Shown one piece after another: positions 1 to 64,000 of a stretch of DNA of 64,000 nucleotides. Both the position numbers and the translations under genes were made by a program. The stretch is from IMG/VR virus record IMGVR_UViG_3300032213_003144, positions 64,001-128,000 of that record, one strand, 5' to 3'. The first letter of the stretch is position 1, and each line of letters opens with the position of its first letter. The DNA is from a virus. The notes under the pieces are model-generated. The model saw only the letters and a list, made by a program, of their open reading frames with translations, searched no databases and had not been told where the DNA came from.

Positions 1-25
1 CTATTAATGGAAATGGCTGTAATGG

Positions 26-781
26 ATGAGCAAAAATAAACATTTATATTTTTTGCATATACCAAAGACGTCTGGAACAAAGATGCAGCACGACATACTC
101 GCTGCATCAAAAAGTATAAATAAAGCAAAAGTTTACATACCAGGTGACTTCGAGTTTGTATTTAATCCAGAAATAGCCAATTCGTACAATATAATTTGCG
201 GGCACTTCGCTCGCAATCCGATAGATGTTATCAATGGACTTACGACCTTCTCGATGATAAGGGAGCCATTTGACCAGTATTTAAGTTTGGCTAAATACGC
301 AGCCGCACAATCCGGTGTTAAGTTTAGTGAAGAATTTTTAGATTTATTCCTTAGTAATGACAATGAATTCAACACACAGTTCGAAGGTATGTCTGGATGC
401 GACAACCCTCAGTCTTGTTTTTTATTTTCAAAAATTGCATGTATTGAACATCAATCACCCGTAGATTCGTATGGTAATTTACCTGAATCAAAATATCAAT
501 CATTTTTTGTGGAAAAGCCAACGTCTTATTCTGAGTTAAGCGAAAGATTGGACGGAATAATGATAGGGACTACAGAAAACAGGGCCCTCCTCGTTGAGAG
601 AGTAAACAATATTCTATTTAATTTATATGGGATTAAAATGGCGCATAGTAATTCGGTAATCAATTCCACGCCGAAGCCGACATTCAAAATAAGCAAAAAA
701 CACAAATCGAAGATACTCGAAAAAACCGAAATAGACATCGAGTTGTACACAAAAATAAAAGAACTAGAAAATGAACTTTAG
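26..781 (+). CDS. Sulfotransferase-family protein (Sulfotransfer_2-like)
   Basis: N-terminal YFLHIPKTSGT (5'-PSB-like), GHF, and FSMIREP (3'-PB-like) motifs. Confidence 0.65.
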   Translation: MSKNKHLYFLHIPKTSGTKMQHDILAASKSINKAKVYIPGDFEFVFNPEIANSYNIICGHFARNPIDVINGLTTFSMIREPFDQYLSLAKYAAAQSGVKFSEEFLDLFLSNDNEFNTQFEGMSGCDNPQSCFLFSKIACIEHQSPVDSYGNLPESKYQSFFVEKPTSYSELSERLDGIMIGTTENRALLVERVNNILFNLYGIKMAHSNSVINSTPKPTFKISKKHKSKILEKTEIDIELYTKIKELENEL

Positions 782-1511
782 AAAACTATATCACCTGCAC
801 ATACCAAGGACATCTGGGTTTGGAATTGCTAATGCATTAGAGAAAACATTTTCCAAGCAGGGTTTTGGTCTCCACAAACCAACACAAGATGTAATTTTTT
901 CCGAAGAGTCATATACTCACTTTCCATACGTATCTGGTCATTTTGCAAAAAATCCGATTGCAAATAATGCAGACGCTTTTGAAGTTTTTTCAATAGTCAG
1001 AGACCCAGTGGAACACTACGTGAGCATTGCCGCACATGTCTCCGAAAGCACCGATTTTGAAATGTCAAACGAATTCATGGACGATTTCATGTATGGAAAT
1101 GTAACCCCTTTTGGGGCCAACGAACTATTCTCAAATTCGGGGAATATACAGTCAAAAATGCTATTTTGCAGGATTGCTTTTGTGGATAAGTCTTTTGTTT
1201 CGCTCAGAGATAGTGATGTTGTAAACGAGAAAAATATGGTTTTTATAGAAAATGACATGCCAAACGAAAATGAAATAAAAGACTTAATTGGTTCCATGAA
1301 TCTATTCGCCCTACCAGATAGGGGGATGGCGATTGATTGGCTCAAAGCAAACGTGCTTAAGTCGCATGGTTTTTCTTTAGATAAATCAATTTATTACATA
1401 ACGAATTGCTCGAAAAAAAACGGGTTTAAACCAGACATAACCCACATAAAGGAAATAAAACGGCGCTCAGAAATAGACGAATACCTATATAGGTTAGTAA
1501 AAGAACGATAA
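771..1511 (+). CDS. Sulfotransferase-family protein, paralog of the upstream gene
   Basis: YHLHIPRTSG, SGHF, FSIVRDP; shares the GHFAxNPI and E(I)DxxLY motifs with 26..781. Confidence 0.65.
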   Translation: MNFRKLYHLHIPRTSGFGIANALEKTFSKQGFGLHKPTQDVIFSEESYTHFPYVSGHFAKNPIANNADAFEVFSIVRDPVEHYVSIAAHVSESTDFEMSNEFMDDFMYGNVTPFGANELFSNSGNIQSKMLFCRIAFVDKSFVSLRDSDVVNEKNMVFIENDMPNENEIKDLIGSMNLFALPDRGMAIDWLKANVLKSHGFSLDKSIYYITNCSKKNGFKPDITHIKEIKRRSEIDEYLYRLVKER

Positions 1512-1529
1512 TTTGATAGTGTTGCAAGT

Positions 1530-2156
1530 ATGTCGCCAACCGAAAAATCACCATGGAATATACAGCCAGGACACTTTGGGGATGGTCCAGAGAACATACA
1601 CGTCTTTGAAAATTTTATAGATGAAGAAGATTTAAGGGTTGTTCAAGATTTCTGCCCAACAATAAACGAGTGGAATAACTCAAAAGAGAGCGTTTACGCC
1701 GAAGATGGAACATGCCTTTATAACGCTGATTACTGGAATGACAGGCAATGCAGCAGTGATATTCTACAAAGACTCTCCATGCCGGTTTTTAAAATAATTG
1801 ATAAATATATTACAAAGATGCAGTTAGAGCTTGAGAGAATCTACGACCTACGGTTATCTCCACGCCCACCGGTCATCATGAAGTGGAGGCCAGGAATTGA
1901 ACAGCGGCCTCACGCCGACAAGCAACTCAATAATGGTGAACCAAATGCATTCGTTGACTACGATTTGAATTCTTTGTTTTACTACAACGACGATTTTGAA
2001 GGCGGAGAACTTTATTACCCGCAACACGACTTGACCATAAAACCGAAACCCGGATTGGCTATTGCTCACCCAGGAGACGTTAATTATTTACATGGAGTCA
2101 CCTTGGTTACCAAGGGGTATAGGTACACAACACCATCGTTTTACACTGTGCTGTAA
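1530..2156 (+). CDS. 2OG-Fe(II) oxygenase, prolyl-4-hydroxylase-like
   Basis: HAD...YYNDDFEGGELYY...HGV...RY facial-triad pattern. Confidence 0.85.
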   Translation: MSPTEKSPWNIQPGHFGDGPENIHVFENFIDEEDLRVVQDFCPTINEWNNSKESVYAEDGTCLYNADYWNDRQCSSDILQRLSMPVFKIIDKYITKMQLELERIYDLRLSPRPPVIMKWRPGIEQRPHADKQLNNGEPNAFVDYDLNSLFYYNDDFEGGELYYPQHDLTIKPKPGLAIAHPGDVNYLHGVTLVTKGYRYTTPSFYTVL

Positions 2157-2159
2157 GCA

Positions 2160-2687
2160 ATGATTTTAATTCAAAAGAATTTTATAAAACCAAAAGAATC
2201 TGACCTAATCCTTGATTCGATTAAGGAGATAGGTTTGCCGCCCAACCTTGCAGAAGATGACCACTCAACCGGCTATTACAGCAAATCCGCCTTACTAGAG
2301 TCCGACGTCTTCGCATACGGAATATTCAATGAGGTATGCGAGCGAGTTTTGGGTTTAGCAGAAAAAGTATTTGATTTAAGCCTAGAACTAGACCAAGCCA
2401 CCCTCATTAAGGTCATTCCTGGAAATATAAGCGAAGAACACGCGGATAGTCAAAACCTTGACGGAACCCCCAAAACGGGCTGTAGTAATTTTCGTATTTC
2501 GGCAGTTGCGTACCTAAATGATGATTTCACTGGTGGGGACCTAGTTTTCCCGACAATGGAACACAGATACAAACCAGTCCCAGGGGATTGTGTAATATTC
2601 CCAAGTCATTTACAATATAGCCACTATGTGGATAGCGTCTTTAGCGGGGAACGAATAAGTTTGGCAATGTGGTTCTCCGGAGTATGA
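2160..2687 (+). CDS. 2OG-Fe(II) oxygenase
   Basis: HAD...YLNDDFTGGDLVF...FPS...HYV...GER. Confidence 0.85.
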   Translation: MILIQKNFIKPKESDLILDSIKEIGLPPNLAEDDHSTGYYSKSALLESDVFAYGIFNEVCERVLGLAEKVFDLSLELDQATLIKVIPGNISEEHADSQNLDGTPKTGCSNFRISAVAYLNDDFTGGDLVFPTMEHRYKPVPGDCVIFPSHLQYSHYVDSVFSGERISLAMWFSGV

Positions 2688-2694
2688 TGAGACA

Positions 2695-3426
2695 ATGAGA
2701 AACATTGATGTCGAGTACATAGGTGACCCCAAAGCTGGGTTTTTGGTTTATAGAAACATACTTACCGAAGACCTTAGAATTCCAGAACGCCTAGAAGCAA
2801 CAATAGGCGACAGCACCACTCCTCCTTATTCGTGGATGCAGGCCCTTGTCGGTGATGGTCAAGTAATGAAGGATTACAGGGATTGCGTTGACTGCAAGAT
2901 GAGCCCGGCACATTTTCAAAACTGTCCAGAGCAATACTCAGAACTCATCAACATATACAACGACACTGTCGTTGGATTGACTGCTTGCTTGCAAGATTAC
3001 GAATCCAGGTACAACATACGTATGGACTTCATGGAAGCAATCAACTACGTCCGATACAACGAGGGTCAGCACTTCAATGTTCACGCCGACCACGGTTTTT
3101 CATACGTCTGCACCGTGTCTTCGGTCATGTATCTTAACGATGATTACGACGGCGGCGAGCTTTGGTTTCCGTACTTAGATGTTACGTTTAAGCCTAAATA
3201 CGGAGACATAGTTTTATTTCCGTCAACATTCATCTATTCTCATGCATCCAAACCTGTCACCAGGGGAACCAAGTATGCAGCTGTAACCATGTTTGACTAC
3301 AACGACAGGTTCCATAAACAGTGGAAGGGCTACGGCAAGAACATAGACGGAACCGACGCTGAATACGGACCCGGAATCGTTAGCCCAACGGCAAACCAAG
3401 TCGAAAGATTTGTATTCAAAAAATGA
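2695..3426 (+). CDS. 2OG-Fe(II) oxygenase, prolyl-4-hydroxylase-like
   Basis: RY..GQHF.VHAD...YLNDDYDGGEL...FPS...H..KPVT.GTKY (Lys 2OG ligand as in P4H). Confidence 0.85.
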   Translation: MRNIDVEYIGDPKAGFLVYRNILTEDLRIPERLEATIGDSTTPPYSWMQALVGDGQVMKDYRDCVDCKMSPAHFQNCPEQYSELINIYNDTVVGLTACLQDYESRYNIRMDFMEAINYVRYNEGQHFNVHADHGFSYVCTVSSVMYLNDDYDGGELWFPYLDVTFKPKYGDIVLFPSTFIYSHASKPVTRGTKYAAVTMFDYNDRFHKQWKGYGKNIDGTDAEYGPGIVSPTANQVERFVFKK

Positions 3427-4124
3427 CAAAATTATTTCTTAAACAAACACATCAGAGCCCACCACTCATACAACAGTCGAGGATTAAGCGTGACTGGATG
3501 GACGCTACTTATAATAAACACGCCTATCAATGTCTTCCAATGACGGTAGCCAATGTGTATGGATGGGAGTTGATTCTCGAAGAGGACCTAGTTGTTCAAT
3601 GGGATGGCGGGAATACTCCACCGACAATTATCTCTGGGGAGACGACCTCCTCTGGTCGGGTTCAGGCAATATCTTCGATAATCGGAATGATTTCAATAAA
3701 TATGGGCTGGGTAATAAATACAGAAGAGGGATACAACACCTGGATTTCTGGTTCGCCGAATTACTTCTTGGACGGAGCGGTTCCATTAACTGCAACAATT
3801 CCTAGTCATTGGTGGCCAGACGAATCCCAGATGAATTGGAAGATAACCAAAATTGGAGAGCCGGTAACATTTGCGGCGGGAACCCCATTTTGTTTTTTTA
3901 ATATCTACGACAACTCGATACTCGAGAATGTTGAGATTGTTCGGTCAAGTCTTTGGAGCGACCCTGAGCTCGTTGCGTCTCGCATGAAATACGGGGAAAT
4001 GAAGGCAAAAAATAATGTTGAAAAGCCGTGGACGTGGACAAAAGGTATTCGTACAGGTCTTGACGCGGACGGTAAACAAATAGGGCCTACATTCACTGGT
4101 CTGCCAAAACTAGCCAATCCATAG
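3423..4124 (+). CDS. DUF6065-like protein
   Basis: RDWMD...HAYQCLPMTVAN.YGW...GSPNY...MNWKIT...PFCF pattern; family commonly found beside phage 2OG oxygenases. Confidence 0.7.
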   Translation: MTKLFLKQTHQSPPLIQQSRIKRDWMDATYNKHAYQCLPMTVANVYGWELILEEDLVVQWDGGNTPPTIISGETTSSGRVQAISSIIGMISINMGWVINTEEGYNTWISGSPNYFLDGAVPLTATIPSHWWPDESQMNWKITKIGEPVTFAAGTPFCFFNIYDNSILENVEIVRSSLWSDPELVASRMKYGEMKAKNNVEKPWTWTKGIRTGLDADGKQIGPTFTGLPKLANP

Positions 4125-4169
4125 TGTAAAATATGGGTACTTGTCCAAAACTAGTACGACGGAGCAAAC

Positions 4170-4406
4170 ATGAAATTCGAGTCTTCATTTTCAACGCAAG
4201 AGAAGAAACTTATATATCAGCGCACGCTCAAAGACCTGGAAAGACAGCTCATGGAGAGACTTCTTCAAGAGGGCTTTGACCCAGAGACATTTGATGCCGC
4301 AACGTTTGTCCCAAGTAACGACAGCCACGGCATGATTCAGGGACATAGATTTATTCTTGATTTCTTGGCAAAAATAGGAACTGTCAAATCAAGACTGGAA
4401 GAGTAG
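4170..4406 (+). CDS. Small hypothetical protein (GFDP motif)
   Basis: GGAG RBS upstream; TAAAAT -10 box near 4128. Confidence 0.6.
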   Translation: MKFESSFSTQEKKLIYQRTLKDLERQLMERLLQEGFDPETFDAATFVPSNDSHGMIQGHRFILDFLAKIGTVKSRLEE

Positions 4407-4415
4407 TATCCACTT

Positions 4416-4649
4416 ATGGCACTTTCTGCAGGACAACTAGCCAAAGCAAAGGCTGAAGCGATTCAAATTCTTGAGTACTCAATCTACACCCTTGCTTTTT
4501 CTCTTGGTATTCAAGACGAAGACCTTCTACCAGACATGGAAAATCCTATAGACATGTCATTGGCGGAGAATAGTTCTCTCGCTGCACAGTACGATGCATA
4601 CGAATGTCTCAAACTGCAATTGGCGGCCCTGGCAAGATTACAGAGTTAG
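4416..4649 (+). CDS. Small hypothetical helical protein
   Basis: Tightly packed ORF in operon. Confidence 0.6.
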   Translation: MALSAGQLAKAKAEAIQILEYSIYTLAFSLGIQDEDLLPDMENPIDMSLAENSSLAAQYDAYECLKLQLAALARLQS

Positions 4650-4658
4650 CAGGTTGTT

Positions 4659-4970
4659 GTGAGGATAACTCCAGATATTCCGGCAACAATTTCAATTGTA
4701 GAAACTGCCATGGAATCAGGAAGATACGAAATATGTCCTGACATTGAGCCTGAATACCCAAATATTCAGGAGCCAATGCAAAACCCAAACAGAGATAGTC
4801 AGGTCCCTCGTTGGAATCCTAGGTTATTTTCTTTTGAGCTTCCAGATGGGGCTGCATTTTTTTGTGACTTACTTCAATCAAGTGATGCTCAATCACCATG
4901 GGAATCAACACATCAGGGTGATTTTACGAAAAATGAAACAGTAGAGGAGGCTTTCCAGGATGAGAACTAG
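4659..4970 (+). CDS. Hypothetical protein
   Basis: GTG start, tight packing. Confidence 0.5.
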   Translation: MRITPDIPATISIVETAMESGRYEICPDIEPEYPNIQEPMQNPNRDSQVPRWNPRLFSFELPDGAAFFCDLLQSSDAQSPWESTHQGDFTKNETVEEAFQDEN

Positions 4971-5283
4971 AAGTATTGGCGAGGGAAACCTTTATAACGC
5001 TGAATCAGACATGTCGTACCATGAGCAAAAATTAGCTGTTACTTCATATTTAGTTGGGTTTGACCCATCAGACATTGATTCAATGAGAATCGACTATGCC
5101 GTTGTTAAACTGCGAAAACTATGGAACTACTCCAGCGATGTGCGCGGAGACGTCGCTAATTCAACATTTTCTTCAAACAAGATTCATACGTTTTTATCAA
5201 AACAAAATGTCGCGCTAACAGAAGGTGCAAGATACGCGTACTGGAATTACTGTCTTGCAAGGGGTGTGAAAAATGGACAATAG
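4960..5283 (+). CDS. Hypothetical protein (GFDP motif)
   Basis: GAGGAGG upstream; overlaps neighbours by 11 nt. Confidence 0.55.
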   Translation: MRTRSIGEGNLYNAESDMSYHEQKLAVTSYLVGFDPSDIDSMRIDYAVVKLRKLWNYSSDVRGDVANSTFSSNKIHTFLSKQNVALTEGARYAYWNYCLARGVKNGQ

Positions 5284-6031
5284 ACAACTAAGAACAGCTA
5301 TGGCCTCCAGGCTGATTGGGAAAAACCCAATTGAGTCAATTTTCCCCGACAGCACAGAGGAAATACTTTCTCTAATATCAGAAATGGCATCAAATGTCAC
5401 CGAATGGAGAAAGAGCGTAGAAGGACTTACTATGAGTATTGCCGCCCGAGGCGGTAGTGATGGGTGCTGGTACATAGACCTTATTGCAAATTTTCAAACC
5501 GGATTCAAGGAACTTCTTGCAAGGTCCGATGATGCCCTGGCTAGTTACGCCTTTGCAAAATTACCTCAAAAAGCTTTATTTTTTACCCCAGACGCAATGA
5601 CAACAATGTATTCGCTTAAACACGAACATCCAGAAACAGAAATACATTTTGTTAATACCCAGTCGCTTTACAATTATGAAACGTTTGCAAGAGATTCATC
5701 GGTTGTCGGGGGACCAGATTCCTATAGAGACATCGATTACAGTGTTGTCGAAAGAGACGAGATTGGTTCTGGAGATGCTTCAGGTTATGATTTCATCCAG
5801 GTGGCAGCGTGGGATGCAGTTTACGATTTAGAAATACTCAACAAGTGTGTTGATGCTCTATCCAGTAATGGAATTCTCTACGTAATGTCAACTAATCATT
5901 CAGGAAAGATTTATAGAGACGATGCAAAAATGCATCCATACTACGGTGCTCACGAATTGTTGAATAGCAAAGATGGCTATACGTATCACAACTCAGACAC
6001 ATATGGGTTCACGGTATTTACTAAAAAATAA
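5273..6031 (+). CDS. Class I SAM-methyltransferase-like protein (degenerate)
   Basis: YDFIQV...LSSNGILYV resembles Rossmann MTase strands 4-5; canonical motif I not evident. Confidence 0.4.
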   Translation: MDNRQLRTAMASRLIGKNPIESIFPDSTEEILSLISEMASNVTEWRKSVEGLTMSIAARGGSDGCWYIDLIANFQTGFKELLARSDDALASYAFAKLPQKALFFTPDAMTTMYSLKHEHPETEIHFVNTQSLYNYETFARDSSVVGGPDSYRDIDYSVVERDEIGSGDASGYDFIQVAAWDAVYDLEILNKCVDALSSNGILYVMSTNHSGKIYRDDAKMHPYYGAHELLNSKDGYTYHNSDTYGFTVFTKK

Positions 6032-6036
6032 CGTTT

Positions 6037-7161
6037 CTACCTACAGGTATATCTTTCAAAGTCCATACCCTTGCGACGCATTACGTACTGCCAGAGATTA
6101 AATTTTCTAGACATAAATGCGCCCATGCATGACAAAAGGTAGAACTCCCACATTTTTCTAAATCGCTCGTCATAATTTGGGAGGTTTTCCCAATTTGATG
6201 TTACGTTTTTGTACCATTCCGCCAGAGTTTTTGAATAGTCCATGCCAAAGTTGTGCACATCTTCAATCACCCAATTTGGTTCTGCTGCTGCGGTGAATTG
6301 CGAAACCGATGGAAGGATTCCGCCAGGGAATATATATCTGTCATAGAACGGGTCAGCATCATGTCGTGCTCGAGTTGAGCCAATAAGGTGATGAACCATT
6401 ATTCCCTTGGGTTCTAATTGCTCATCACACTTATCAAAAAATAGTTTTAGATTTTTGGGCCCGACATGTTCCATCATTCCAATTGAAACAATCCGGTCAA
6501 ATTTGCCGAACTGTCCATCAAGGTCCTGGTATGTGAGTTGATGAATTTCAATCCCAAGGGGCTCGCATCTCTTGGTCGCGGTAGATATTTGCTTATCCAC
6601 AGGGGTAATCCCAACTCCAGTGATACCATACTTTTTTGCCGCATATTCAAGGAACCCACCCCAGCCGCACCCAATGTCCAAAACCCTCATCCCCGGCTTT
6701 AATTTTAGTTTTTTACAAATAAGGTCCATCTTCGCAATTTGTGCATCTTCCAAATTGTCTGCTTTTTGCCAATAGCCACACGAATACATCATGTAGTCAT
6801 CAAGCATCAGCTCAAAAAGGTCATTGCCAATCCCATAATGGAACTCCGCATTTTTTGGTGAACGACTTCTGTTCTGACGGTTAGCAATTCTTGACCATGC
6901 AGCCGCAATCGCAATACTTGGGCTCATCGGTATTTGTTTGGCCAAATCAATATTGGTAAAACGCGTAAGCATTTCGTCAACCTTTTCACACGACCACCAA
7001 CCATCCACGTAACCCTCTGCTAACCCAAGTAGTCTCTGGTCCATAAGCCTGTCCCATATACGTTCATCGTGGACTTGTATTGAGTACGGCTCGGGTCCGT
7101 TGATTGGGATTCCGGCCTGTGCGAATAGTTTTGTAAAGAGTTTGGATGATTTTTTTGACAT
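6037..7161 (-). CDS. cfa: Cyclopropane-fatty-acyl-phospholipid synthase
   Basis: LGLAEGYVDGWW, HYGIGNDLF..MLD..M.YSCGYW, VLDIGCGWG, FDRIVSIGMMEHVG, YIFPGG, RFRKMWEFYL; start placed at ATG 7161 from the promoter geometry. Confidence 0.92.
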   Translation of the reverse strand: MSKKSSKLFTKLFAQAGIPINGPEPYSIQVHDERIWDRLMDQRLLGLAEGYVDGWWSCEKVDEMLTRFTNIDLAKQIPMSPSIAIAAAWSRIANRQNRSRSPKNAEFHYGIGNDLFELMLDDYMMYSCGYWQKADNLEDAQIAKMDLICKKLKLKPGMRVLDIGCGWGGFLEYAAKKYGITGVGITPVDKQISTATKRCEPLGIEIHQLTYQDLDGQFGKFDRIVSIGMMEHVGPKNLKLFFDKCDEQLEPKGIMVHHLIGSTRARHDADPFYDRYIFPGGILPSVSQFTAAAEPNWVIEDVHNFGMDYSKTLAEWYKNVTSNWENLPNYDERFRKMWEFYLLSCMGAFMSRKFNLWQYVMRRKGMDFERYTCR

Positions 7162-7167
7162 ATCCAA

Positions 7168-7222
7168 ATCCTAGCATGGTAGCAAAGCGCAAAAATATTA
7201 AAAACAACCCCTGTGCTATGAT
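7168..7222. promoter_or_regulatory. Back-to-back extended -10 promoters for leaderless mRNAs
   Basis: - strand TGcTAGGAT-6 nt-ATG(7161); + strand TGcTATGAT-6 nt-ATG(7229). Confidence 0.6.
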
Positions 7223-7228
7223 TTTTGT

Positions 7229-7369
7229 ATGTTTGGTCGCATTTTTAATAAAAAATCATGCCTGTTTAGGGACATCACTAAGAAGGATATCCTCATTATC
7301 GCCTTCGGCGCTCCTATCATCGCATTACTGTGCGGACTCGTTAATGAATTAGTGTCCAGACTGATTTGA
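7229..7369 (+). CDS. 46-aa membrane peptide (absent from ORF track)
   Basis: MFGRIFNKKSCLFRDITKKDILIIAFGAPIIALLCGLVNELVSRLI; basic N-terminus plus one hydrophobic helix; promoter 6 nt upstream; ends 10 nt before the next gene. Confidence 0.55.
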   Translation: MFGRIFNKKSCLFRDITKKDILIIAFGAPIIALLCGLVNELVSRLI

Positions 7370-7379
7370 GGACGGCAGA

Positions 7380-8090
7380 ATGAACGCTAATCTTCAGCCA
7401 AAATTCTGGGAAAACATCATCAAGGATGTTCCATCTATCGTTTCTGCAGTAAGTAACTGGCAGGAGATACTTGCCGAATTTGAAAAGCAGATAGAGGACA
7501 CAAAAGCTCTTTGGTTATGGAGCGTGCCGCGTGTGACGATATCAAGAGATGACCTCAAATCACCAAATAACCCTGATGACATAAAGCTTTACAGTGGTGA
7601 AAAATGGAGAATAATGCCGGCTGGGGTGGCTCCCGAATCTGCAGAATTTCTCGGTCTTGGAGAAGAACTGGGTCGCAGGGTGGTGAAGATGAAGACAAAG
7701 ATGCCATATGAAGAGGGACTGAAGAAACTTCAAGAAACACTTCCGTTCACATCGTCCTTATTTGCAGATTACTCAAAACGTGGAGAATTAAACAACGCAG
7801 TGCTGAGCGTTTTGTCTCCGGGGACAATAATAAACCCACACCGCGGCGACCCGACAATCATGAGAATTCATATTGGCCTCAAGTGTGACCCGAATTGTTC
7901 AATCATGGTTGGCAATGATGATGTTGGTTATGAGTCGAGAACCTGGGAACCGGGCGGGGTAGTGGCGTTTAGAGACGGTGGAGATTTCTGCCATTCTGTT
8001 ATTCACAAGGGCAAAGAAGATAGATGGATATTAATGTTTGACATACCAATCGACTACTTAAAGACAGTAGTCGATAATGAGTATTTATGA
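7380..8090 (+). CDS. Aspartyl/asparaginyl beta-hydroxylase-family (AspH/LpxO-like) 2OG oxygenase
   Basis: SVLSPGTIINPHRGD, RIHIGL, WEPG...FRD...HSV.H.G..DRWILMFD. Confidence 0.8.
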   Translation: MNANLQPKFWENIIKDVPSIVSAVSNWQEILAEFEKQIEDTKALWLWSVPRVTISRDDLKSPNNPDDIKLYSGEKWRIMPAGVAPESAEFLGLGEELGRRVVKMKTKMPYEEGLKKLQETLPFTSSLFADYSKRGELNNAVLSVLSPGTIINPHRGDPTIMRIHIGLKCDPNCSIMVGNDDVGYESRTWEPGGVVAFRDGGDFCHSVIHKGKEDRWILMFDIPIDYLKTVVDNEYL

Positions 8091-8944
8091 TTCCCGAAAG
8101 TGAAGCGGCGGAATACGCCAAACAAATATCATCAACCCAATCAGTTTCAATATTGATTTATTCGTTTGCCAGCATTTGTTTGTACATTCTAAATATTGCT
8201 GCGTACCAGAACGATTTATATGGTCTTCTGATAGCTTTGCCTATTAGCGCTATAGTTTCATACTATATTTTTTCCACTGTTCACGAAGCAGTACACAATT
8301 CCGTAGTCCCATCAAATAGAAAAATAAATGACTTAATTGGACGGGTTTTTGCTTTTGTTTTAAATATGGATTTTGCATCATTTAGAAAAATACATCAACA
8401 GCACCATATTCATGCGAATTCTAAGCGCGACCCAGATTCCATATTTGGAGAACAGGGTAAGCGCTCCTATGTCATTACTATGCCAACATTTTTGGTTTTA
8501 TTGCGAATATTCGTTGTGCTCCCAAGAAATATACGAATGAAATTTATTAAGAATTTAAGCGGCAGGACAAAAGTGTTTATTTACTTATACCAAAAAGACA
8601 ATAGTCAATGTCGAGTATATGTAATAAATTTCTACTTGGCACTTATTTCGCTAACCATATTTGGGTTTGATTCCGTGATGATGTTTTGCTATATGTCTTC
8701 AATGCTGGCAATGTTCATTATCTATCCAATGGTAACCTGGTTGCCGCATTTGTCTATTTTTGATAGAGAAGAACACGCTGTCGATAAATATAAAACGACC
8801 AAAATACAAGGGGGCCGACTTAGTCCACTTACCCTATTCCCAATACCTCATCATTTGACCCACCATCTTTACCCCAGTGTTCCTGTTTCAAGACTGAAAA
8901 AGATGTCAAAATTTATACAACCGATGTTGGGTAGTGCCAAGTAA
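8087..8944 (+). CDS. Membrane fatty-acid desaturase/hydroxylase family
   Basis: Three His boxes HEAVH, HQQHH, HHLTHH plus transmembrane segments. Confidence 0.8.
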   Translation: MIPESEAAEYAKQISSTQSVSILIYSFASICLYILNIAAYQNDLYGLLIALPISAIVSYYIFSTVHEAVHNSVVPSNRKINDLIGRVFAFVLNMDFASFRKIHQQHHIHANSKRDPDSIFGEQGKRSYVITMPTFLVLLRIFVVLPRNIRMKFIKNLSGRTKVFIYLYQKDNSQCRVYVINFYLALISLTIFGFDSVMMFCYMSSMLAMFIIYPMVTWLPHLSIFDREEHAVDKYKTTKIQGGRLSPLTLFPIPHHLTHHLYPSVPVSRLKKMSKFIQPMLGSAK

Positions 8945-9131
8945 TATGAACGACCGTGAGTTGGCAGATATGTTGTATGCTGCTTTTTCTAGAAATGAAA
9001 TAGACGAAGCATATATTCCAAAGCCAGGACAAAAATGCGCACCGCTACAGGACCATGATGTGGTTAGGGACATATTTAGGTGCAAACAAGAGGCACTCGC
9101 TGCATACAGAGAAGCTCGGGGAATAAAATGA
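8934..9131 (+). CDS. Hypothetical protein
   Basis: Fills the gap; ATGA overlap with the next gene. Confidence 0.5.
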   Translation: MPSNMNDRELADMLYAAFSRNEIDEAYIPKPGQKCAPLQDHDVVRDIFRCKQEALAAYREARGIK

Positions 9132-9799
9132 TAGTTAAAGACAATTTTCTCTCACCTGGAATGCTTTCTAATGTTTTTGAAGATAAAACATTTTTTCCAG
9201 GCATCATGCAAGCTGATAGCCGAATAGCAAGTGAGGTCAATTCTTACCACGACGAACAGGCAAGTTGCTATGCGCCGTATATGTTTTGGGATGGATGGTG
9301 GACGTCTCCGGCGGATACTCTTAGGAAAAAGGTAATTAGGAATATATGGGAAAGTAATCTTCAAATCAAGAAAGAAGACATTCTTGGATTTGAGTACTGG
9401 ACGCGCACATTTGGGCCAGGACAATTTCTTGGGCCTCATGTTGATGAAGATACTTTTTTGTATCAAGAAAGCAAAATATACAACGGACCAGAAATTGGTT
9501 GTGTTTACTATGGACCATCCGAGGAAAAAGTTGTTGGTGGCTTTCTTGAGCTATTTGAATCAAAACTTGTATTTGGTGAAGCCAACGCTCTTGAATGGGA
9601 AAATCTAGAAACAAAGCTAGACCCAATTGAACTCCGGGAGAGAATTGCTTTCAAGGAAAATAGATTAATAATATTTGATGCTGGAAGAGTGATTCATCAG
9701 ACCAGCCCATGCGTTTCTGGGGTTAGAAATGTCATGGTTGTAAATGTATGGCTAAAGTCCAATCCACCTGTAGATATGGAAAATTTTGTATATGAATAA
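9128..9799 (+). CDS. 2OG-Fe(II) oxygenase
   Basis: GFEYW, PHVDED, VYY, GG.L, NRLIIFD, H, R..MVVN.W; start moved to ATG 9128. Confidence 0.75.
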   Translation: MIVKDNFLSPGMLSNVFEDKTFFPGIMQADSRIASEVNSYHDEQASCYAPYMFWDGWWTSPADTLRKKVIRNIWESNLQIKKEDILGFEYWTRTFGPGQFLGPHVDEDTFLYQESKIYNGPEIGCVYYGPSEEKVVGGFLELFESKLVFGEANALEWENLETKLDPIELRERIAFKENRLIIFDAGRVIHQTSPCVSGVRNVMVVNVWLKSNPPVDMENFVYE

Positions 9800-10397
9800 C
9801 GATATTACCCCAATACCAATATCCGATTTCAACATATACATGACAAAATTAGATGTTGATAATTCTAAAATTATGGAAGAATTGGACATAGGTAAAAGAC
9901 AGGTTGAGCCTTCCTATAAAGATGGTTTTCTATCCAAAACAACAGTCACGTATTTTGAAGATGAACGACTGCCACTAGACGCCAAAGAATGTGAAAAACT
10001 CAAGAAATTGATGACCGAAAAAGTTAGCATTGCTGCAGGAAAACCAATGATTCTTGCCGAGATATGGTCACTGACCCTCAGTCGTGGTCAGTCCATAACC
10101 GTTCACACACATAAGTCAAATACTCATATGCGTCCAGAAGATTACTACTCTGTTTCATATTATGTAAATGCCCCTGAGGGAAGCGCAAGATTGATATTCA
10201 ATGTAAACATATGTAACACAATTGAGCGCTTAATACCAATAACACCAGAGCCTGGAATGTTTTTAATTTTTAACTCATTCATACAGCATTACAGCGATAG
10301 ACATTGTTCAGACGAGCCAAGACTGGTTATAAGTGCAAATTTCCACCCCAAAGACCCTGATTTGACACCCGTCCCAGACTGGTCCGCCTACAACTAG
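9792..10397 (+). CDS. Putative 2OG-Fe(II) oxygenase (TIGR02466-like)
   Basis: W......G.....HTH, SVSYYV, PEPG.FLIFNS...H, RLVISANF. Confidence 0.75.
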   Translation: MNNDITPIPISDFNIYMTKLDVDNSKIMEELDIGKRQVEPSYKDGFLSKTTVTYFEDERLPLDAKECEKLKKLMTEKVSIAAGKPMILAEIWSLTLSRGQSITVHTHKSNTHMRPEDYYSVSYYVNAPEGSARLIFNVNICNTIERLIPITPEPGMFLIFNSFIQHYSDRHCSDEPRLVISANFHPKDPDLTPVPDWSAYN

Positions 10398-10406
10398 TAT
10401 CAATAT

Positions 10407-11267
10407 ATGGCTGCAGATATAAAAAATCTCGGTGGCGGTGTTGTCGTTTTTGAAGACGCAATTAGTGTCCCAATTGCGGAGATAGTAGAGGTCATTGACA
10501 GACTTTCTGATGATGCAATAAAAGAGCAGTACGAGTATGTATATGACACCAATGGCGAACCAATTCATGCAATAAACAAAAGTGGGTTTATCTACCAACT
10601 TGACTCAATAGCAAAAAGTCCAACAAGAATTCAAAACCTTACCGACCCATTCTTTTGGCAATGCGAAAACGCAATATACAAATGTCTTCTCCAGTACATC
10701 GAATTATTTCCCGCCGTTCTTCAGTGTCTATGGTGGAAAAGTGAAGGGCATGTCCTGAAGTACCCAACTGGCTCCAGTCTCGGATTCCACTGTGACAATG
10801 ACGTGAATTATCGATATGGACAACTCCCGCCTTTTGAGCATGCCACAAGGAATGTGATAAGTGCTCTTGTGTACATAAACAACAATTGCGATGACTCAGA
10901 TTGCGACCAGTTTTCCTTTACTGGCGGAGAAATGATTATTCCGTATTTCGACATAACTATAAAGCCAAAAAGCGGAACAGTAATTTTCATGCCAGCGAAT
11001 TATCTCGGTGCGCATGAAATTATGGAGATAACTTCTGGTTCCAGATACTCCTATCTTTCGTGGTTCGCCCAGGGCTCTCCACAGCAGGAGAAAGGTGTTT
11101 CTCCACAATACCTAGAAAGCTCAGACGATAGGCCCATCGGCGGTCAGTGGTGGATGCCAACACTTATTGCGGACTATGACAAACACCTTATGGACAAGTA
11201 TGGCGATGAGGGTAGAATACCCCCAGGAGCAACTCCATTCAAGTCAAGAAAGAACGACCATAAATGA
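10407..11267 (+). CDS. 2OG-Fe(II) oxygenase (LGGGVVVF paralog family)
   Basis: LWWK..GH.L.Y, HCDND, FTGGE, HE, GSRYSYL. Confidence 0.85.
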   Translation: MAADIKNLGGGVVVFEDAISVPIAEIVEVIDRLSDDAIKEQYEYVYDTNGEPIHAINKSGFIYQLDSIAKSPTRIQNLTDPFFWQCENAIYKCLLQYIELFPAVLQCLWWKSEGHVLKYPTGSSLGFHCDNDVNYRYGQLPPFEHATRNVISALVYINNNCDDSDCDQFSFTGGEMIIPYFDITIKPKSGTVIFMPANYLGAHEIMEITSGSRYSYLSWFAQGSPQQEKGVSPQYLESSDDRPIGGQWWMPTLIADYDKHLMDKYGDEGRIPPGATPFKSRKNDHK

Positions 11268-12154
11268 TTTTCAACGATTCAAAAGCCGAACATCTTGGTG
11301 GTGGTGTTGTTGTATTTCGCAATGCTGTATCTGTTAATTGGGAGTTTGCTAATAATATTTCAAAAGAAATAGTTGATAGAGAAGTTGTAGAAATGTATTC
11401 TCCGGCAATAAATCCAGATAGCGGCAAAGAAGAATACGTAAACAGAAGTGGATACTTCTTTTCTAAAACCGGAATCGACAAAATGCCCAAAAGGGGCTCA
11501 AGGGTTCATCAGGACACCAGGGGCGAGGTTGTCGAGTTGTTTACATTTTTAGAAGACTCAAAAGATAGGTACTTGTTCAAATACATGCACATGTTTCCAT
11601 TATCATATAAAAATATTTGGTGGAAAGTTAAAGGGCATTTAGTTAACTATTCGTCTGAATGTGGTGGATACATCGGTGAACACAGTGACACCAGCGTTGA
11701 CTATGTTTACGGCATTCCTCACCCACCCCATCAGTTGGCGTCAAGAAATACGCTCTCTTGCATTGTGTATTTTGGCAGCTGCGTTGATGGACACATTCCT
11801 TCTGGGCCTGGTGATTTTACTGGTGGACATCATAAATTTACATATCTTGATATTGAGTACATCCCAAACCGAGGGGACATACTGATGTTCCCGTCAAACT
11901 ATGTAGCAGCACACGAGGTAACACCAGTTAGGTCAGGAAATAGATTCACCTATCTCGGATGGTATGCACACGGAACTCCAAACCCAAACGTCAATGAAGA
12001 AGTCGAGGACCCAGGAGTCAATCCAGAAAAAGCCGCAATATCATCAAATGTTTATATCCCATATTTAAGAGATAAATTCTTGGATTATCTAGACTCTGTT
12101 GGTGAAGATAAATCTTCAAAAACATATAGACTTGCCCTCGGGGAAGGCATATGA
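11264..12154 (+). CDS. 2OG-Fe(II) oxygenase (LGGGVVVF paralog family)
   Basis: HSD, FTGG, FPSNY..AHEV, GNRFTYL. Confidence 0.85.
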   Translation: MIFNDSKAEHLGGGVVVFRNAVSVNWEFANNISKEIVDREVVEMYSPAINPDSGKEEYVNRSGYFFSKTGIDKMPKRGSRVHQDTRGEVVELFTFLEDSKDRYLFKYMHMFPLSYKNIWWKVKGHLVNYSSECGGYIGEHSDTSVDYVYGIPHPPHQLASRNTLSCIVYFGSCVDGHIPSGPGDFTGGHHKFTYLDIEYIPNRGDILMFPSNYVAAHEVTPVRSGNRFTYLGWYAHGTPNPNVNEEVEDPGVNPEKAAISSNVYIPYLRDKFLDYLDSVGEDKSSKTYRLALGEGI

Positions 12155-12879
12155 AATTAACACACCTCGGAAGCGGAATAGTATTAGTACGAAATTTAGT
12201 CGAAATTTCGCACGATGACACCAATGAAATAAGTGGAATATTCAACTCAACGGCACCACAAGGTTTTTCGATTGTTAATGGGAAAATAATAAGTGATGGT
12301 GGATATGAGTTTGACGAGATTGGTAGGAGCAAGTCTCCGACCAGATATACAGACATAGGAGAATTCGCTATAACAAAGAAGTTGAGGGAGTCAATGTATT
12401 CAGCAATCGTTGAATACTGTAAAGTATTCCCAGTTGCTCTTGAGTGTATAACTGGGCAGACTGATGGCTACATGATTAGATATGGTCACGGAAGTGATAT
12501 GGGTCCACACTCGGATTGCAATCTTCCGTACAAACCTGGAACCCTTGAGCCGATGACAAGTAGTCCTGCATTCAATACTCTTACAACCTCTATATTTCTT
12601 AACGACGGGTACGCCGGGGGGGAGGTGACTTTCAGGATGTGGGGAATCACGGTTAAGCCAGAAGCTGGAACTGCAATTATCTATCCATCAAATTTCATTG
12701 GCTGCCACGAGGTTGCGGAAGTCAGCGATGGAGAAAGGTGGGCTTTTCTTAGTTGGTTTTTCCACGGAAACGGACAGGAGAGCAAAGATGGTTCCTATGA
12801 GTGGTCCCAGCAACTAAAGCAAAAAGTTGGACTTGGAAATATTTTTCAGAAAAACATTCTAATAGGGGATATTAGCTGA
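12151..12879 (+). CDS. 2OG-Fe(II) oxygenase (LGGGVVVF paralog family)
   Basis: LGSGIVLV, HSD, FLNDGYAGGE, YPSNF..CHEV, GERWAFL. Confidence 0.85.
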   Translation: MKLTHLGSGIVLVRNLVEISHDDTNEISGIFNSTAPQGFSIVNGKIISDGGYEFDEIGRSKSPTRYTDIGEFAITKKLRESMYSAIVEYCKVFPVALECITGQTDGYMIRYGHGSDMGPHSDCNLPYKPGTLEPMTSSPAFNTLTTSIFLNDGYAGGEVTFRMWGITVKPEAGTAIIYPSNFIGCHEVAEVSDGERWAFLSWFFHGNGQESKDGSYEWSQQLKQKVGLGNIFQKNILIGDIS

Positions 12880-13417
12880 ACAATCTTTTAAAGGTTGTTC
12901 GATTGAGTGCCTTCGCCGAATCAGCACAAATGTGAACCTTCCATATCCCATCAGAAAATAGGGATTCTACAAGTTTTATTGATTCTTGCTTGCCCGACAA
13001 ATATAAGTCACGCTTATCCTCACCGCCCCCTTGGTCGTACCCGGTAGGAAATCCTCGAAACAGTGCTTCAACAAAATCTATATTTGCGGAACCTGCCATT
13101 TCTCTTACTTCTTGTTCCGACTCTTCACCGTGAAGATTGTTTCCGTCGACATATATGCCCTTGAAACCATGTTTTGCTGTTGCGGTAATTGTTTCAATCC
13201 CAATATTTAATCTTCCTATACAAAATAGAATGTCTGAAGCATCCAGCAGCTCAGGAAGTGAGTCATGTCGTACTGCGCCGGTAAGTGTTTTAGCGTTATC
13301 CAGTGTCTGTTGAGAACGACCAATAGGAGTCCAGTGGACTTCGTTTCCGGAATTAGTGACACTCTTTGAGATTGTTAGGCCCATTTTCCCCATAGACACA
13401 ATTCCAACCTTAAGCAC
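12872..13417 (-). CDS. NAD(P)-binding Rossmann domain (6PGDH/3-hydroxyisobutyrate dehydrogenase N-terminal-like)
   Basis: KVGIVSMGKMG, SDILF, IYVDGN, LYLSG, ASxxK-like SAKALN; no C-terminal helical domain. Confidence 0.65.
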   Translation of the reverse strand: MLKVGIVSMGKMGLTISKSVTNSGNEVHWTPIGRSQQTLDNAKTLTGAVRHDSLPELLDASDILFCIGRLNIGIETITATAKHGFKGIYVDGNNLHGEESEQEVREMAGSANIDFVEALFRGFPTGYDQGGGEDKRDLYLSGKQESIKLVESLFSDGIWKVHICADSAKALNRTTFKRLFS

Positions 13418-13419
13418 GA

Positions 13420-14409
13420 CTATTGGGCTTTCTGGTTTGCCGGATTTATGTATCCTTGTTCGCCCTCTAGGTTTCTGACGAGGTAATCAACATTGTTGGA
13501 ATTCTCGTCCAGGTGAGAAAAGTTTGTCCTCAGATGGGAGCAATAAGCTTGATAGTCATCAAACACTGAATCAATCCAATGTGGAGCACACCAGTTTGAA
13601 ACCTCTCCTGGCTCAACAACTTCTATTCTGACATTTGCATCAGGGCTACCCTGAGAAAAAAACTCCAAATACGAATAACGAGTTCCGCCAGTAACCGTAT
13701 TTACGCCATGTGAGGCAACATAATTTGTGGGGAAGATTATTATGTCTCCCCGTTTGGCTTGATGAGATATACCCAGGTATGGGAAAAATAATTCACCGCC
13801 TGAATAGTTTGTTCCATCTAGCTCTTCCACCGAACCAACGCAATCGTTAATATAAAGAAGTACTGCAACCGTCTGTCTTGCGCCAAGCTGACCATAGGGG
13901 ATGTATCGCTGACCGCCAGTGGCCCTGTAGTTCGTATCATTATCGTTGTGAAGGCCGAGATACTTCCCGGTGTCGTAACGGAGAATGTGTCCTCGGTTTC
14001 TCCACCAGATTGTTCCTGCGACAAGGGGGAACATGTCGATATATCTAATTAGGGATTTATAAATAGAATCTTCCCAGTTTCTTACAATGTCCACAACCTC
14101 TTGCTCTGTGTTGTCTTGAATTGGTTGAAGCACTCTTACCGGTACGGCCTCCACCTGTTCCAGGGAGAACTTGTTCCCGTCCTCATTTTTTAAGTACACC
14201 ACTCCGTTTATGTCTGTGTCGTACTTCCATCTCTGCTGATGCGCAGCAAGGGCATTTTTATCAATCCATTTGGACATAAACTCCAAGTTGGTTTCCATGA
14301 CATTGTGAAAAACAACCACCCCACCACCAAGGTTGGTAAAGTCCAATTTCCTGATTTCCTCCAGAACCTCTGGCGTCATTTCTGGTGTATCAACCTCATA
14401 CCTCTTCAA
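13420..14409 (-). CDS. 2OG-Fe(II) oxygenase (LGGGVVVF paralog family)
   Basis: LGGGVVVF, WWRNRGHILRY, HNDND, YSGGELFF, HGV, GTRYSYL. Confidence 0.85.
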   Translation of the reverse strand: MKRYEVDTPEMTPEVLEEIRKLDFTNLGGGVVVFHNVMETNLEFMSKWIDKNALAAHQQRWKYDTDINGVVYLKNEDGNKFSLEQVEAVPVRVLQPIQDNTEQEVVDIVRNWEDSIYKSLIRYIDMFPLVAGTIWWRNRGHILRYDTGKYLGLHNDNDTNYRATGGQRYIPYGQLGARQTVAVLLYINDCVGSVEELDGTNYSGGELFFPYLGISHQAKRGDIIIFPTNYVASHGVNTVTGGTRYSYLEFFSQGSPDANVRIEVVEPGEVSNWCAPHWIDSVFDDYQAYCSHLRTNFSHLDENSNNVDYLVRNLEGEQGYINPANQKAQ

Positions 14410-15394
14410 TTGCGTTCACCCTTTCTGCGATGTGCGTTTCTCCATACTGAGTGACGCATCTATTTTGAAAAACAGGATTTGCTCCCAGCTCAAGGTCGGG
14501 GGTTGGGTGTGACCATATTGAGAATTCAGATTTGCAATAACGCTCATAGTCATCGTAGATACTGTCGAACCAAACAGGTTCGCACCATTGGATACTTTCG
14601 ACAGACTCCTTAATTCGGATATTTGCAGATTCATCAGTTCCGCCTTGACCAAAGAAAGTTAGATACGCATACCTAGTGCCACCCTCCATCTTGGTTACTC
14701 CATGAGCACATATATAATTGGTTGGAAACATGATGATGTCTCCCTTTTGCGGCTTATAATCAATCCCAAGATACGTGAACTTTAAGTGACCCCCGACGAA
14801 TGTCTCTTCAGTTAGGTCGTCTTTGGAGTCAACGCAATTATTGAAGTAGGCAAGTGCTCCGGCTGTTTGACGAAGTGCGACCTGGCCCCTAGGCATGTAT
14901 CGAACACCTTCGGTCACTTTGTAGTTGGTGTCATTGTCCTGATGCCAGCCAAGTATGCCTCCACCGTCATACCTGAGTATGTGTCCGCGTGTTCTCCACC
15001 ATAGGCTTCCGACGATAAGTGGGAACATGTCAATATATTTTATTAAACATTTATAAATGACGTTCTCGAGCTCTGTGAAGTATTGGGTGGCATATTCATC
15101 TGTCGACTCGATAACGGGCTCTAGCAGCCTCACAGGAGCGTTTGGGACGTCCTCCAGGCGATACCTGAAGCCATCTTCGTTGATGCCGTACTCAACTCCA
15201 TCCTCGCCAGTTATGTATGTCCATCTAACCTTATGTGCTTCGGCTGCACAGTCGTCAATATGCTCAAGGATTCTATCTTCTACCTTGAATACATTCTTGA
15301 AAACGACTATTCCGCTTCCGAGGTCCTCAAAGGCAAATTCTGATATTTCCTTAAGTTCGTTTTCCCCAATGATTGGGGTGCCGGGCATTATCAC
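14396..15394 (-). CDS. 2OG-Fe(II) oxygenase (LGGGVVVF paralog family)
   Basis: LGSGIVVF, WWRTRGHILRY, HQDND, FPTNY..AHGV, GTRYAYL. Confidence 0.85.
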   Translation of the reverse strand: MIMPGTPIIGENELKEISEFAFEDLGSGIVVFKNVFKVEDRILEHIDDCAAEAHKVRWTYITGEDGVEYGINEDGFRYRLEDVPNAPVRLLEPVIESTDEYATQYFTELENVIYKCLIKYIDMFPLIVGSLWWRTRGHILRYDGGGILGWHQDNDTNYKVTEGVRYMPRGQVALRQTAGALAYFNNCVDSKDDLTEETFVGGHLKFTYLGIDYKPQKGDIIMFPTNYICAHGVTKMEGGTRYAYLTFFGQGGTDESANIRIKESVESIQWCEPVWFDSIYDDYERYCKSEFSIWSHPTPDLELGANPVFQNRCVTQYGETHIAERVNAIEEV

Positions 15395-15396
15395 GG

Positions 15397-16020
15397 CTAA
15401 CCGACAAGAAACTTGACTGCATCAATCACGGTCCAAGACTGTCCTGCCGCAACCGGTTTTTCTGCAAGCGGTCTATCGGCCCAATTGAATCTTCCAACCT
15501 GTTGACCGTCTCGGCTTATGAGGAATTTTTCATTGTTATGTGGGATTCTCATTATTGCCTGTCCGGCGAGATTCTGTCCAGCGGCAGCACCTTCGGAGCC
15601 GTCGGCCTTGTTGTCGTCGAAAGAACGAACAGTATCCCCCTTCATGAAGCTCCAGGTTTTATGTTCGTCCGGACCGTTGACATCAATTTTTTCTGTTATA
15701 GGGAAGGTGACGAATGGGTATGCTTCTGAAACAAATTTTGCTATTTCCTCATTACCCATCGGGTCCATTTCGCTGAATTGATTACACGGAAAAGCTACAA
15801 CGCTGAAACCTTTGTCTTCAAACATTTCGTGAAGCATTTGCAATTCCCATAGTTGTCTTGCCGCTCTTGCGTAAGACCAAACAGGACTACACTTAGGCGT
15901 ATACCCAGCCTTGGTCGCAATGTTTGTAAATAGGCATACTTTCCCCCTCACTGAGTCAAGTAAATTTGGGGACCCGTCTATAGAGTTAATTGAAATATCA
16001 AAAATTGAACGATTGGTCAT
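15397..16020 (-). CDS. Glutathione peroxidase (BtuE/Gpx)-like protein with altered active site
   Basis: GKVCLFTNIATKAG, VVAFPCNQF, VTFPI.EKIDVNG, N.EKFLI.RDG. Confidence 0.8.
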   Translation of the reverse strand: MTNRSIFDISINSIDGSPNLLDSVRGKVCLFTNIATKAGYTPKCSPVWSYARAARQLWELQMLHEMFEDKGFSVVAFPCNQFSEMDPMGNEEIAKFVSEAYPFVTFPITEKIDVNGPDEHKTWSFMKGDTVRSFDDNKADGSEGAAAGQNLAGQAIMRIPHNNEKFLISRDGQQVGRFNWADRPLAEKPVAAGQSWTVIDAVKFLVG

Positions 16021-16316
16021 ACTTTTACTCCGTTTATTTCGACGGTAACGTACTTATCAATCTCAACAAATCCTTTTAGTATTTTGCCGACCGATTGAAA
16101 CTTGCAGTGAAAATCAACGCTCATCGGGATATCGGTATGACCGCATAGGTCGACGTCAATCGTGTCGTCTGTCGTATTGATTATGGCTCCAGAGAATTGA
16201 ACTATACCCTTGTCGTGGGATATTGAGCCAGAGCCGTCATCGTTCAGACCGATGACATACGATTCTTTACCCAGTGGGGATAATGCGCTTACTGACCAAG
16301 TTCCCAAAGATTCCAT
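16017..16316 (-). CDS. Hypothetical beta-rich protein
   Basis: Leaderless promoter TGcTAACAT (16323-16331) 6 nt upstream of ATG. Confidence 0.6.
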   Translation of the reverse strand: MESLGTWSVSALSPLGKESYVIGLNDDGSGSISHDKGIVQFSGAIINTTDDTIDVDLCGHTDIPMSVDFHCKFQSVGKILKGFVEIDKYVTVEINGVKV

Positions 16317-16335
16317 GAGGGTATGTTAGCACTGA

Positions 16336-17124
16336 CTATGGAGTCCTGAAGTATATTCCTTCGCCCCACTTGGCAAAAACATCAGAATGCTTTTCGACCA
16401 TTTCATCACGAATGGTACCTGACTGCTCGTAGAGCTCTCTGTCTTCAGGCTTGACATCTGGGTTTGAGAACATATTGCAATAATGCCCGATTAGGGATTT
16501 TCTTGTTAGTCCCCTATTGACCGGCATTGAACCTCTGTGAACAAGATGCCCGTGCCAAATTATGACATCACCCTTTTCGGCAATAAATGGGAACGTAGTT
16601 GCATTCCGTTTATCTATTTCTTTTTGGAAGAAATCATGAGATGATAATCCCTCTCTGATTCTTCCTGGCTTGCCAGGCTCCGTCAGGTACAAATCATCCA
16701 AACTGCAATTCCAGTTATGTGAACCAGGGACTATCTCGAACGGACCGGCTTCAGGGCTGACATCCTCAAGAGCAACCCAAGCGCCCTGATAATTGTCTCC
16801 AGCTTCTTTGAACGTAAAAGCTGCATCTTGATGCCAACCTTGTTCGGTTGACGTGAAGTACGTGACGTTCTTGTGAAGAGCTACCGCCTTGTTGACGTCA
16901 ACGAAAGTTCTTGCAATAGAGTCGTGGCAAAGAATGTCCATGATTTCTGGGTGGTCGAGGTATACGTCGAAGTCATTGCCCCATCCCTCTAGGTTTCCTC
17001 GTTCGTCCATTCGGTCTGCTACGTGCTTTAGCCAGAGCTGTTCGTATTTCTCGATGAGGTCGTCAGGGATTGCTTTTTTTAGTAATACGTAGCCATTTTC
17101 GTCGTAAAAGTCTTTAATGCTCAT
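16336..17124 (-). CDS. Phytanoyl-CoA dioxygenase (PhyH)-family 2OG oxygenase
   Basis: FYDENGYV, WHQD, WVALED...AGP...VPGSH, GDVIIWHG.LVHRG, R.SL..HY. Confidence 0.88.
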   Translation of the reverse strand: MSIKDFYDENGYVLLKKAIPDDLIEKYEQLWLKHVADRMDERGNLEGWGNDFDVYLDHPEIMDILCHDSIARTFVDVNKAVALHKNVTYFTSTEQGWHQDAAFTFKEAGDNYQGAWVALEDVSPEAGPFEIVPGSHNWNCSLDDLYLTEPGKPGRIREGLSSHDFFQKEIDKRNATTFPFIAEKGDVIIWHGHLVHRGSMPVNRGLTRKSLIGHYCNMFSNPDVKPEDRELYEQSGTIRDEMVEKHSDVFAKWGEGIYFRTP

Positions 17125-17188
17125 GAACTAGACATTACACCATTTCTGCTAATAGTAAGACACACACTATAAAAATGCTGAAATCTAT

Positions 17189-17650
17189 TTACGTTTTAAC
17201 CCAAAAGAAGGAAGACGCATACCTATCTCCTGCGGTGATTTCTTTTACACCATGAAAAACCGGATTGCGCCAAAAAATAAGCGAACCCTCTTTCGGCTTA
17301 ATCTCTATCTTGTCATCAGGGAAGTATATTTCACCACCATCAAAACTATCAACCCAGTACAGTGTTGACGAAAAATCTGGTCTTTCTTCTCTCTTTGTGA
17401 AATCAATATGGACATCCTGTTTTTCCCCAATTGTGGAAATGTTGTAGTCCAACCCTGGATAGTCATATTCTTGGACTGTGATTGAAAATTCTGCTTCTAT
17501 TAAAGATTTTACCCTGTCCCTTATCGACTCGTAGTTGATTGTTGGTGGCAGGGACGGGAACCCATCTTTTGGGGTATTGGATATATGTTGAGCAAAAATC
17601 TCTAATTCAGAAGCTGTTAGTAAATCTTCAATATAATGAATTCTGCTCAT
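17189..17650 (-). CDS. 2OG-Fe(II) oxygenase
   Basis: HID, FDGGEIYF, KPKEGSLIF, HGVKEIT.GDRY. Confidence 0.8.
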   Translation of the reverse strand: MSRIHYIEDLLTASELEIFAQHISNTPKDGFPSLPPTINYESIRDRVKSLIEAEFSITVQEYDYPGLDYNISTIGEKQDVHIDFTKREERPDFSSTLYWVDSFDGGEIYFPDDKIEIKPKEGSLIFWRNPVFHGVKEITAGDRYASSFFWVKT

Positions 17651-17668
17651 GTTTTCACAACGACCTTA

Positions 17669-18610
17669 TTAATCCAATGCATCCATTGCTTCGTAGAACT
17701 CCACTGGGTTGAAGCCGGCAAAATCTAGGTACTCTTTCAATTTTTCTGCATTTGGTGCTCCGCTATCGCCAAATAATTCACCCATATATATGCTTCGTTG
17801 GCGAGCTAAATCTTTTTGAAAACGTACTGAATAGCGGTTCATGTTTGAATGACCAATGTTGCCATGCCAATCATTTTCATAAAAAACCTCACCCTTGTTC
17901 ATGTGCCATAAAAATGGCTTTCCAATCGAGAACATTCTGTAACCACGAGTGTATGAGCGAAGTGCTACGAGGTGCTCATCACCAATAAATACAAACTTCC
18001 AGTCATGCCCAACCTCCTCCAACCATGATGATGAAGCAAACAAGACGTGGCCAGCAATCGTGTTGTGCTCAACCACATCTTCTCCGCACACAACTGAATC
18101 CCAAGACCTTTTTGGCTCTATCCAATTTTTTTCTGGAAAACCAAAAATGTAAGAACATACGTTGCAACAATTCTGTGAATCCGGTTTGTAGTGGAGTATT
18201 TCCCCATTTTCCCCTACTGACCACCATGGCACGAATGTTGAGATAATCGGTTTTTCGAACCCAGATTCAATTATTTTTTTATGTGCAGATATCAGACCGG
18301 AATCCCAATTTTTTTCAAAAAGCATGTGGGCGTCAATTTGTAAATAGTAATCCTCATTATTCCAAAATGAATCAGCTATCAATCTGTCAACACCAAAACC
18401 AGAAGGTTTACCAATTATTGAATATCTTACTTGAACGTTTTTAAGCATTGACAGGTCTTCGAAGCATCCGTCATTTGACTGATAATTTATTCCAAAAAAC
18501 ACTCGTTCTTGATGTTCGGCCATCTTTTGAGCTGACTCAATTGTTTGTTTTAAATATTGCTCATTATACGCAGGAATTGAAATAAAAATTGTCTTTTGAT
18601 TGTCGGTCAT
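17669..18610 (-). CDS. GT-A glycosyltransferase, GT60/Skp1 hydroxyproline GlcNAc-transferase-like
   Basis: TIFISIPAY, RVFFGI..Q, EDYYLQIDAHMLF..NWD..LI, KPIIST, F.G.E..VALR.YT.GY. Confidence 0.7.
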   Translation of the reverse strand: MTDNQKTIFISIPAYNEQYLKQTIESAQKMAEHQERVFFGINYQSNDGCFEDLSMLKNVQVRYSIIGKPSGFGVDRLIADSFWNNEDYYLQIDAHMLFEKNWDSGLISAHKKIIESGFEKPIISTFVPWWSVGENGEILHYKPDSQNCCNVCSYIFGFPEKNWIEPKRSWDSVVCGEDVVEHNTIAGHVLFASSSWLEEVGHDWKFVFIGDEHLVALRSYTRGYRMFSIGKPFLWHMNKGEVFYENDWHGNIGHSNMNRYSVRFQKDLARQRSIYMGELFGDSGAPNAEKLKEYLDFAGFNPVEFYEAMDALD

Positions 18611-19272
18611 AAATCAAATTTTTCTATTGAAGAGTTTACAGATGCCCTGTATGTTGTCTTAAAGTACTCATGTCTATTGTAGTCAAACATAGTGACAACG
18701 GAATATTTGATACCATCTTCGACATTTAGGGCAGAGTGCATATACATAAAATTAGAAGGAAACACAATAATATCCCCAGCCTCAGGCTGAATGGTCACGT
18801 CAAGATTTTTGAAGTGCAGAGCACCCCCAGTAAAATCTGAATTTAAATACGCAACTGACGAAACAGATGCGACATAGCTAAAACCATCATCTGAATGATA
18901 ATTAAAGTAGTTATCATCATAATACTTTATGATATTCATAGTTTCCACGAAACCTAGGTCAACATTGAAATTCCTGGCATAATTTAATGCCGTATCGATT
19001 ATTTTGTTCCGCATCGAATTTACAATTCGAATATCATCTATGTCGTATTGTTTGTTTTTTAATGCAACTAGGTCTGGTTTCCAATCAAAACATTTCCTAT
19101 AAGTCGCACTTAATTGATAGTGTCCAACTTGCGCGGGGGACCATAGACACTCTTGGCCGTTTTGCCCACTAGCAATTCTCTCTATTGCGTCAACTACTGC
19201 TGGCGCATCATCTATTGCGTTTGGGAATCTCCAAATTCCAAAGCGTTCTTCACCACAGTATGCGTGGTCCAT
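18607..19272 (-). CDS. 2OG-Fe(II) oxygenase, prolyl-4-hydroxylase-like (paralog of 2695..3426)
   Basis: HSDDGFSY, YLNSDFTGG, FPSNFMY.H, G.KYSVVTMFDYN. Confidence 0.85.
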   Translation of the reverse strand: MDHAYCGEERFGIWRFPNAIDDAPAVVDAIERIASGQNGQECLWSPAQVGHYQLSATYRKCFDWKPDLVALKNKQYDIDDIRIVNSMRNKIIDTALNYARNFNVDLGFVETMNIIKYYDDNYFNYHSDDGFSYVASVSSVAYLNSDFTGGALHFKNLDVTIQPEAGDIIVFPSNFMYMHSALNVEDGIKYSVVTMFDYNRHEYFKTTYRASVNSSIEKFDL

Positions 19273-19278
19273 TGATTG

Positions 19279-19506
19279 CTACCACTTGCCAAGCGGGCAT
19301 GCGGCTGCCTCCATCTTCACCTTGAGTTTCATGAAGCATCCACACTCTTTGCATTGTTTTGTTGTTTTGATTAAGCTCGGGCACTCCTCGCATATTTTGA
19401 ACCGATTTGCCGAAACATCTTCCGTCGCTTGAGGTGTGTTTGGGTTTAGTACATCCCACGGACGTGTTGTGCCTAGTTTCTTTTTATATTCTTGCCATGC
19501 ATTCAT
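19279..19506 (-). CDS. Small Cys-rich metal-binding protein (DUF6171-like)
   Basis: R..ICEEC...QCKECGCFM..K......CP.GKW. Confidence 0.7.
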   Translation of the reverse strand: MNAWQEYKKKLGTTRPWDVLNPNTPQATEDVSANRFKICEECPSLIKTTKQCKECGCFMKLKVKMEAAACPLGKW

Positions 19507-19523
19507 GCTGTAAATCCTTGCTC

Positions 19524-19754
19524 CTATACTGGTGGGTGAAAGCCTGTCTCATCATGAGTGTATCCCTCAATGACCATATCCTTTTGTTCCTCTAAAAGGA
19601 CTATTACCTTTGGGTCAGAAGATAGGGCTGCCACTTCGAGCGGCATATATTCGGTTCTCATTGGAATAATGCAGGCCACTTCGCCATCTACGACAAAAGC
19701 AAAGTAGGTGAAGTCTTCCTTGCGGAAAGTTGTTGGTGCTTCATTGTTTGACAT
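19524..19754 (-). CDS. Hypothetical tail-fibre-associated small protein
   Basis: FAFVVDGEV...AALSSDP.V...G..HD.T.F..P; AGGAG RBS. Confidence 0.6.
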   Translation of the reverse strand: MSNNEAPTTFRKEDFTYFAFVVDGEVACIIPMRTEYMPLEVAALSSDPKVIVLLEEQKDMVIEGYTHDETGFHPPV

Positions 19755-19775
19755 ATTTCTCCTTCTTTCTAAATG

Positions 19776-20795
19776 CTAACAGCCTGGGCCATCGCAATAT
19801 ACGTTTTGTGTAATGGTGCAGTTGGCGTTTCTTCTGTCTACCTGGAAGCAGTTTCCAGCACCTGGGTAGCATTTTCGACCGCTATTGTAGTACAGGACGG
19901 TACAGCCACTCGAAAATGAAGGTGGTGCGGTAAAGGTCGGTGGTGCGGTAAAGGTCGGTGGTGCGGCAAAGGTCGGTGGTGCAACCCAGCCACACTGTGC
20001 TTGGTACGGGTAGTTATTTATTCCAACTTCGCCACAACATCCGTCAGCAATAACATCTTGCAAGCTGTACGTAGGGCTTCCTGGTATGCAGTTCATGCCA
20101 ATAGGTGTTCCGTATGGGTCACATCCAGCGCAAGGGTCATTGAAGGTTGGAGGAGGAGCAGCAAATACCGGCGGTGAAACGTTTGTGGTCTCTTCAAGGT
20201 AAATTGAATCAGAGTTTGCCCAACCAGTCTTGGATACGTATACATATGTAAAGCGATTGACATTCTCACCAAGGCCAGTCCAACCGTGGCAACTTCCACT
20301 CTGGTCGTTTGGTACAACGTTGTAGCCGTAATAGTTGTAAGTATATGTAGCGTCGTGGTTGTCATAACAAAGCGGAATCGAGGAAGTTGTTTCTGCAATG
20401 TCGGAAACAATCGGTGTTGGGAGTTTTCCAAATAGCGGAGTTACCGAGTTTGAGTTGCTTGAAAAAGCCCCTGTGCCAATCGTATTTACTGCGGCGACCC
20501 TGAACACATAGGCTGTTCCGTTGGTCAAGCCAGTCACCGTAACTGAGGTTGAAGTTGAAACAGAGTCAGAGAATGTTGTAAAAGTGGAACCGCTGTCACT
20601 TGAATACTGGATTACATAATCGTTCAATGCCGGGCTCCCCAACATGACGGGGGCCGTCCAACTTACCGATGCAGTTGTGTTTCCATATGTTGCAGGAAGA
20701 CTTGCGGTCACCGATGTTGGTGCGCCTGGGACGAATCCCATGCGAAAACCAAACTTACTAGTTGAGCCGCTTCCAATACGGTTTAAGAATGGCAT
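19776..20795 (-). CDS. Fibronectin type III tail-fibre/adhesin protein with Pro-rich repeats and Cys-rich C-terminus
   Basis: FN3 motif P.APT...VSWTAP...Y.IQYS...TVTGLTNGTAY.FRV.A.N..G.G..S; APPTF repeats; many Cys. Confidence 0.75.
   Translation of the reverse strand: MPFLNRIGSGSTSKFGFRMGFVPGAPTSVTASLPATYGNTTASVSWTAPVMLGSPALNDYVIQYSSDSGSTFTTFSDSVSTSTSVTVTGLTNGTAYVFRVAAVNTIGTGAFSSNSNSVTPLFGKLPTPIVSDIAETTSSIPLCYDNHDATYTYNYYGYNVVPNDQSGSCHGWTGLGENVNRFTYVYVSKTGWANSDSIYLEETTNVSPPVFAAPPPTFNDPCAGCDPYGTPIGMNCIPGSPTYSLQDVIADGCCGEVGINNYPYQAQCGWVAPPTFAAPPTFTAPPTFTAPPSFSSGCTVLYYNSGRKCYPGAGNCFQVDRRNANCTITQNVYCDGPGC
19912..19983 (-). repeat. 18-bp tandem repeat (about 3.5-4 copies) encoding (A/T)APPTF
   Basis: + strand GGTGGTGCGG(T/C)AAAGGTC at 19921, 19939 and 19957, partial copy at 19975. 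Confidence 0.9.
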
Positions 20796-20801
20796 AGTTC
20801 A

Positions 20802-21773
20802 TTACGCAAATTTCGTTTGACTCGCAAGAACAGTAAATGCAGCATTTCCTGTTTTGATTATCGCAAGTGTGTATGCATCAATTGAGCTAGCGTTCCCAGT
20901 TGCAGGGGCAGTTCCACCCATCCATTTTGGAGTTACGGCCGAACCGTCCACCTGAAACACTGTTGGTCTTCTTTGTGTTGTTCCTATCGTTGCAAGAAAA
21001 GTTACCGTCGCTATCTGACCTGTTGCAAGAGTGTTGTTCAGTGTGACGCTTGATGTTCCCCTTACATTAAGCGTCCAGTTTGCAGAAGCATCAACCGTGT
21101 AGTAAACCGTTGGATTTGTGCTGAAGTCAATGTTGATGGTACCCGTGGCAGCAGAAGCACTTATACTTGCAGTCTCAATAACGGTAGTCACATCAATTGC
21201 CGTAAGTATTGCCTTGCCAGCAGCATCTCTTGCGACAATTGCTGATGCAGTGTTTGCGTCAGTAGCGGTAGTTGCCGAGTTTAATACTTTCCCAGGAGTT
21301 GAAATTGTCCCAAGTTTTGTATCGGCTATTCCGGCGGAAGCAATCTTTGCCGAAGTTACAGAGCCATCAGCTATATCAGCAGCGATTATTGTTCCGTCCG
21401 CTATATGGGCTGCGGTTATTGCGTTGTCCGCAATTTTCGCACCAGTCACAGCGTCATCAGCAATTTTTATAGTTGTAACTTCACCATCCGCAAGTACGAA
21501 TGTTGGCGCTGAAACCCAACTTGAACCGTTAAAAAATGTAACGTCGTTATTTAAATCTATATACGCAAACATCCCCTCCTGCAGAAGGGGTTTCCCGTCT
21601 CCAACCACGCCGGCAACGGTTTGACCAATAGCAATACCATTACCAAACGCAGTATCCCTGGCTGCGGTGGTCGCGAATCTCATAATCGACTGATTCATTA
21701 AATAGCCGTTAACGTCCGCAGCAGTAATTACGTCTCCGGCAACAAAAAGTCTTGTTCCTAATCCACCAGCCAT
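20802..21773 (-). CDS. Tail fibre protein
   Basis: F..GDV.TAA.VN.YLM N-terminus, IADxxVTxAK decapeptide repeats, C-terminal KW.GG.AP..NA..IDAY; AGGAG RBS before ATG 21773. Confidence 0.75.
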   Translation of the reverse strand: MAGGLGTRLFVAGDVITAADVNGYLMNQSIMRFATTAARDTAFGNGIAIGQTVAGVVGDGKPLLQEGMFAYIDLNNDVTFFNGSSWVSAPTFVLADGEVTTIKIADDAVTGAKIADNAITAAHIADGTIIAADIADGSVTSAKIASAGIADTKLGTISTPGKVLNSATTATDANTASAIVARDAAGKAILTAIDVTTVIETASISASAATGTINIDFSTNPTVYYTVDASANWTLNVRGTSSVTLNNTLATGQIATVTFLATIGTTQRRPTVFQVDGSAVTPKWMGGTAPATGNASSIDAYTLAIIKTGNAAFTVLASQTKFA

Positions 21774-21813
21774 TATTGGTCTCCTGTATTTCTGATTGTA
21801 AAGTTTATCATTG

Positions 21814-23088
21814 CTATCCCAGTGGGTATTCCCCAAGTACCCCGAGTGTCACGTCGTCAAGTGCTAATAAAAATGCCAGCACTGTCAAGTGTGTTATTTT
21901 GTAACCAAGAGGCCTTGATGGTTCAACTGCAGCAAGTACTATGTCGCTTGACTCGCCAACTTCTGCATCCAGGGTTTCGTTTACTATTGTTTGGATTCTT
22001 ATAGCCCATGGGTCGCCTCCGAATTTTGGGGTCAAAGAAACACTTCTGGTCGATGAAGAACCGTCTACTGTTTTTATAAGAACCTGCTTGGCTGATTCAA
22101 GTATCGCCCTTCTACTTCCAGCCCCTCTTCCGTGGTGAGAGCTACTCAGTTGCCACTCTAAAAAATCCCTAATCAAAGATTCGTTATCCAGGTAAAGTGA
22201 TTTATCTGGTAATTGAAAATTTTGTTTTAAAAATTCACCTGTAAATTGAGCCAGCCATGGCATGTACTCAGGCCTTACAGACTGTGGTGATACGAGTGAA
22301 CTTGATGCCCAGTATTCAGTTTTCAAGGACGGTGTATATATTTCATCATTCTCGTAGCCATACATTCTTTGATACTCACGTCGCGCGTCGCCGGCAAATG
22401 CAGTGAGAACGTCAATCAATCTGTAGAAGGGGTATGTTGGCGATGATTGGTCGGAGTCAATAGACCAGTAAAAATCAGGAAGATGATGCCTAAATTGACC
22501 AACAAATGGATTTTCGTAAAAACCAAGTTCCCTTATTAGATGCGCATTTGTCATTCTTATTTGCGTTGCTTCGTGTCCGGTTATTTCTACATCTATATTC
22601 GCATAATGGGTAGATGAATCGTTTGGAACGTAAGCAACATTTGACCAAACACCATTATATTGACCGCTTGATATTTCAGCAATGTTCTCTTCTACTGGAT
22701 AAAAAACCGAAGAAGAAGCCGACTGAGCTATGTTTGTTGATGGATTGACATAATAAACCGCTGAAGCTGAATCAATCCATAATTTTATTGCTACTGTAAC
22801 TTCATCAAGCGTTTTAATTTTTGAGTTAAAAACGAGACCAACACCATTTGTGTCAAGTGGGAGTTCTATGTTCCTTAATTTATATTTTACCGCCAGCGTG
22901 CTCGACGGGCTCGCAATGGCAACAAACCTAGACGTTACGTTTAAGTCTGTCTGAGATATTTCAAGCGTAGCGTTATCTGTTTCCCAGCCAAATGGATATG
23001 TCGTATTTGCGAGTGACACCAATCTGCCGTTTTCGTCATAGACGCTTAATGCGTCATGCCATGGGAGGAGGTTTACGGTTGTTGGCAT
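21814..23088 (-). CDS. Baseplate wedge/tail protein (P2 gpI-like)
   Basis: LPDFY, YMPWLAQF.G, RG.GS..AI; directly downstream of the gpJ-like gene. Confidence 0.65.
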   Translation of the reverse strand: MPTTVNLLPWHDALSVYDENGRLVSLANTTYPFGWETDNATLEISQTDLNVTSRFVAIASPSSTLAVKYKLRNIELPLDTNGVGLVFNSKIKTLDEVTVAIKLWIDSASAVYYVNPSTNIAQSASSSVFYPVEENIAEISSGQYNGVWSNVAYVPNDSSTHYANIDVEITGHEATQIRMTNAHLIRELGFYENPFVGQFRHHLPDFYWSIDSDQSSPTYPFYRLIDVLTAFAGDARREYQRMYGYENDEIYTPSLKTEYWASSSLVSPQSVRPEYMPWLAQFTGEFLKQNFQLPDKSLYLDNESLIRDFLEWQLSSSHHGRGAGSRRAILESAKQVLIKTVDGSSSTRSVSLTPKFGGDPWAIRIQTIVNETLDAEVGESSDIVLAAVEPSRPLGYKITHLTVLAFLLALDDVTLGVLGEYPLG

Positions 23089-24539
23089 TACGACTCAAAT
23101 ACGGTTATGGTCAAAGTTATGTCTTCTGCAGAAATAATCGGCAAAGTACCCTTATTCGCAAACAGCAAGTCTGTTCCGTACTTTGGTAGCCATCCACTAC
23201 CAACTGGGGATATTGAGACAGATTCTACATATATCACACCTGGTATGTTGGCAATTAGTGATACAAGTTGTGTTGTTCTTACCCTATCGAGATTGAAAGG
23301 GAAAACTCCAGGACTCAAGTAGTCTACGAGGGTATCAGTAATAGATGAACTAACAACAGATGTGTCGTATGATTCACTAATAACAACATCTGCTTCAATT
23401 GTTAAATTCACCAATGTTGGGTCTAGGACATTTACTGTTAGCCCGGCAACAGACGAGTCTGACACTTCTGTCTTGATTCCTAGTTTTTCTGTCTGTGTTA
23501 AGAACGTATTCAATCCATAACCAAAAACAGTTACATAACCTGGGTCGTCTTCTCCGGCATAGGCAGAGCCAGTTACTACAGTGCTGGCACTGTTTGAACC
23601 AACAGATGTGAATACTATTGTCGATGCGCTAGTTGCTAAAACTTCAAAATCACCAGAAAAAGGTCCGCAGTTAGAGAGCCTTACAGTATCTCCGGCTATA
23701 AATAAGTGTGGTGCCTGTGTTCGCACTGTACCGATATTCGTTGTTCCATCTCTAAATGTTTTAATTACACCAGCAGTCCTACTTACTGTTATGTCACCGG
23801 AAGTGCTGTCACCGTTTGTTAGGTCATATGAGCGAACTCGTCCAACAACACCAGGAAAAGTTGTAAGAATATACGAATCAAGTTGGCTTGATTTATTTAT
23901 GGTCGAAGACAATGAGCGCAAGTAAGTTGCAGAACGAGACAGATAATCTGAGTCTGTATCTGCGTTTACACCATTAACAAAATTGCTTGGGCTTGCAACA
24001 ATTGCACTAAAAATATTTGTACCAGCAGATATGACATTTAATTCCGCATTAGCTGATATTGGGGGTATTATTCCTAGCGTAAGGCAAGAACAGGTTATTG
24101 TTGCCGCTGGGTAGTCAGGGTCAACTTCTGGGTCAACTTCGGATATCTCTACCGCTTCGAGTGTTTGAAATGCATATTCCTGAAGCTCATCTTCAAAATA
24201 TGTTTCATAGCTAACAACTGTTCCAGCTGGAACAGTTCCGCCACTGTAGCTGTTTAGGGTGAATACGACATCTACCTGTGAGGCCACTCCTTCTTGTCGA
24301 TTAAATCCAAGGATTGCCATTACTCCAGACATCAGTCTGTTCGGTAATCTATTTATTGCTGAAATATTCAATGCGCTCACATATGCCATTGCCTGGAATA
24401 TTGCGTCTTCTGGGGTTCCTGTGCGAAGCTCAAATTGAGGAAGTGAAAGACGTGCAAGTTCAAGAGAATCCCTATAGATATCACCTGGCTCTAAGTCAAA
24501 AACACTTAGGTCTATATAGTTTGAAAAATCTGCAGGCAT
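23088..24539 (-). CDS. Baseplate J-like protein
   Basis: G.PE.AI, GT.V....F.T, NG.NA.TD..YL.R, PGV, LIANIPGV.YV; position in the tail operon. Confidence 0.8.
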   Translation of the reverse strand: MPADFSNYIDLSVFDLEPGDIYRDSLELARLSLPQFELRTGTPEDAIFQAMAYVSALNISAINRLPNRLMSGVMAILGFNRQEGVASQVDVVFTLNSYSGGTVPAGTVVSYETYFEDELQEYAFQTLEAVEISEVDPEVDPDYPAATITCSCLTLGIIPPISANAELNVISAGTNIFSAIVASPSNFVNGVNADTDSDYLSRSATYLRSLSSTINKSSQLDSYILTTFPGVVGRVRSYDLTNGDSTSGDITVSRTAGVIKTFRDGTTNIGTVRTQAPHLFIAGDTVRLSNCGPFSGDFEVLATSASTIVFTSVGSNSASTVVTGSAYAGEDDPGYVTVFGYGLNTFLTQTEKLGIKTEVSDSSVAGLTVNVLDPTLVNLTIEADVVISESYDTSVVSSSITDTLVDYLSPGVFPFNLDRVRTTQLVSLIANIPGVIYVESVSISPVGSGWLPKYGTDLLFANKGTLPIISAEDITLTITVFES

Positions 24540-24547
24540 TTGCGCTC

Positions 24548-24844
24548 CTAAACTAGAACATCAAATGCAAATGTAACTTTTGCATTCGAGTCGGAATCTT
24601 CCGTTGTTAATACTGAAGTTATTTTTACTTCTGGCACATACCGCGCGGCATTAAGCACAAATAAGCCTTTGTCTATCCCTCTAAACGCAGGGTCATTAAC
24701 TCCGAATCGTGGGGTAAATGGGTGCGTCATTGGTTCTGTAAGCATGCAGATTGAGAGTAGTTGCGTGTAATATTCGTCGCTACCATCTCGATGTTTTTTA
24801 AAACCAGTGCTATCAAATCTAACTGGGAATGCAATCATGTCCAT
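24548..24844 (-). CDS. Baseplate wedge gp25/gpW-like protein
   Basis: AFP.RF, T.P..HP..P.FGV.DP; size and position. Confidence 0.65.
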   Translation of the reverse strand: MDMIAFPVRFDSTGFKKHRDGSDEYYTQLLSICMLTEPMTHPFTPRFGVNDPAFRGIDKGLFVLNAARYVPEVKITSVLTTEDSDSNAKVTFAFDVLV

Positions 24845-25224
24845 TATGCGTTCTCCAATGCCGTAACCCGCTGATTAAGAGCTATGATTTGATTTTGAAG
24901 ACTAGTTATTGTTGTTACTAAAGTCTGAACAAGAGTCTTGGATGCATACACATCTTGTTTATTTTTTGCGCTACCAATCACCATGAGTTCTGTAAAAAAT
25001 TCATCAGTAAAAGTGCACTGTACGGAATCCCCTGTAGAAAGCTTGTTGAGCGTCGTTGTTCCAATTGGTGTTATTGGACCATAGCTAGTTCCCAGTTCGT
25101 TAACTTTTACAAAAACTCTTCCAGATGAGTCAACAGAAGTAACTGATGCTTTATAGAAACGGCCAGGAGCCAGTCTATGCGTCGAAGCTTTTTGTGAATT
25201 TACTATGTCTGGTCTTTTTGCCAT
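24844..25224 (-). CDS. Baseplate spike (gpV-like OB-fold) protein
   Basis: A.VTSVD..GRVFVKV, GD.V...F.......VIG; C-terminal coiled coil. Confidence 0.55.
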   Translation of the reverse strand: MAKRPDIVNSQKASTHRLAPGRFYKASVTSVDSSGRVFVKVNELGTSYGPITPIGTTTLNKLSTGDSVQCTFTDEFFTELMVIGSAKNKQDVYASKTLVQTLVTTITSLQNQIIALNQRVTALENA

Positions 25225-25256
25225 TTTGACTCCTTTTCTTATTCTATTTTACTTTA

Positions 25257-26987
25257 CTATTGCCACAAAGAATCTGTCCCACCAGGGGTATTTGGAACTA
25301 GGTCCAAATCCCCATTAACAGATGGGAATCTTTTGTAGCAGATTTGCTCCTGCTGCATCGAAATCAATTTTCCATAATCTCTTGCATTTAGTATTGCCTT
25401 CGCCTCTGTGTCGCCACGGACGACACCGAGGTGTCTCCCGGTCCCTAGATATCCACCGGCCGCATTGAATGCGCTTACAATTTCCGCTTCAGTTTTCATC
25501 ACCGCTACTCCATTTTGAGTGAAAATAGAAGGAAGCAATATTGCTCTCCATTCGCTTCCAAACTGCTGGGTAACAGTTATCGAGAAAGTTGTATGTAGGC
25601 CATCAGAAGACGGGAGGGCGGGTCTGTTATATAGGTCCAGATTGCCTACGTAAATAACCGTATCTTTATCATTAGTGCTATTTGAGTTTGGTTTTCCGCC
25701 AGTTATTTCGTTCTTAATCATCGCGTGAACTGATGTTAAATTTGCATAAATCATCGATGGATACGCATACCTAGAAGAGTCTGTTGGAAGTGGGAGTATG
25801 CGAGCGTCAATTTGATTCTTGGTTATTGCTCTCCCTGATGCAGTTTTTGCTTCCTGTATTGTGGTCTGTATCTGTGGTAATCCATTGGCAACATACGTCT
25901 GCGTATAGAGCTGTCCGACTGGTAGAAGTTTTAAATTCTTTTTTTGTTGTTCTGTTCTTTCTGGTGTTCTAAAAGAAATAGAGACAGCATCAGGTGTCAT
26001 TTCATTAAAAGAAACATCTGTAATCAAATAAAATCCAGACATGTTTGGAATTGTTCCAACATAAGCAGTCATCCCAGGTCTTAGCTGAGTTCCATTAACT
26101 CTTTCAACCATGCATGAGCCATCTCCTGCATACGGGTCGTTGTCTGACTTTGTTATGTTTGGATGCTCGGTTAGAAGGAATCTTCCTGGAGTCCCAACGT
26201 AGTCTGGTGAGAAATTAGGGAACTGAAGAGGAATCCATCTCTGCTCCTTAAACCCTTTCTGTTTTCTCTTTCCTGGGTTTGCTGGGTCTGGGACCATTTT
26301 GGGAACAGTTCTTTTATCTACACCCCACTTATGAAGAAGCCATTGTTCTGATGCGAATATTAGGTAACCATCAACTTCATAACAAACAAATTTTGCTGCT
26401 TCTGCTATTCGCTGTATTACATCCCACACCGACTCTGCCTGACGGCTTCCCTTTGTCGATGTTGCTGCTCCACCCTTACTTGATTCCTGGCCGGCAAATT
26501 TAAGACCATACTTTTTTGCTGCGTTTTTTACGTACTGAGCCCCACCACCTTTGATTGTTCCTGGTTTTTTATCTCTCTTCATTTGCTGTACGGCTTTTGT
26601 GTAGCACTTAATTGAGTATGAGCAGCTTCCACCAGGACCTTGAGAGACTGTGACGTTTGCAATTTCAAACAGTTGGGAAACCGGTCTTATCTTTGAACTG
26701 GCCGGGGTTATTTGTCCAATCGCCTGTGTTTGATATATTATGTCTCTACCAAGAGTGAAGTAATTGTTTTTTGACATTGCCAGGCCTGGGTCAAGCACGT
26801 CAAATGAAAGTTCTGAAGCTAAATCCATTGTGTAACTAACGCTTACCTGCGTTACCAAACTGGATAAATCAGTAAATGCCCCACCACCAAAATTCGGAAG
26901 GTCTGCTACAAGTATTTTTCTTTGATGAGGACCAGTAAAATTTCTTGAAAATGCCCAACTCGTATATGTTGAAAGTTCCTGGGCCAC
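25257..26987 (-). CDS. Baseplate hub (gpD/gp27-like) protein
   Basis: SELSF...D, ESVWD.IQR.A, LRPG......G.YLIT.V; position. Confidence 0.6.
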   Translation of the reverse strand: MAQELSTYTSWAFSRNFTGPHQRKILVADLPNFGGGAFTDLSSLVTQVSVSYTMDLASELSFDVLDPGLAMSKNNYFTLGRDIIYQTQAIGQITPASSKIRPVSQLFEIANVTVSQGPGGSCSYSIKCYTKAVQQMKRDKKPGTIKGGGAQYVKNAAKKYGLKFAGQESSKGGAATSTKGSRQAESVWDVIQRIAEAAKFVCYEVDGYLIFASEQWLLHKWGVDKRTVPKMVPDPANPGKRKQKGFKEQRWIPLQFPNFSPDYVGTPGRFLLTEHPNITKSDNDPYAGDGSCMVERVNGTQLRPGMTAYVGTIPNMSGFYLITDVSFNEMTPDAVSISFRTPERTEQQKKNLKLLPVGQLYTQTYVANGLPQIQTTIQEAKTASGRAITKNQIDARILPLPTDSSRYAYPSMIYANLTSVHAMIKNEITGGKPNSNSTNDKDTVIYVGNLDLYNRPALPSSDGLHTTFSITVTQQFGSEWRAILLPSIFTQNGVAVMKTEAEIVSAFNAAGGYLGTGRHLGVVRGDTEAKAILNARDYGKLISMQQEQICYKRFPSVNGDLDLVPNTPGGTDSLWQ

Positions 26988-26989
26988 AA

Positions 26990-28597
26990 TTACGTCCCAG
27001 TTTGTTCATTATTGCAGGTGTTTGTATCACGATTTTTTGTAACACCAGGATTAGACCAAAGTAATGGAACGCATGTTCCTCCTGGCGTGGAAGGAGGTAT
27101 GGTTGGAGTGGATATGTCAGTCAGCCTTGGCAGAACTATCAGATTCGGACCCTCAAGTGGTAATTCTTGAATCGTGAGGTTGCATGTGGCTCTAGCTATC
27201 TCTCCACGTGGAGATGATGCGCTATTGGCGTCTGGTGGCTGTTGAACCCTTTGTACCGAATTTATTGTTAAATCTACAATTGCAAACTCAATCCCGCTTC
27301 CACCAGTCCATGATGGATATATAAGTTGCTCTGTAAACATTTTATCCATACCAAGAAAAATAACTGATTCCGGCCTAGATGCCATCTGTCGTAACATTTT
27401 TAGTTCATCATCACATGAAGTCATTAGATTTGTGTTATCGCCAACCACAAACTCAAATGATATTTTCATAAGTTTGAAATTTCTAAAGTCCACAAATGGG
27501 GTGTTGTTTACTCTGTCTATTTCTGTCCAGTTTGCACCTAGGTCAGTGTATGAAACATTATTTGGATAATATCTAAACTGGAATCTGTCAGGTGTTAATG
27601 AATAGTCACCTTCTGATGTCCTGTAGTACTGGACCATCTCTGCTTTGGTATTGTCACCAAGGGCAAGTATTCTTGAATTAATTGATTTTTTTATGGTTGC
27701 TACTACTGCACGGTTTCTAGTACCACTGTCACGCTGTGCTGATTCTGCCTGTGCTGTAGCAAATGAAGAATTAGTTCCACTAGTAGTCGTGGTTTTTGCA
27801 GTTGTTCCGGCTTTTTTTGTGCTTGGGCCCTTTGCTGCTGCCGTTGGTGATTCAGCTTTTTCAGCAGCTGCATCTTCTGCTGCTATAACCTCTATTGCTG
27901 CACGTTTTGATAGACCTTGTAGCTCTAATTGCTCAATTCTTCTTTTTGTAAAATTTTCAAGATTTAATTCTTGAGCTTCACCAGTAAACTTTGAATATCT
28001 ATCCATTGAATATAATTCACCATATTGAGCTGCAGCAATTGTTTTTGATACTGGATAGAACCTTTTTTGTGCAGGATGGTACCAATATGGCGTGTAGTTG
28101 CTTTGAAGTGTGTCGCTTTGTTTTCTCCATTTGTTAAGAACATTAGTCTTATATGGATTTTTGTTATCAGGCAATCCAGTGTCCGACCAGTTAAAAACTT
28201 CTGAGGTAATGCTATATATCTCATTTGCATAAACAAAAGAAGAAATACCTACAGCATCAAGCTGGTACCTACCCCCGGTTTGTGGTTGGTTTGTGTAACT
28301 TGGCAGAACAAGTTCTGGAGTTGATTTAGGTTTTTGTTCTTGAAAAGTTAATTCATCACCATCGTTGTAAACGATATAACTATTATCAGAAATACTTGCA
28401 CCAGCTGTTGAGTATGGATACCAGTACTTAACGTTAGAAAAAGATGGAAGCAATGTCCAGCTAGAACCAGGAGGGAACCAGGTAATATTATTTTGAGCAA
28501 CAAATTTTTGTTTTATTGGGTAGCTTTTTTTTATGCTTTCAGGGGAGCTTAATGTGTACCCAATAGTCCCAAGATAAACGTCACCTCTACTAGGCAT
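26990..28597 (-). CDS. Tail tube initiator/baseplate protein
   Basis: C-terminal FQF.Y.PN.VSY...ISFEF...I.DL.I...G.I.RA.C.LT.QE; follows the tape measure. Confidence 0.55.
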   Translation of the reverse strand: MPSRGDVYLGTIGYTLSSPESIKKSYPIKQKFVAQNNITWFPPGSSWTLLPSFSNVKYWYPYSTAGASISDNSYIVYNDGDELTFQEQKPKSTPELVLPSYTNQPQTGGRYQLDAVGISSFVYANEIYSITSEVFNWSDTGLPDNKNPYKTNVLNKWRKQSDTLQSNYTPYWYHPAQKRFYPVSKTIAAAQYGELYSMDRYSKFTGEAQELNLENFTKRRIEQLELQGLSKRAAIEVIAAEDAAAEKAESPTAAAKGPSTKKAGTTAKTTTTSGTNSSFATAQAESAQRDSGTRNRAVVATIKKSINSRILALGDNTKAEMVQYYRTSEGDYSLTPDRFQFRYYPNNVSYTDLGANWTEIDRVNNTPFVDFRNFKLMKISFEFVVGDNTNLMTSCDDELKMLRQMASRPESVIFLGMDKMFTEQLIYPSWTGGSGIEFAIVDLTINSVQRVQQPPDANSASSPRGEIARATCNLTIQELPLEGPNLIVLPRLTDISTPTIPPSTPGGTCVPLLWSNPGVTKNRDTNTCNNEQTGT

Positions 28598-31500
28598 TAC
28601 GAACGCTCCTGCATTTTTCTCTGCTCGTCTTTGAGTTTCATCATCACCATGTTTGCAACCTGCTCTGGTGAGCCGTTTCCTCCACTTACGTTTATCGACA
28701 CCGTCATTGTGTTCGAGTTTGAGGAGCCACCAGAACCACCGGAAGTCATCCTCGACATTGATGGGACCGCTGTGTCCCCATATCCTGCACCAGGAACAAC
28801 ATGCAGGTGTCGGTCTGCAAGTGTTCCGTGGAATTCAGCAAAGCCACCATTGGCATGAACTAGACGTTGATACTGACCAAGGTTTTGTCCTATTAGGTCG
28901 TATGCCTTTCCTGTTACGTGGTCGGAGTTTATTGAACCAAGTGCGGTATTCCTCCACGCCGATGTAATGGTTCTCTTGCCAGTTAGTTGCGAGTTCATTG
29001 CTCCATGGCGGGCCATTGTTTGGGATAGACGGCTTGATGTTGTGTCTCCACGTGGGGTTGATGTGTCGGTGGACTTGTACCAATCTGGTTTCTGGTCCCA
29101 CCATTCTGGTTTGTCGCTTTTCCCTGTGAAGAATCCCTTTGTCGCATCGGTGAACTGTTTGACTCCAGCTTTAAATTCATCGCTGGCATCACTCATTCTG
29201 TTGGCTACTTCATCGAGGTCCTTTGCACCACCATCACCAGTTAAATCTTCAAGTGCTGTTGTTGTCAATCCGCCAAGTCCAGCTTGATTTAAGGCGAAGC
29301 TCAAGGCGTTGCCCTTATCTTGATTTCCTGTAGCTGAAAAGTCAAGTTCCCCAGCTTGCATTTTTCGCAAGAAATCAGCAAACTTTGTTGGGTCTTCCTT
29401 CGACATTGTCGTAAGTCGTTCTTTAATCTGTCCAGCATCTCCAGAGAAACCAGCTTCAGTTAATAGACCTGAAACCTGGGTGGTTGCTGTTCCAAGAACT
29501 TCCTTGCTCATGGTTGCCATTTGTTTTTTGAGTATTTCATTTGAAAGAACGTCTTTACCCATTCCCTCAAACGTCGCACCCTTAGCAAAGGCACCTCCTT
29601 CTTCACCTTGACCAAATAGATTTTGTGTTGAAAGGTATGCCTCGATGGGGTCGTTACCAGATGCAGCAAGTGCTTGAGTAAAGTAGCTTTCAAAATAATC
29701 ATTAGTTGCTTGTGTCTTTTCCTCACCACCAAGACCGCCTGAAAGCATTTGGTCTCTGAATCCTTGGGAGGACTGGTTAATTGTCTTCTGTGCTTCCTGC
29801 TGTGTGCGTGCTTTTGTAAACAAGTTTGAACCAGCAAGGAATATGTCCGTAAAAGCTTGCTTCATTTGGTCTGCCGATTTGCCCGCAGCCAGTCCCATAC
29901 CCTTAAGTGCATCAGTAAATTTAATTGTTGTGTCGTAGAGGTTGAACCCCAATTCGTGGGCCATCTTTTCAAGCTCCGGAATTGACTTTCCTGACATTTT
30001 TACAAACTGGTCAAGACGGTTTGTTATAACTCTGTCCTGCATTTGATAAGCACTTGTCTCACCTTTTGAAACAGTTCCGGCTGCATTTAATGCAGCCTGT
30101 ACGGCTCCGTCATTCTTAAACATGTCCTTGCGTTCTTTTTCTGTTGTAACAACACCCATTTTTTCTTGATTATTTAGTACCTGCTCCAAAAGCGCTTTAT
30201 TGGATGCAATATCCCCAACAGTTCCACCAGTTTTTACCTTGCCAGTAACCATTGCTTTTATGTTCGCTGCTTTTGATAAATAACCTGCTCCAATACCCTC
30301 GAATGAACCTCTATCCTTCATCGTCGATGTGTCGTACCCTGATTCTTGCAATGCCTTGAGGTTGTCTTGGCTTCTAAAGAATTTTCCTGCACCTTGCTTA
30401 ACAACAGAAGAGAAAACTTCAGCCATGTTGTTCTTCATGGCTTCTTTTGCTTTCTTGGCTTCTTCTTTTCCTTTGTTAATCATTCCTTTGAACGCACCAG
30501 CAAGTCCGCCGATTACTGCTCCAGCAAGAGCTCCGTATGGTCCAAGATATGAACCAAGTGCAGCGCCACCAGCTGCTCCGGCCATTGCTCCAGCACCAGC
30601 GCTCTTTGCGTTCCACGCCCCACCAAGTCCTGCTACAGCAAGACCTGCTCTAGCATCAAACTGAGAAACCATGCCACCAAGAGCCATCGCTCCTTGCATT
30701 TCTTCTGGTGCGTACTGGCTGGCTAACCCAAGACCCATACTCGCACCCATCTTGCCGCCCATGCTCTTTCCAAATTTATTTGATGCAGCGCCAAATTTTG
30801 TTTCGTTACGATTAATTCTATTCAAGTCTCTAGCAAGATTTATTCTTTCAATCTTTCTAGCCATGAATCCAGTTCTTCCAGTTCCACCATCAGCAACCGA
30901 CATTTGCGAATGTTTGTAACGAGAGATTGCACTATCGCGTAGTTCTCCGGCATTTACATAACCACCAATTGTTGCCTGCTTAACATCTCGCAGTTCTAAA
31001 GGTGTTTTTCCTTTGTACTTTGATGGGTCACTAACTGTCTTACCAGTTTTTGGATTGTAGTGTTCCTGTCTTACGCTCCCGTCGGAGTTGTACATAAGTG
31101 TTTCTGACTGCATATTCGGGTCATATCTACCCTGCAGTCCGTGCGCCATCAAACCAGCCCCAGCGCCATACGCTTTAAGTCCAGCTCCAGTAACTCTGTC
31201 TGTTACTGCTTGACCAAAGTCTCTTAGTGCAGAGCCTCTAACATCTCTAAAACTTGTTCCCTCGGCAGCGGCCAGGCGGGCTGCCCTTGCTCTTCTTACG
31301 GCAGATGTGCCAGAACCAGGTGCACCCTTTGGGATTATTGCTGCAGCAGCATCTCTTCTTTCTCTCGCAACTGCGGCGTTATACGCACGGTCTTCGGCAT
31401 TCTTCTCTCTTTGTGCGTGTCTTTCGCTATACCATGACCCAGCAGCCTGGTCCATGGTGAGGGCTTTACCCATGCCCATTGCTCCGCGCATCGAGTAATT

Positions 31501-33543
31501 ATTGAATGGGTCAAGAGAAACCGCACCACCACCTCTGAATGCGCTAAGAGCTTTTTGGTCATAGGCCTCACCGCTTATGTTCCCCTTATTGAAACTGTTT
31601 CTTCTTGCCGTATGGCTCATGTCTGTGACATGTCCTGCTGTTCTGACTGTCCCATCTGCGTTATAGGTTCTCCCATTAGATATTCCTACTATCCCGCGTT
31701 GACCCATAAATGAAGTATTTCTCTGCGCCCCTAGCATGTATCCAGCCCCTACGGCACTAGCAGAACCAGCTCTGGCCCCAGACGCAAGTGATGGACCTCC
31801 TGGCCCAACTACAGCACCTCTGCCACCAGGCCCAACAGGACCTGGGACCCTTCCACCGCCAGCTCCAGGAACCGGGCTACCACCAATGCTTACCGTTCCT
31901 GCTGTTACGTTCATTTGCTGGGTTTTTAGTCTTCCGGCTTCTGGTGCCATTCTTCCACTAACTTTCCCCATGGTTCGCCCAGCAAGACTAAAAGCAAGAA
32001 GTGGGGCGAGAGTTGTCATTAGGCCTTTACCTAATCCACCTGTGAGCATCTTCGTCATCATCCCGAATATCTGTGCAACCATATTCATTATCTTCGTAAG
32101 GAATGGAAGAAGGTCAAAAAATCCTTTCTTAAGATTCATAAACAATTCTGAACCTTTTGAAATCATTCCAGCAAGAGCCTCACCAAAGGCGCTTACTTCT
32201 CCTTCGTTTTTTATTAATAAATCATTAAACAGCCATAAATTGCTAGCACCACCCTGAAGAGCTTTACCTATTGGCTTAAATGCTTTTTCCAGAACTCTTG
32301 CACCATCCTGAAGTGGTCGCATGTAGTCATTAACGCGTTTCCAGCCTTGCTTGAAATCTTTCATCCAACTGCCCATACGTTCGAACATACCGGTAGCTTT
32401 CGGTAAGAATTCCCGAATCGTCTTTACCATCCAGTTGCTTACGGAATCAACAGCATTGACCATGCCGTCGGTAATTGTTTCGAACCCCATTGACTGACCA
32501 ATTGTTGCACTTATTCGCTGAAGGTCTCTTTTGATTACCTTAAATACGCCCTCAAAAGCACCTTTTGTTGGTTCAAGGAACTGGTCTCCAAAGTCGGCAA
32601 ATTCAGTTTTTAACTGAGTCATGTATGACTTAAGTCGACCAATCAGTGTGTTATTTATTGCATCGAATTGCCCTGCCACTCCACCTTTTTCAGCAAAAAG
32701 ACCAGAAAACAGGGCATCCTTAAAGCCAGCTTTTGTTTGTGTGAACTTTGATTCCTTCAATGCTTTTTGCATCTCTGGTCCTAGTTTGTTCGCTTCGGCT
32801 TTTACATCCGCAAGACTTTTCTTCTGGTCATTGAGTGCAGCGACAACAGCTGCAACTTGCTCGATTGCCTTCTGTGGGTCTTGCCCAGCGGAACCAAAGT
32901 CCATCAATGCTTTTAAAGTTTTATTGCTTGCGTTTATCTGTGTCGAACTCATTGTTTTCGACATAACGGCATATGCTTTATTTAGACCATCAACACCAAG
33001 AATTGCCAGGTCTGCATCAGCCTGTAAGTTGCGCATTGCCATTCTGGTCTGATTCATTGCTGAACCGAACTGTTGTGCGCCCTTGCCTCTGTAGGCGTAC
33101 ATTGCTGCCTGTTGTTCGCGCATCGCTGCGGCCGCAGCTCCAAGTGCCATGGTTAGCGCTGCAGCACCTCCGGCAATTAACTGCATTGCCCCACCGTATG
33201 CCTTCATCAGGAATCTTCCCGAAGCAAAAAGTGCGTGAGTTGCAAGCATGGTTGCGCCGAGAAGACCCATTTCCAGAACAACGCCTTTAATGGCCATACC
33301 CAGGAACTTGGTCATTCCTTTCCCGGTCATTTTGACCATGGAATCTATTTGGTCAAAACTTTTTTTCCATTTTCTTGATGTATTCTGAAAGCTTAGAGAC
33401 GACCTGGCCATCTGTGCGCCGAGGTCACGACTACCCAGTTTCTTGGCTGCTCTATCAAGAGCAAGTAATTCGAGGCGTGCTTTTACAAGTTCTTTAGTCT
33501 TGGCATCAAATGAAATTTTGATTTTTACAAGCTCGTCTGCCAT
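28597..33543 (-). CDS. Tape measure protein with C-terminal M15-like peptidase domain
   Basis: 1648 aa, Ala/Gly/Met-rich helical; follows the chaperone; C-terminal ITSAWR..SDHVTGKAYD..HLH. Confidence 0.85.
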   Translation of the reverse strand: MADELVKIKISFDAKTKELVKARLELLALDRAAKKLGSRDLGAQMARSSLSFQNTSRKWKKSFDQIDSMVKMTGKGMTKFLGMAIKGVVLEMGLLGATMLATHALFASGRFLMKAYGGAMQLIAGGAAALTMALGAAAAAMREQQAAMYAYRGKGAQQFGSAMNQTRMAMRNLQADADLAILGVDGLNKAYAVMSKTMSSTQINASNKTLKALMDFGSAGQDPQKAIEQVAAVVAALNDQKKSLADVKAEANKLGPEMQKALKESKFTQTKAGFKDALFSGLFAEKGGVAGQFDAINNTLIGRLKSYMTQLKTEFADFGDQFLEPTKGAFEGVFKVIKRDLQRISATIGQSMGFETITDGMVNAVDSVSNWMVKTIREFLPKATGMFERMGSWMKDFKQGWKRVNDYMRPLQDGARVLEKAFKPIGKALQGGASNLWLFNDLLIKNEGEVSAFGEALAGMISKGSELFMNLKKGFFDLLPFLTKIMNMVAQIFGMMTKMLTGGLGKGLMTTLAPLLAFSLAGRTMGKVSGRMAPEAGRLKTQQMNVTAGTVSIGGSPVPGAGGGRVPGPVGPGGRGAVVGPGGPSLASGARAGSASAVGAGYMLGAQRNTSFMGQRGIVGISNGRTYNADGTVRTAGHVTDMSHTARRNSFNKGNISGEAYDQKALSAFRGGGAVSLDPFNNYSMRGAMGMGKALTMDQAAGSWYSERHAQREKNAEDRAYNAAVARERRDAAAAIIPKGAPGSGTSAVRRARAARLAAAEGTSFRDVRGSALRDFGQAVTDRVTGAGLKAYGAGAGLMAHGLQGRYDPNMQSETLMYNSDGSVRQEHYNPKTGKTVSDPSKYKGKTPLELRDVKQATIGGYVNAGELRDSAISRYKHSQMSVADGGTGRTGFMARKIERINLARDLNRINRNETKFGAASNKFGKSMGGKMGASMGLGLASQYAPEEMQGAMALGGMVSQFDARAGLAVAGLGGAWNAKSAGAGAMAGAAGGAALGSYLGPYGALAGAVIGGLAGAFKGMINKGKEEAKKAKEAMKNNMAEVFSSVVKQGAGKFFRSQDNLKALQESGYDTSTMKDRGSFEGIGAGYLSKAANIKAMVTGKVKTGGTVGDIASNKALLEQVLNNQEKMGVVTTEKERKDMFKNDGAVQAALNAAGTVSKGETSAYQMQDRVITNRLDQFVKMSGKSIPELEKMAHELGFNLYDTTIKFTDALKGMGLAAGKSADQMKQAFTDIFLAGSNLFTKARTQQEAQKTINQSSQGFRDQMLSGGLGGEEKTQATNDYFESYFTQALAASGNDPIEAYLSTQNLFGQGEEGGAFAKGATFEGMGKDVLSNEILKKQMATMSKEVLGTATTQVSGLLTEAGFSGDAGQIKERLTTMSKEDPTKFADFLRKMQAGELDFSATGNQDKGNALSFALNQAGLGGLTTTALEDLTGDGGAKDLDEVANRMSDASDEFKAGVKQFTDATKGFFTGKSDKPEWWDQKPDWYKSTDTSTPRGDTTSSRLSQTMARHGAMNSQLTGKRTITSAWRNTALGSINSDHVTGKAYDLIGQNLGQYQRLVHANGGFAEFHGTLADRHLHVVPGAGYGDTAVPSMSRMTSGGSGGSSNSNTMTVSINVSGGNGSPEQVANMVMMKLKDEQRKMQERS

Positions 33544-33618
33544 GGCTCTTTACCACTTCATAGTGTGATTTTTAAGTCACGTGAGTGTAAAAAGCGCCGG
33601 AGCTATGCGGACATTCGG

Positions 33619-33816
33619 TTATGCCTGCTGAGTCTTCGACTTGCGCTCTTGCTCTTCGCGGTCGTTGGATATTACTTTAGCACATGACATGAGCAGTAGC
33701 CAGTCAACATCGTCCCTATCGAGGAGGTCTAACGGGTTTTGCCCGAATAACTCTCCAAGTCTTGCTGCTGATTGGATTATGGAATCTTTGACTAGCTCGT
33801 CGAAGACTCCTTCGTA
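33619..33816 (-). CDS. Tail assembly chaperone frameshift extension (gpT-like), -1 frame
   Basis: 65-codon open frame YEGVFDELVKDS...KTQQA overlapping the chaperone 3' end, with no early ATG. Confidence 0.6.
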   Translation of the reverse strand, partial: YEGVFDELVKDSIIQSAARLGELFGQNPLDLLDRDDVDWLLLMSCAKVISNDREEQERKSKTQQA

Positions 33817-34355
33817 GGGTCCGATGCTGACACCGTATCTGAGTATCCAGCAGCATCAAGGATTGCAAGAGCAGCTGATTCGATATGTGGGTCAACGCCG
33901 AACAGAGCTCTAACAGCGTCTGGAACAGGCTTAGTTGTCTCAGTCATTTCAAGAATAAATGGATGAGCAAAGTTCATGATGTTGCCATACTCATCGAATA
34001 CTTCTTCATCATCTACATAAATGCCAATTGTTGTATGACCAATTACCATGCAAGCAAACTTTGTTGCATCAAGGCCATTGCGTGAATCTTCACCACACTG
34101 CTTGCGCCAGTTCTTCATCTGTGTCTGAGTGATGTTTGGGCTCACCTTGACGCTGAGACCTGGTCGTTCTGGGACTTCAATAAGAACAGGGTTTCTCTCA
34201 ACCTTGCGCTTAACAAGAGTACGTAGCTTGTTTAGCTGAGTCTCTTCTGGGACAGAGGCAATAGTCGAGCTAGCTGCCGAAGTATCCTTCAGGGCTGCTC
34301 TCTTTTGCTTCTGACTGTCTGAATCTTCTGTTGTGTAAAGTGTGTTGTCGCTCAT
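33792..34355 (-). CDS. Tail assembly chaperone (gpG-like)
   Basis: Between tube and tape measure; ends in DPT motif. Confidence 0.7.
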   Translation of the reverse strand: MSDNTLYTTEDSDSQKQKRAALKDTSAASSTIASVPEETQLNKLRTLVKRKVERNPVLIEVPERPGLSVKVSPNITQTQMKNWRKQCGEDSRNGLDATKFACMVIGHTTIGIYVDDEEVFDEYGNIMNFAHPFILEMTETTKPVPDAVRALFGVDPHIESAALAILDAAGYSDTVSASDPTKESSTS

Positions 34356-34406
34356 GTCCTGAAAACTACCACACCTTTATCCGCCGTAGCGGAAGTACCC
34401 TTTCAA

Positions 34407-34910
34407 CTATCTAAGGGTTGAAGTGACGTCAGATATGGCGAATGTGAGGGCGAATGTCGCTGGGGCACCGGATGATGAGTCACCATCTGGCTCTGTGATG
34501 CCAACCAAAAGGGCATCATAGTAGTAGCGGTCGTTCGTTGGGTCCTTGATGTCGCAGTCGAAAACTGAGATTACGATGTTGTAGTAGGCAATACCTACGT
34601 ACTTACGCAAACCCTGAAGCTTTGCTCCGATACCAGCAGCCGTCTCGGCACTCACCATGTCATCGTCATAGTGGGCTGTGAGCGTGATGTCGCCAATTTC
34701 CGAAGGAGCGCAAAGAACTGTCGGGCGTGACTTTCCACCTTCGTAGATTTTCTCTACAGAAGCCGTTATTTCGCCACCAGACACCTGGGCGAACTTAAAA
34801 CCAGTCCACTTAGGGAGGTTCGCCTGGACGTTTGTTTGCTGCTTGGCGTTGCTCGCAAAGTTACTTGGGAAAATCTCCGCAAGTACTTGTCTCTGTGCAA
34901 TTTTTGCCAT
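34407..34910 (-). CDS. Tail tube protein
   Basis: FAQVSGG, YEGG, DITLT, EPDGDS.S; directly downstream of sheath; GGAGG RBS. Confidence 0.8.
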   Translation of the reverse strand: MAKIAQRQVLAEIFPSNFASNAKQQTNVQANLPKWTGFKFAQVSGGEITASVEKIYEGGKSRPTVLCAPSEIGDITLTAHYDDDMVSAETAAGIGAKLQGLRKYVGIAYYNIVISVFDCDIKDPTNDRYYYDALLVGITEPDGDSSSGAPATFALTFAISDVTSTLR

Positions 34911-34924
34911 TTCCTATTCCTCCG

Positions 34925-36385
34925 TTATACGACTGTTGAAGTCAGGTTTGATTTGACGATGTCAATTTCAATCTTGTCACCGACGCTTGATACTCTTACG
35001 CCGACTCTTGCTTTGACAAGACCTGTTTGAAGCTGTGCAGCTGGGTTGATTCCGGAATCACACTTAACTGTGTACCCGTTGTCAAGCTGCTTGCCGTTTG
35101 CATCGAATGCTGGGTAGAGAGCACCAAGGTCTCTCATTCCTGCAAGGATTACAACGAGTCTTGCTTCAATGTTTGCAAATATCGTGTTTCTTCCGTCGAT
35201 TGTTGAGAACACAAGGTCCTCAAGCGAACGGTAGCACTCTGTAACAATTGTGTTAACAACATCTTGCTGTGTGATATAGCGGAAGTTGTCACTGTCTGAT
35301 GACAATGAGCGAGCTCCATAGATTCTCACAGTGTTCTGGATTACACGGATTGCGTTGACGTAATTTTCGTCAAGGTCATCTCCAGTGCTCTTATCGATGT
35401 CTGTTGCTGCTCCTGATACAAACTTTGCTGTAGAAATCAAGCCAGCAGCTGGAAGCTGAGGACCTGTTTGGTTGTGGGCAACAGCTCTTTTTGCTGCAAC
35501 ATAGCCATCTGGCGGAATTGTTCTGGTTACACCAGCAATACCAGAAGGAACAGTAACCCATGGGTAGTAGAGGGCTGCATGCTCAGCGTTGTCTTCAGCT
35601 TGAAGGGCAAGTGCTGTTGCCTTTATATCTGCACTATTCGCACCTGCTGCACCATGAAGGATTGCAATTCTGCTGTAGTTATTTGCATGAGCAATAAGAC
35701 CTGCACGAAGTGCCACATCATCGTTTGAAATTTCTGGGCATGAGACAGCTCCAGTTCCAAGTGCGTCATTAAATACTGTCAACGTGGACAGATACTTAGC
35801 TGCGTTGACTTGGTTTTCGTAAGAGTTTCCTGCAGCGAGGGTCGTTGAAGTTATCGTTTTTGGAAGGGTGCTTGCTGAGTTCACTCCCGCAGATACGTAA
35901 CGCGAAGCTATCGAGCTTGAGTTAATTCGGCCAACCATTTGTGAAGATGTGGAACAGTTGCCCGTTGTATAAACAAGCGTACTCTCAAAGTACAGGTCAA
36001 GCTTGGCTGTTGTGGTGTTGTTCGTAACTACAACCGCTACATCTGAGCTCCATGCCCCAGGGCCGTTTGCGGTGAGTGTGATGCAGTTTACGTTTGCAGG
36101 ATTCAAGAGGGAAAGGTTGCCAACTGTTGCGCTGGCCCCTACCGCACGAGCAACATACGCCTGCGTGCCGCCCTCTTCAAAGAAGGTCTCCACAGTTGGG
36201 TGTAGATATGAATCTGAGCGGTAATCACCAAACATCGATTCAAACTCGGCGATGCTCTGTACGAGAACTGCTTCACCGCTTGGGCCTCTATTAGCAAGGC
36301 CAACGACGAATAGTTGTGATGATTCTCGGACCGTCGCTGTCGATGGGCCGGTTCTTACTGAAGTTGATATTACTACGCCAGGCAT
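34925..36385 (-). CDS. Tail sheath protein
   Basis: MPGV, G.A.RGP, FF.EGG...YV.R, A..PG.W, AALYYPWV, PP.G, VNAIR, IYGARSL. Confidence 0.92.
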   Translation of the reverse strand: MPGVVISTSVRTGPSTATVRESSQLFVVGLANRGPSGEAVLVQSIAEFESMFGDYRSDSYLHPTVETFFEEGGTQAYVARAVGASATVGNLSLLNPANVNCITLTANGPGAWSSDVAVVVTNNTTTAKLDLYFESTLVYTTGNCSTSSQMVGRINSSSIASRYVSAGVNSASTLPKTITSTTLAAGNSYENQVNAAKYLSTLTVFNDALGTGAVSCPEISNDDVALRAGLIAHANNYSRIAILHGAAGANSADIKATALALQAEDNAEHAALYYPWVTVPSGIAGVTRTIPPDGYVAAKRAVAHNQTGPQLPAAGLISTAKFVSGAATDIDKSTGDDLDENYVNAIRVIQNTVRIYGARSLSSDSDNFRYITQQDVVNTIVTECYRSLEDLVFSTIDGRNTIFANIEARLVVILAGMRDLGALYPAFDANGKQLDNGYTVKCDSGINPAAQLQTGLVKARVGVRVSSVGDKIEIDIVKSNLTSTVV

Positions 36386-36520
36386 AGGACCTTCCTATTA
36401 CTTCTCATTGAGGGTGGGATTCCCTTATGTGAGTCAATTGTACAGAGGCAAAGTGATTATTTTGTGCAACTATCACTGGAACCTCAAACAAGTGGCTTTA
36501 ATAAGAAAAACATTTATAAA

Positions 36521-37198
36521 TCATACACCAGGGCCGGTAACGATGACCTCACCATTGGCTCCAGTGAGAACTATTCTGTTATCAGTTGATGGAGTTTCAA
36601 GACCAGGAATGTCATTACCGGAGCTGACAGAAACAGTGTCAAACTCAATTTGCGACACTGCAGCATGGTCCTTGCGCATCACGACTTCATCTATCTGGAG
36701 TGTGTATGCAATATAGGAGCCTGCCATAACGCGCTCACCTTTGAGTAACGTTATATCTGAAAATTCCTCACGAATTGTTGATTCATCGATTACGGCACGA
36801 AAAGAAGTCCTTGAGTCATAAGCTCGTAGACACGGATAGTCAAGCAATGCGGAACGGACTATCGTCGTCATTCTGTCTCTCATTAATGTGCATTCCTCTG
36901 AACCCTCAGTCCTGACCCAGACGTATGTACGCATTGAATAGCTGACACGATATAACGGGTCGCCATTGTCAAATCCAATTCTTTCCATCTCATTTGTGGA
37001 GAGAACCGTAGTAATGAGTGACGGCCATCTATCAAGTGCTAATGGCTCATGGAGTATGTACTGCTCTGGCGGTGGTAGTTGTTGATTATCAAGAGCCCAA
37101 CCATTCTGATAGTCAACCAGGCGTGATGGAATATCCAACTGGAGATAGTCGTTCACATACTTTTTGGCGAAGTGGGCACCATTCATCAGGTTAATCAT
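36521..37198 (-). CDS. Tail completion/terminator protein
   Basis: Position between neck genes and sheath. Confidence 0.5.
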   Translation of the reverse strand: MINLMNGAHFAKKYVNDYLQLDIPSRLVDYQNGWALDNQQLPPPEQYILHEPLALDRWPSLITTVLSTNEMERIGFDNGDPLYRVSYSMRTYVWVRTEGSEECTLMRDRMTTIVRSALLDYPCLRAYDSRTSFRAVIDESTIREEFSDITLLKGERVMAGSYIAYTLQIDEVVMRKDHAAVSQIEFDTVSVSSGNDIPGLETPSTDNRIVLTGANGEVIVTGPGV

Positions 37199-37680
37199 GT
37201 GAGCTTGCTTCCTTGGATTATGTACTTTCTTGCAGCCTTGCCAACATCTCTGTCAAAGTCTCTCGGTGTAAAAAGTATTGGTCTTGCTGGCATATTTTCT
37301 GTTCCGTATTGATGAAACTTAGCAATCCTATTATTGACTGTTAGCGTTATGGACTGGTCGCTCGCTGCTCCACCAATAACATCAAGATGAGTTGCATCGA
37401 ATAATAATCCACCAGTTCTTACCAACATTGGAGTGGGCCAGTGTGTTGCCTTCCATGCTCCGTACTCAGGGGAGAGCGGTGGCCACGCTCCACCGAGCAT
37501 TGCTTTTGCAGACATAGAACCTTGTGATAAAAAATTCTCTTTAGTTGCATCTTCTAGTTTGTTTTTTGCCCACCTAAGAACAGGACCCATATCCCGTGTT
37601 CTGTCGCCCAAATCATCTAGTCGTTCTTTTGCTTCGTCAGAGTCGATTGAGACTCGTGTTACTACGCGTACTCGTGTCAC
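37195..37680 (-). CDS. Phage virion morphogenesis (neck) protein
   Basis: W.PLSP.Y, L..TG.L, A.FHQYGT..MPARP. Confidence 0.8.
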   Translation of the reverse strand: MTRVRVVTRVSIDSDEAKERLDDLGDRTRDMGPVLRWAKNKLEDATKENFLSQGSMSAKAMLGGAWPPLSPEYGAWKATHWPTPMLVRTGGLLFDATHLDVIGGAASDQSITLTVNNRIAKFHQYGTENMPARPILFTPRDFDRDVGKAARKYIIQGSKLT

Positions 37681-37682
37681 TA

Positions 37683-38327
37683 TTAAATCCGTGTTCTTTT
37701 ATATCTTCTCAAAGTTGAAAGTTCAGTATCCATGAATCCAGTCATCATCGGAGCAACATTTCTTGGATTTAGGTCTTTTACACCAACAACATCGTCATGC
37801 ATGTTTTGCATTTCACGAGTTGCCGCACGAAGAATCATCAGTTTGAAAACAGGGATACTTGCCCCATCTAAACCTGCAGTATAAGTAATCGTCATCAGGT
37901 CATCTGGGTACCCATAGTAGAAATCTATTCCATACGTTCTTGTTACATAGTCCTGTTCATTAACTAGGATTCTTTCTGTTCCTTGTGCTGGCTTAACTTT
38001 TACCTGAGTTATAGAAACTATTGGGGTATTCTTTAGGTATATGGCTGGAGGGGGAGCGGCGTACGTCGTGTTATTGACCACGTTATCGACGAACGTATCG
38101 CTGTAGTTGTTGTCCGTAATCGACAGGAATGATGACATCGGTACACCGTAATGACCAGCGTCCAGGCGATGCTCCTCAACAAACTGAGTTGGCTCTATAG
38201 GTCGGCGAAGAAAAGCTTCTAGTTCGCTTTGGAGCCCTTCTAGAATCATTTCGCACGCGTCTATCTGGCGGTTAGTCAAGGATATATCCATGTAGACCTT
38301 AAGGTCATTTACCGTAACAAGTGCCAT
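37683..38327 (-). CDS. Head-tail adaptor protein
   Basis: LVT..DLK.Y, ITYTAG, L..L.RY pattern. Confidence 0.7.
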   Translation of the reverse strand: MALVTVNDLKVYMDISLTNRQIDACEMILEGLQSELEAFLRRPIEPTQFVEEHRLDAGHYGVPMSSFLSITDNNYSDTFVDNVVNNTTYAAPPPAIYLKNTPIVSITQVKVKPAQGTERILVNEQDYVTRTYGIDFYYGYPDDLMTITYTAGLDGASIPVFKLMILRAATREMQNMHDDVVGVKDLNPRNVAPMMTGFMDTELSTLRRYKRTRI

Positions 38328-38411
38328 GTCATCCTCGGGTCAAAAGTTATTGGGACTCTTTATAGTCCATAATTTTAACATTTTTTACCTATTTTTGAGG
38401 TCAATGATTGA

Positions 38412-38440
38412 TTGACCAACCACTTAGATGCTGGTAGTGT
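38412..38440 (+). promoter_or_regulatory. Sigma70/SigA-type promoter for a leaderless mRNA
   Basis: TTGACC (38412-17), 17 nt spacer, TGg-TAGTGT (38435-40), 6 nt, ATG 38447. Confidence 0.7.
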
Positions 38441-38446
38441 ACGGAA

Positions 38447-38833
38447 ATGGCCAAACCGAGCAAAACAGAAACAAAAGAGGATGTAGTAAATATCCTCAAT
38501 CATGTCACTGAAACCCTATTTTTCTTTTTTGAAGATAACGAGGAAGACATTGAAGAAGACGATGAGGCTCTTGATGAGTTTACTGACTTCATGTGGGTGA
38601 TTGCCAATGTAGCCATGGGTGCAGCGGGTATGACTATTACTGGAAGAAACCCAGACGGGACAATCAATGCGGTATTCAATCCAGTTAAAAGCGTTAAAAA
38701 GTTCCTACAAGAGGAATACACCGGAGATGACACCGATAGATACTTCGAGGATATGGTTACCGTTAATGACGACCCATCCGAAATGGACCTAGGGGACTTC
38801 GACGAATTATTTACTGGAGAAAAGAAGAAGTAA
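38447..38833 (+). CDS. Highly acidic hypothetical protein
   Basis: Asp/Glu-rich; has its own promoter. Confidence 0.65.
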   Translation: MAKPSKTETKEDVVNILNHVTETLFFFFEDNEEDIEEDDEALDEFTDFMWVIANVAMGAAGMTITGRNPDGTINAVFNPVKSVKKFLQEEYTGDDTDRYFEDMVTVNDDPSEMDLGDFDELFTGEKKK

Positions 38834-38835
38834 AA

Positions 38836-39597
38836 CTACTTCTTTCTCGTTACACTACGTTTTTTGCCGCCAGACTTAACTGTCTTCTTCGTCTTTGACT
38901 GAGCTGTTTTTGCTCTTTTTGAAGAAGCTGCAGCACGTGGTCTTTTAACAATTGGCGGTCTAAGACCCTTCATCGGTGACTTAACTCCACCAGCCTTGTT
39001 GATTCCAGATGGTGTTGCTCGCTTTGCTATCTGCAATCTATCCAATCCTTCTTCGTTGGTGACGCGCTTTTTCTTTCCAGCACCAACCCTAACTCCGCCA
39101 CGCTTGGCCATTCTCTCGAATGCGCGCTTCTTGATGTCGGTGTATTGTTTGGTTTGTGTCAAGCCAATATATGATGAGCCCTGACCTGCACGACGTGTAA
39201 CTTTTTCATCACTTCTACGTAGGCTCTCTTTTGTATCTCTCTTGAGCTTTATTCTTCCAGTTCTCTTGTTTTTTGCAATTTTAGCTCTTTTTGACGCTGA
39301 ACCCTTTTTGGTAATACCATCACGAGAGTATTGCTGCATTTTAAAAAGGTCGCCGTAGTTACCCTTCTTTAAATCGCGCTTTGTAACACCAAAGATGTCA
39401 GTTGCCATAGCGGCGAAACGGTCATACTTTTGTTGGTCTCGTTTGTTGAGTTTGGCTGCTTTTACTTTTTTCCCAGCCTTTTGGGCGGCCTGAGCTGCAC
39501 GCTTGAGTGACTGCTCTTTTTTATTGAGGTCGACTATGCCCTTATAGATATAAGCAGCATCATCCGAAATATCTGGGCCGTAACGTACACCTGGCAT
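38836..39597 (-). CDS. Highly basic Lys/Arg-rich protein (possible nucleic-acid binding)
   Basis: K/R-rich throughout; AGGAG RBS. Confidence 0.65.
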   Translation of the reverse strand: MPGVRYGPDISDDAAYIYKGIVDLNKKEQSLKRAAQAAQKAGKKVKAAKLNKRDQQKYDRFAAMATDIFGVTKRDLKKGNYGDLFKMQQYSRDGITKKGSASKRAKIAKNKRTGRIKLKRDTKESLRRSDEKVTRRAGQGSSYIGLTQTKQYTDIKKRAFERMAKRGGVRVGAGKKKRVTNEEGLDRLQIAKRATPSGINKAGGVKSPMKGLRPPIVKRPRAAASSKRAKTAQSKTKKTVKSGGKKRSVTRKK

Positions 39598-39671
39598 AAA
39601 ACTCCTTGGACATAAAAATATACCAGAAAATATGCCTACAACCTGGACACCATTTAATTAAGTTTTATTAA

Positions 39672-40232
39672 TCACCTGTCAGCATTTGGTGGCGATTCAA
39701 AGAATGGCCCAGAAATACCCTCTTTCCCGGATGGGGCCTCTATCGGGACCCATGCACGAGCATAGTTGTGTTCTTTTATCTTTCGCACTTTTATCAGACT
39801 GCTGTCAAGCATTAACGATAACTCATCAGATTTCATGCACAACATGTCATCAAAATCCTGGTTCGTGTAGCGACCTGACCGTTTCATCTCGCGAACTATT
39901 TTTGAAAGCTTTGCTGCAACAATGACAGATTTTCCTCGATTTAGCTGAATGTGCATCATCATTGCTTCTAGCTTGTCGCAATCATGGAATACAACAGGTA
40001 TACGATTGCCGTGAATTTCAGATATTTCAGAAATACTCATAAATAGGTTGTATCTCTCCGAACCATCTATTATCTCGCCAGTCTCCCTCCGTGCGTGTAT
40101 TGGGTGTATGAACCCATGCTGCATTAAGGATGAAGAAATTACGAGCAGCTCAGGTCTAATCGTGTATGTTGTCTTCCAATCTGGGATAACGAGCGAGCCA
40201 GCACTAACCCATTCAATTTTTATTTCTTTCAT
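39672..40232 (-). CDS. ParB/Srx-like N-terminal domain protein (IbrB-like)
   Basis: SL..HGFI.PI, IIDG.ER, IPVV, AM..HI.LNR.K. Confidence 0.7.
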   Translation of the reverse strand: MKEIKIEWVSAGSLVIPDWKTTYTIRPELLVISSSLMQHGFIHPIHARRETGEIIDGSERYNLFMSISEISEIHGNRIPVVFHDCDKLEAMMMHIQLNRGKSVIVAAKLSKIVREMKRSGRYTNQDFDDMLCMKSDELSLMLDSSLIKVRKIKEHNYARAWVPIEAPSGKEGISGPFFESPPNADR

Positions 40233-41356
40233 AGTTCTAGTTCGCTTTCAATTATTCTCACTGCATTTGCTTTGGTCTTTGGTCCAACAGGGGTCGGCGA
40301 ATTAACATCTATCTCATTGAGCATGAGATTTCTTATTAACCAAGAAATCGGATATCCATATGGGTCCTGAATATGTTTTTTTCTAAACTTTGAAACATAA
40401 ACACGCGCTTCCATTTTTCTTCTATCGCCAACAAGATACTCTTCAATAAACTCAGATGCACCATCAAATCCTCTACCAGAGTATCTGGCAATAAGGCTTT
40501 CGCTGTCAAATTCAGGCCACCACCTTCGCTGCGCGTCGATGAACGGGAAGCACTCCCAAAGCCTGTCATAAAATTCTGGCTCAGTAGCAATAACATCGCC
40601 TATCCTTCTGATTGCTGTTGCATGGAGCGGTATCCCAACCCTCGTATTACTACCAGTAGCTACCGCCAAGTCGTAGTACTCACAGTATTCGGCTCCGTGT
40701 TCTTCTGTTATGAACTTAAATACGTCATTCGTATTCCAGTCATAAATTACTTTTGCAAATTTAAGAGGAATTCCAGCCTTGAGTTTATATGGAGTATTGA
40801 TGTAATTTTCGTGCAGTTTCTGGACTACGGAGCGATATCGCACCATTGACTCACTAGCCCTAACTCCTGTAAGAAACGCAACATTGCCCTTTTTACCCTG
40901 CATCGTGTAGTAGTCGGTTTGTTCAGGGAGAGACGTACTATGCGATAGACCAAAGTGGTTACCGTTGATAGCAAACTCTGGCATGTCTCTTAGCCATCTT
41001 TGCTGCTCGCCTCTTTGCTCACTCCATAGGATTGTTGTGAGCCTATATCCAAGAATCCAAATTTCAGCAGGGTATGGCAAGCAGTACCACTCCATATCAA
41101 CCCAGTCGTAGTTCCTGACCTTCTCAACGTATTCAACAACGCTTGGGCTCACCATCTCTTCGTCACGGAAAATAACTTTTACCGGACCGAGTCCTCTTTC
41201 TTCGTGCACTTCTTTGGCTAGATAGAGAATTGCTGTTGAGTCTTTCCCACCAGAAAACTGAACGCACACCGTGTCGAACTGGTCGTAGACATGCCTAATA
41301 CGCTGTCTTGCAGCATCCACGCATGTCATATCTAGGAATAATCTCTGTCTAGTCAT
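40229..41356 (-). CDS. PAPS reductase-family PP-loop protein (IbrA-like)
   Basis: V.FSGGKDS, F.DEE, TGVRA.ES..R, IYDW...DV. Confidence 0.85.
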   Translation of the reverse strand: MTRQRLFLDMTCVDAARQRIRHVYDQFDTVCVQFSGGKDSTAILYLAKEVHEERGLGPVKVIFRDEEMVSPSVVEYVEKVRNYDWVDMEWYCLPYPAEIWILGYRLTTILWSEQRGEQQRWLRDMPEFAINGNHFGLSHSTSLPEQTDYYTMQGKKGNVAFLTGVRASESMVRYRSVVQKLHENYINTPYKLKAGIPLKFAKVIYDWNTNDVFKFITEEHGAEYCEYYDLAVATGSNTRVGIPLHATAIRRIGDVIATEPEFYDRLWECFPFIDAQRRWWPEFDSESLIARYSGRGFDGASEFIEEYLVGDRRKMEARVYVSKFRKKHIQDPYGYPISWLIRNLMLNEIDVNSPTPVGPKTKANAVRIIESELEL

Positions 41357-42162
41357 GGTGTGTGCTCTGAGATAAATGAAATTAATTTCTCAGCAACAGT
41401 GTCACCTTCCAATCCTGCGTCAGAACGTAGCCACTTTATGAACGTATACCACTCAGCTTGTTGCTGAGTGTCGTCAAAAACTATTGTGTACTGAACAACA
41501 GCCTGTGGTGCCGAGCGAGGGGAAACCGTGGTTGAACCCCTAATCACTGCGTCGTTCTGGTCGACTCCAGGACGAACATTTATTTGCTGATTTCCATCTT
41601 TGTCTTTTGTTATTGAGACGGTATTTAGGTCGACCGACGTGTCTTTCTTTACTTTTTCTTCTTCTTCTTCTTCTTTAGAAAAAATAATTGGTGGAACGTA
41701 TTTGTCCGAACCAAGAACTTGATACTCTTCCCTGATTGATGTCTGTTCAAATTCTGCAATCTCGAACTCATCCCATCCAAGACTGTCAACGAGCTCTGGA
41801 TACTCTTCGTGAATTTCAAGGATGAACTCACTTAGCAATTCCGCTTCTGTGTAGCCAAGCTCCATTGTTCTGTTGTCGGCAATAGCAAATGCAATCGCCT
41901 TCTTATTGTCAACGTCATAGCTAACTGCTGCTATCTTGTCCCATCCAAGAAGTTTTGCTGCTTCTAGCTGATGGTTACCCGCAATAACTGTTGCCGTTCC
42001 ATCGTCGTTTGGGCGAATAACAATTGGTTTTATCTGCCCAAATTCTTTATATGAAGCCATGATTGACTGGACGTTACCTTTTCTTGGGTTTCCCTCAAGT
42101 GGAACAAGTTTGTCGACATCAACAGCAAGTTGCTTTAATGATTCGTGAATTTTATCTGACAT
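41353..42162 (-). CDS. ParB/Srx N-terminal domain protein
   Basis: NPRKG, S..EFGQ.KPIV, VIAGNH.LEAAK.LGW, A.AIADNR. Confidence 0.85.
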   Translation of the reverse strand: MSDKIHESLKQLAVDVDKLVPLEGNPRKGNVQSIMASYKEFGQIKPIVIRPNDDGTATVIAGNHQLEAAKLLGWDKIAAVSYDVDNKKAIAFAIADNRTMELGYTEAELLSEFILEIHEEYPELVDSLGWDEFEIAEFEQTSIREEYQVLGSDKYVPPIIFSKEEEEEEKVKKDTSVDLNTVSITKDKDGNQQINVRPGVDQNDAVIRGSTTVSPRSAPQAVVQYTIVFDDTQQQAEWYTFIKWLRSDAGLEGDTVAEKLISFISEHTP

Positions 42163-42164
42163 AG

Positions 42165-42500
42165 TTATACCTGTGTTCTGACGTTTGCATTGAGTGTTCT
42201 CATTGCGTCAATTGATGTTCTTAGGGATAGAAGTAATTCTCTCTTCGTTTTAACTAACGCCTCTGCGCACCTGTAGTCAAAATTTTGCTCGTCCATCTTG
42301 TAGTCCGCCCAAGCTTCTCGCTCCTTGATTGAACCCTTCGCGGATAAATATTCGCGAGCCCATGTTGACTTATAGAGCGCATCTTTTTTTGCAGCGTCCA
42401 TCGCTAAGGTTTCAAATTTTTCTGTTTCTGTTTCAAGTCTGTCTATTAGTCTTATAAGCTCTTGTTCAATTTCTACCTGGCTTATGGGTGATGTTCTCAT
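42165..42500 (-). CDS. Coiled-coil hypothetical protein
   Basis: ATG 42500 coupled to the RuvC stop; GGGG RBS-like run. Confidence 0.6.
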   Translation of the reverse strand: MRTSPISQVEIEQELIRLIDRLETETEKFETLAMDAAKKDALYKSTWAREYLSAKGSIKEREAWADYKMDEQNFDYRCAEALVKTKRELLLSLRTSIDAMRTLNANVRTQV

Positions 42501-43027
42501 TATTCCCCTTTTTTCTCGATTGGCGTCCAATCTACCTTGGCTAGGGCATCCATGTTCTGTGCCGGCCAATTAAATCGTGGTTTACCTATGTGGGCCAAGC
42601 CCATCTCCTGCAGAACCCACGCGTCACATCTGTCATCAGCTCCAGGATTTTGCCAAACAATTCCAGTACGTGCTGATATAGACGAAATCACTTCATTTTT
42701 TGATGCGTTTCCTTTTCCGGTTGCAAACTTTGCTCGACACGTTGGGGGTATCGTTACGTAGGGAATTCCAATTTGCCACAGCAGTAGGCGAATCACCCCA
42801 CCGAGCTCTCCAATAGAGAAAGCCTGACCGCTGCGTGAAGCAAACGAGTAACCCTCAAGCATGACGGCCTTTACCTCGTATCTATTGATTAGGGATTCTA
42901 TTTCCCTTTTTACTAGCCAGAGTCTTTCTGGTCCAGACTTATTAAAAGAGATAACTCCAGATTCGTCGCCAAACGCATACCCAGTTGATGTTAGGGATAG
43001 GTCTAGTCCAAGAAAATCGTTTATCAC
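42500..43027 (-). CDS. RuvC-like Holliday junction resolvase
   Basis: LGLDLSLTSTG, VMLEGY, ELGG, P...KFATGKGNASK, DD.CDA; leaderless TAGTAT-6 nt-GTG. Confidence 0.85.
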   Translation of the reverse strand: MINDFLGLDLSLTSTGYAFGDESGVISFNKSGPERLWLVKREIESLINRYEVKAVMLEGYSFASRSGQAFSIGELGGVIRLLLWQIGIPYVTIPPTCRAKFATGKGNASKNEVISSISARTGIVWQNPGADDRCDAWVLQEMGLAHIGKPRFNWPAQNMDALAKVDWTPIEKKGE

Positions 43028-43044
43028 AGTGACATACTAACCTA

Positions 43045-43085
43045 AAAGCAAAAACCCACCGAACATCCAGCGAGTTCGGTGGGTT
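43045..43085 (-). terminator. Intrinsic terminator
   Basis: 12-bp perfect stem AACCCACCGAAC/GTTCGGTGGGTT, 9-nt loop, then TTTGCTTTT on the - strand. Confidence 0.8.
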
Positions 43086-43186
43086 AAATTCGAACCGTTT
43101 GCGGCGGCTCAGAATCATTGCCGTGTAGGAACACTCGACTCTTGGACCACCGCCTTTCTTCCGTGAAGGGTAGATATCGGCTAGAC
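43045..43186 (-). ncRNA. Candidate sRNA-1 (~140 nt) with a segment complementary to the 16S rRNA 3' end
   Basis: TGcTAACCT -10 at 43193-43201, predicted +1 G at 43186, terminator at 43045-85; contains AGAAAGGCGGUGGUCCA. Confidence 0.55.
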
Positions 43187-43252
43187 GAATTAAGGTTAGC
43201 ACTTATGTTATGCACTAATAAGTGAAGAGCTTTTAAATAATGTTCCACTAAA

Positions 43253-43316
43253 GTAAAAAACGCAAAAGCCGAGTGAGTCTCCCCACCCGACTTTCGCGCC
43301 TATAACGGTCCTAAGA
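43253..43316 (-). ncRNA. Candidate sRNA-2 (~63 nt) antisense to 23S rRNA helix 69
   Basis: TATCGT -10 at 43323-28; 5' CUUAGGACCGUUAUAG, then an 18-bp WC/GU stem with GAGA loop and U tract. Confidence 0.6.
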
Positions 43317-43374
43317 ATTACAACGATACACCCGTACTAAATAGTGAAAGTGTTAATTATAAAACTATAAATAA

Positions 43375-43716
43375 TTATCTTTCCCAGCCATGTTTTGCTA
43401 ACCCTAAATCAAACGCAAGTTGAGGGTAATTACCAATTCTTACGTGACACAGCCTGCAAACTGCAAGTACATTTTCCTCATCAAGTATGGAGCCACCCTG
43501 AGAGCGTCTGATTATTTCGTGAACATCCCTACTGAGATGTTGGTTGTATGTCGTCTTGCCGTCGTGAGTTGCAAAAACTTTACAAGCCTCGCATGCCGGT
43601 CTTTCCCTTAGTATTTTTTCAACAAACTTACGCCGTTCGACATAAATCTCTTCGGTTTTTGCACTTCTTTTTTTAGGAGGGCCACTTCTCTTGATTGGTT
43701 TGTTTCTTCGAATCAT
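43375..43716 (-). CDS. HNH endonuclease-like protein
   Basis: CEAC, DVHEIIRRSQGG, NVLAVCRLCH. Confidence 0.75.
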   Translation of the reverse strand: MIRRNKPIKRSGPPKKRSAKTEEIYVERRKFVEKILRERPACEACKVFATHDGKTTYNQHLSRDVHEIIRRSQGGSILDEENVLAVCRLCHVRIGNYPQLAFDLGLAKHGWER

Positions 43717-43744
43717 TGGCGACCTCTATGCTCATGTTGTTTAC

Positions 43745-44254
43745 CTAGAGTGAATCCTCGCTAATGTCTTCGAATGTCCACTTGTTATCAAGAGTATCCC
43801 ACAGCGAACGGTCTATCGCCGTATCTTCTAGGTCAAAATCCCTGAGCATTGCTCTGTGCTTTGCTATTGCTCGCTTGAAGAACTCAACCTGTTCCCAGCC
43901 ATCGTTTTGCATTTCTTGGCCAGTCGAAATCATGACAGCAACTTCATCAAGCCTTCTATCAACATGAAATTTGAAGCGTTTAATTCTTGTTGCCTTGGTC
44001 TCGTAGTAGGAACCAGCTTCGCGAGTTAGCTTTGTTCCAGCCCTCCCTAGCGAGCCGTATCGTGCAAGGTCGGACTCTGAGTCAGCCTCTATATCGTCGA
44101 TTTGAAGTTGGAGATTATTGGATAGTGCGAGAAGTGCGTCTTTCCATTTTTCCCAGTTCTCCTGCTTCATTAATTCTTTTTTATGCAAAGGTGACAGTTT
44201 GTTTTTAACTTCTTCTGCAACCATGCGCGCAAAAGCATCGTCGTTCGTAATCAT
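43745..44254 (-). CDS. Hypothetical helical protein
   Basis: Long ORF in operon, GGGG RBS-like run. Confidence 0.65.
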   Translation of the reverse strand: MITNDDAFARMVAEEVKNKLSPLHKKELMKQENWEKWKDALLALSNNLQLQIDDIEADSESDLARYGSLGRAGTKLTREAGSYYETKATRIKRFKFHVDRRLDEVAVMISTGQEMQNDGWEQVEFFKRAIAKHRAMLRDFDLEDTAIDRSLWDTLDNKWTFEDISEDSL

Positions 44255-44264
44255 TTAATTCCCC

Positions 44265-45056
44265 TTATTTCCAGGCTGGACAAAAAGACTTGTATCCGCA
44301 CCATCCACACAAAACTGACTTCTTGGCTTCAAACTCCCCGGAGACACATCTTTCGTCTATTCCGGACTTTGTGTTTTGTATCTTCTCAACAACCCGACTA
44401 ACGTCAGATGGGGTTATCTGCATCTCAAAGCGAACTCCGTCTTTCAGGTACAAAAGTTCGGCTGATGATTCTTCTGATTCAATCCCGATGCTTGAAAGAA
44501 GCTGGGAATAAATAATCAATTGGAAGAACCTGTCTTGAAGGTCTGATTTGCGTGGAGTTTTACCTGTCTTGTAGTCACTGATTTTTGGTGCTCCAGTAAC
44601 TGCGTCCTGAGTAAGTCGGTCGATGAATCCACGTATTTTGACTCCACCAATCCCACCACTAACGAAAGACTCAAGGCTATGAGGCGCTATTAACGCTGGG
44701 TCTTCAAGTCTCCAAAGGTTTTCAACACACCACCAAGCAGACCATCTGAATAGCTTTAGATTTTTGTCATCGGTCACAATCTCTTGAACCTGTACCGCCC
44801 ACTTTGTGTCCCACTGTTCTTTGGCAATTATTTTTGCTTGTTCCTGTGTTCTGAACTCTGGTGGGAGTTTGTACATTTCTTCAAGAATGTCGTGAACAAA
44901 GTTGCCGAGAAGAGCTTCTTTGCCACTTGGGTCCTTGATGTTGTCAATCTTGCTGTACTTAAATTTAAGCGGGCACTGATTAAATGTAGAGATGGATGAT
45001 GGTGATAGAAACTCTGGAGCTTTTAGTCCACCATTACTGTTACTTTGTGTCGACAT
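44265..45056 (-). CDS. Cas4/RecB-like PD-(D/E)XK exonuclease with Fe-S cysteines
   Basis: LSPS.I..F..CP, G..VH..LE, GFIDR, DYKTG, QL..Y, C.WC.Y...CP. Confidence 0.88.
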   Translation of the reverse strand: MSTQSNSNGGLKAPEFLSPSSISTFNQCPLKFKYSKIDNIKDPSGKEALLGNFVHDILEEMYKLPPEFRTQEQAKIIAKEQWDTKWAVQVQEIVTDDKNLKLFRWSAWWCVENLWRLEDPALIAPHSLESFVSGGIGGVKIRGFIDRLTQDAVTGAPKISDYKTGKTPRKSDLQDRFFQLIIYSQLLSSIGIESEESSAELLYLKDGVRFEMQITPSDVSRVVEKIQNTKSGIDERCVSGEFEAKKSVLCGWCGYKSFCPAWK

Positions 45057-45747
45057 ATTTGCCACCAAACTGAAGACGCAAGGCTTCTACTACGAGGGCC
45101 TGTAGGTCATCGAGTGACGCTGTTGTCTTCGTTGGCTTTGGCTTGCCGCCACTGTGCGTGGACCAGAACTCGTTGAGTTCATTCTTTTGCTCCTTGGTGA
45201 GCGCTTTTGTTATTTCAACAAAAGTATCCCACTTCTCTTCCAGCTCTGTTTTTGGTGCTACCTCAACTGGTTCTGCTTGGTGGGGTGTCGAGAAGCCGGC
45301 TTCCATTGCATCCTCAATATCCATCGCGTCTGCAGAGCGTGACAGGTAAAGGCCAACACCAATCAGTTGCGCAGCTTTTTTGAGCGCATCAGAAACTGCC
45401 ATTTTTCTTGAGTTTCCGTAATCCAACGGTTTCCCAGTTGCTTTGATTCTTTTTACTGGTGCTCCGCCAACGGCATGCTTTACGACTCTCTTGCCGTTTC
45501 CAAAATCAACAGTGAGGCTCACATGGGCACTCAGCTCATCGACATTTGTTGAAACTTCATCGCAGCTAATTATTTCGAACGACCAACCATCAACGCCGAG
45601 AACTTTGTTGAGACGATTTATGACTTCACTCACGGGGATGAACTTTAAGTTGACCCCAGAAAGATTCATGCTTTTTTCCATCTCCTCAGGGAATGGTGCG
45701 TAAAGCGCTTGGGTTATTGCCTGTTCGTTTACTTGTTGTTGTTCCAT
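45040..45747 (-). CDS. Rad52/Sak-like single-strand annealing protein
   Basis: L..PF, VINRLN.VLG.DGW, K.AVSDALKKAA...GVG.YL. Confidence 0.85.
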   Translation of the reverse strand: MEQQQVNEQAITQALYAPFPEEMEKSMNLSGVNLKFIPVSEVINRLNKVLGVDGWSFEIISCDEVSTNVDELSAHVSLTVDFGNGKRVVKHAVGGAPVKRIKATGKPLDYGNSRKMAVSDALKKAAQLIGVGLYLSRSADAMDIEDAMEAGFSTPHQAEPVEVAPKTELEEKWDTFVEITKALTKEQKNELNEFWSTHSGGKPKPTKTTASLDDLQALVVEALRLQFGGKYVDTK

Positions 45748-45775
45748 AGTTGGTTCTATCTCCTATTTCTAGTGG

Positions 45776-46267
45776 TTATTTTGCTTTGCGAACAATGATG
45801 CTTGTTTTGAGGTCGCCGACTTCACAGTAGTTGTCTGGATTAATGCCAATTTTATTGAGTTCTTTAACTCTCCAGTACGATGGCGCGCAATAGGTCAGCA
45901 TGTCAAGAGCGATTTCTTGTGGAGACTTTGTAATCTCACCAGTATCCATGTCTACGGACATCTTCATCAACTTGTCCGCAACCGCAGAACCAAGGTCTTT
46001 GTGCTTCCAGCCCTTGCGCTCGTATGACGAGTTCTTTTCAATTTTGATTCCGCTTGCAAGATTGACCTCTTGCTCATCGCCAATGATTCTTCCCATTGCA
46101 TAAACGTAAGAATCGTAAGCAGTTGCTAAATCGCGCTTCAAGAAATTCAACTCAGCCAGTAACTCGCATGCCTCTGTGACATCTGGATTTGAGTCTGCGT
46201 ATTCCATGAGTTCTGAATCAAGCTCAGCGACGAGCTTTTTAATAAGGTCTAATTTTTCATTGTTCAT
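45776..46267 (-). CDS. Hypothetical protein
   Basis: AAGGA RBS; WRV..L..IGI.PD.YC motif. Confidence 0.65.
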   Translation of the reverse strand: MNNEKLDLIKKLVAELDSELMEYADSNPDVTEACELLAELNFLKRDLATAYDSYVYAMGRIIGDEQEVNLASGIKIEKNSSYERKGWKHKDLGSAVADKLMKMSVDMDTGEITKSPQEIALDMLTYCAPSYWRVKELNKIGINPDNYCEVGDLKTSIIVRKAK

Positions 46268-46299
46268 TTTTAATATTCCTTGTGGTAGTGGGTCTATCT

Positions 46300-47613
46300 C
46301 TAGAGCAGTATAGAAACTTTTCTCCTCTGAGGCAACCCCAGGCCAGTTAAAAATGTGAAAGCTCCAGTAGCGGAGTCAACCTGGTCGTCGTGGTCGCAAG
46401 ATTCAGGAAAAGACGAGAATTCGTCTAGCCAGTTGGATAGCCATGGAGCCCTAACGACCCTCACGTTTCCATTTGCAACAGCAGCCGCGAATGGTCTTGC
46501 TCTGGTTTCTTTATCTCCAGTTGACCGTATTGCGGAGAAGTCATAGCCAGGAAGGACGTATCTTGCGTACTGGTCGGCTAGGGCCTTGCCAGACGAGCCT
46601 GGTTCCTGCTCCATTCGTATCGCCACGCCATGCCCGTCCTCTAGTGCTGTTTGGGCTAGAAGCTGCTCAACCTTCTCTCCTCGGACACGGGCTCTCCGTA
46701 CGTCAAGAACGTAGGATATGCCCTCATCAAGCAGCATAAGGGTCCCTACGGTCCAGTCAGGGTCAGGGTTTGAAGATGTTGGCTCTGATGCTGCCAAGTC
46801 CCAGAATCGAACAACTCGCGCAGAACTGGTTATTGGAGGGAGTTCGGCCGAATCAATGATAACGAACCCTGTTCTATCAAATAGGGTGCCGAGCGTTGTG
46901 CTCCACCAGTCGCCCTCCTCTAGTCGTCTGCGTTCAATTGGGTCTAGGGCCTGAAGGGCTTGGCGATATGAAACAGCATCAATTCCTGGGTTATCTGTCA
47001 GTTTTGAAGGAACGAAGATTCTCCCCTCCTGGCGGCCCTCAACGATAAATCGCTGCCTAACCCAATTGGGTGCTGGGTTTGAGGCACATCGCATTCTAAG
47101 GGGAATCTGAGAAACTGGTCCGCTATTTGGACGGCGCAATCGTGAGAAGAGGTATCTATAGTCTGACTCTCGTATTTCAGTGACTTCATCCATCCCTATA
47201 AATTGGAACTCTGAACCCTTATAACGAAGGTAGTCATTGACATTGTTCAGGTAACCGAAAGATACCCTGGCTCCAGATGGGAAGGTAGCGATAAACGTAT
47301 TGCTATTCCAGTGGATGTCATCGTAGTTTGCCATCCATGTCTTGAATCGGTCCATCAACGCTCCAGGGAGCGACAAGTCAGCAAAAGTTCTACGGAAGAG
47401 AATTGCCGAATAACCAGGAATATCTACGTATTGAAGTGCCGACATTAGTAGTGCTGAAGATTTGCCACCACCAGCAGCGCCTCCAAAAAGGGCTTCAAGT
47501 GCGTGCGTTCTGAGAAAAACCTTTTGATTGAGTGATGGCTCCTCAGGACAGAACGGAGTCTCCTTTGGCGTGAGGTACTTAAGCACCTCGTCCCAATTTG
47601 GTTTATTAGCCAT
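46300..47613 (-). CDS. Terminase large subunit
   Basis: LFGGAAGGGKS Walker A, IGMDE Walker B, ASNP, DNP, WDLA, EQEPG, HDDQVD. Confidence 0.93.
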   Translation of the reverse strand: MANKPNWDEVLKYLTPKETPFCPEEPSLNQKVFLRTHALEALFGGAAGGGKSSALLMSALQYVDIPGYSAILFRRTFADLSLPGALMDRFKTWMANYDDIHWNSNTFIATFPSGARVSFGYLNNVNDYLRYKGSEFQFIGMDEVTEIRESDYRYLFSRLRRPNSGPVSQIPLRMRCASNPAPNWVRQRFIVEGRQEGRIFVPSKLTDNPGIDAVSYRQALQALDPIERRRLEEGDWWSTTLGTLFDRTGFVIIDSAELPPITSSARVVRFWDLAASEPTSSNPDPDWTVGTLMLLDEGISYVLDVRRARVRGEKVEQLLAQTALEDGHGVAIRMEQEPGSSGKALADQYARYVLPGYDFSAIRSTGDKETRARPFAAAVANGNVRVVRAPWLSNWLDEFSSFPESCDHDDQVDSATGAFTFLTGLGLPQRRKVSILL

Positions 47614-47667
47614 CGGATTTACATTCCCTAATGTCGTAACTCGTGTTTATAGGCTACTGTATGTTAT

Positions 47668-47868
47668 ATGCCCAAACTGAGCACTTTGTCCAATAAGTTC
47701 AAGTCCGTAATAAAACCCAGACTAAATAGACGTACGTTCGCTAATCTGTTCATGGTTTCATTTATACTATGTACAAGTATTGGAGCAGGTTTAATATTCC
47801 CGCCAGCGGGATTAGTGGTTGCCGGACTGACGTGCGGTCTATTTGGTTTATTGTTAGGACTTGAGTAA
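47668..47868 (+). CDS. Small membrane protein upstream of portal
   Basis: Two hydrophobic helices; TACTGT -10 box 7 nt before ATG. Confidence 0.65.
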   Translation: MPKLSTLSNKFKSVIKPRLNRRTFANLFMVSFILCTSIGAGLIFPPAGLVVAGLTCGLFGLLLGLE

Positions 47869-47871
47869 AAT

Positions 47872-49950
47872 ATGGCTTGGAATTCATCCGAAAATAAGTC
47901 TGCTGGTCAAAAGCAGACTAAATCCGCCATTGGTTACGGCGCGCCCGTATCAAGTAACCCAAGTTACACGGATAAGCCATACAGGGACTCGTGGGATATT
48001 GAGCGTGCCTATAGAGAGGGCATGCAGAAAATTACCTGGGTTAACAGGTGTATAGATGCAATTGCTGGGAACCAAGCAAGACTTCCGATAATTCTAAGAA
48101 AAGACAATTCAAAAGACGGCGAAATCGTAGTCGGCCGTGAGGCCAAGCGTTCTTCATTGCTTGAGCTCCTCAACGTTAAATCAAATATCGGCGAGAACTC
48201 TTTTATTTTCAGATACAGACTTTCTGCCCAGTTACTACTTGGTACGCGCGGAGCATTTATCGAAAAGATTCGCGGACGAGATGGTGGCGTTATTGGGCTG
48301 AACCTTCTTCCGCCACAGTCAACTGCACCAATTCCTGACGCTAGAACATTTGTTTCTGGGTACGAAGTGCAGATGCCTTACGGTAAAAAAGTAATAATGA
48401 AGCCAGAGGATGTTGTCTGGATTAGAAGGCCTCACCCGCTAGACCCATATCTGTCGCTAACTCCATTGGAAGCATCTGGAGTTGCCGTAGAAATAGAAAA
48501 CCTAGCCAAGTTGTACAACAGAAACTACCTGCTTAATGACGGAAGACCTGGTGGATTACTTGTTGTCAGAGGTGAGATTGACGAAGACGATAAAGAGGAA
48601 TTACGCAATAGATTTAGGGGTAATTTAGGGAAAACTGGGCACACAACAGTTATCGCTGCAGACGAAGGTGTTGACTTTGTTGATACTTCGGCAAACCCAA
48701 GAGACGCTGCCTACATACAAATGCGTCAAATTACAAAAGAAGAAATTCTTGCTGCGTTTGGAGTTCCAGAATCAGTAATTGGAAATGCCTCAGGACGAAC
48801 GTTTAGTAACTCATCTGAAGAGATTAGAGTTTTCTGGGTAGAGACAATGTTGCCTCACTTGGAGCCAATAGCAAGAGCTCTCGATGAACTTGACGAAAAG
48901 TATTACCTTGACTTTGACACAAGCGAAGTTCCAATTTTGCTGCTTTACAAACAGGAACGTGAAAGATACCTAAAAGACGAATTGGGCCAAGGTCTCATCT
49001 CTGTGAACGAATACAGAATTGCGAGCGGAAGAAAAGAAGTTGAAGCAGACCTCGCTGATTCATTACTCATGAATCCGAACCTGATTCCTATTGCTAATAC
49101 AAAAAAGAAGATGGAAGAGAATGCCGCCCAGATACCCGGTGGCGCTCCTGGGGCACCAGGAATGCCTCCAATGCCAGGTATGCCACCAGTTCCAGGTATG
49201 CCACCAGTTGAGGGCGCAGTTCCACCACTTGACCCAAATACGATGCAAGGTGCAATGGCTGAAGTTGCAGCCGGTGGTGCTGGTGACATGGCTCAGACTA
49301 CGCTCCCACCAGAAGTGGCCGGAATGGCACCAGCAACTGGAGCAGCCCCAATACCGCAAGGCATGGCTAGCGACCCACAAGATGGTTTTCAGTACAAAAC
49401 AGCACTGACCGAGGATTTTGATAAATCGGAAATGGCGATTGAGCGCTGGTCAGAAATTCTCTCCAGAGGAATCGAGAGGGTCGTTGAAAGACAGCAAAGG
49501 GTTGTTCTGGAAAAGGCTGGCAGCAGCAAGTCCAAGAAAGCTCTGATGTCTGGGACTCTTGACCTTGATTCAATTTTCGCCACAGATACATGGAACAAGC
49601 AAATGGAAGACGACTTGCGTCCTGTTATTTCCGCAATAATCAATGACTCTTTTGAATTTAGAAAAGAATCGTATTCTCAAAAAGGACTCAAGCCGAGAAC
49701 AATTGCGCCTGCGACAATTAAGAAAAATATCGATTCACAGATATCAAGAATCATCTCAATCAACTCAGGTATTCGTTCTTCAATGGAAGAAATGATGATG
49801 AAATCATTCTCCCACGCTGGAGAAGAGCAAAGATTTTCCGTCTTTAGAGAAGAGCTTGTGGGCATGTACGCAAACATTCTTGCCAAGGACCAGTTGGAAA
49901 TTTCAGAAACTGAAGCAAAAAATGCATGGACGTTTGGACAGGTTGGATAG
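47872..49950 (+). CDS. Portal protein (HK97 family) with Pro-rich insert
   Basis: V..CID.IA, LL.G.AF, SPL-like TPL, N...PGG.L, EEILAAFGVP, NE.R...G. Confidence 0.9.
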   Translation: MAWNSSENKSAGQKQTKSAIGYGAPVSSNPSYTDKPYRDSWDIERAYREGMQKITWVNRCIDAIAGNQARLPIILRKDNSKDGEIVVGREAKRSSLLELLNVKSNIGENSFIFRYRLSAQLLLGTRGAFIEKIRGRDGGVIGLNLLPPQSTAPIPDARTFVSGYEVQMPYGKKVIMKPEDVVWIRRPHPLDPYLSLTPLEASGVAVEIENLAKLYNRNYLLNDGRPGGLLVVRGEIDEDDKEELRNRFRGNLGKTGHTTVIAADEGVDFVDTSANPRDAAYIQMRQITKEEILAAFGVPESVIGNASGRTFSNSSEEIRVFWVETMLPHLEPIARALDELDEKYYLDFDTSEVPILLLYKQERERYLKDELGQGLISVNEYRIASGRKEVEADLADSLLMNPNLIPIANTKKKMEENAAQIPGGAPGAPGMPPMPGMPPVPGMPPVEGAVPPLDPNTMQGAMAEVAAGGAGDMAQTTLPPEVAGMAPATGAAPIPQGMASDPQDGFQYKTALTEDFDKSEMAIERWSEILSRGIERVVERQQRVVLEKAGSSKSKKALMSGTLDLDSIFATDTWNKQMEDDLRPVISAIINDSFEFRKESYSQKGLKPRTIAPATIKKNIDSQISRIISINSGIRSSMEEMMMKSFSHAGEEQRFSVFREELVGMYANILAKDQLEISETEAKNAWTFGQVG
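49156..49209 (+). repeat. Short tandem repeat encoding PGMPP x3
   Basis: CCAGG(A/T)ATGCC(T/A)CCA units spaced 18 nt apart. Confidence 0.75.
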
Positions 49951-50058
49951 TTTCACTAAACTATTTCTGTAAAACATTCACTTTTTTTAAATACTTACAT
50001 TCTGGAACATGTTTTTCGTTTAATATCGACTAGCAGCCGAGAGAAGTTGGTTCCAAAA

Positions 50059-53000
50059 ATGTCAAATGAAGCATTCGAATACAAGTCATCGGCGCACGGC
50101 TCTCAGTCCATCAAAGGAACGGTCAGCCTAGACGAGGCCCAGGGGATAGTCGAATGTTTCGTAGCTGGAATTGGTAATAAAGACTCAGTCGGAGACGTAT
50201 GTGCTTCAGGAGCCTTCACAAAGAGCCTTCTTCGCAGAAAGCCAAGAGTTGTATGGGGCCACAACTGGAATGACCCTATTGGTAAAGTATTGGAAATATA
50301 CGAGGTTGGTCCACAGGACCCACGCCTCCCACTGAAAATGAAACTTGCCGGGATAGGCGGTTTGTTTGCAAAAGTTCAATTTAATCTAAGTTCAGAAAAA
50401 GGAAAAGAAGCATTTGCTAATGTCCACTTTTTCGGAGAAGAACAAGAGTGGTCGATTGGATACAAAACACTAAGAGCTCAGTTTGACCAAAAGTCGCAAG
50501 CAAATATTCTTTACGAAGTTGAACTCTACGAAGTTAGCCCTGTTCTCCACGGAGCCAATCAGCTAACAGGAACAATATCCGTTAAGGCAGATGATTCCGC
50601 CTACGGAGGTTCAGTAGCAATGATGCCGCAAAGAGAAGAGAGCAACGGCTACGAAGAAATGGAGAAGGAACTCTCCAATCTATTCGGTGCAAAAGTTTCT
50701 GTTCATTCAATCGATGGCGACGAGGTCGTATTCACACGCCAAGAGATGAACGGTGCGAAGAAGTACAAGTGCGGCTTCATGAGAAATCAAGGCCGATACA
50801 TGTTCGGAACTCCTGAAGTAATCAATATTCCGCAGTCCCCAGTTCGTTCTCCTCAATCAGCACCAATGCCTGTGGTGAGCGGAAGACCTACTCCACCCAA
50901 CGACCCACAACGCGTCATTAGACCACAACAGATGCCTTCAATACCAGTTGCGATTAAGCCAAGCGACAATGGGCTAATGATGATTCCTCTTCCAGCTGTT
51001 CAGTATGACTCAAACGAAAAGCCGTCCCTGGACAAGGAGGAAGCAGACCTCCGTGATGCGCTGTTAAAGATAGTTTCACGCCACGGCAAATTTAACGAAG
51101 ACTCTAACGGCGTATGGGCTGGATACAGCCCTGCAGAAGAAAACGAAGTAGCACGTATCGGTGTTAAATGCTCAAACTGCGTCTTCTATCAAGGCGGCTC
51201 AAAGTGCAAAATTATTGACATGCCAGTTGAGCCAGAAGGGAAATGCAGATTTGCTGTTATTCCAAATGGGATTGTTTTGAGCAGTGGTTCCAAAGAACTC
51301 GAAGAGCATGTTTCCGAAGCAGAAAATGCAATCATCGATGTACTAGAACTAAAATACCCAGGCGAGTTTGTTCTTGGAATTGTCAGAAATGCAGTTGGTA
51401 AGAAAAAGAAGAAAAGAAATAAATACAAAAATCTTTCAGAGTTTGGTGATGACGACGACATGGGTGAAAAGTCGTACGTAATACCAGTCGAGCCAAGTTT
51501 TGCATTTAGAGTAAAAACAGCCCTTGACCCAATATTCGATTACCACAGAGCAGAGACTTTTGTTGACTCAGAAGGAATAGTGATTACCTCTGGGGTAACT
51601 GAAAATCTCATAGACGCAGTCGATACGGCTCTTCACAACTTAAAAAAAAAATTCTCAGAACATGAAATAGAGGGAAAATCCCTCGGTTACAGAATAGGTC
51701 GGTCGCTTGGTTCGAGGCTCGTAGATAGACCAAACCTCGGTGGTGGTAGGGATAGAAACAACCGTGGCGGCGGTCGTGGATTCGGGATGCCGGATGGCGA
51801 CCTTGACCCCAGGACAAGAGTTGACAAGAATAGGGATGGAACACTTTTTGATAATGTCCCAGGATGGGAACAGCCAGACCCAACCCCAGATGGACCTGGT
51901 TCGATAAATAACCGAAAACTCTCTTCCTCACAAAGAAGAGATGTTGCCAATATTCCGAGCGAGAGCGTAAACCCAGAATCGGTAGACGGTGACGTAATAA
52001 AGAGCCGCAAACCAAGGTATACGGCTGATGACCTTGGTGAAATCCTTGGAGAAAAGAAGAAGCCAACGAAGAAGGCAGTAGCAAAAAAATCTCCTGTTAA
52101 AAAAGAAAAAGTAAAGCGTGGAGAACTTGATTTCGCTAAGGGTCCCAAAAAAGATAAGACACCATCACTATCCTCTGGTGAGGAAAGACCGCCACGTACT
52201 GCAGTTGCAATGCAGATGGACCCAAAGAATTCGAAGCTTGCAAGACAGATTGATTACGACCCACAGAATGGTGACCTCACTGTTTATTACAGAGATGGCA
52301 AAAAAGAAACATTCAATGATGTTCCTTATGACCGCGTGCGTAAGGCTGGATTTGACGACAAGCCAGATGCATTAATCAGTGCACTACAGAGAGAACAAAA
52401 GAAACCACAAGGCAGGATTAGTCTTGCATCTGGGGAGCAAGAAAAGAGACTTACCCGCCACTCTGGTGACCCAAAATTTGAATCACTTGTATCTCCAGAA
52501 GAACTTGAAAAGCGTAAGAAGTTTGAAGAAGTAATTAAAGACTGGAAAGACTCTGGTTACGGATGGGAAGACGTTCCTAGATACAAGCCAGACGTCTACA
52601 AGTCCCCGGATTATTTGCGTGGTAGGGAAATGGGCGTCAATCAGGCCAAAGTTATGTGGCGTGGAGATAGCACGGTAGAGAGACCAAAGGGATTCAACGA
52701 AAAGCAAAAAGCCTCACTTGATTATCAAGAGTGGTATTCACGAATGGTGATGAGGGCTGGAGCTTTTCTAGAAGCATCACGTGGCGATGACAACGAATTC
52801 TACAACGGCATGGAAGATGCCATGCATGAATTCATGTACAACAATAGACCAGATATAACAACCTACAACATCGATGGAGATAGAAAAGAACCGATGGCCG
52901 ACTGGATGCGTCAGTACGGATTCGACCCAGGCTCACCGACTCCATTAAGAAAGAAAAAAGAAGGAAAGAAGAGAAGTTCACTCTCCCTCTCTTCTGGCGC

Positions 53001-56000
53001 AGACGACGATACAAGACCAAACTTTGATGAAGAGAATTACGAAAGTGATACCAACGTAGATTTCTACGACACCCTTCTTGACATGATGGGCCCAGAAGAA
53101 GAAAGACCAAAAGTCACTTCTCGCAAAAAGCCAAAAGACATGAGTGATGAAGAGATTTATCGCAAGAGAACAACAACCGGAGCATCCCTGCAGGATGTTG
53201 CGGAAGAACTTGGTCTAACTAGAATGGAAGTTAGGAAGCGCGAACAACGACACATGCGCAAAATGCGCAATGAAAAAGACGGCGTATCACTTTCTTCTGG
53301 AGCAAGCGATGACTGGGCCACTTCTAGGGGATACGAGCCAGACAGATTCGACCTTCGCGAAACGATGAATCAAATTGGTAGAGGAAACATAATGGCCATA
53401 TCTGGTGGCCGCGTTGAGCGTAGAGGGAATGAAATGATTCTTCCTTCTACAAAAGACCAGCAAGTAGTCATCGGGTACAACTCGGTTCCAGACCTCTACT
53501 ACGTCAGAGCTGAGCAGAAAATAAATACAGGTAAGGACAAGGGAACCAACAGAATTCTTGCGCAATGGGACGAGGTTTATGCTGACGAAATTGGCGAACT
53601 CGCATATCAGGCAAGTCTCAAGCCAGCAAACCTCAATAGTGAGAACAAGGAGTACTGGAAGCTCGGCAAGGGAAATCAATTTGCAGACAGACTCGTTGAT
53701 AGACGTAGCGGAAAGCTCGTAAGCAGAGAATCAAGAAATCTTCCATCAAAGCCAGCGCCAGAGGAAAGCCCAACTCTTTCTTCGGGTGGCAGAGGTCGTG
53801 ACTACTACAACTACGACATAACAACAACCGATGAAGGAAATGGATTACTCGACCAGGTGCATGATTACCTTGAAGAGAACCCCCTAATCAAAGATGACAT
53901 AACAACCGATATTGCAGACATGCTCGGTGGAGATGGAATAGTTGAGGCTAATGGCTTTGACACAAAAAAGGCATTTGACCTGGTTACTGGTGGAGACGAT
54001 GAGTTCCAGGATTATATGGACATCGTTGATGATGCCATGGAGGCCCTAAGTAATGGCTCCCTAGCAAAGCACAAGGCAACCGTTCGCGATACGAATGTAA
54101 GACTTGAGTCAGCAAAGCCAGGCAGTAATGAAGCAGGAAAACTCGAAGCAATCCGTGATAGGTCGTACGAGTGGATTGGCGACATAAACAAGTATTCACG
54201 CGTATCCACAATTAAAGATAAGAAGAATATTGAAGCCAGCGACGTGGCAACAAGAATGATTTCCAAAGAGCAAGATTCGCTCTGGAATGCTCGCGCGTCA
54301 ATAACAGAAAAATATATTGAAGATATTGCTTCAGCTGGAAAAGAATCAAAGCGCCGTGTATCAATCAGCGCAGTAGATACAGACTCTCGCGACATTCCAG
54401 AGTATGATTTAGCTCTCTCGTCTGGCAGTGTTTTTAAGGATAAACCAGCATCAAAAACGCTTTCCGGTAAGGCTGATGGCCTTTCTCTTGCCTCTGGAGA
54501 AAATAAAAAGATTTATGACGAAATAGGTAAGTCCATTCTTGAGGCATTAATTGAGATGGATAAGAACCCAACAGCAACCTATTGGGACGTACCGTGGAGA
54601 ACACCAACCCTATACGCAAGAAACCCAACAAAGAATCGCCTTTATCAGGGAATGAACTCCCTACTGCTTGCCAATGCGCATAGGCAGAATAAGTACAGAG
54701 GAAATTTCTGGGCCGGGAAGACTCAGTGGGCAAAGTTCGGTGGAACAATAAAGAATGGCAAGGATGGAGTAAATATCCTTGTTCCAAGAGAGGGTTCAAC
54801 CGGAAAATACTTTGTCGTACAGACCGTATATAACCTCGATGATATTGAAGGGCTCCCAGATGCATATGTAAAGAAGCTTCTAGATACAGGAAAGGAACTT
54901 CTTGACCCAGCGACAAAGATAAAGGACGCCGAGTCGGTAATGGAGGAAATTAATCCTGTCATCAAGTTTGGCGGAGATGCTGCATACTTCTCAATTACGA
55001 ATGACCATATTCAAATGCCACCATACGAGATGTTTAAGTCTCCAGAGCAGTACTACTCAACCCTACTGCATGAGCTAACACACTGGACTGGCGGAAAGTC
55101 TCGTCTTGGAAGAAAGCAGGTAGGCCGCCAACAGGACAAGAAGGCTTATGCATACGAGGAATTAATTGCAGAAATGGGTTCTTCTTTCCTTCTTGCCGCA
55201 CTTGGCATCGCACCAGAAGTAAGACAAGACCACGTTGTTTATATCAAGAGTTGGATTTCCAACCTTCGCGAGGACCCGGGTGCATTCGTTAGAGCAATGA
55301 CTGAGGCGCAGCAGGCGGCAGACTGGGTCATGGATAGGTCTCCAACAATGAGAAGACTTTCCGGTGTACCTGATAGCGAAAGAAAAGGAAAGCCAGATGC
55401 GGTTGATGCTGGGGAATCCGCAGTCTCAGAAGTAGTTGAAGAGACTAAGGGCTCTGTTACAGCACTCTCATCCGGCTCTCAAGTTGGATTAAGGAAAGCA
55501 AAAGAACTCAGATACTTTGGCGATGAAAAAGAATATGGCTCAGGCATAACTCAAAGAGACTCCAGTGGAAGGATTCTTGATGAATCTGGAGCACTTTCTC
55601 TTTCAAGTGGTGCAAAACCAATCGTCAGCCTTGACGGTAAAACAACGATTCCAAGACTAGACGACTCTGTCTCGTATAGAGAAAAGTATAAGTTCCTTCC
55701 TGATGAATTTGAACCAACAGAACAACAAAAGGCTTCAATAGACACGCTTGTTCATATGCTTGAAAGTGAGACACCAGGGATTGTCGCTATTGGTGCTGGT
55801 GCTGGTTCAGGAAAGACAACCAACCTTAAACAGAATGCTCGTGCAGTTGCCGCACTTTACCCTGGAAAACAAATTTATTACACCGTATTCAATAGAGGAA
55901 ATGCTAAAGACGGAAACAGGGTGATGCCTAGAAATACAGGTGTTGCAACTGGGAACCAAATAGCATATTGGTCACTTGTTCTTGGAACTGGAGACGCCTT

Positions 56001-59000
56001 CTATGGTGCTGGAACAACCAGAAAGATACAACTCGGAGTTGGTCCAAGAGACTCCAAGAAGTTGCGAGGAGCAAAACGTAACACCGTGAACGTTGCAACC
56101 ACGTTTGAGGGAGAAACAAAGGAATTCGCAGGAGAGATACCAGGGTACAGAGAGCTTGGGTACACAAGCTATGACTCTGCACCGAATATCGCAGAACGCC
56201 TTGCTAAAGATGGGATTGTTGACGAAGAAACTGATGATGGTTTTACTATTTCCCAAAATCTCAAAAAAGCTCTTGGCAGGTTTGCTGAAAGCTCGGATGA
56301 GAAGCTGTCAAAACAACATTTCCTACTTCGTGATATAGAGAAAATTCAGGCATTACAAAATGGTGAACCAGTACCAACTGAAGATTCAATCGATGAAAAA
56401 ATGGTTCAATATGCACAAATGCTTTGGGATGAAACAGTTGACCCAAAATCAAACGTGCTTATCCCGCAGGACTATCAAATCAAGATGTGGGCCCTAACAA
56501 ATCCAGACCTTAGGTATGACAAAGGACTGATTGGTCACAGGCCAAACGAAACAGTGTTTGATAAAGTTTTTCTTGGAACCGTTGAGGAAATGAACTCCGG
56601 AAAAATAAAAGTCGGAGACCTTGTAGAATTTAAAATTCCAGAAACTGGAGAAAAAGTTGCAGCAGTAATACGAAAACTAAACCCTCCATCAAAGAAAGAA
56701 ACAAAAAAGGGTGAGCTATCTGGCAGTAGACAAGTAACCGGAACTGTATCGATTGTTTCTGTCACGAGTGATAAGCCTCTTGATGTGTTCATGTTCGACG
56801 AGGCCCAAGACGTAAACCCTGTGTTGGCAAAAGTACTCGCCGATAATGCAAAGAACATGCCGATAATAATGGTTGGCGACTCACGCCAAGCAATCTATGG
56901 GTTCAGAGGAGCCATGGATGCCCTGGAGAAAGCTAATGCAACATTCAGACTTCCTCTAACACGTTCATTTAGGTATGGAGCAATCCCTGCATATTTAGCC
57001 AATGTCGTGCTGATGCAAGGCAATATAGACGATTTTAACTTTTATCAAAACATGGGAACACCCGAAAAAAACATATGGCACCATGTTGTAGGAGAGGCGC
57101 AAAATGTTGTTATAAACGCGCTCAACATAAACGGACCAGATGGGAAAATACTTCCTAAAAAAGAACTTGAAAAGAAACTTAAATTCATAGAAGTTAAATA
57201 CAAACTTGGCGGAAGAGCTGTCGACTTTAAGGGCAAAAACGAAAAAGAAGTAAAAGACATCATTTCAAAACTTTACGACGAACATGTCCCACGCGCTGAA
57301 GGTCAGATAGTTGAGGACATGACTAGTGCTGATGCTGTTCTAACTTCTACCAACTCCGGAGTAATGGTCGAAGCCTTGAAGGTAATCCAGGACGGTATTA
57401 ATGCACATCAAATCGCGTATCTCGACCTAGATGGAATAGAAGATATAAAAAATCCAGAAGAGCTAGCTGGAAGACTAAGAACATTATCCGAGAAATACAC
57501 TCTTGATGGTGTTGCTGTAGACCTTATAGAAATATTGGAAAAAGATGGTAGAGATTCAATGCTCAATGCCGTCAATGAACTTAGAGAAGAATATGCTCCA
57601 GGTGGAGCTGACGGGAAAATACCAGCCATTGGCATACCTGCCGACACACATGAAAAGTTTCTTGATTTCTTCACTCAACTCGACTGGATTATTGGTGACC
57701 TTGATAAGAAGTTTGGAATCGAAGGAAGACCAAAACCATCTAAACTACTTAAAGACGTATGGAGATTTGATAAGAAAAAGGGCAGATACCCATCAAAAGA
57801 TGAGATGCTGGCAAAAATTGACAAGATGATTAAGGGTGGAGAATCAGAACTTCGCACGCTTTACAACCTTGCTTACCCCAAGTCCAAGGATGGAGGGGTA
57901 AGAGGTGATGCAAAAGGGGCAAGATTCTTTAAAGACCTTTTACGTCCACAAGGCCAAAAATATACTGACATAAATGGAACTGAGGTTAAGTACCAAGGCC
58001 TTAGACCAATGCGTGAAGGAATCAATCTTCCGAATATGGAATCTGGTCGAGACCACATAACTACCGAAGAGATGGACAGAGTCGGAAAGCTTAAGCCTGG
58101 AACAAAATCTGGAAGCAGCCAAAAAATTTCCTGGATAATACCCAAGAAGGAAGAGAGCGTATCTGATGGTGAGGTATTCGTAAAACTTCACATCGGAGAA
58201 AACGGAAAGCCATCTGGAGCGTTGATAATTGCAGGCGATGGAGCGCACGGAGGAAAGTACAAAGTCAGAAGATGGAATAAGGCCAAGAAAACCTGGAGCC
58301 CAATCGAAGAGGGGAAACCAGGGAAGATTGACTACCACGGTGATATATCAAAAGTTATAAAAAAGATGAAAGCTGAATACCCAGACGCCGTAATTGAATT
58401 TAGGCAGGGACTAATACAGCAAGTTGGTACAGCTCAGACATTCCCATCAGACATATCTGATGATTTTGTCCCACCAATGAAAGGTGATTTGCCAGATAGT
58501 TCTGTGCCAAGAGCTTCGCTTCCAGGGTTCTTCATACAAGGAAAAGACAGCGAAGAAACTGCGCGTCTTGCCAATGAACTCGGAAACAGGGTTAGACAAC
58601 TTGCCACGGAAGGAAACACGGATACCGACATTATGACGGTTCATGTTTCCAAGGGCAGGGAGTGGAAGAGGGTCAGACTCGCTGATGATTTCAAAAATCC
58701 TGAAGACATGGTCCCAGTAATACCAGAAGAAGAATTAGCAAAGTTAAGTCCAAAGGACAGACTTGCTGTCGAGAGACAGCTCCAATTGATGCGCAGAGAA
58801 GAGCACAACAAGGTATACATTGCAATAACCAGAGCTCAAGAGCAAATAGATATTGGCGCAGTTCTTGCAAAACTTTATTTTGATGATTCACAAAACGCAT
58901 CTATAAAAAGTGCAAAAGATAAAATTGCAGAAAATCCAGATGGAATATATGACGAGCTTCAGGCTCCTGCTGGTTTCTATGTTCCGTATTCTGGTGATAC

Positions 59001-61131
59001 AGAAGCACGCGATGCTGCCAGAAAAGAACGCAGAAAGAGATTGGATGAGTCTTTCGATAGATACGTCAAGTCACAAGGAAAGACCAAAGATGTCGCTCCA
59101 GAAGAAGATGATGAACCAGAGGTGGAGGACGAATCTGGCGGTTTTGACTCTGGTGACCCTGATTTTGTTGATGTTGCTGGACCTGATGATGATGGAGCTG
59201 AAGAATTCGACGAAGAAGATGGCGACGTGCAGTCACTCTCCCTTTCTTCAGGAGCAAAGAAGAAGAAAACCAATAGGGCAAATAGGCGTCTTCCATTTAG
59301 TGAGCAAGAGAGACAAAGCCTTGCCGATGGAGACATATTGCGCTCAAAGAAAATACCCAAGAAGCGCAAACCAGCTCCGTCAAAAGAGGAGTTTGACGAC
59401 CTAGCTCTTGCCTCTGGAGCCAATACACCAGAGGGAAGATACGCCAGAAGACTGAGGTCGATAAGCCTTTCCAGCGGCAACAATGAGCTTGGCGCTGGAG
59501 CACAGAATCAAAGAATAAGTGGAAAGAGATTCGCCCGCAATATTTCCGGACCAAAAGACCTTGCATCGATAAGAGTTGATGGTGACCCAAGTAAAGACCC
59601 AAACGCAAAGAGAAAAATTGAATATGCGATGAGTTTCTGGCGTGGTGTCAGGGAACGCGGAATTGCTTTTGACCCCCAAGACGCATCACAAGATAGAAAG
59701 TCGATAGAAATTAATAACGCCATTTCTTCTGTGTCAAAATCCATGGCTACGCGACCAAAAGCCAAAATTGGTAAAGTTTCACAGAATCAAATAAAAGATG
59801 ATGTGAACCCAGACGAGTGGTTTGTCCCAGTATCAAAACTTAGGGATGCAATCAGAATTCCAACAGAATTCTCCAACTCCCCCGCGGACCCATCCAATCC
59901 AAATAGCAGAATGATTGCACGATGGACCCAAACAAGGCCATTAAGCAACGAAGAGTTGGGCAAGATGCTCTCTCTCAGCAAGACCGACATTGCAAAACTG
60001 TCAGACGATGATGCAGGAATAACCCACGACTCGGTTAGATTCCTGCTTGCGGCCATGGGGCAGCAGGAAGGTTTTGAGGCATGGAACTTTTTTGCTCCAA
60101 CATCTACTACCGAAGATGGAGTTTCCGCCATGTCTACTTCTGAGAAGTTCGTAGAGAATCTCGGAAGAGCCAACATGCGAGACAGGTTCATCATCGAAAC
60201 CTTTGGAAAAGACGCTTTCCCTTACTGGATTGACAAAGATGAGAATACCGTCATCGGCCAAAAGGAGTACTCATCGCTAGGCGAGGTCAGCGAGATGTCG
60301 AAGTTCAGGTCATCGGGTCTGTTTAGTAATAAGAGGAACGAATCAAACTTCTCCTCAACAGCCGAGGAGATGCTTCTTGAAGAGGCAGTATTTGGTGGAG
60401 ATGACACTCCAAGCGACATGGTTAAGCAGTCTGTCGTGGAAGCAGCTTCAGCCCCATCAGACAAGACCAGCCGAGAGCAGTTTGACGTAGACCAGCTCCT
60501 TGAGTCGTTGGGTATCGATAAGAGTGATAAGTGGCATGAAGAGCTGAAGAGGAGAATGGTCGAGTCTTTCGGGGTTGACGATGTCGGCCTGAATACGAGA
60601 GAGATTGCTAGAAACTGGGAGGCCGGTGGAGTCCCAACTACATACATAAATGAGATGATTAGAACAGGGATGATTCCTGATGCAAAGTCGGTATGGAAGA
60701 AAGATGAATCTGGCAAAAAGCTAGACCAAGAGCTGGCAGCATCTAAGCACTCCGTGTATGAAGCCCTGTATGAATTTACTCAGTCAAAGCACGCTGCTGA
60801 TAAAGCCAAAAACACTAGACGGAATAGGGACTACATCCTTAATTCTTCTGACTTCACGGTCTCCCATAAGGGTGTCGCTGCCAGAAAGGGAGCCACATTC
60901 TCAAAGAAAACTGGTGATGAAAGAAGATTCAGTCAGGGCGAACTACAGAATGTTGTAAATCGTTTTAATGAAATTTTTGGAACTAACTACAAGATTGATG
61001 ACATCTTTAGTGCTGAACAGTTGCGCAATGCAACAAAGAGATTGAGAGAGGAAGGCAGGACTCTGTATGGAGATGACGCCTCCGAACTCGGTAAAAGAGT
61101 TATCCTTAAGAAAGATAAAGACAAGAAGTAA
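50059..61131 (+). CDS. Giant polyvalent protein: HK97-type prohead protease fused to KTSC-like, sigma70-r4-like HTH, ArdC (ssDNA-binding + zincin) and SF1/UvrD-like helicase domains
   Basis: Protease GHNW..PIG, WSIGY, LYEVSPV; ArdC W..PW, Y.G.N.L.L, HELTHWTG, YAYEELIAE; helicase AGAGSGKTT, DEAQD, VGDSRQAIYGFRGA, LTRSFR, TVH.SKG.EW, YIAITRA. Confidence 0.85.
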   Translation: MSNEAFEYKSSAHGSQSIKGTVSLDEAQGIVECFVAGIGNKDSVGDVCASGAFTKSLLRRKPRVVWGHNWNDPIGKVLEIYEVGPQDPRLPLKMKLAGIGGLFAKVQFNLSSEKGKEAFANVHFFGEEQEWSIGYKTLRAQFDQKSQANILYEVELYEVSPVLHGANQLTGTISVKADDSAYGGSVAMMPQREESNGYEEMEKELSNLFGAKVSVHSIDGDEVVFTRQEMNGAKKYKCGFMRNQGRYMFGTPEVINIPQSPVRSPQSAPMPVVSGRPTPPNDPQRVIRPQQMPSIPVAIKPSDNGLMMIPLPAVQYDSNEKPSLDKEEADLRDALLKIVSRHGKFNEDSNGVWAGYSPAEENEVARIGVKCSNCVFYQGGSKCKIIDMPVEPEGKCRFAVIPNGIVLSSGSKELEEHVSEAENAIIDVLELKYPGEFVLGIVRNAVGKKKKKRNKYKNLSEFGDDDDMGEKSYVIPVEPSFAFRVKTALDPIFDYHRAETFVDSEGIVITSGVTENLIDAVDTALHNLKKKFSEHEIEGKSLGYRIGRSLGSRLVDRPNLGGGRDRNNRGGGRGFGMPDGDLDPRTRVDKNRDGTLFDNVPGWEQPDPTPDGPGSINNRKLSSSQRRDVANIPSESVNPESVDGDVIKSRKPRYTADDLGEILGEKKKPTKKAVAKKSPVKKEKVKRGELDFAKGPKKDKTPSLSSGEERPPRTAVAMQMDPKNSKLARQIDYDPQNGDLTVYYRDGKKETFNDVPYDRVRKAGFDDKPDALISALQREQKKPQGRISLASGEQEKRLTRHSGDPKFESLVSPEELEKRKKFEEVIKDWKDSGYGWEDVPRYKPDVYKSPDYLRGREMGVNQAKVMWRGDSTVERPKGFNEKQKASLDYQEWYSRMVMRAGAFLEASRGDDNEFYNGMEDAMHEFMYNNRPDITTYNIDGDRKEPMADWMRQYGFDPGSPTPLRKKKEGKKRSSLSLSSGADDDTRPNFDEENYESDTNVDFYDTLLDMMGPEEERPKVTSRKKPKDMSDEEIYRKRTTTGASLQDVAEELGLTRMEVRKREQRHMRKMRNEKDGVSLSSGASDDWATSRGYEPDRFDLRETMNQIGRGNIMAISGGRVERRGNEMILPSTKDQQVVIGYNSVPDLYYVRAEQKINTGKDKGTNRILAQWDEVYADEIGELAYQASLKPANLNSENKEYWKLGKGNQFADRLVDRRSGKLVSRESRNLPSKPAPEESPTLSSGGRGRDYYNYDITTTDEGNGLLDQVHDYLEENPLIKDDITTDIADMLGGDGIVEANGFDTKKAFDLVTGGDDEFQDYMDIVDDAMEALSNGSLAKHKATVRDTNVRLESAKPGSNEAGKLEAIRDRSYEWIGDINKYSRVSTIKDKKNIEASDVATRMISKEQDSLWNARASITEKYIEDIASAGKESKRRVSISAVDTDSRDIPEYDLALSSGSVFKDKPASKTLSGKADGLSLASGENKKIYDEIGKSILEALIEMDKNPTATYWDVPWRTPTLYARNPTKNRLYQGMNSLLLANAHRQNKYRGNFWAGKTQWAKFGGTIKNGKDGVNILVPREGSTGKYFVVQTVYNLDDIEGLPDAYVKKLLDTGKELLDPATKIKDAESVMEEINPVIKFGGDAAYFSITNDHIQMPPYEMFKSPEQYYSTLLHELTHWTGGKSRLGRKQVGRQQDKKAYAYEELIAEMGSSFLLAALGIAPEVRQDHVVYIKSWISNLREDPGAFVRAMTEAQQAADWVMDRSPTMRRLSGVPDSERKGKPDAVDAGESAVSEVVEETKGSVTALSSGSQVGLRKAKELRYFGDEKEYGSGITQRDSSGRILDESGALSLSSGAKPIVSLDGKTTIPRLDDSVSYREKYKFLPDEFEPTEQQKASIDTLVHMLESETPGIVAIGAGAGSGKTTNLKQNARAVAALYPGKQIYYTVFNRGNAKDGNRVMPRNTGVATGNQIAYWSLVLGTGDAFYGAGTTRKIQLGVGPRDSKKLRGAKRNTVNVATTFEGETKEFAGEIPGYRELGYTSYDSAPNIAERLAKDGIVDEETDDGFTISQNLKKALGRFAESSDEKLSKQHFLLRDIEKIQALQNGEPVPTEDSIDEKMVQYAQMLWDETVDPKSNVLIPQDYQIKMWALTNPDLRYDKGLIGHRPNETVFDKVFLGTVEEMNSGKIKVGDLVEFKIPETGEKVAAVIRKLNPPSKKETKKGELSGSRQVTGTVSIVSVTSDKPLDVFMFDEAQDVNPVLAKVLADNAKNMPIIMVGDSRQAIYGFRGAMDALEKANATFRLPLTRSFRYGAIPAYLANVVLMQGNIDDFNFYQNMGTPEKNIWHHVVGEAQNVVINALNINGPDGKILPKKELEKKLKFIEVKYKLGGRAVDFKGKNEKEVKDIISKLYDEHVPRAEGQIVEDMTSADAVLTSTNSGVMVEALKVIQDGINAHQIAYLDLDGIEDIKNPEELAGRLRTLSEKYTLDGVAVDLIEILEKDGRDSMLNAVNELREEYAPGGADGKIPAIGIPADTHEKFLDFFTQLDWIIGDLDKKFGIEGRPKPSKLLKDVWRFDKKKGRYPSKDEMLAKIDKMIKGGESELRTLYNLAYPKSKDGGVRGDAKGARFFKDLLRPQGQKYTDINGTEVKYQGLRPMREGINLPNMESGRDHITTEEMDRVGKLKPGTKSGSSQKISWIIPKKEESVSDGEVFVKLHIGENGKPSGALIIAGDGAHGGKYKVRRWNKAKKTWSPIEEGKPGKIDYHGDISKVIKKMKAEYPDAVIEFRQGLIQQVGTAQTFPSDISDDFVPPMKGDLPDSSVPRASLPGFFIQGKDSEETARLANELGNRVRQLATEGNTDTDIMTVHVSKGREWKRVRLADDFKNPEDMVPVIPEEELAKLSPKDRLAVERQLQLMRREEHNKVYIAITRAQEQIDIGAVLAKLYFDDSQNASIKSAKDKIAENPDGIYDELQAPAGFYVPYSGDTEARDAARKERRKRLDESFDRYVKSQGKTKDVAPEEDDEPEVEDESGGFDSGDPDFVDVAGPDDDGAEEFDEEDGDVQSLSLSSGAKKKKTNRANRRLPFSEQERQSLADGDILRSKKIPKKRKPAPSKEEFDDLALASGANTPEGRYARRLRSISLSSGNNELGAGAQNQRISGKRFARNISGPKDLASIRVDGDPSKDPNAKRKIEYAMSFWRGVRERGIAFDPQDASQDRKSIEINNAISSVSKSMATRPKAKIGKVSQNQIKDDVNPDEWFVPVSKLRDAIRIPTEFSNSPADPSNPNSRMIARWTQTRPLSNEELGKMLSLSKTDIAKLSDDDAGITHDSVRFLLAAMGQQEGFEAWNFFAPTSTTEDGVSAMSTSEKFVENLGRANMRDRFIIETFGKDAFPYWIDKDENTVIGQKEYSSLGEVSEMSKFRSSGLFSNKRNESNFSSTAEEMLLEEAVFGGDDTPSDMVKQSVVEAASAPSDKTSREQFDVDQLLESLGIDKSDKWHEELKRRMVESFGVDDVGLNTREIARNWEAGGVPTTYINEMIRTGMIPDAKSVWKKDESGKKLDQELAASKHSVYEALYEFTQSKHAADKAKNTRRNRDYILNSSDFTVSHKGVAARKGATFSKKTGDERRFSQGELQNVVNRFNEIFGTNYKIDDIFSAEQLRNATKRLREEGRTLYGDDASELGKRVILKKDKDKK

Positions 61132-61271
61132 GACGAAGGTCCAGGGTCTACATTTCCATCTAAACCACTAAATATTGCTAATCCATTCCAGAGGCGCGTG
61201 GTAGGTTATAATTTAGACCATTAACAAAAGGTAACACCAACTGGTGATTGCCTGTAAATTTCAGGAGTCAT

Positions 61272-62924
61272 ATGAGCTACGACGAAAAGGCCAATGTAAG
61301 CATCGATGCTGATGGAAACGTGCTGAAGTGCGCCAAGGGTGCCGCCCCTACCGAATGTGGCTTTGTAAAGGGTTCAGAGTTGTGCGCAAAATGTGGCGCG
61401 ATACCTTTACAGATGAAGATGGTCCCGATGGAAGACATGGTCGACGAGGACATGGTCGACGCCGAAAAGCCAATGAAGAAAAAGAATAAGAAGAAAATGA
61501 TTTCACTTCCAGATGGAAGCAATGAAGAAGAAGATGATGACGAAGAAGATGATGAAGTACTGGGCGACGGAGAGATTCCGGAAGATGCCGTTGGCATGAC
61601 AAAGCCAGACCTCAAGAAGCCAAGCCAAAAAGGCATGGACATGCAAATGGACGCCATGATGGCAGAGGGTGAAGAAGAAGACGAAGATGACGAAGAAGAA
61701 GACGAAGAAGAAATAACCGCCGCAGAGGGAATGGAAGACGAAGACATGTCTGAAGAGGAGCTTGAAAAAGCGCTCAACTGGATGAAGAGTCGTCGCATGG
61801 CCGAAAAGGGCGACATGGAAGTTGACGAAGAAATCGATGAAGAAGTCTCGGCAGAAACAGAAGTTCCTGAAGATGAAATGTCGGAAGACGACATCATGAA
61901 AGCATTGAATTACGTTCGCAAAATGAAGAAAATGCACGAGAAGGGTATTGACCCAGAGGAAGAAACCGACGAGCAAGTACTTTTCGATGCAGCAGACAAG
62001 GATTGGAATGACCTGAGAGAAGAGCGAATTGCATCGCTTGGAATCAAGTCGGAAGAAATTGGTCCTGACGGCTTTGTTTGTGCTCTTGACAGAAAAGCAC
62101 ATCCAGCAGGAATGTCGGTATGTGATGACTGCCCGGGCGGATGTGTTTCCGAAAAGGGACTCCCAGGACTTCTCCACGTTGAAGGTCTCGCCGAAAAAGC
62201 ATTTGATGGTTTTGTGGTTGACTCTGGTTATTCATCAGATGCCGACATGTTCGTCATCGACGTTCAGACAAAGGACGGCTCAGTCAAGGAAGTATTCGTT
62301 GACGGAACAACTGCGGAAATTATGGGATTCCATAAACTTGACTCAGAAGAGTTTGAACAAAAATCAGACTACACAAGTTTGAAACTTGTCGATTTTTCGG
62401 AAGCAGCAGAGATTGCTGTTAAGTCAATCGAGGGCCACGTAGTTGCTGTTGAGCCAGATGTTTTTGAAGGCTTCGATGCATACGCTGTAGAAATTGACGG
62501 AATTGACGGAAAGTCGTATGACGTTTTTGTTGCTTTGGACGGAGAAATTCTAGGTTACGACAAGTACGAGCCTGAAGAAGCAGAAGAGATTGAAGCAGAA
62601 GCAGCAGAGATTGCTCTTAAGAGAGCATTCACCGATGAGCAGAGAGAGTCGATGTCCAAAGAGGGCTCGGCAATGTCGGATGGCTCGTACCCAATTGCAT
62701 CTGAGAACGACCTACGAAATGCTGTTCAGGCTTTTGGTAGAGCAAAGGATAAAGACAAAGCTAAGCGTCACATCATGAAGAGAGCACGTGAGCTAAAGTT
62801 GGAGAGTCTTATCCCTGCAAATTGGCTCGCAGGAAGCAAGGAAAAGAGTGACGAGGTTGTAAATGATGCAGATTTCATGGCGGCCCTTGTTGAATTCCAG
62901 CTTCTCGAAAATAACATCGACTAA
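61272..62924 (+). CDS. Acidic head-associated protein with Cys clusters and PepSY-like repeats
   Basis: AGGAG RBS; D/E tracts; two (Y/F).(V/I)(E/D)(V/I)...DG....V.V...GE(I)(M/L)G units; C-terminal YPI....DL.NA.QAFGRAK. Confidence 0.65.
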   Translation: MSYDEKANVSIDADGNVLKCAKGAAPTECGFVKGSELCAKCGAIPLQMKMVPMEDMVDEDMVDAEKPMKKKNKKKMISLPDGSNEEEDDDEEDDEVLGDGEIPEDAVGMTKPDLKKPSQKGMDMQMDAMMAEGEEEDEDDEEEDEEEITAAEGMEDEDMSEEELEKALNWMKSRRMAEKGDMEVDEEIDEEVSAETEVPEDEMSEDDIMKALNYVRKMKKMHEKGIDPEEETDEQVLFDAADKDWNDLREERIASLGIKSEEIGPDGFVCALDRKAHPAGMSVCDDCPGGCVSEKGLPGLLHVEGLAEKAFDGFVVDSGYSSDADMFVIDVQTKDGSVKEVFVDGTTAEIMGFHKLDSEEFEQKSDYTSLKLVDFSEAAEIAVKSIEGHVVAVEPDVFEGFDAYAVEIDGIDGKSYDVFVALDGEILGYDKYEPEEAEEIEAEAAEIALKRAFTDEQRESMSKEGSAMSDGSYPIASENDLRNAVQAFGRAKDKDKAKRHIMKRARELKLESLIPANWLAGSKEKSDEVVNDADFMAALVEFQLLENNID

Positions 62925-62944
62925 CGGCATCATGGATACCCGCT

Positions 62945-64000
62945 ATGACGGGTGATAGAAACAAGACACGAGTAATCGTTTCTCAACGATTGATATCGCC
63001 TCTATCGTGCTGCAATAATTTCAATTCAAAAGCACTTGAATTCCGCTCGTCTGTAGTTCAGTCTCTTAGTTCTTCACGGCTTGATGCTGACGCAGCAGTT
63101 AAGGCTGCAATGGGCAAAAAACCGACATACGAAGATACAGATAATAGAAAACGTGAATTCACTGGAACAACAAAACCGGGTGTGACAGAGATTGCACCAG
63201 GAATCCGAGTCGAGGGGAATCAGGCTTGGGAAGAAGGCCGTGGCTTGGTTTTATACCCTAGCTGGAAATCAAAACGCTCCATGGACCTGGACGCAAATTT
63301 TGGTTGGATTAAAACAGAGAAAGATATAGATTTTCAAGCTGCGCAGAAAAAAAGAAAAGAAAAACCACAGCTTCAGTTCACCAAGTATCAGGTGAGTAAA
63401 AAAACAGGCGACGTAATACCTGATTCAGAAGTAAATATAGACATGGCTTACCCACATCTTGGTTTGTCGAGAGCGCAAAGAAGAAAAAAGAATAACTATA
63501 TAAGCAATCCAAAAATGGAATTTAAGGCTGGTCTTCCTGGTCGCTCTCTTGAATCCAGAGTTCCCGGCGGTAACCTCTTGGCAAGAACTGCAGGACGATT
63601 TGGAATAATGAGGGATGCTGCTAACAAATTTAGGTGCCCACCAGGAACACCAGCGGCAAACCAATTCACAGACCACCTTGGCTCCAACTGTTTTGGCGTT
63701 AGTGCTGAGAGAGCTGCCAAGTTCATAGCTGAAAAAATTTCAGATTTAATGAAGGTTAATGACGACTCAATTTCTCTTTCTTCTGGGGCAAAGTCAACAT
63801 GGAGAGAAAGACTCGGACTTGCTAGGCCAGATGTTGAGTTACCTGGTAGAAGCCCATCTTTTGATTTGGAGACAGGGGACAGAATACCGACAACGCCGGC
63901 TGAGATTGTTGATGTCCCAGGCAGGTTGAGATGGTTTAAGAATGCGACCGTAAATGCACAGAGAAACCTTGCTCGCTCTGAAAGCGTTATCCAAAAGCTT
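62945..64000 (+). CDS. Large head-associated protein, truncated by the window end (absent from ORF track)
   Basis: Open frame MTGDRNKTRV... to the window end with no stop; contains KFRCPPGTPAANQFTD and SISLSSGA. Confidence 0.7.
   Translation, partial: MTGDRNKTRVIVSQRLISPLSCCNNFNSKALEFRSSVVQSLSSSRLDADAAVKAAMGKKPTYEDTDNRKREFTGTTKPGVTEIAPGIRVEGNQAWEEGRGLVLYPSWKSKRSMDLDANFGWIKTEKDIDFQAAQKKRKEKPQLQFTKYQVSKKTGDVIPDSEVNIDMAYPHLGLSRAQRRKKNNYISNPKMEFKAGLPGRSLESRVPGGNLLARTAGRFGIMRDAANKFRCPPGTPAANQFTDHLGSNCFGVSAERAAKFIAEKISDLMKVNDDSISLSSGAKSTWRERLGLARPDVELPGRSPSFDLETGDRIPTTPAEIVDVPGRLRWFKNATVNAQRNLARSESVIQKL

Follow-up and report, generated by a model that had tools for sequence, protein, structure and literature searches.

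The uncultured 170-kb phage from which the window derives (the window being the whole stretch of 64,000 nucleotides analyzed here) encodes a polyprotein in which a capsid-maturation protease is followed by ~12 swappable modules, with one short peptide tag serving as the joint. Judged from sequence, these tags are most likely proteolytic processing sites, because the genome's own tag flavour recurs in two further giant proteins, here called GP-B and GP-C, and in the tail tape measure. The leading candidate for the enzyme is the fused head protease, which would cut the tags inside the capsid.

The polyprotein occupies an open frame of 3694 codons (50047–61131). Translation probably starts at the ATG at 50059, since a database copy of the protein (P0002, 3690 aa) begins at this point; residue numbers for the window's own copy (P0001) begin at 50047, four codons before this ATG. 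The genes and domains concerned are as follows.

47872–49950, + strand: portal protein, encoded immediately before the polyprotein gene
50059–61131, + strand: protease-led polyprotein gene, 3690 aa, with N-terminal Peptidase_S78
50146–50577, + strand: Peptidase_S78 (HK97-type prohead protease) domain, P0001 residues 34–177
50602–51276, + strand: module following the protease, Cys-rich at its end, residues 186–410
52180–52419, + strand: KTSC-like module of family F42, 85 aa, missing in P0003, a relative with 91% identity
53173–53271, + strand: Sigma70_r4-type helix-turn-helix within the 101-aa module F7, a profile match
54505–55299, + strand: ArdC-N and MPTase-PolyVal zincin peptidase (HELTH) within module F1, profile matches
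55732–58848, + strand: superfamily-1 helicase of UvrD type, carrying a long insert; part of module F4 (1214 aa), tag-free inside
59473–61131, + strand: C-terminal module F2, 552 aa, predicted with a confident fold (mean pLDDT 84) and with 78 family members

The earlier note, made from the letters of this DNA, had read the N-terminus as an HK97-type maturation protease, and this is borne out by the match to PF04586 (Peptidase_S78; 42.9 bits against a cut-off of 21, residues 34–177) and by a further match to PHROG 3244, a head maturation protease. In 25 diverse homologues a His (VVWGH), a Ser (EWSIGY) and a second His (PVLHGAN) never vary, and these we take to be the catalytic residues known for the family. 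The S78 domain is single-copy in each of four genomes (this phage, G000, together with G022, G031, and G037), and its gene sits in the head module, after the portal gene and with the capsid gene downstream. The remaining profile matches are to ArdcN (residues 1487–1579), MPTase-PolyVal (1627–1751), the UvrD helicase, which was matched in pieces from residue 1896 to 2934, and the helix-turn-helix (residues 1043–1075; 27.4 bits with the segment scanned alone). The KTSC match reached 19.7 bits against a cut-off of 25, and "KTSC-like" is therefore a fair label; further modules had no match. Fold searches with the models of residues 700–1490 and of the C-terminal module F2 gave no usable match, and sequence searches of the PDB found nothing.

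The tag, [V/S/T/A]-L-[S/A]-S-G, occurs 13 times in the polyprotein, where shuffling the protein 2000 times gave a mean of 0.24 and a maximum of 4 copies of L[SA]SG. All copies start exactly where the earlier note had placed them:

51274–51288, + strand: tag 1, VLSSG
52165–52179, + strand: tag 2, SLSSG, with pLDDT <50
52420–52434, + strand: tag 3, SLASG, which arrived jointly with module F42
52984–52998, + strand: tag 4, SLSSG
53287–53301, + strand: tag 5, SLSSG
53773–53787, + strand: tag 6, TLSSG
54412–54426, + strand: tag 7, ALSSG
54484–54498, + strand: tag 8, SLASG
55462–55476, + strand: tag 9, ALSSG
55597–55611, + strand: tag 10, SLSSG
59239–59253, + strand: tag 11, SLSSG
59404–59418, + strand: tag 12, ALASG
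59464–59478, + strand: tag 13, SLSSG

Comparison of the codons agreed with the earlier observation that they differ between copies, which rules out a DNA-level repeat as the source of the tags. Bracketing of the KTSC-like, helix-turn-helix, ArdC, and helicase domains by the motif was likewise confirmed, with no tag falling within a domain match in the Pfam scan, whereas the description of the surroundings as charged linkers is only mildly true (36.8% D/E/K/R in the flanks against 31.4% overall). In an AlphaFold model of residues 700–1490, the kind of structure prediction that the note had proposed, all seven tags lie in long stretches with pLDDT <50 that separate five folded blocks; with 38% of modelled residues below 50, random placement would achieve this with a chance of ~0.001. 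An apparent tag within the helicase of two homologues (P0006 and P0011; FGGLSSTE) is a false match to a permissive pattern and not the flavour of that lineage. Pairwise identity across 12 close relatives is 88–100% in the L-S/A-S-G columns as opposed to 55–75% in the flanks, and the tag sequence, as read from such alignments, is under selection. Tag 1 is the weakest, three close relatives having VVGSG or VVGSS instead.

Approximately 95 giant homologues were fetched, from more than 500 IMG/VR contigs. In these ~95 proteins with an N-terminal S78 domain the tag is the commonest 4-mer; the domain is N-terminal in 94 of the 95 S78-bearing homologues, the remaining one being incomplete at its N end. 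The tag takes clade-specific flavours (RLSSG, KLSSG, RFSSG, GFASRG, GLAS-x, GMRSR, STRS, and DTGRM), across which a core of hydrophobic-[Ser/Ala/Arg]-Ser is conserved, and no Glu stands at a conserved tag position. Flavours are clustered on the protease tree (36 changes against 64.6 when shuffled), but this was not counted as co-evolution because shared ancestry alone suffices. The tagged family is known from metagenomes only, and in the protease domain even the nearest records in the phage collection are only ~41% identical. Going by the relatives of the portal and the protease, the hosts are probably Actinobacteria.

Shuffling of domains at the motif, which the earlier note had suggested looking for in homologues, was found. 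Tag-delimited segments fall into 129 module families (1041 of 1198 segments, at ≥60% reciprocal coverage; the module alignment to residues 700–1490 was built from collinear stretches), and module order is permuted between phages at the tags, the ArdC module alone being flanked by 14 different modules on its left and 14 on its right. P0003, at 91% identity, differs by a single 85-aa module, F42, and one tag. Both the shuffling and this difference, with tag 3 accompanying F42, support the idea that a new domain is recruited together with a five-residue tag. The broader interpretation given in the note stands in part, namely for the polyprotein led by a head protease, for tags between folded modules, and for shuffling at the tag; what we infer is that the tags are cut, that the modules are packaged and, most of all, which protease is at work.

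Outside the polyprotein, the same tag is found on other proteins of the genome, an observation absent from the earlier note. Those features that fall in the window are:

62945–64000, + strand: start of GP-B (2699 aa, extending past the window), with three tags and a MuF-like head-morphogenesis region
63773–63787, + strand: first tag of GP-B
28597–33543, − strand: tail tape measure of 1648 aa, recognized from its place following the sheath and tube genes
31777–31791, − strand: tape-measure tag SLASG (P-SLASG-A), residue ~586, in a Gly/Pro-rich variable region

GP-C carries eight tags. Flavours agree between separate proteins of one genome, with SL[SA]SG at 12 + 3 + 8 sites in this phage under a strict pattern, R[FL]SSG at 14 + 7 + 2 sites in G031, GFASRG at 17 + 5 sites in G022, and GLAS-x at 9 + 9 + 2 + 2 + 1 sites in G037. 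Tape measures across lineages also carry flavour-matched tags at two recurring sites (residue ~42 and residues ~565–630), such as GGLSSG in a GLSSG genome, GFASG in a GFASR genome, and GMRSQ in a GMRSR genome.

Taken as a whole, the explanation that fits best is that the tags are processing sites at which three virion-associated giant proteins are cut by S78 into ~27 modules, packaged, and delivered, and this we hold tentatively, at slightly less than even confidence. The polyprotein would enter the prohead by virtue of its N-terminal domain, the only HK97-type maturation protease of the phage, and the ArdC/zincin, helicase, helix-turn-helix, and other modules would be carried in with it. Once activated, the protease would cut the exposed tags, putatively between a small residue and Ser, as in herpesvirus assemblin, so that the three giants (13 + 3 + 8 tags) would be split into ~27 separate modules. 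Released modules would remain in the head and be delivered with the DNA, and recruitment of a new module would amount to insertion of that module and one tag. A candidate site is also present in the major capsid protein, where all 20 L/F-SSG-clade genomes have L-[S/T]-S-[R/H] closing the N-terminal coiled-coil region; in the GFASR, GLAS, and GMRSR clades the corresponding part of the capsid protein shows nothing resembling a tag. A predicted complex between the protease domain and a 71-aa peptide bearing two tags scored 0.16, against a mark of 0.32, and weighs on neither side as regards binding.

It is possible, if rather unlikely, that the tags are instead cut by a zinc metalloprotease of the phage. 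Assembly of the tape measure takes place outside the head, and the tags on this protein are therefore hard to explain by a protease confined to the prohead. The S78 domain is 66–79% identical across clades with tags as unlike as SLSSG, GFASRG, GMRSR, and DTGRM, and at equal capsid-protein divergence its own divergence is not larger between tag flavours (fitted effect 0.006, for the L/F-SSG clade only and confounded by phylogeny). Both the tape-measure tags and this near-invariance of S78 while the tags diverge keep the phage zinc proteases as live candidates. These would be the HExxH of GP-B-type proteins (residue 570–600; ~571 of the stop-to-stop frame in this phage), with such modules in the GP-B homologues of G000, G031, G037, and G022 and the N-terminal homology of GP-B reaching L149, L158, and L161; the HEWGH modules of GP-C-type proteins, of which G000, G037, and G022 have one to three each (HE[WY]GH); and the ArdC-linked MPTase. 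Such an enzyme might act in the cytoplasm or after ejection of cargo and tape measure into a new host, and one like thermolysin would cut just N-terminal to the conserved Leu/Phe/Met. Processing of polyvalent proteins by MPTases before or after injection was proposed by Iyer et al. (2017; PMC5512222). Against this, none of the HExxH regions exceeded a Pfam peptidase threshold (the best being Peptidase_Mx, 18 bits against a cut-off of 27), and no one zincin family has been shown across every tagged genome. Pre-assembly cutting in the cytoplasm would, moreover, void the reason for linking cargo to a head protease. The MPTase zincin is ruled out as a universal reader, G037 lacking PF18818 yet having more than 20 tags. 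A conserved 517-aa HExxH protein beside a MoxR-like ATPase (G000, 24737–26290) was also rejected, lying outside the virion module; it gave no match to a peptidase profile.

A third, improbable reading is that the tags stay uncut and serve as conserved hinges, as sites of docking or modification (e.g., glycosylation or phosphorylation directed at Ser), or as repeated weak contacts to the inside of the capsid or of the tail, and that the polyproteins remain whole like the N4 virion RNA polymerase. Disordered linkers would suit docking or modification as well as cutting, the Ser-Ser pair of the tag is invariant, and tags on both head cargo and tape measure could be a shared structural contact. 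A plain linker, however, needs no selected lineage-specific sequence of 5–7 residues, and the protease stands at the start of the polyprotein. In addition, the stand-alone protease homologue of a related phage, Actinomycetia phage DSL-LC01, stops ~13 residues past the aligned …IPDGIV, which corresponds to the site of tag 1, and modules that one lineage has fused are encoded separately by another, protease and tagged cargo having a gene each in lineage L220.

Cutting by a host protease, with flavours tracking different hosts, is very improbable: a precedent exists in the host Prp, which cuts the capsid and scaffold proteins of Staphylococcus phage 80alpha at F-A↓S (arrows mark the cut), and both the clade-specific flavours and the hydrophobic-[A/S]-S core, which resembles the Prp site, would fit, but the probable hosts are Actinobacteria, in which Prp is not known to occur, the tag is restricted to proteins of this phage family with no enrichment in ArdC/helicase giants that have no S78 (P0102–P0109), and a host enzyme would cut before packaging.

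Processing of the tags would have counterparts in several known systems. Herpesvirus pUL26 (MEROPS S21) joins an N-terminal serine protease of the assemblin fold to scaffold in one chain, released at hydrophobic-x-Ala↓Ser sites; it has two sites and one scaffold domain. The phage protein similarly has an N-terminal protease, with its invariant His, Ser, and His, and then cargo; it differs in having 13 candidate sites and enzymatic cargo. In tails, the tape measure of lambda is matured from gpH to gpH*, and Tal of the lactococcal phage Tuc2009 processes itself at GGSSG↓GG. In both, a tail-internal protein is cut in the course of assembly or infection at short Gly/Ser-rich sites, like those predicted here, but they share no site with head cargo, whereas the tape-measure tag in this phage copies the cargo flavour of its own genome. 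Motifs of the T4/phiKZ type have Glu as their last residue (L/I-x-E; S/A/G-x-E) and serve as sites for T4-type proteases, and the cargo consists mostly of separate genes with one or few sites each. Here, by contrast, an S78-type protease is fused to up to ~20 modules and the core of the tag is Ser-Ser, so that removal of an N-terminal peptide at (L/I)-x-Glu by a gp21-type protease does not describe these Glu-free tags. The likeness to T4 (gp21 and the capsid-targeting sequence of IPI–III and Alt), phiKZ (gp175), and SPN3US (gp245) is that a short motif would mark many head-internal proteins for the maturation protease, with cargo ejected along with the DNA (PMC5694885, PMC10052503).

Searches of the literature for this motif, or for phage polyproteins headed by a protease, returned only papers on giant-phage proteases and the study by Iyer, Burroughs, Anand, de Souza, and Aravind (2017; PMC5512222), which describes polyvalent proteins of phages and conjugative elements, predicts that embedded peptidases release their domains, and draws the analogy to RNA-virus polyproteins. 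As in the proteins described there, unrelated conflict domains including ArdC-N, MPTase, and a helicase are found in one polypeptide at a virion locus, and with at least two unrelated effector domains and the hallmark ArdC-N/MPTase the polyprotein belongs with them. An assemblin-like peptidase, if present, is placed at the C-terminus in that study, whereas S78 is N-terminal here. The passages searched report no repeated cleavage motif, and the present system differs by having the tag in its several flavours and by the occurrence of the tag on other proteins and on the tape measure.

Opinion is evenly balanced on the further proposal that these phages form an uncultured family, probably infecting freshwater Actinobacteria, with a lineage-specific "cutting code" common to head cargo and tape measure, in which modules are added with one tag and the capsid protease is the first bead. 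If correct, this would give dsDNA phages a counterpart to the RNA-virus polyprotein and to the fusion of protease and scaffold in herpesviruses. Should the tags be cut, they would provide a map, readable from sequence, of what phages deliver to their hosts, comprising ~27 modules in this genome, most of them without an assigned function, and a simple rule for the recruitment of new anti-defence modules. The tag and protease would then also make a portable pair that may serve as a tool for loading capsids. That one tag is common to head cargo and tape measure raises the question of where and when a single phage protease meets both.

The earlier note had placed 13 copies of a short tag, [V/S/T/A]-L-[S/A]-S-G, in the giant protease-led polyprotein, with codons that vary from copy to copy, and both observations hold, every copy lying where it was placed. 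Protein shuffles gave a mean of 0.24 copies and a maximum of 4, against the 13 observed, and across all 24 tags of the genome the 7-residue consensus is [L/I/P]-S-L-[S/A]-S-G-[A/E/S]. The proposed HK97-type maturation protease at the N-terminus was matched as Peptidase_S78 (S78), and the HTH, ArdC and helicase domains were also recovered, with KTSC giving a sub-threshold match only. No tag falls within ArdC or the helicase, and all profile-matched domains are free of tags.

Head-gene features of the window, and domains of its polyprotein (residues numbered from 50047)
46300-47613, minus strand: large terminase
47872-49950, plus strand: portal, directly before the polyprotein frame
50047-61131, plus strand: polyprotein frame, 3694 codons open, likely start the ATG at 50059
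Residues 34-177: Peptidase_S78 (Pfam, PHROG)
Residues 1043-1075: Sigma70_r4 HTH (Pfam/PHROG)
Residues 1487-1751: ArdC-N and MPTase zincin (Pfam/PHROG)
Between residues 1896 and 2934: UvrD helicase pieces (Pfam/PHROG)
61248-62924, plus strand: 558-aa very acidic protein, between the polyprotein and GP-B, a second giant tagged protein

The position of the tags was examined by modelling residues 700-1490 with AlphaFold2 from aligned collinear relatives. Five folded blocks (pLDDT ~70-86) are separated by long stretches below 50, and all seven tags of the range (model residues 8-12, 93-97, 281-285, 382-386, 544-548, 757-761 and 781-785) lie in these low-pLDDT stretches, between the folds. In 12 close relatives, identity is 88-100% in the tag columns, as against 55-75% in neighbouring linker columns, the exception being tag 1, which is lost in three relatives. 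The C-terminal module (window 59473-61131, residues 3141-3694) is among the most widespread, with 78 members and a mean pLDDT of 84, and gave no convincing match in the PDB (Foldseek E 0.4 or worse; VIA-align Z 5 or less) or the ESM Atlas (TM 0.24 or less).

Cutting all proteins at their tags yielded 1198 segments at least 30 aa long, of which 1041 grouped into 129 families under a reciprocal-coverage threshold of 60%. Family order is permuted between lineages, so that homologues do shuffle modules at the tag; the ArdC/zincin module, internal in the window's protein, takes the C-terminal place in others and was met beside 14 different neighbours per side, and some families occur in both protease-led and protease-less proteins. 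BLAST matches end within 25 residues of a tag in 31% of cases, compared with 17% for randomly shifted matches. In a close relative 91% identical to the window's protein, what is missing is precisely the 85-aa KTSC-like module together with one tag. In phage DSL-LC01 a protease-associated protein stands alone and stops ~13 residues past the aligned position of tag 1, and one lineage (L220) encodes its protease (460 aa) in one gene and its tagged cargo (>3256 aa) in another.

The window covers bases 64001-128000 of the source IMG/VR record, which is 170,425 bp long and rated complete by CheckV, and it contains a head module. Upstream, on the minus strand, are genes for a tail sheath and for a tape-measure-like protein of 1648 aa; an HK97-fold capsid gene is found 15.8 kb beyond the polyprotein end. 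A scaffold or decoration role is possible for the 558-aa acidic protein, which carries no tag and had no match in Pfam or PHROG. The window's DNA resembled that of no isolate in the phage collection; the closest portal and protease relatives (~40-49% protein identity) are from Gordonia and Brevibacterium phages and a lake Actinomycetia phage. In the nearest cultured relatives (Gordonia phage Chidiebere, NC_071005.1, 9181-25151) the interval from the portal gene to the S78 protease gene is taken up by separate genes, whose annotations are RNA ligase, VIP2-like ADP-ribosyltransferase, HTH protein, a second 'head maturation protease', tail proteins, endolysin and hydrolase. These separate genes may be the unfused counterpart of the cargo string. 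Outside the window, at 23976-26290 of the genome (L296:3976-6290), the gene for a MoxR-like AAA_5 ATPase precedes that for a 517-aa protein in which the motif ...IRAHE[LM]MHAKVSP... is conserved. This pair, found in 4/4 genomes examined, resembles ATPase plus metallopeptidase/VWA pairs, a resemblance that no profile match to the 517-aa protein backs.

The protein search returned 109 giant proteins, 95 with a protease-domain match, and relatives are encoded on more than 500 IMG/VR contigs. The protease domains of homologues are 66-79% identical and N-terminal, except in one N-terminally truncated entry. The tag is the commonest 4-mer in nearly every fetched giant protein, and ArdC/helicase giants without S78 showed no tag enrichment. 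Its version, or flavour, differs between clades (S/R/K/G-LSSG, RFSSG, GFASRG, RGLASG and GLAS-[T/S/R], with GMRSR, STRS and DTGRM in further lineages) around a near-universal core of Leu/Phe/Met, Ser/Ala/Arg and Ser. Flavours cluster on the protease tree, as shared descent alone would have them do. Lineages with a ~70% identical protease (contigs L213 and L214, protein P0101 and L220:11476-21243) carry other repeated tags: G-[M/F]-R-S-R (19-20 copies), D-T-G-R-M (8) and S-T-R-S (12).

Judged by its sequence distribution, the tag is a genome-wide code and is not confined to one protein. GP-B (2699 aa; window 62945-64000 and beyond, L003:945-9044) has three tags in the genome's flavour, an HExxH near residue 571 and a MuF-like head-morphogenesis region at 2113-2291, while a third giant, GP-C (2583 aa; L004:5108-12859), has eight in the same flavour, together with RNase_T exonuclease and ParB-C matches and two HExxH modules. 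In another tagged genome, G031, GP-B-type and GP-C-type modules are fused in one 3517-aa protein adjoining the polyprotein, and in 3/3 other fetched genomes of different flavours, separate large proteins again share the flavour of their own genome. This concordance within genomes, with differing codons, points to one genome-encoded reader.

As to which protease this is, the fused S78 is favoured since it heads the main tagged protein and is the sole S78 in each genome examined. A Ser-containing tag core would suit an assemblin-like enzyme. Further favouring S78, the N-terminal coiled-coil region of the major capsid protein (455 aa; genome 140976-142343, L006:976-2343) ends AYAAAAADMNH-LSS-HE, and the L-[S/T]-S-[R/H]-E element, a candidate maturation site from its sequence, is kept at this point in 20 relatives of the L/F-SSG clade. 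Capsid proteins of other clades are without a tag-like site, which weakens the S78 reading, as do a protease that is almost invariant while tags diverge and a crude test, in the L/F-SSG clade only, in which a difference of flavour brought no added divergence of S78. It is weakened too by the tape measure, which is not a prohead component: that of the window's genome (28597-33543, minus strand) has one tag in the genome's flavour (31777-31791) in a Gly/Pro-rich region, and lineage-matched tags are carried here, by G031, by the tagged genome G037 and by the majority of 20 others (tape-measure loci compared: L297-L318), recurring at two positions, residue ~42 and ~565-630 (tape measure/cargo: GGLSSG/GLSSG, GFASG/GFASR, GMRSQ/GMRSR, RLSSG/RLSSG). 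A serious rival, though rather unlikely, is that a phage zincin cuts the tags in the cytoplasm or after ejection; HExxH modules are present in GP-B-type, GP-C-type and ArdC modules, but HExxH regions other than MPTase did not reach the peptidase profile threshold. MPTase itself is ruled out as a universal reader, being absent from G037. A predicted complex of the S78 domain with a 71-aa peptide bearing two tags scored 0.16 against a mark of 0.32, which counts neither for nor against binding.

The nearest described concept is that of polyvalent proteins, for which release by peptidases was predicted (Iyer et al., 2017; PMC5512222). The passages of that paper that were searched contain no cleavage-site motif, in contrast to the repeated tag here, and place the assemblin-like peptidase C-terminally, whereas it is N-terminal in this family. 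In T4, phiKZ and SPN3US, packaged proteins are processed at motifs by T4-type proteases (PMC5694885; PMC10052503). A literature search for the tag itself found no paper on it. The earlier note's reading, of a polyprotein cut by its head protease inside the capsid, is partly supported: the sequence evidence speaks well for processing sites and swappable modules, and of the possible versions, cutting by that protease in the capsid ranks first, though tentative and not secure. Taken over all possible readers, the tags are very probably processing sites that delimit exchangeable cargo modules.
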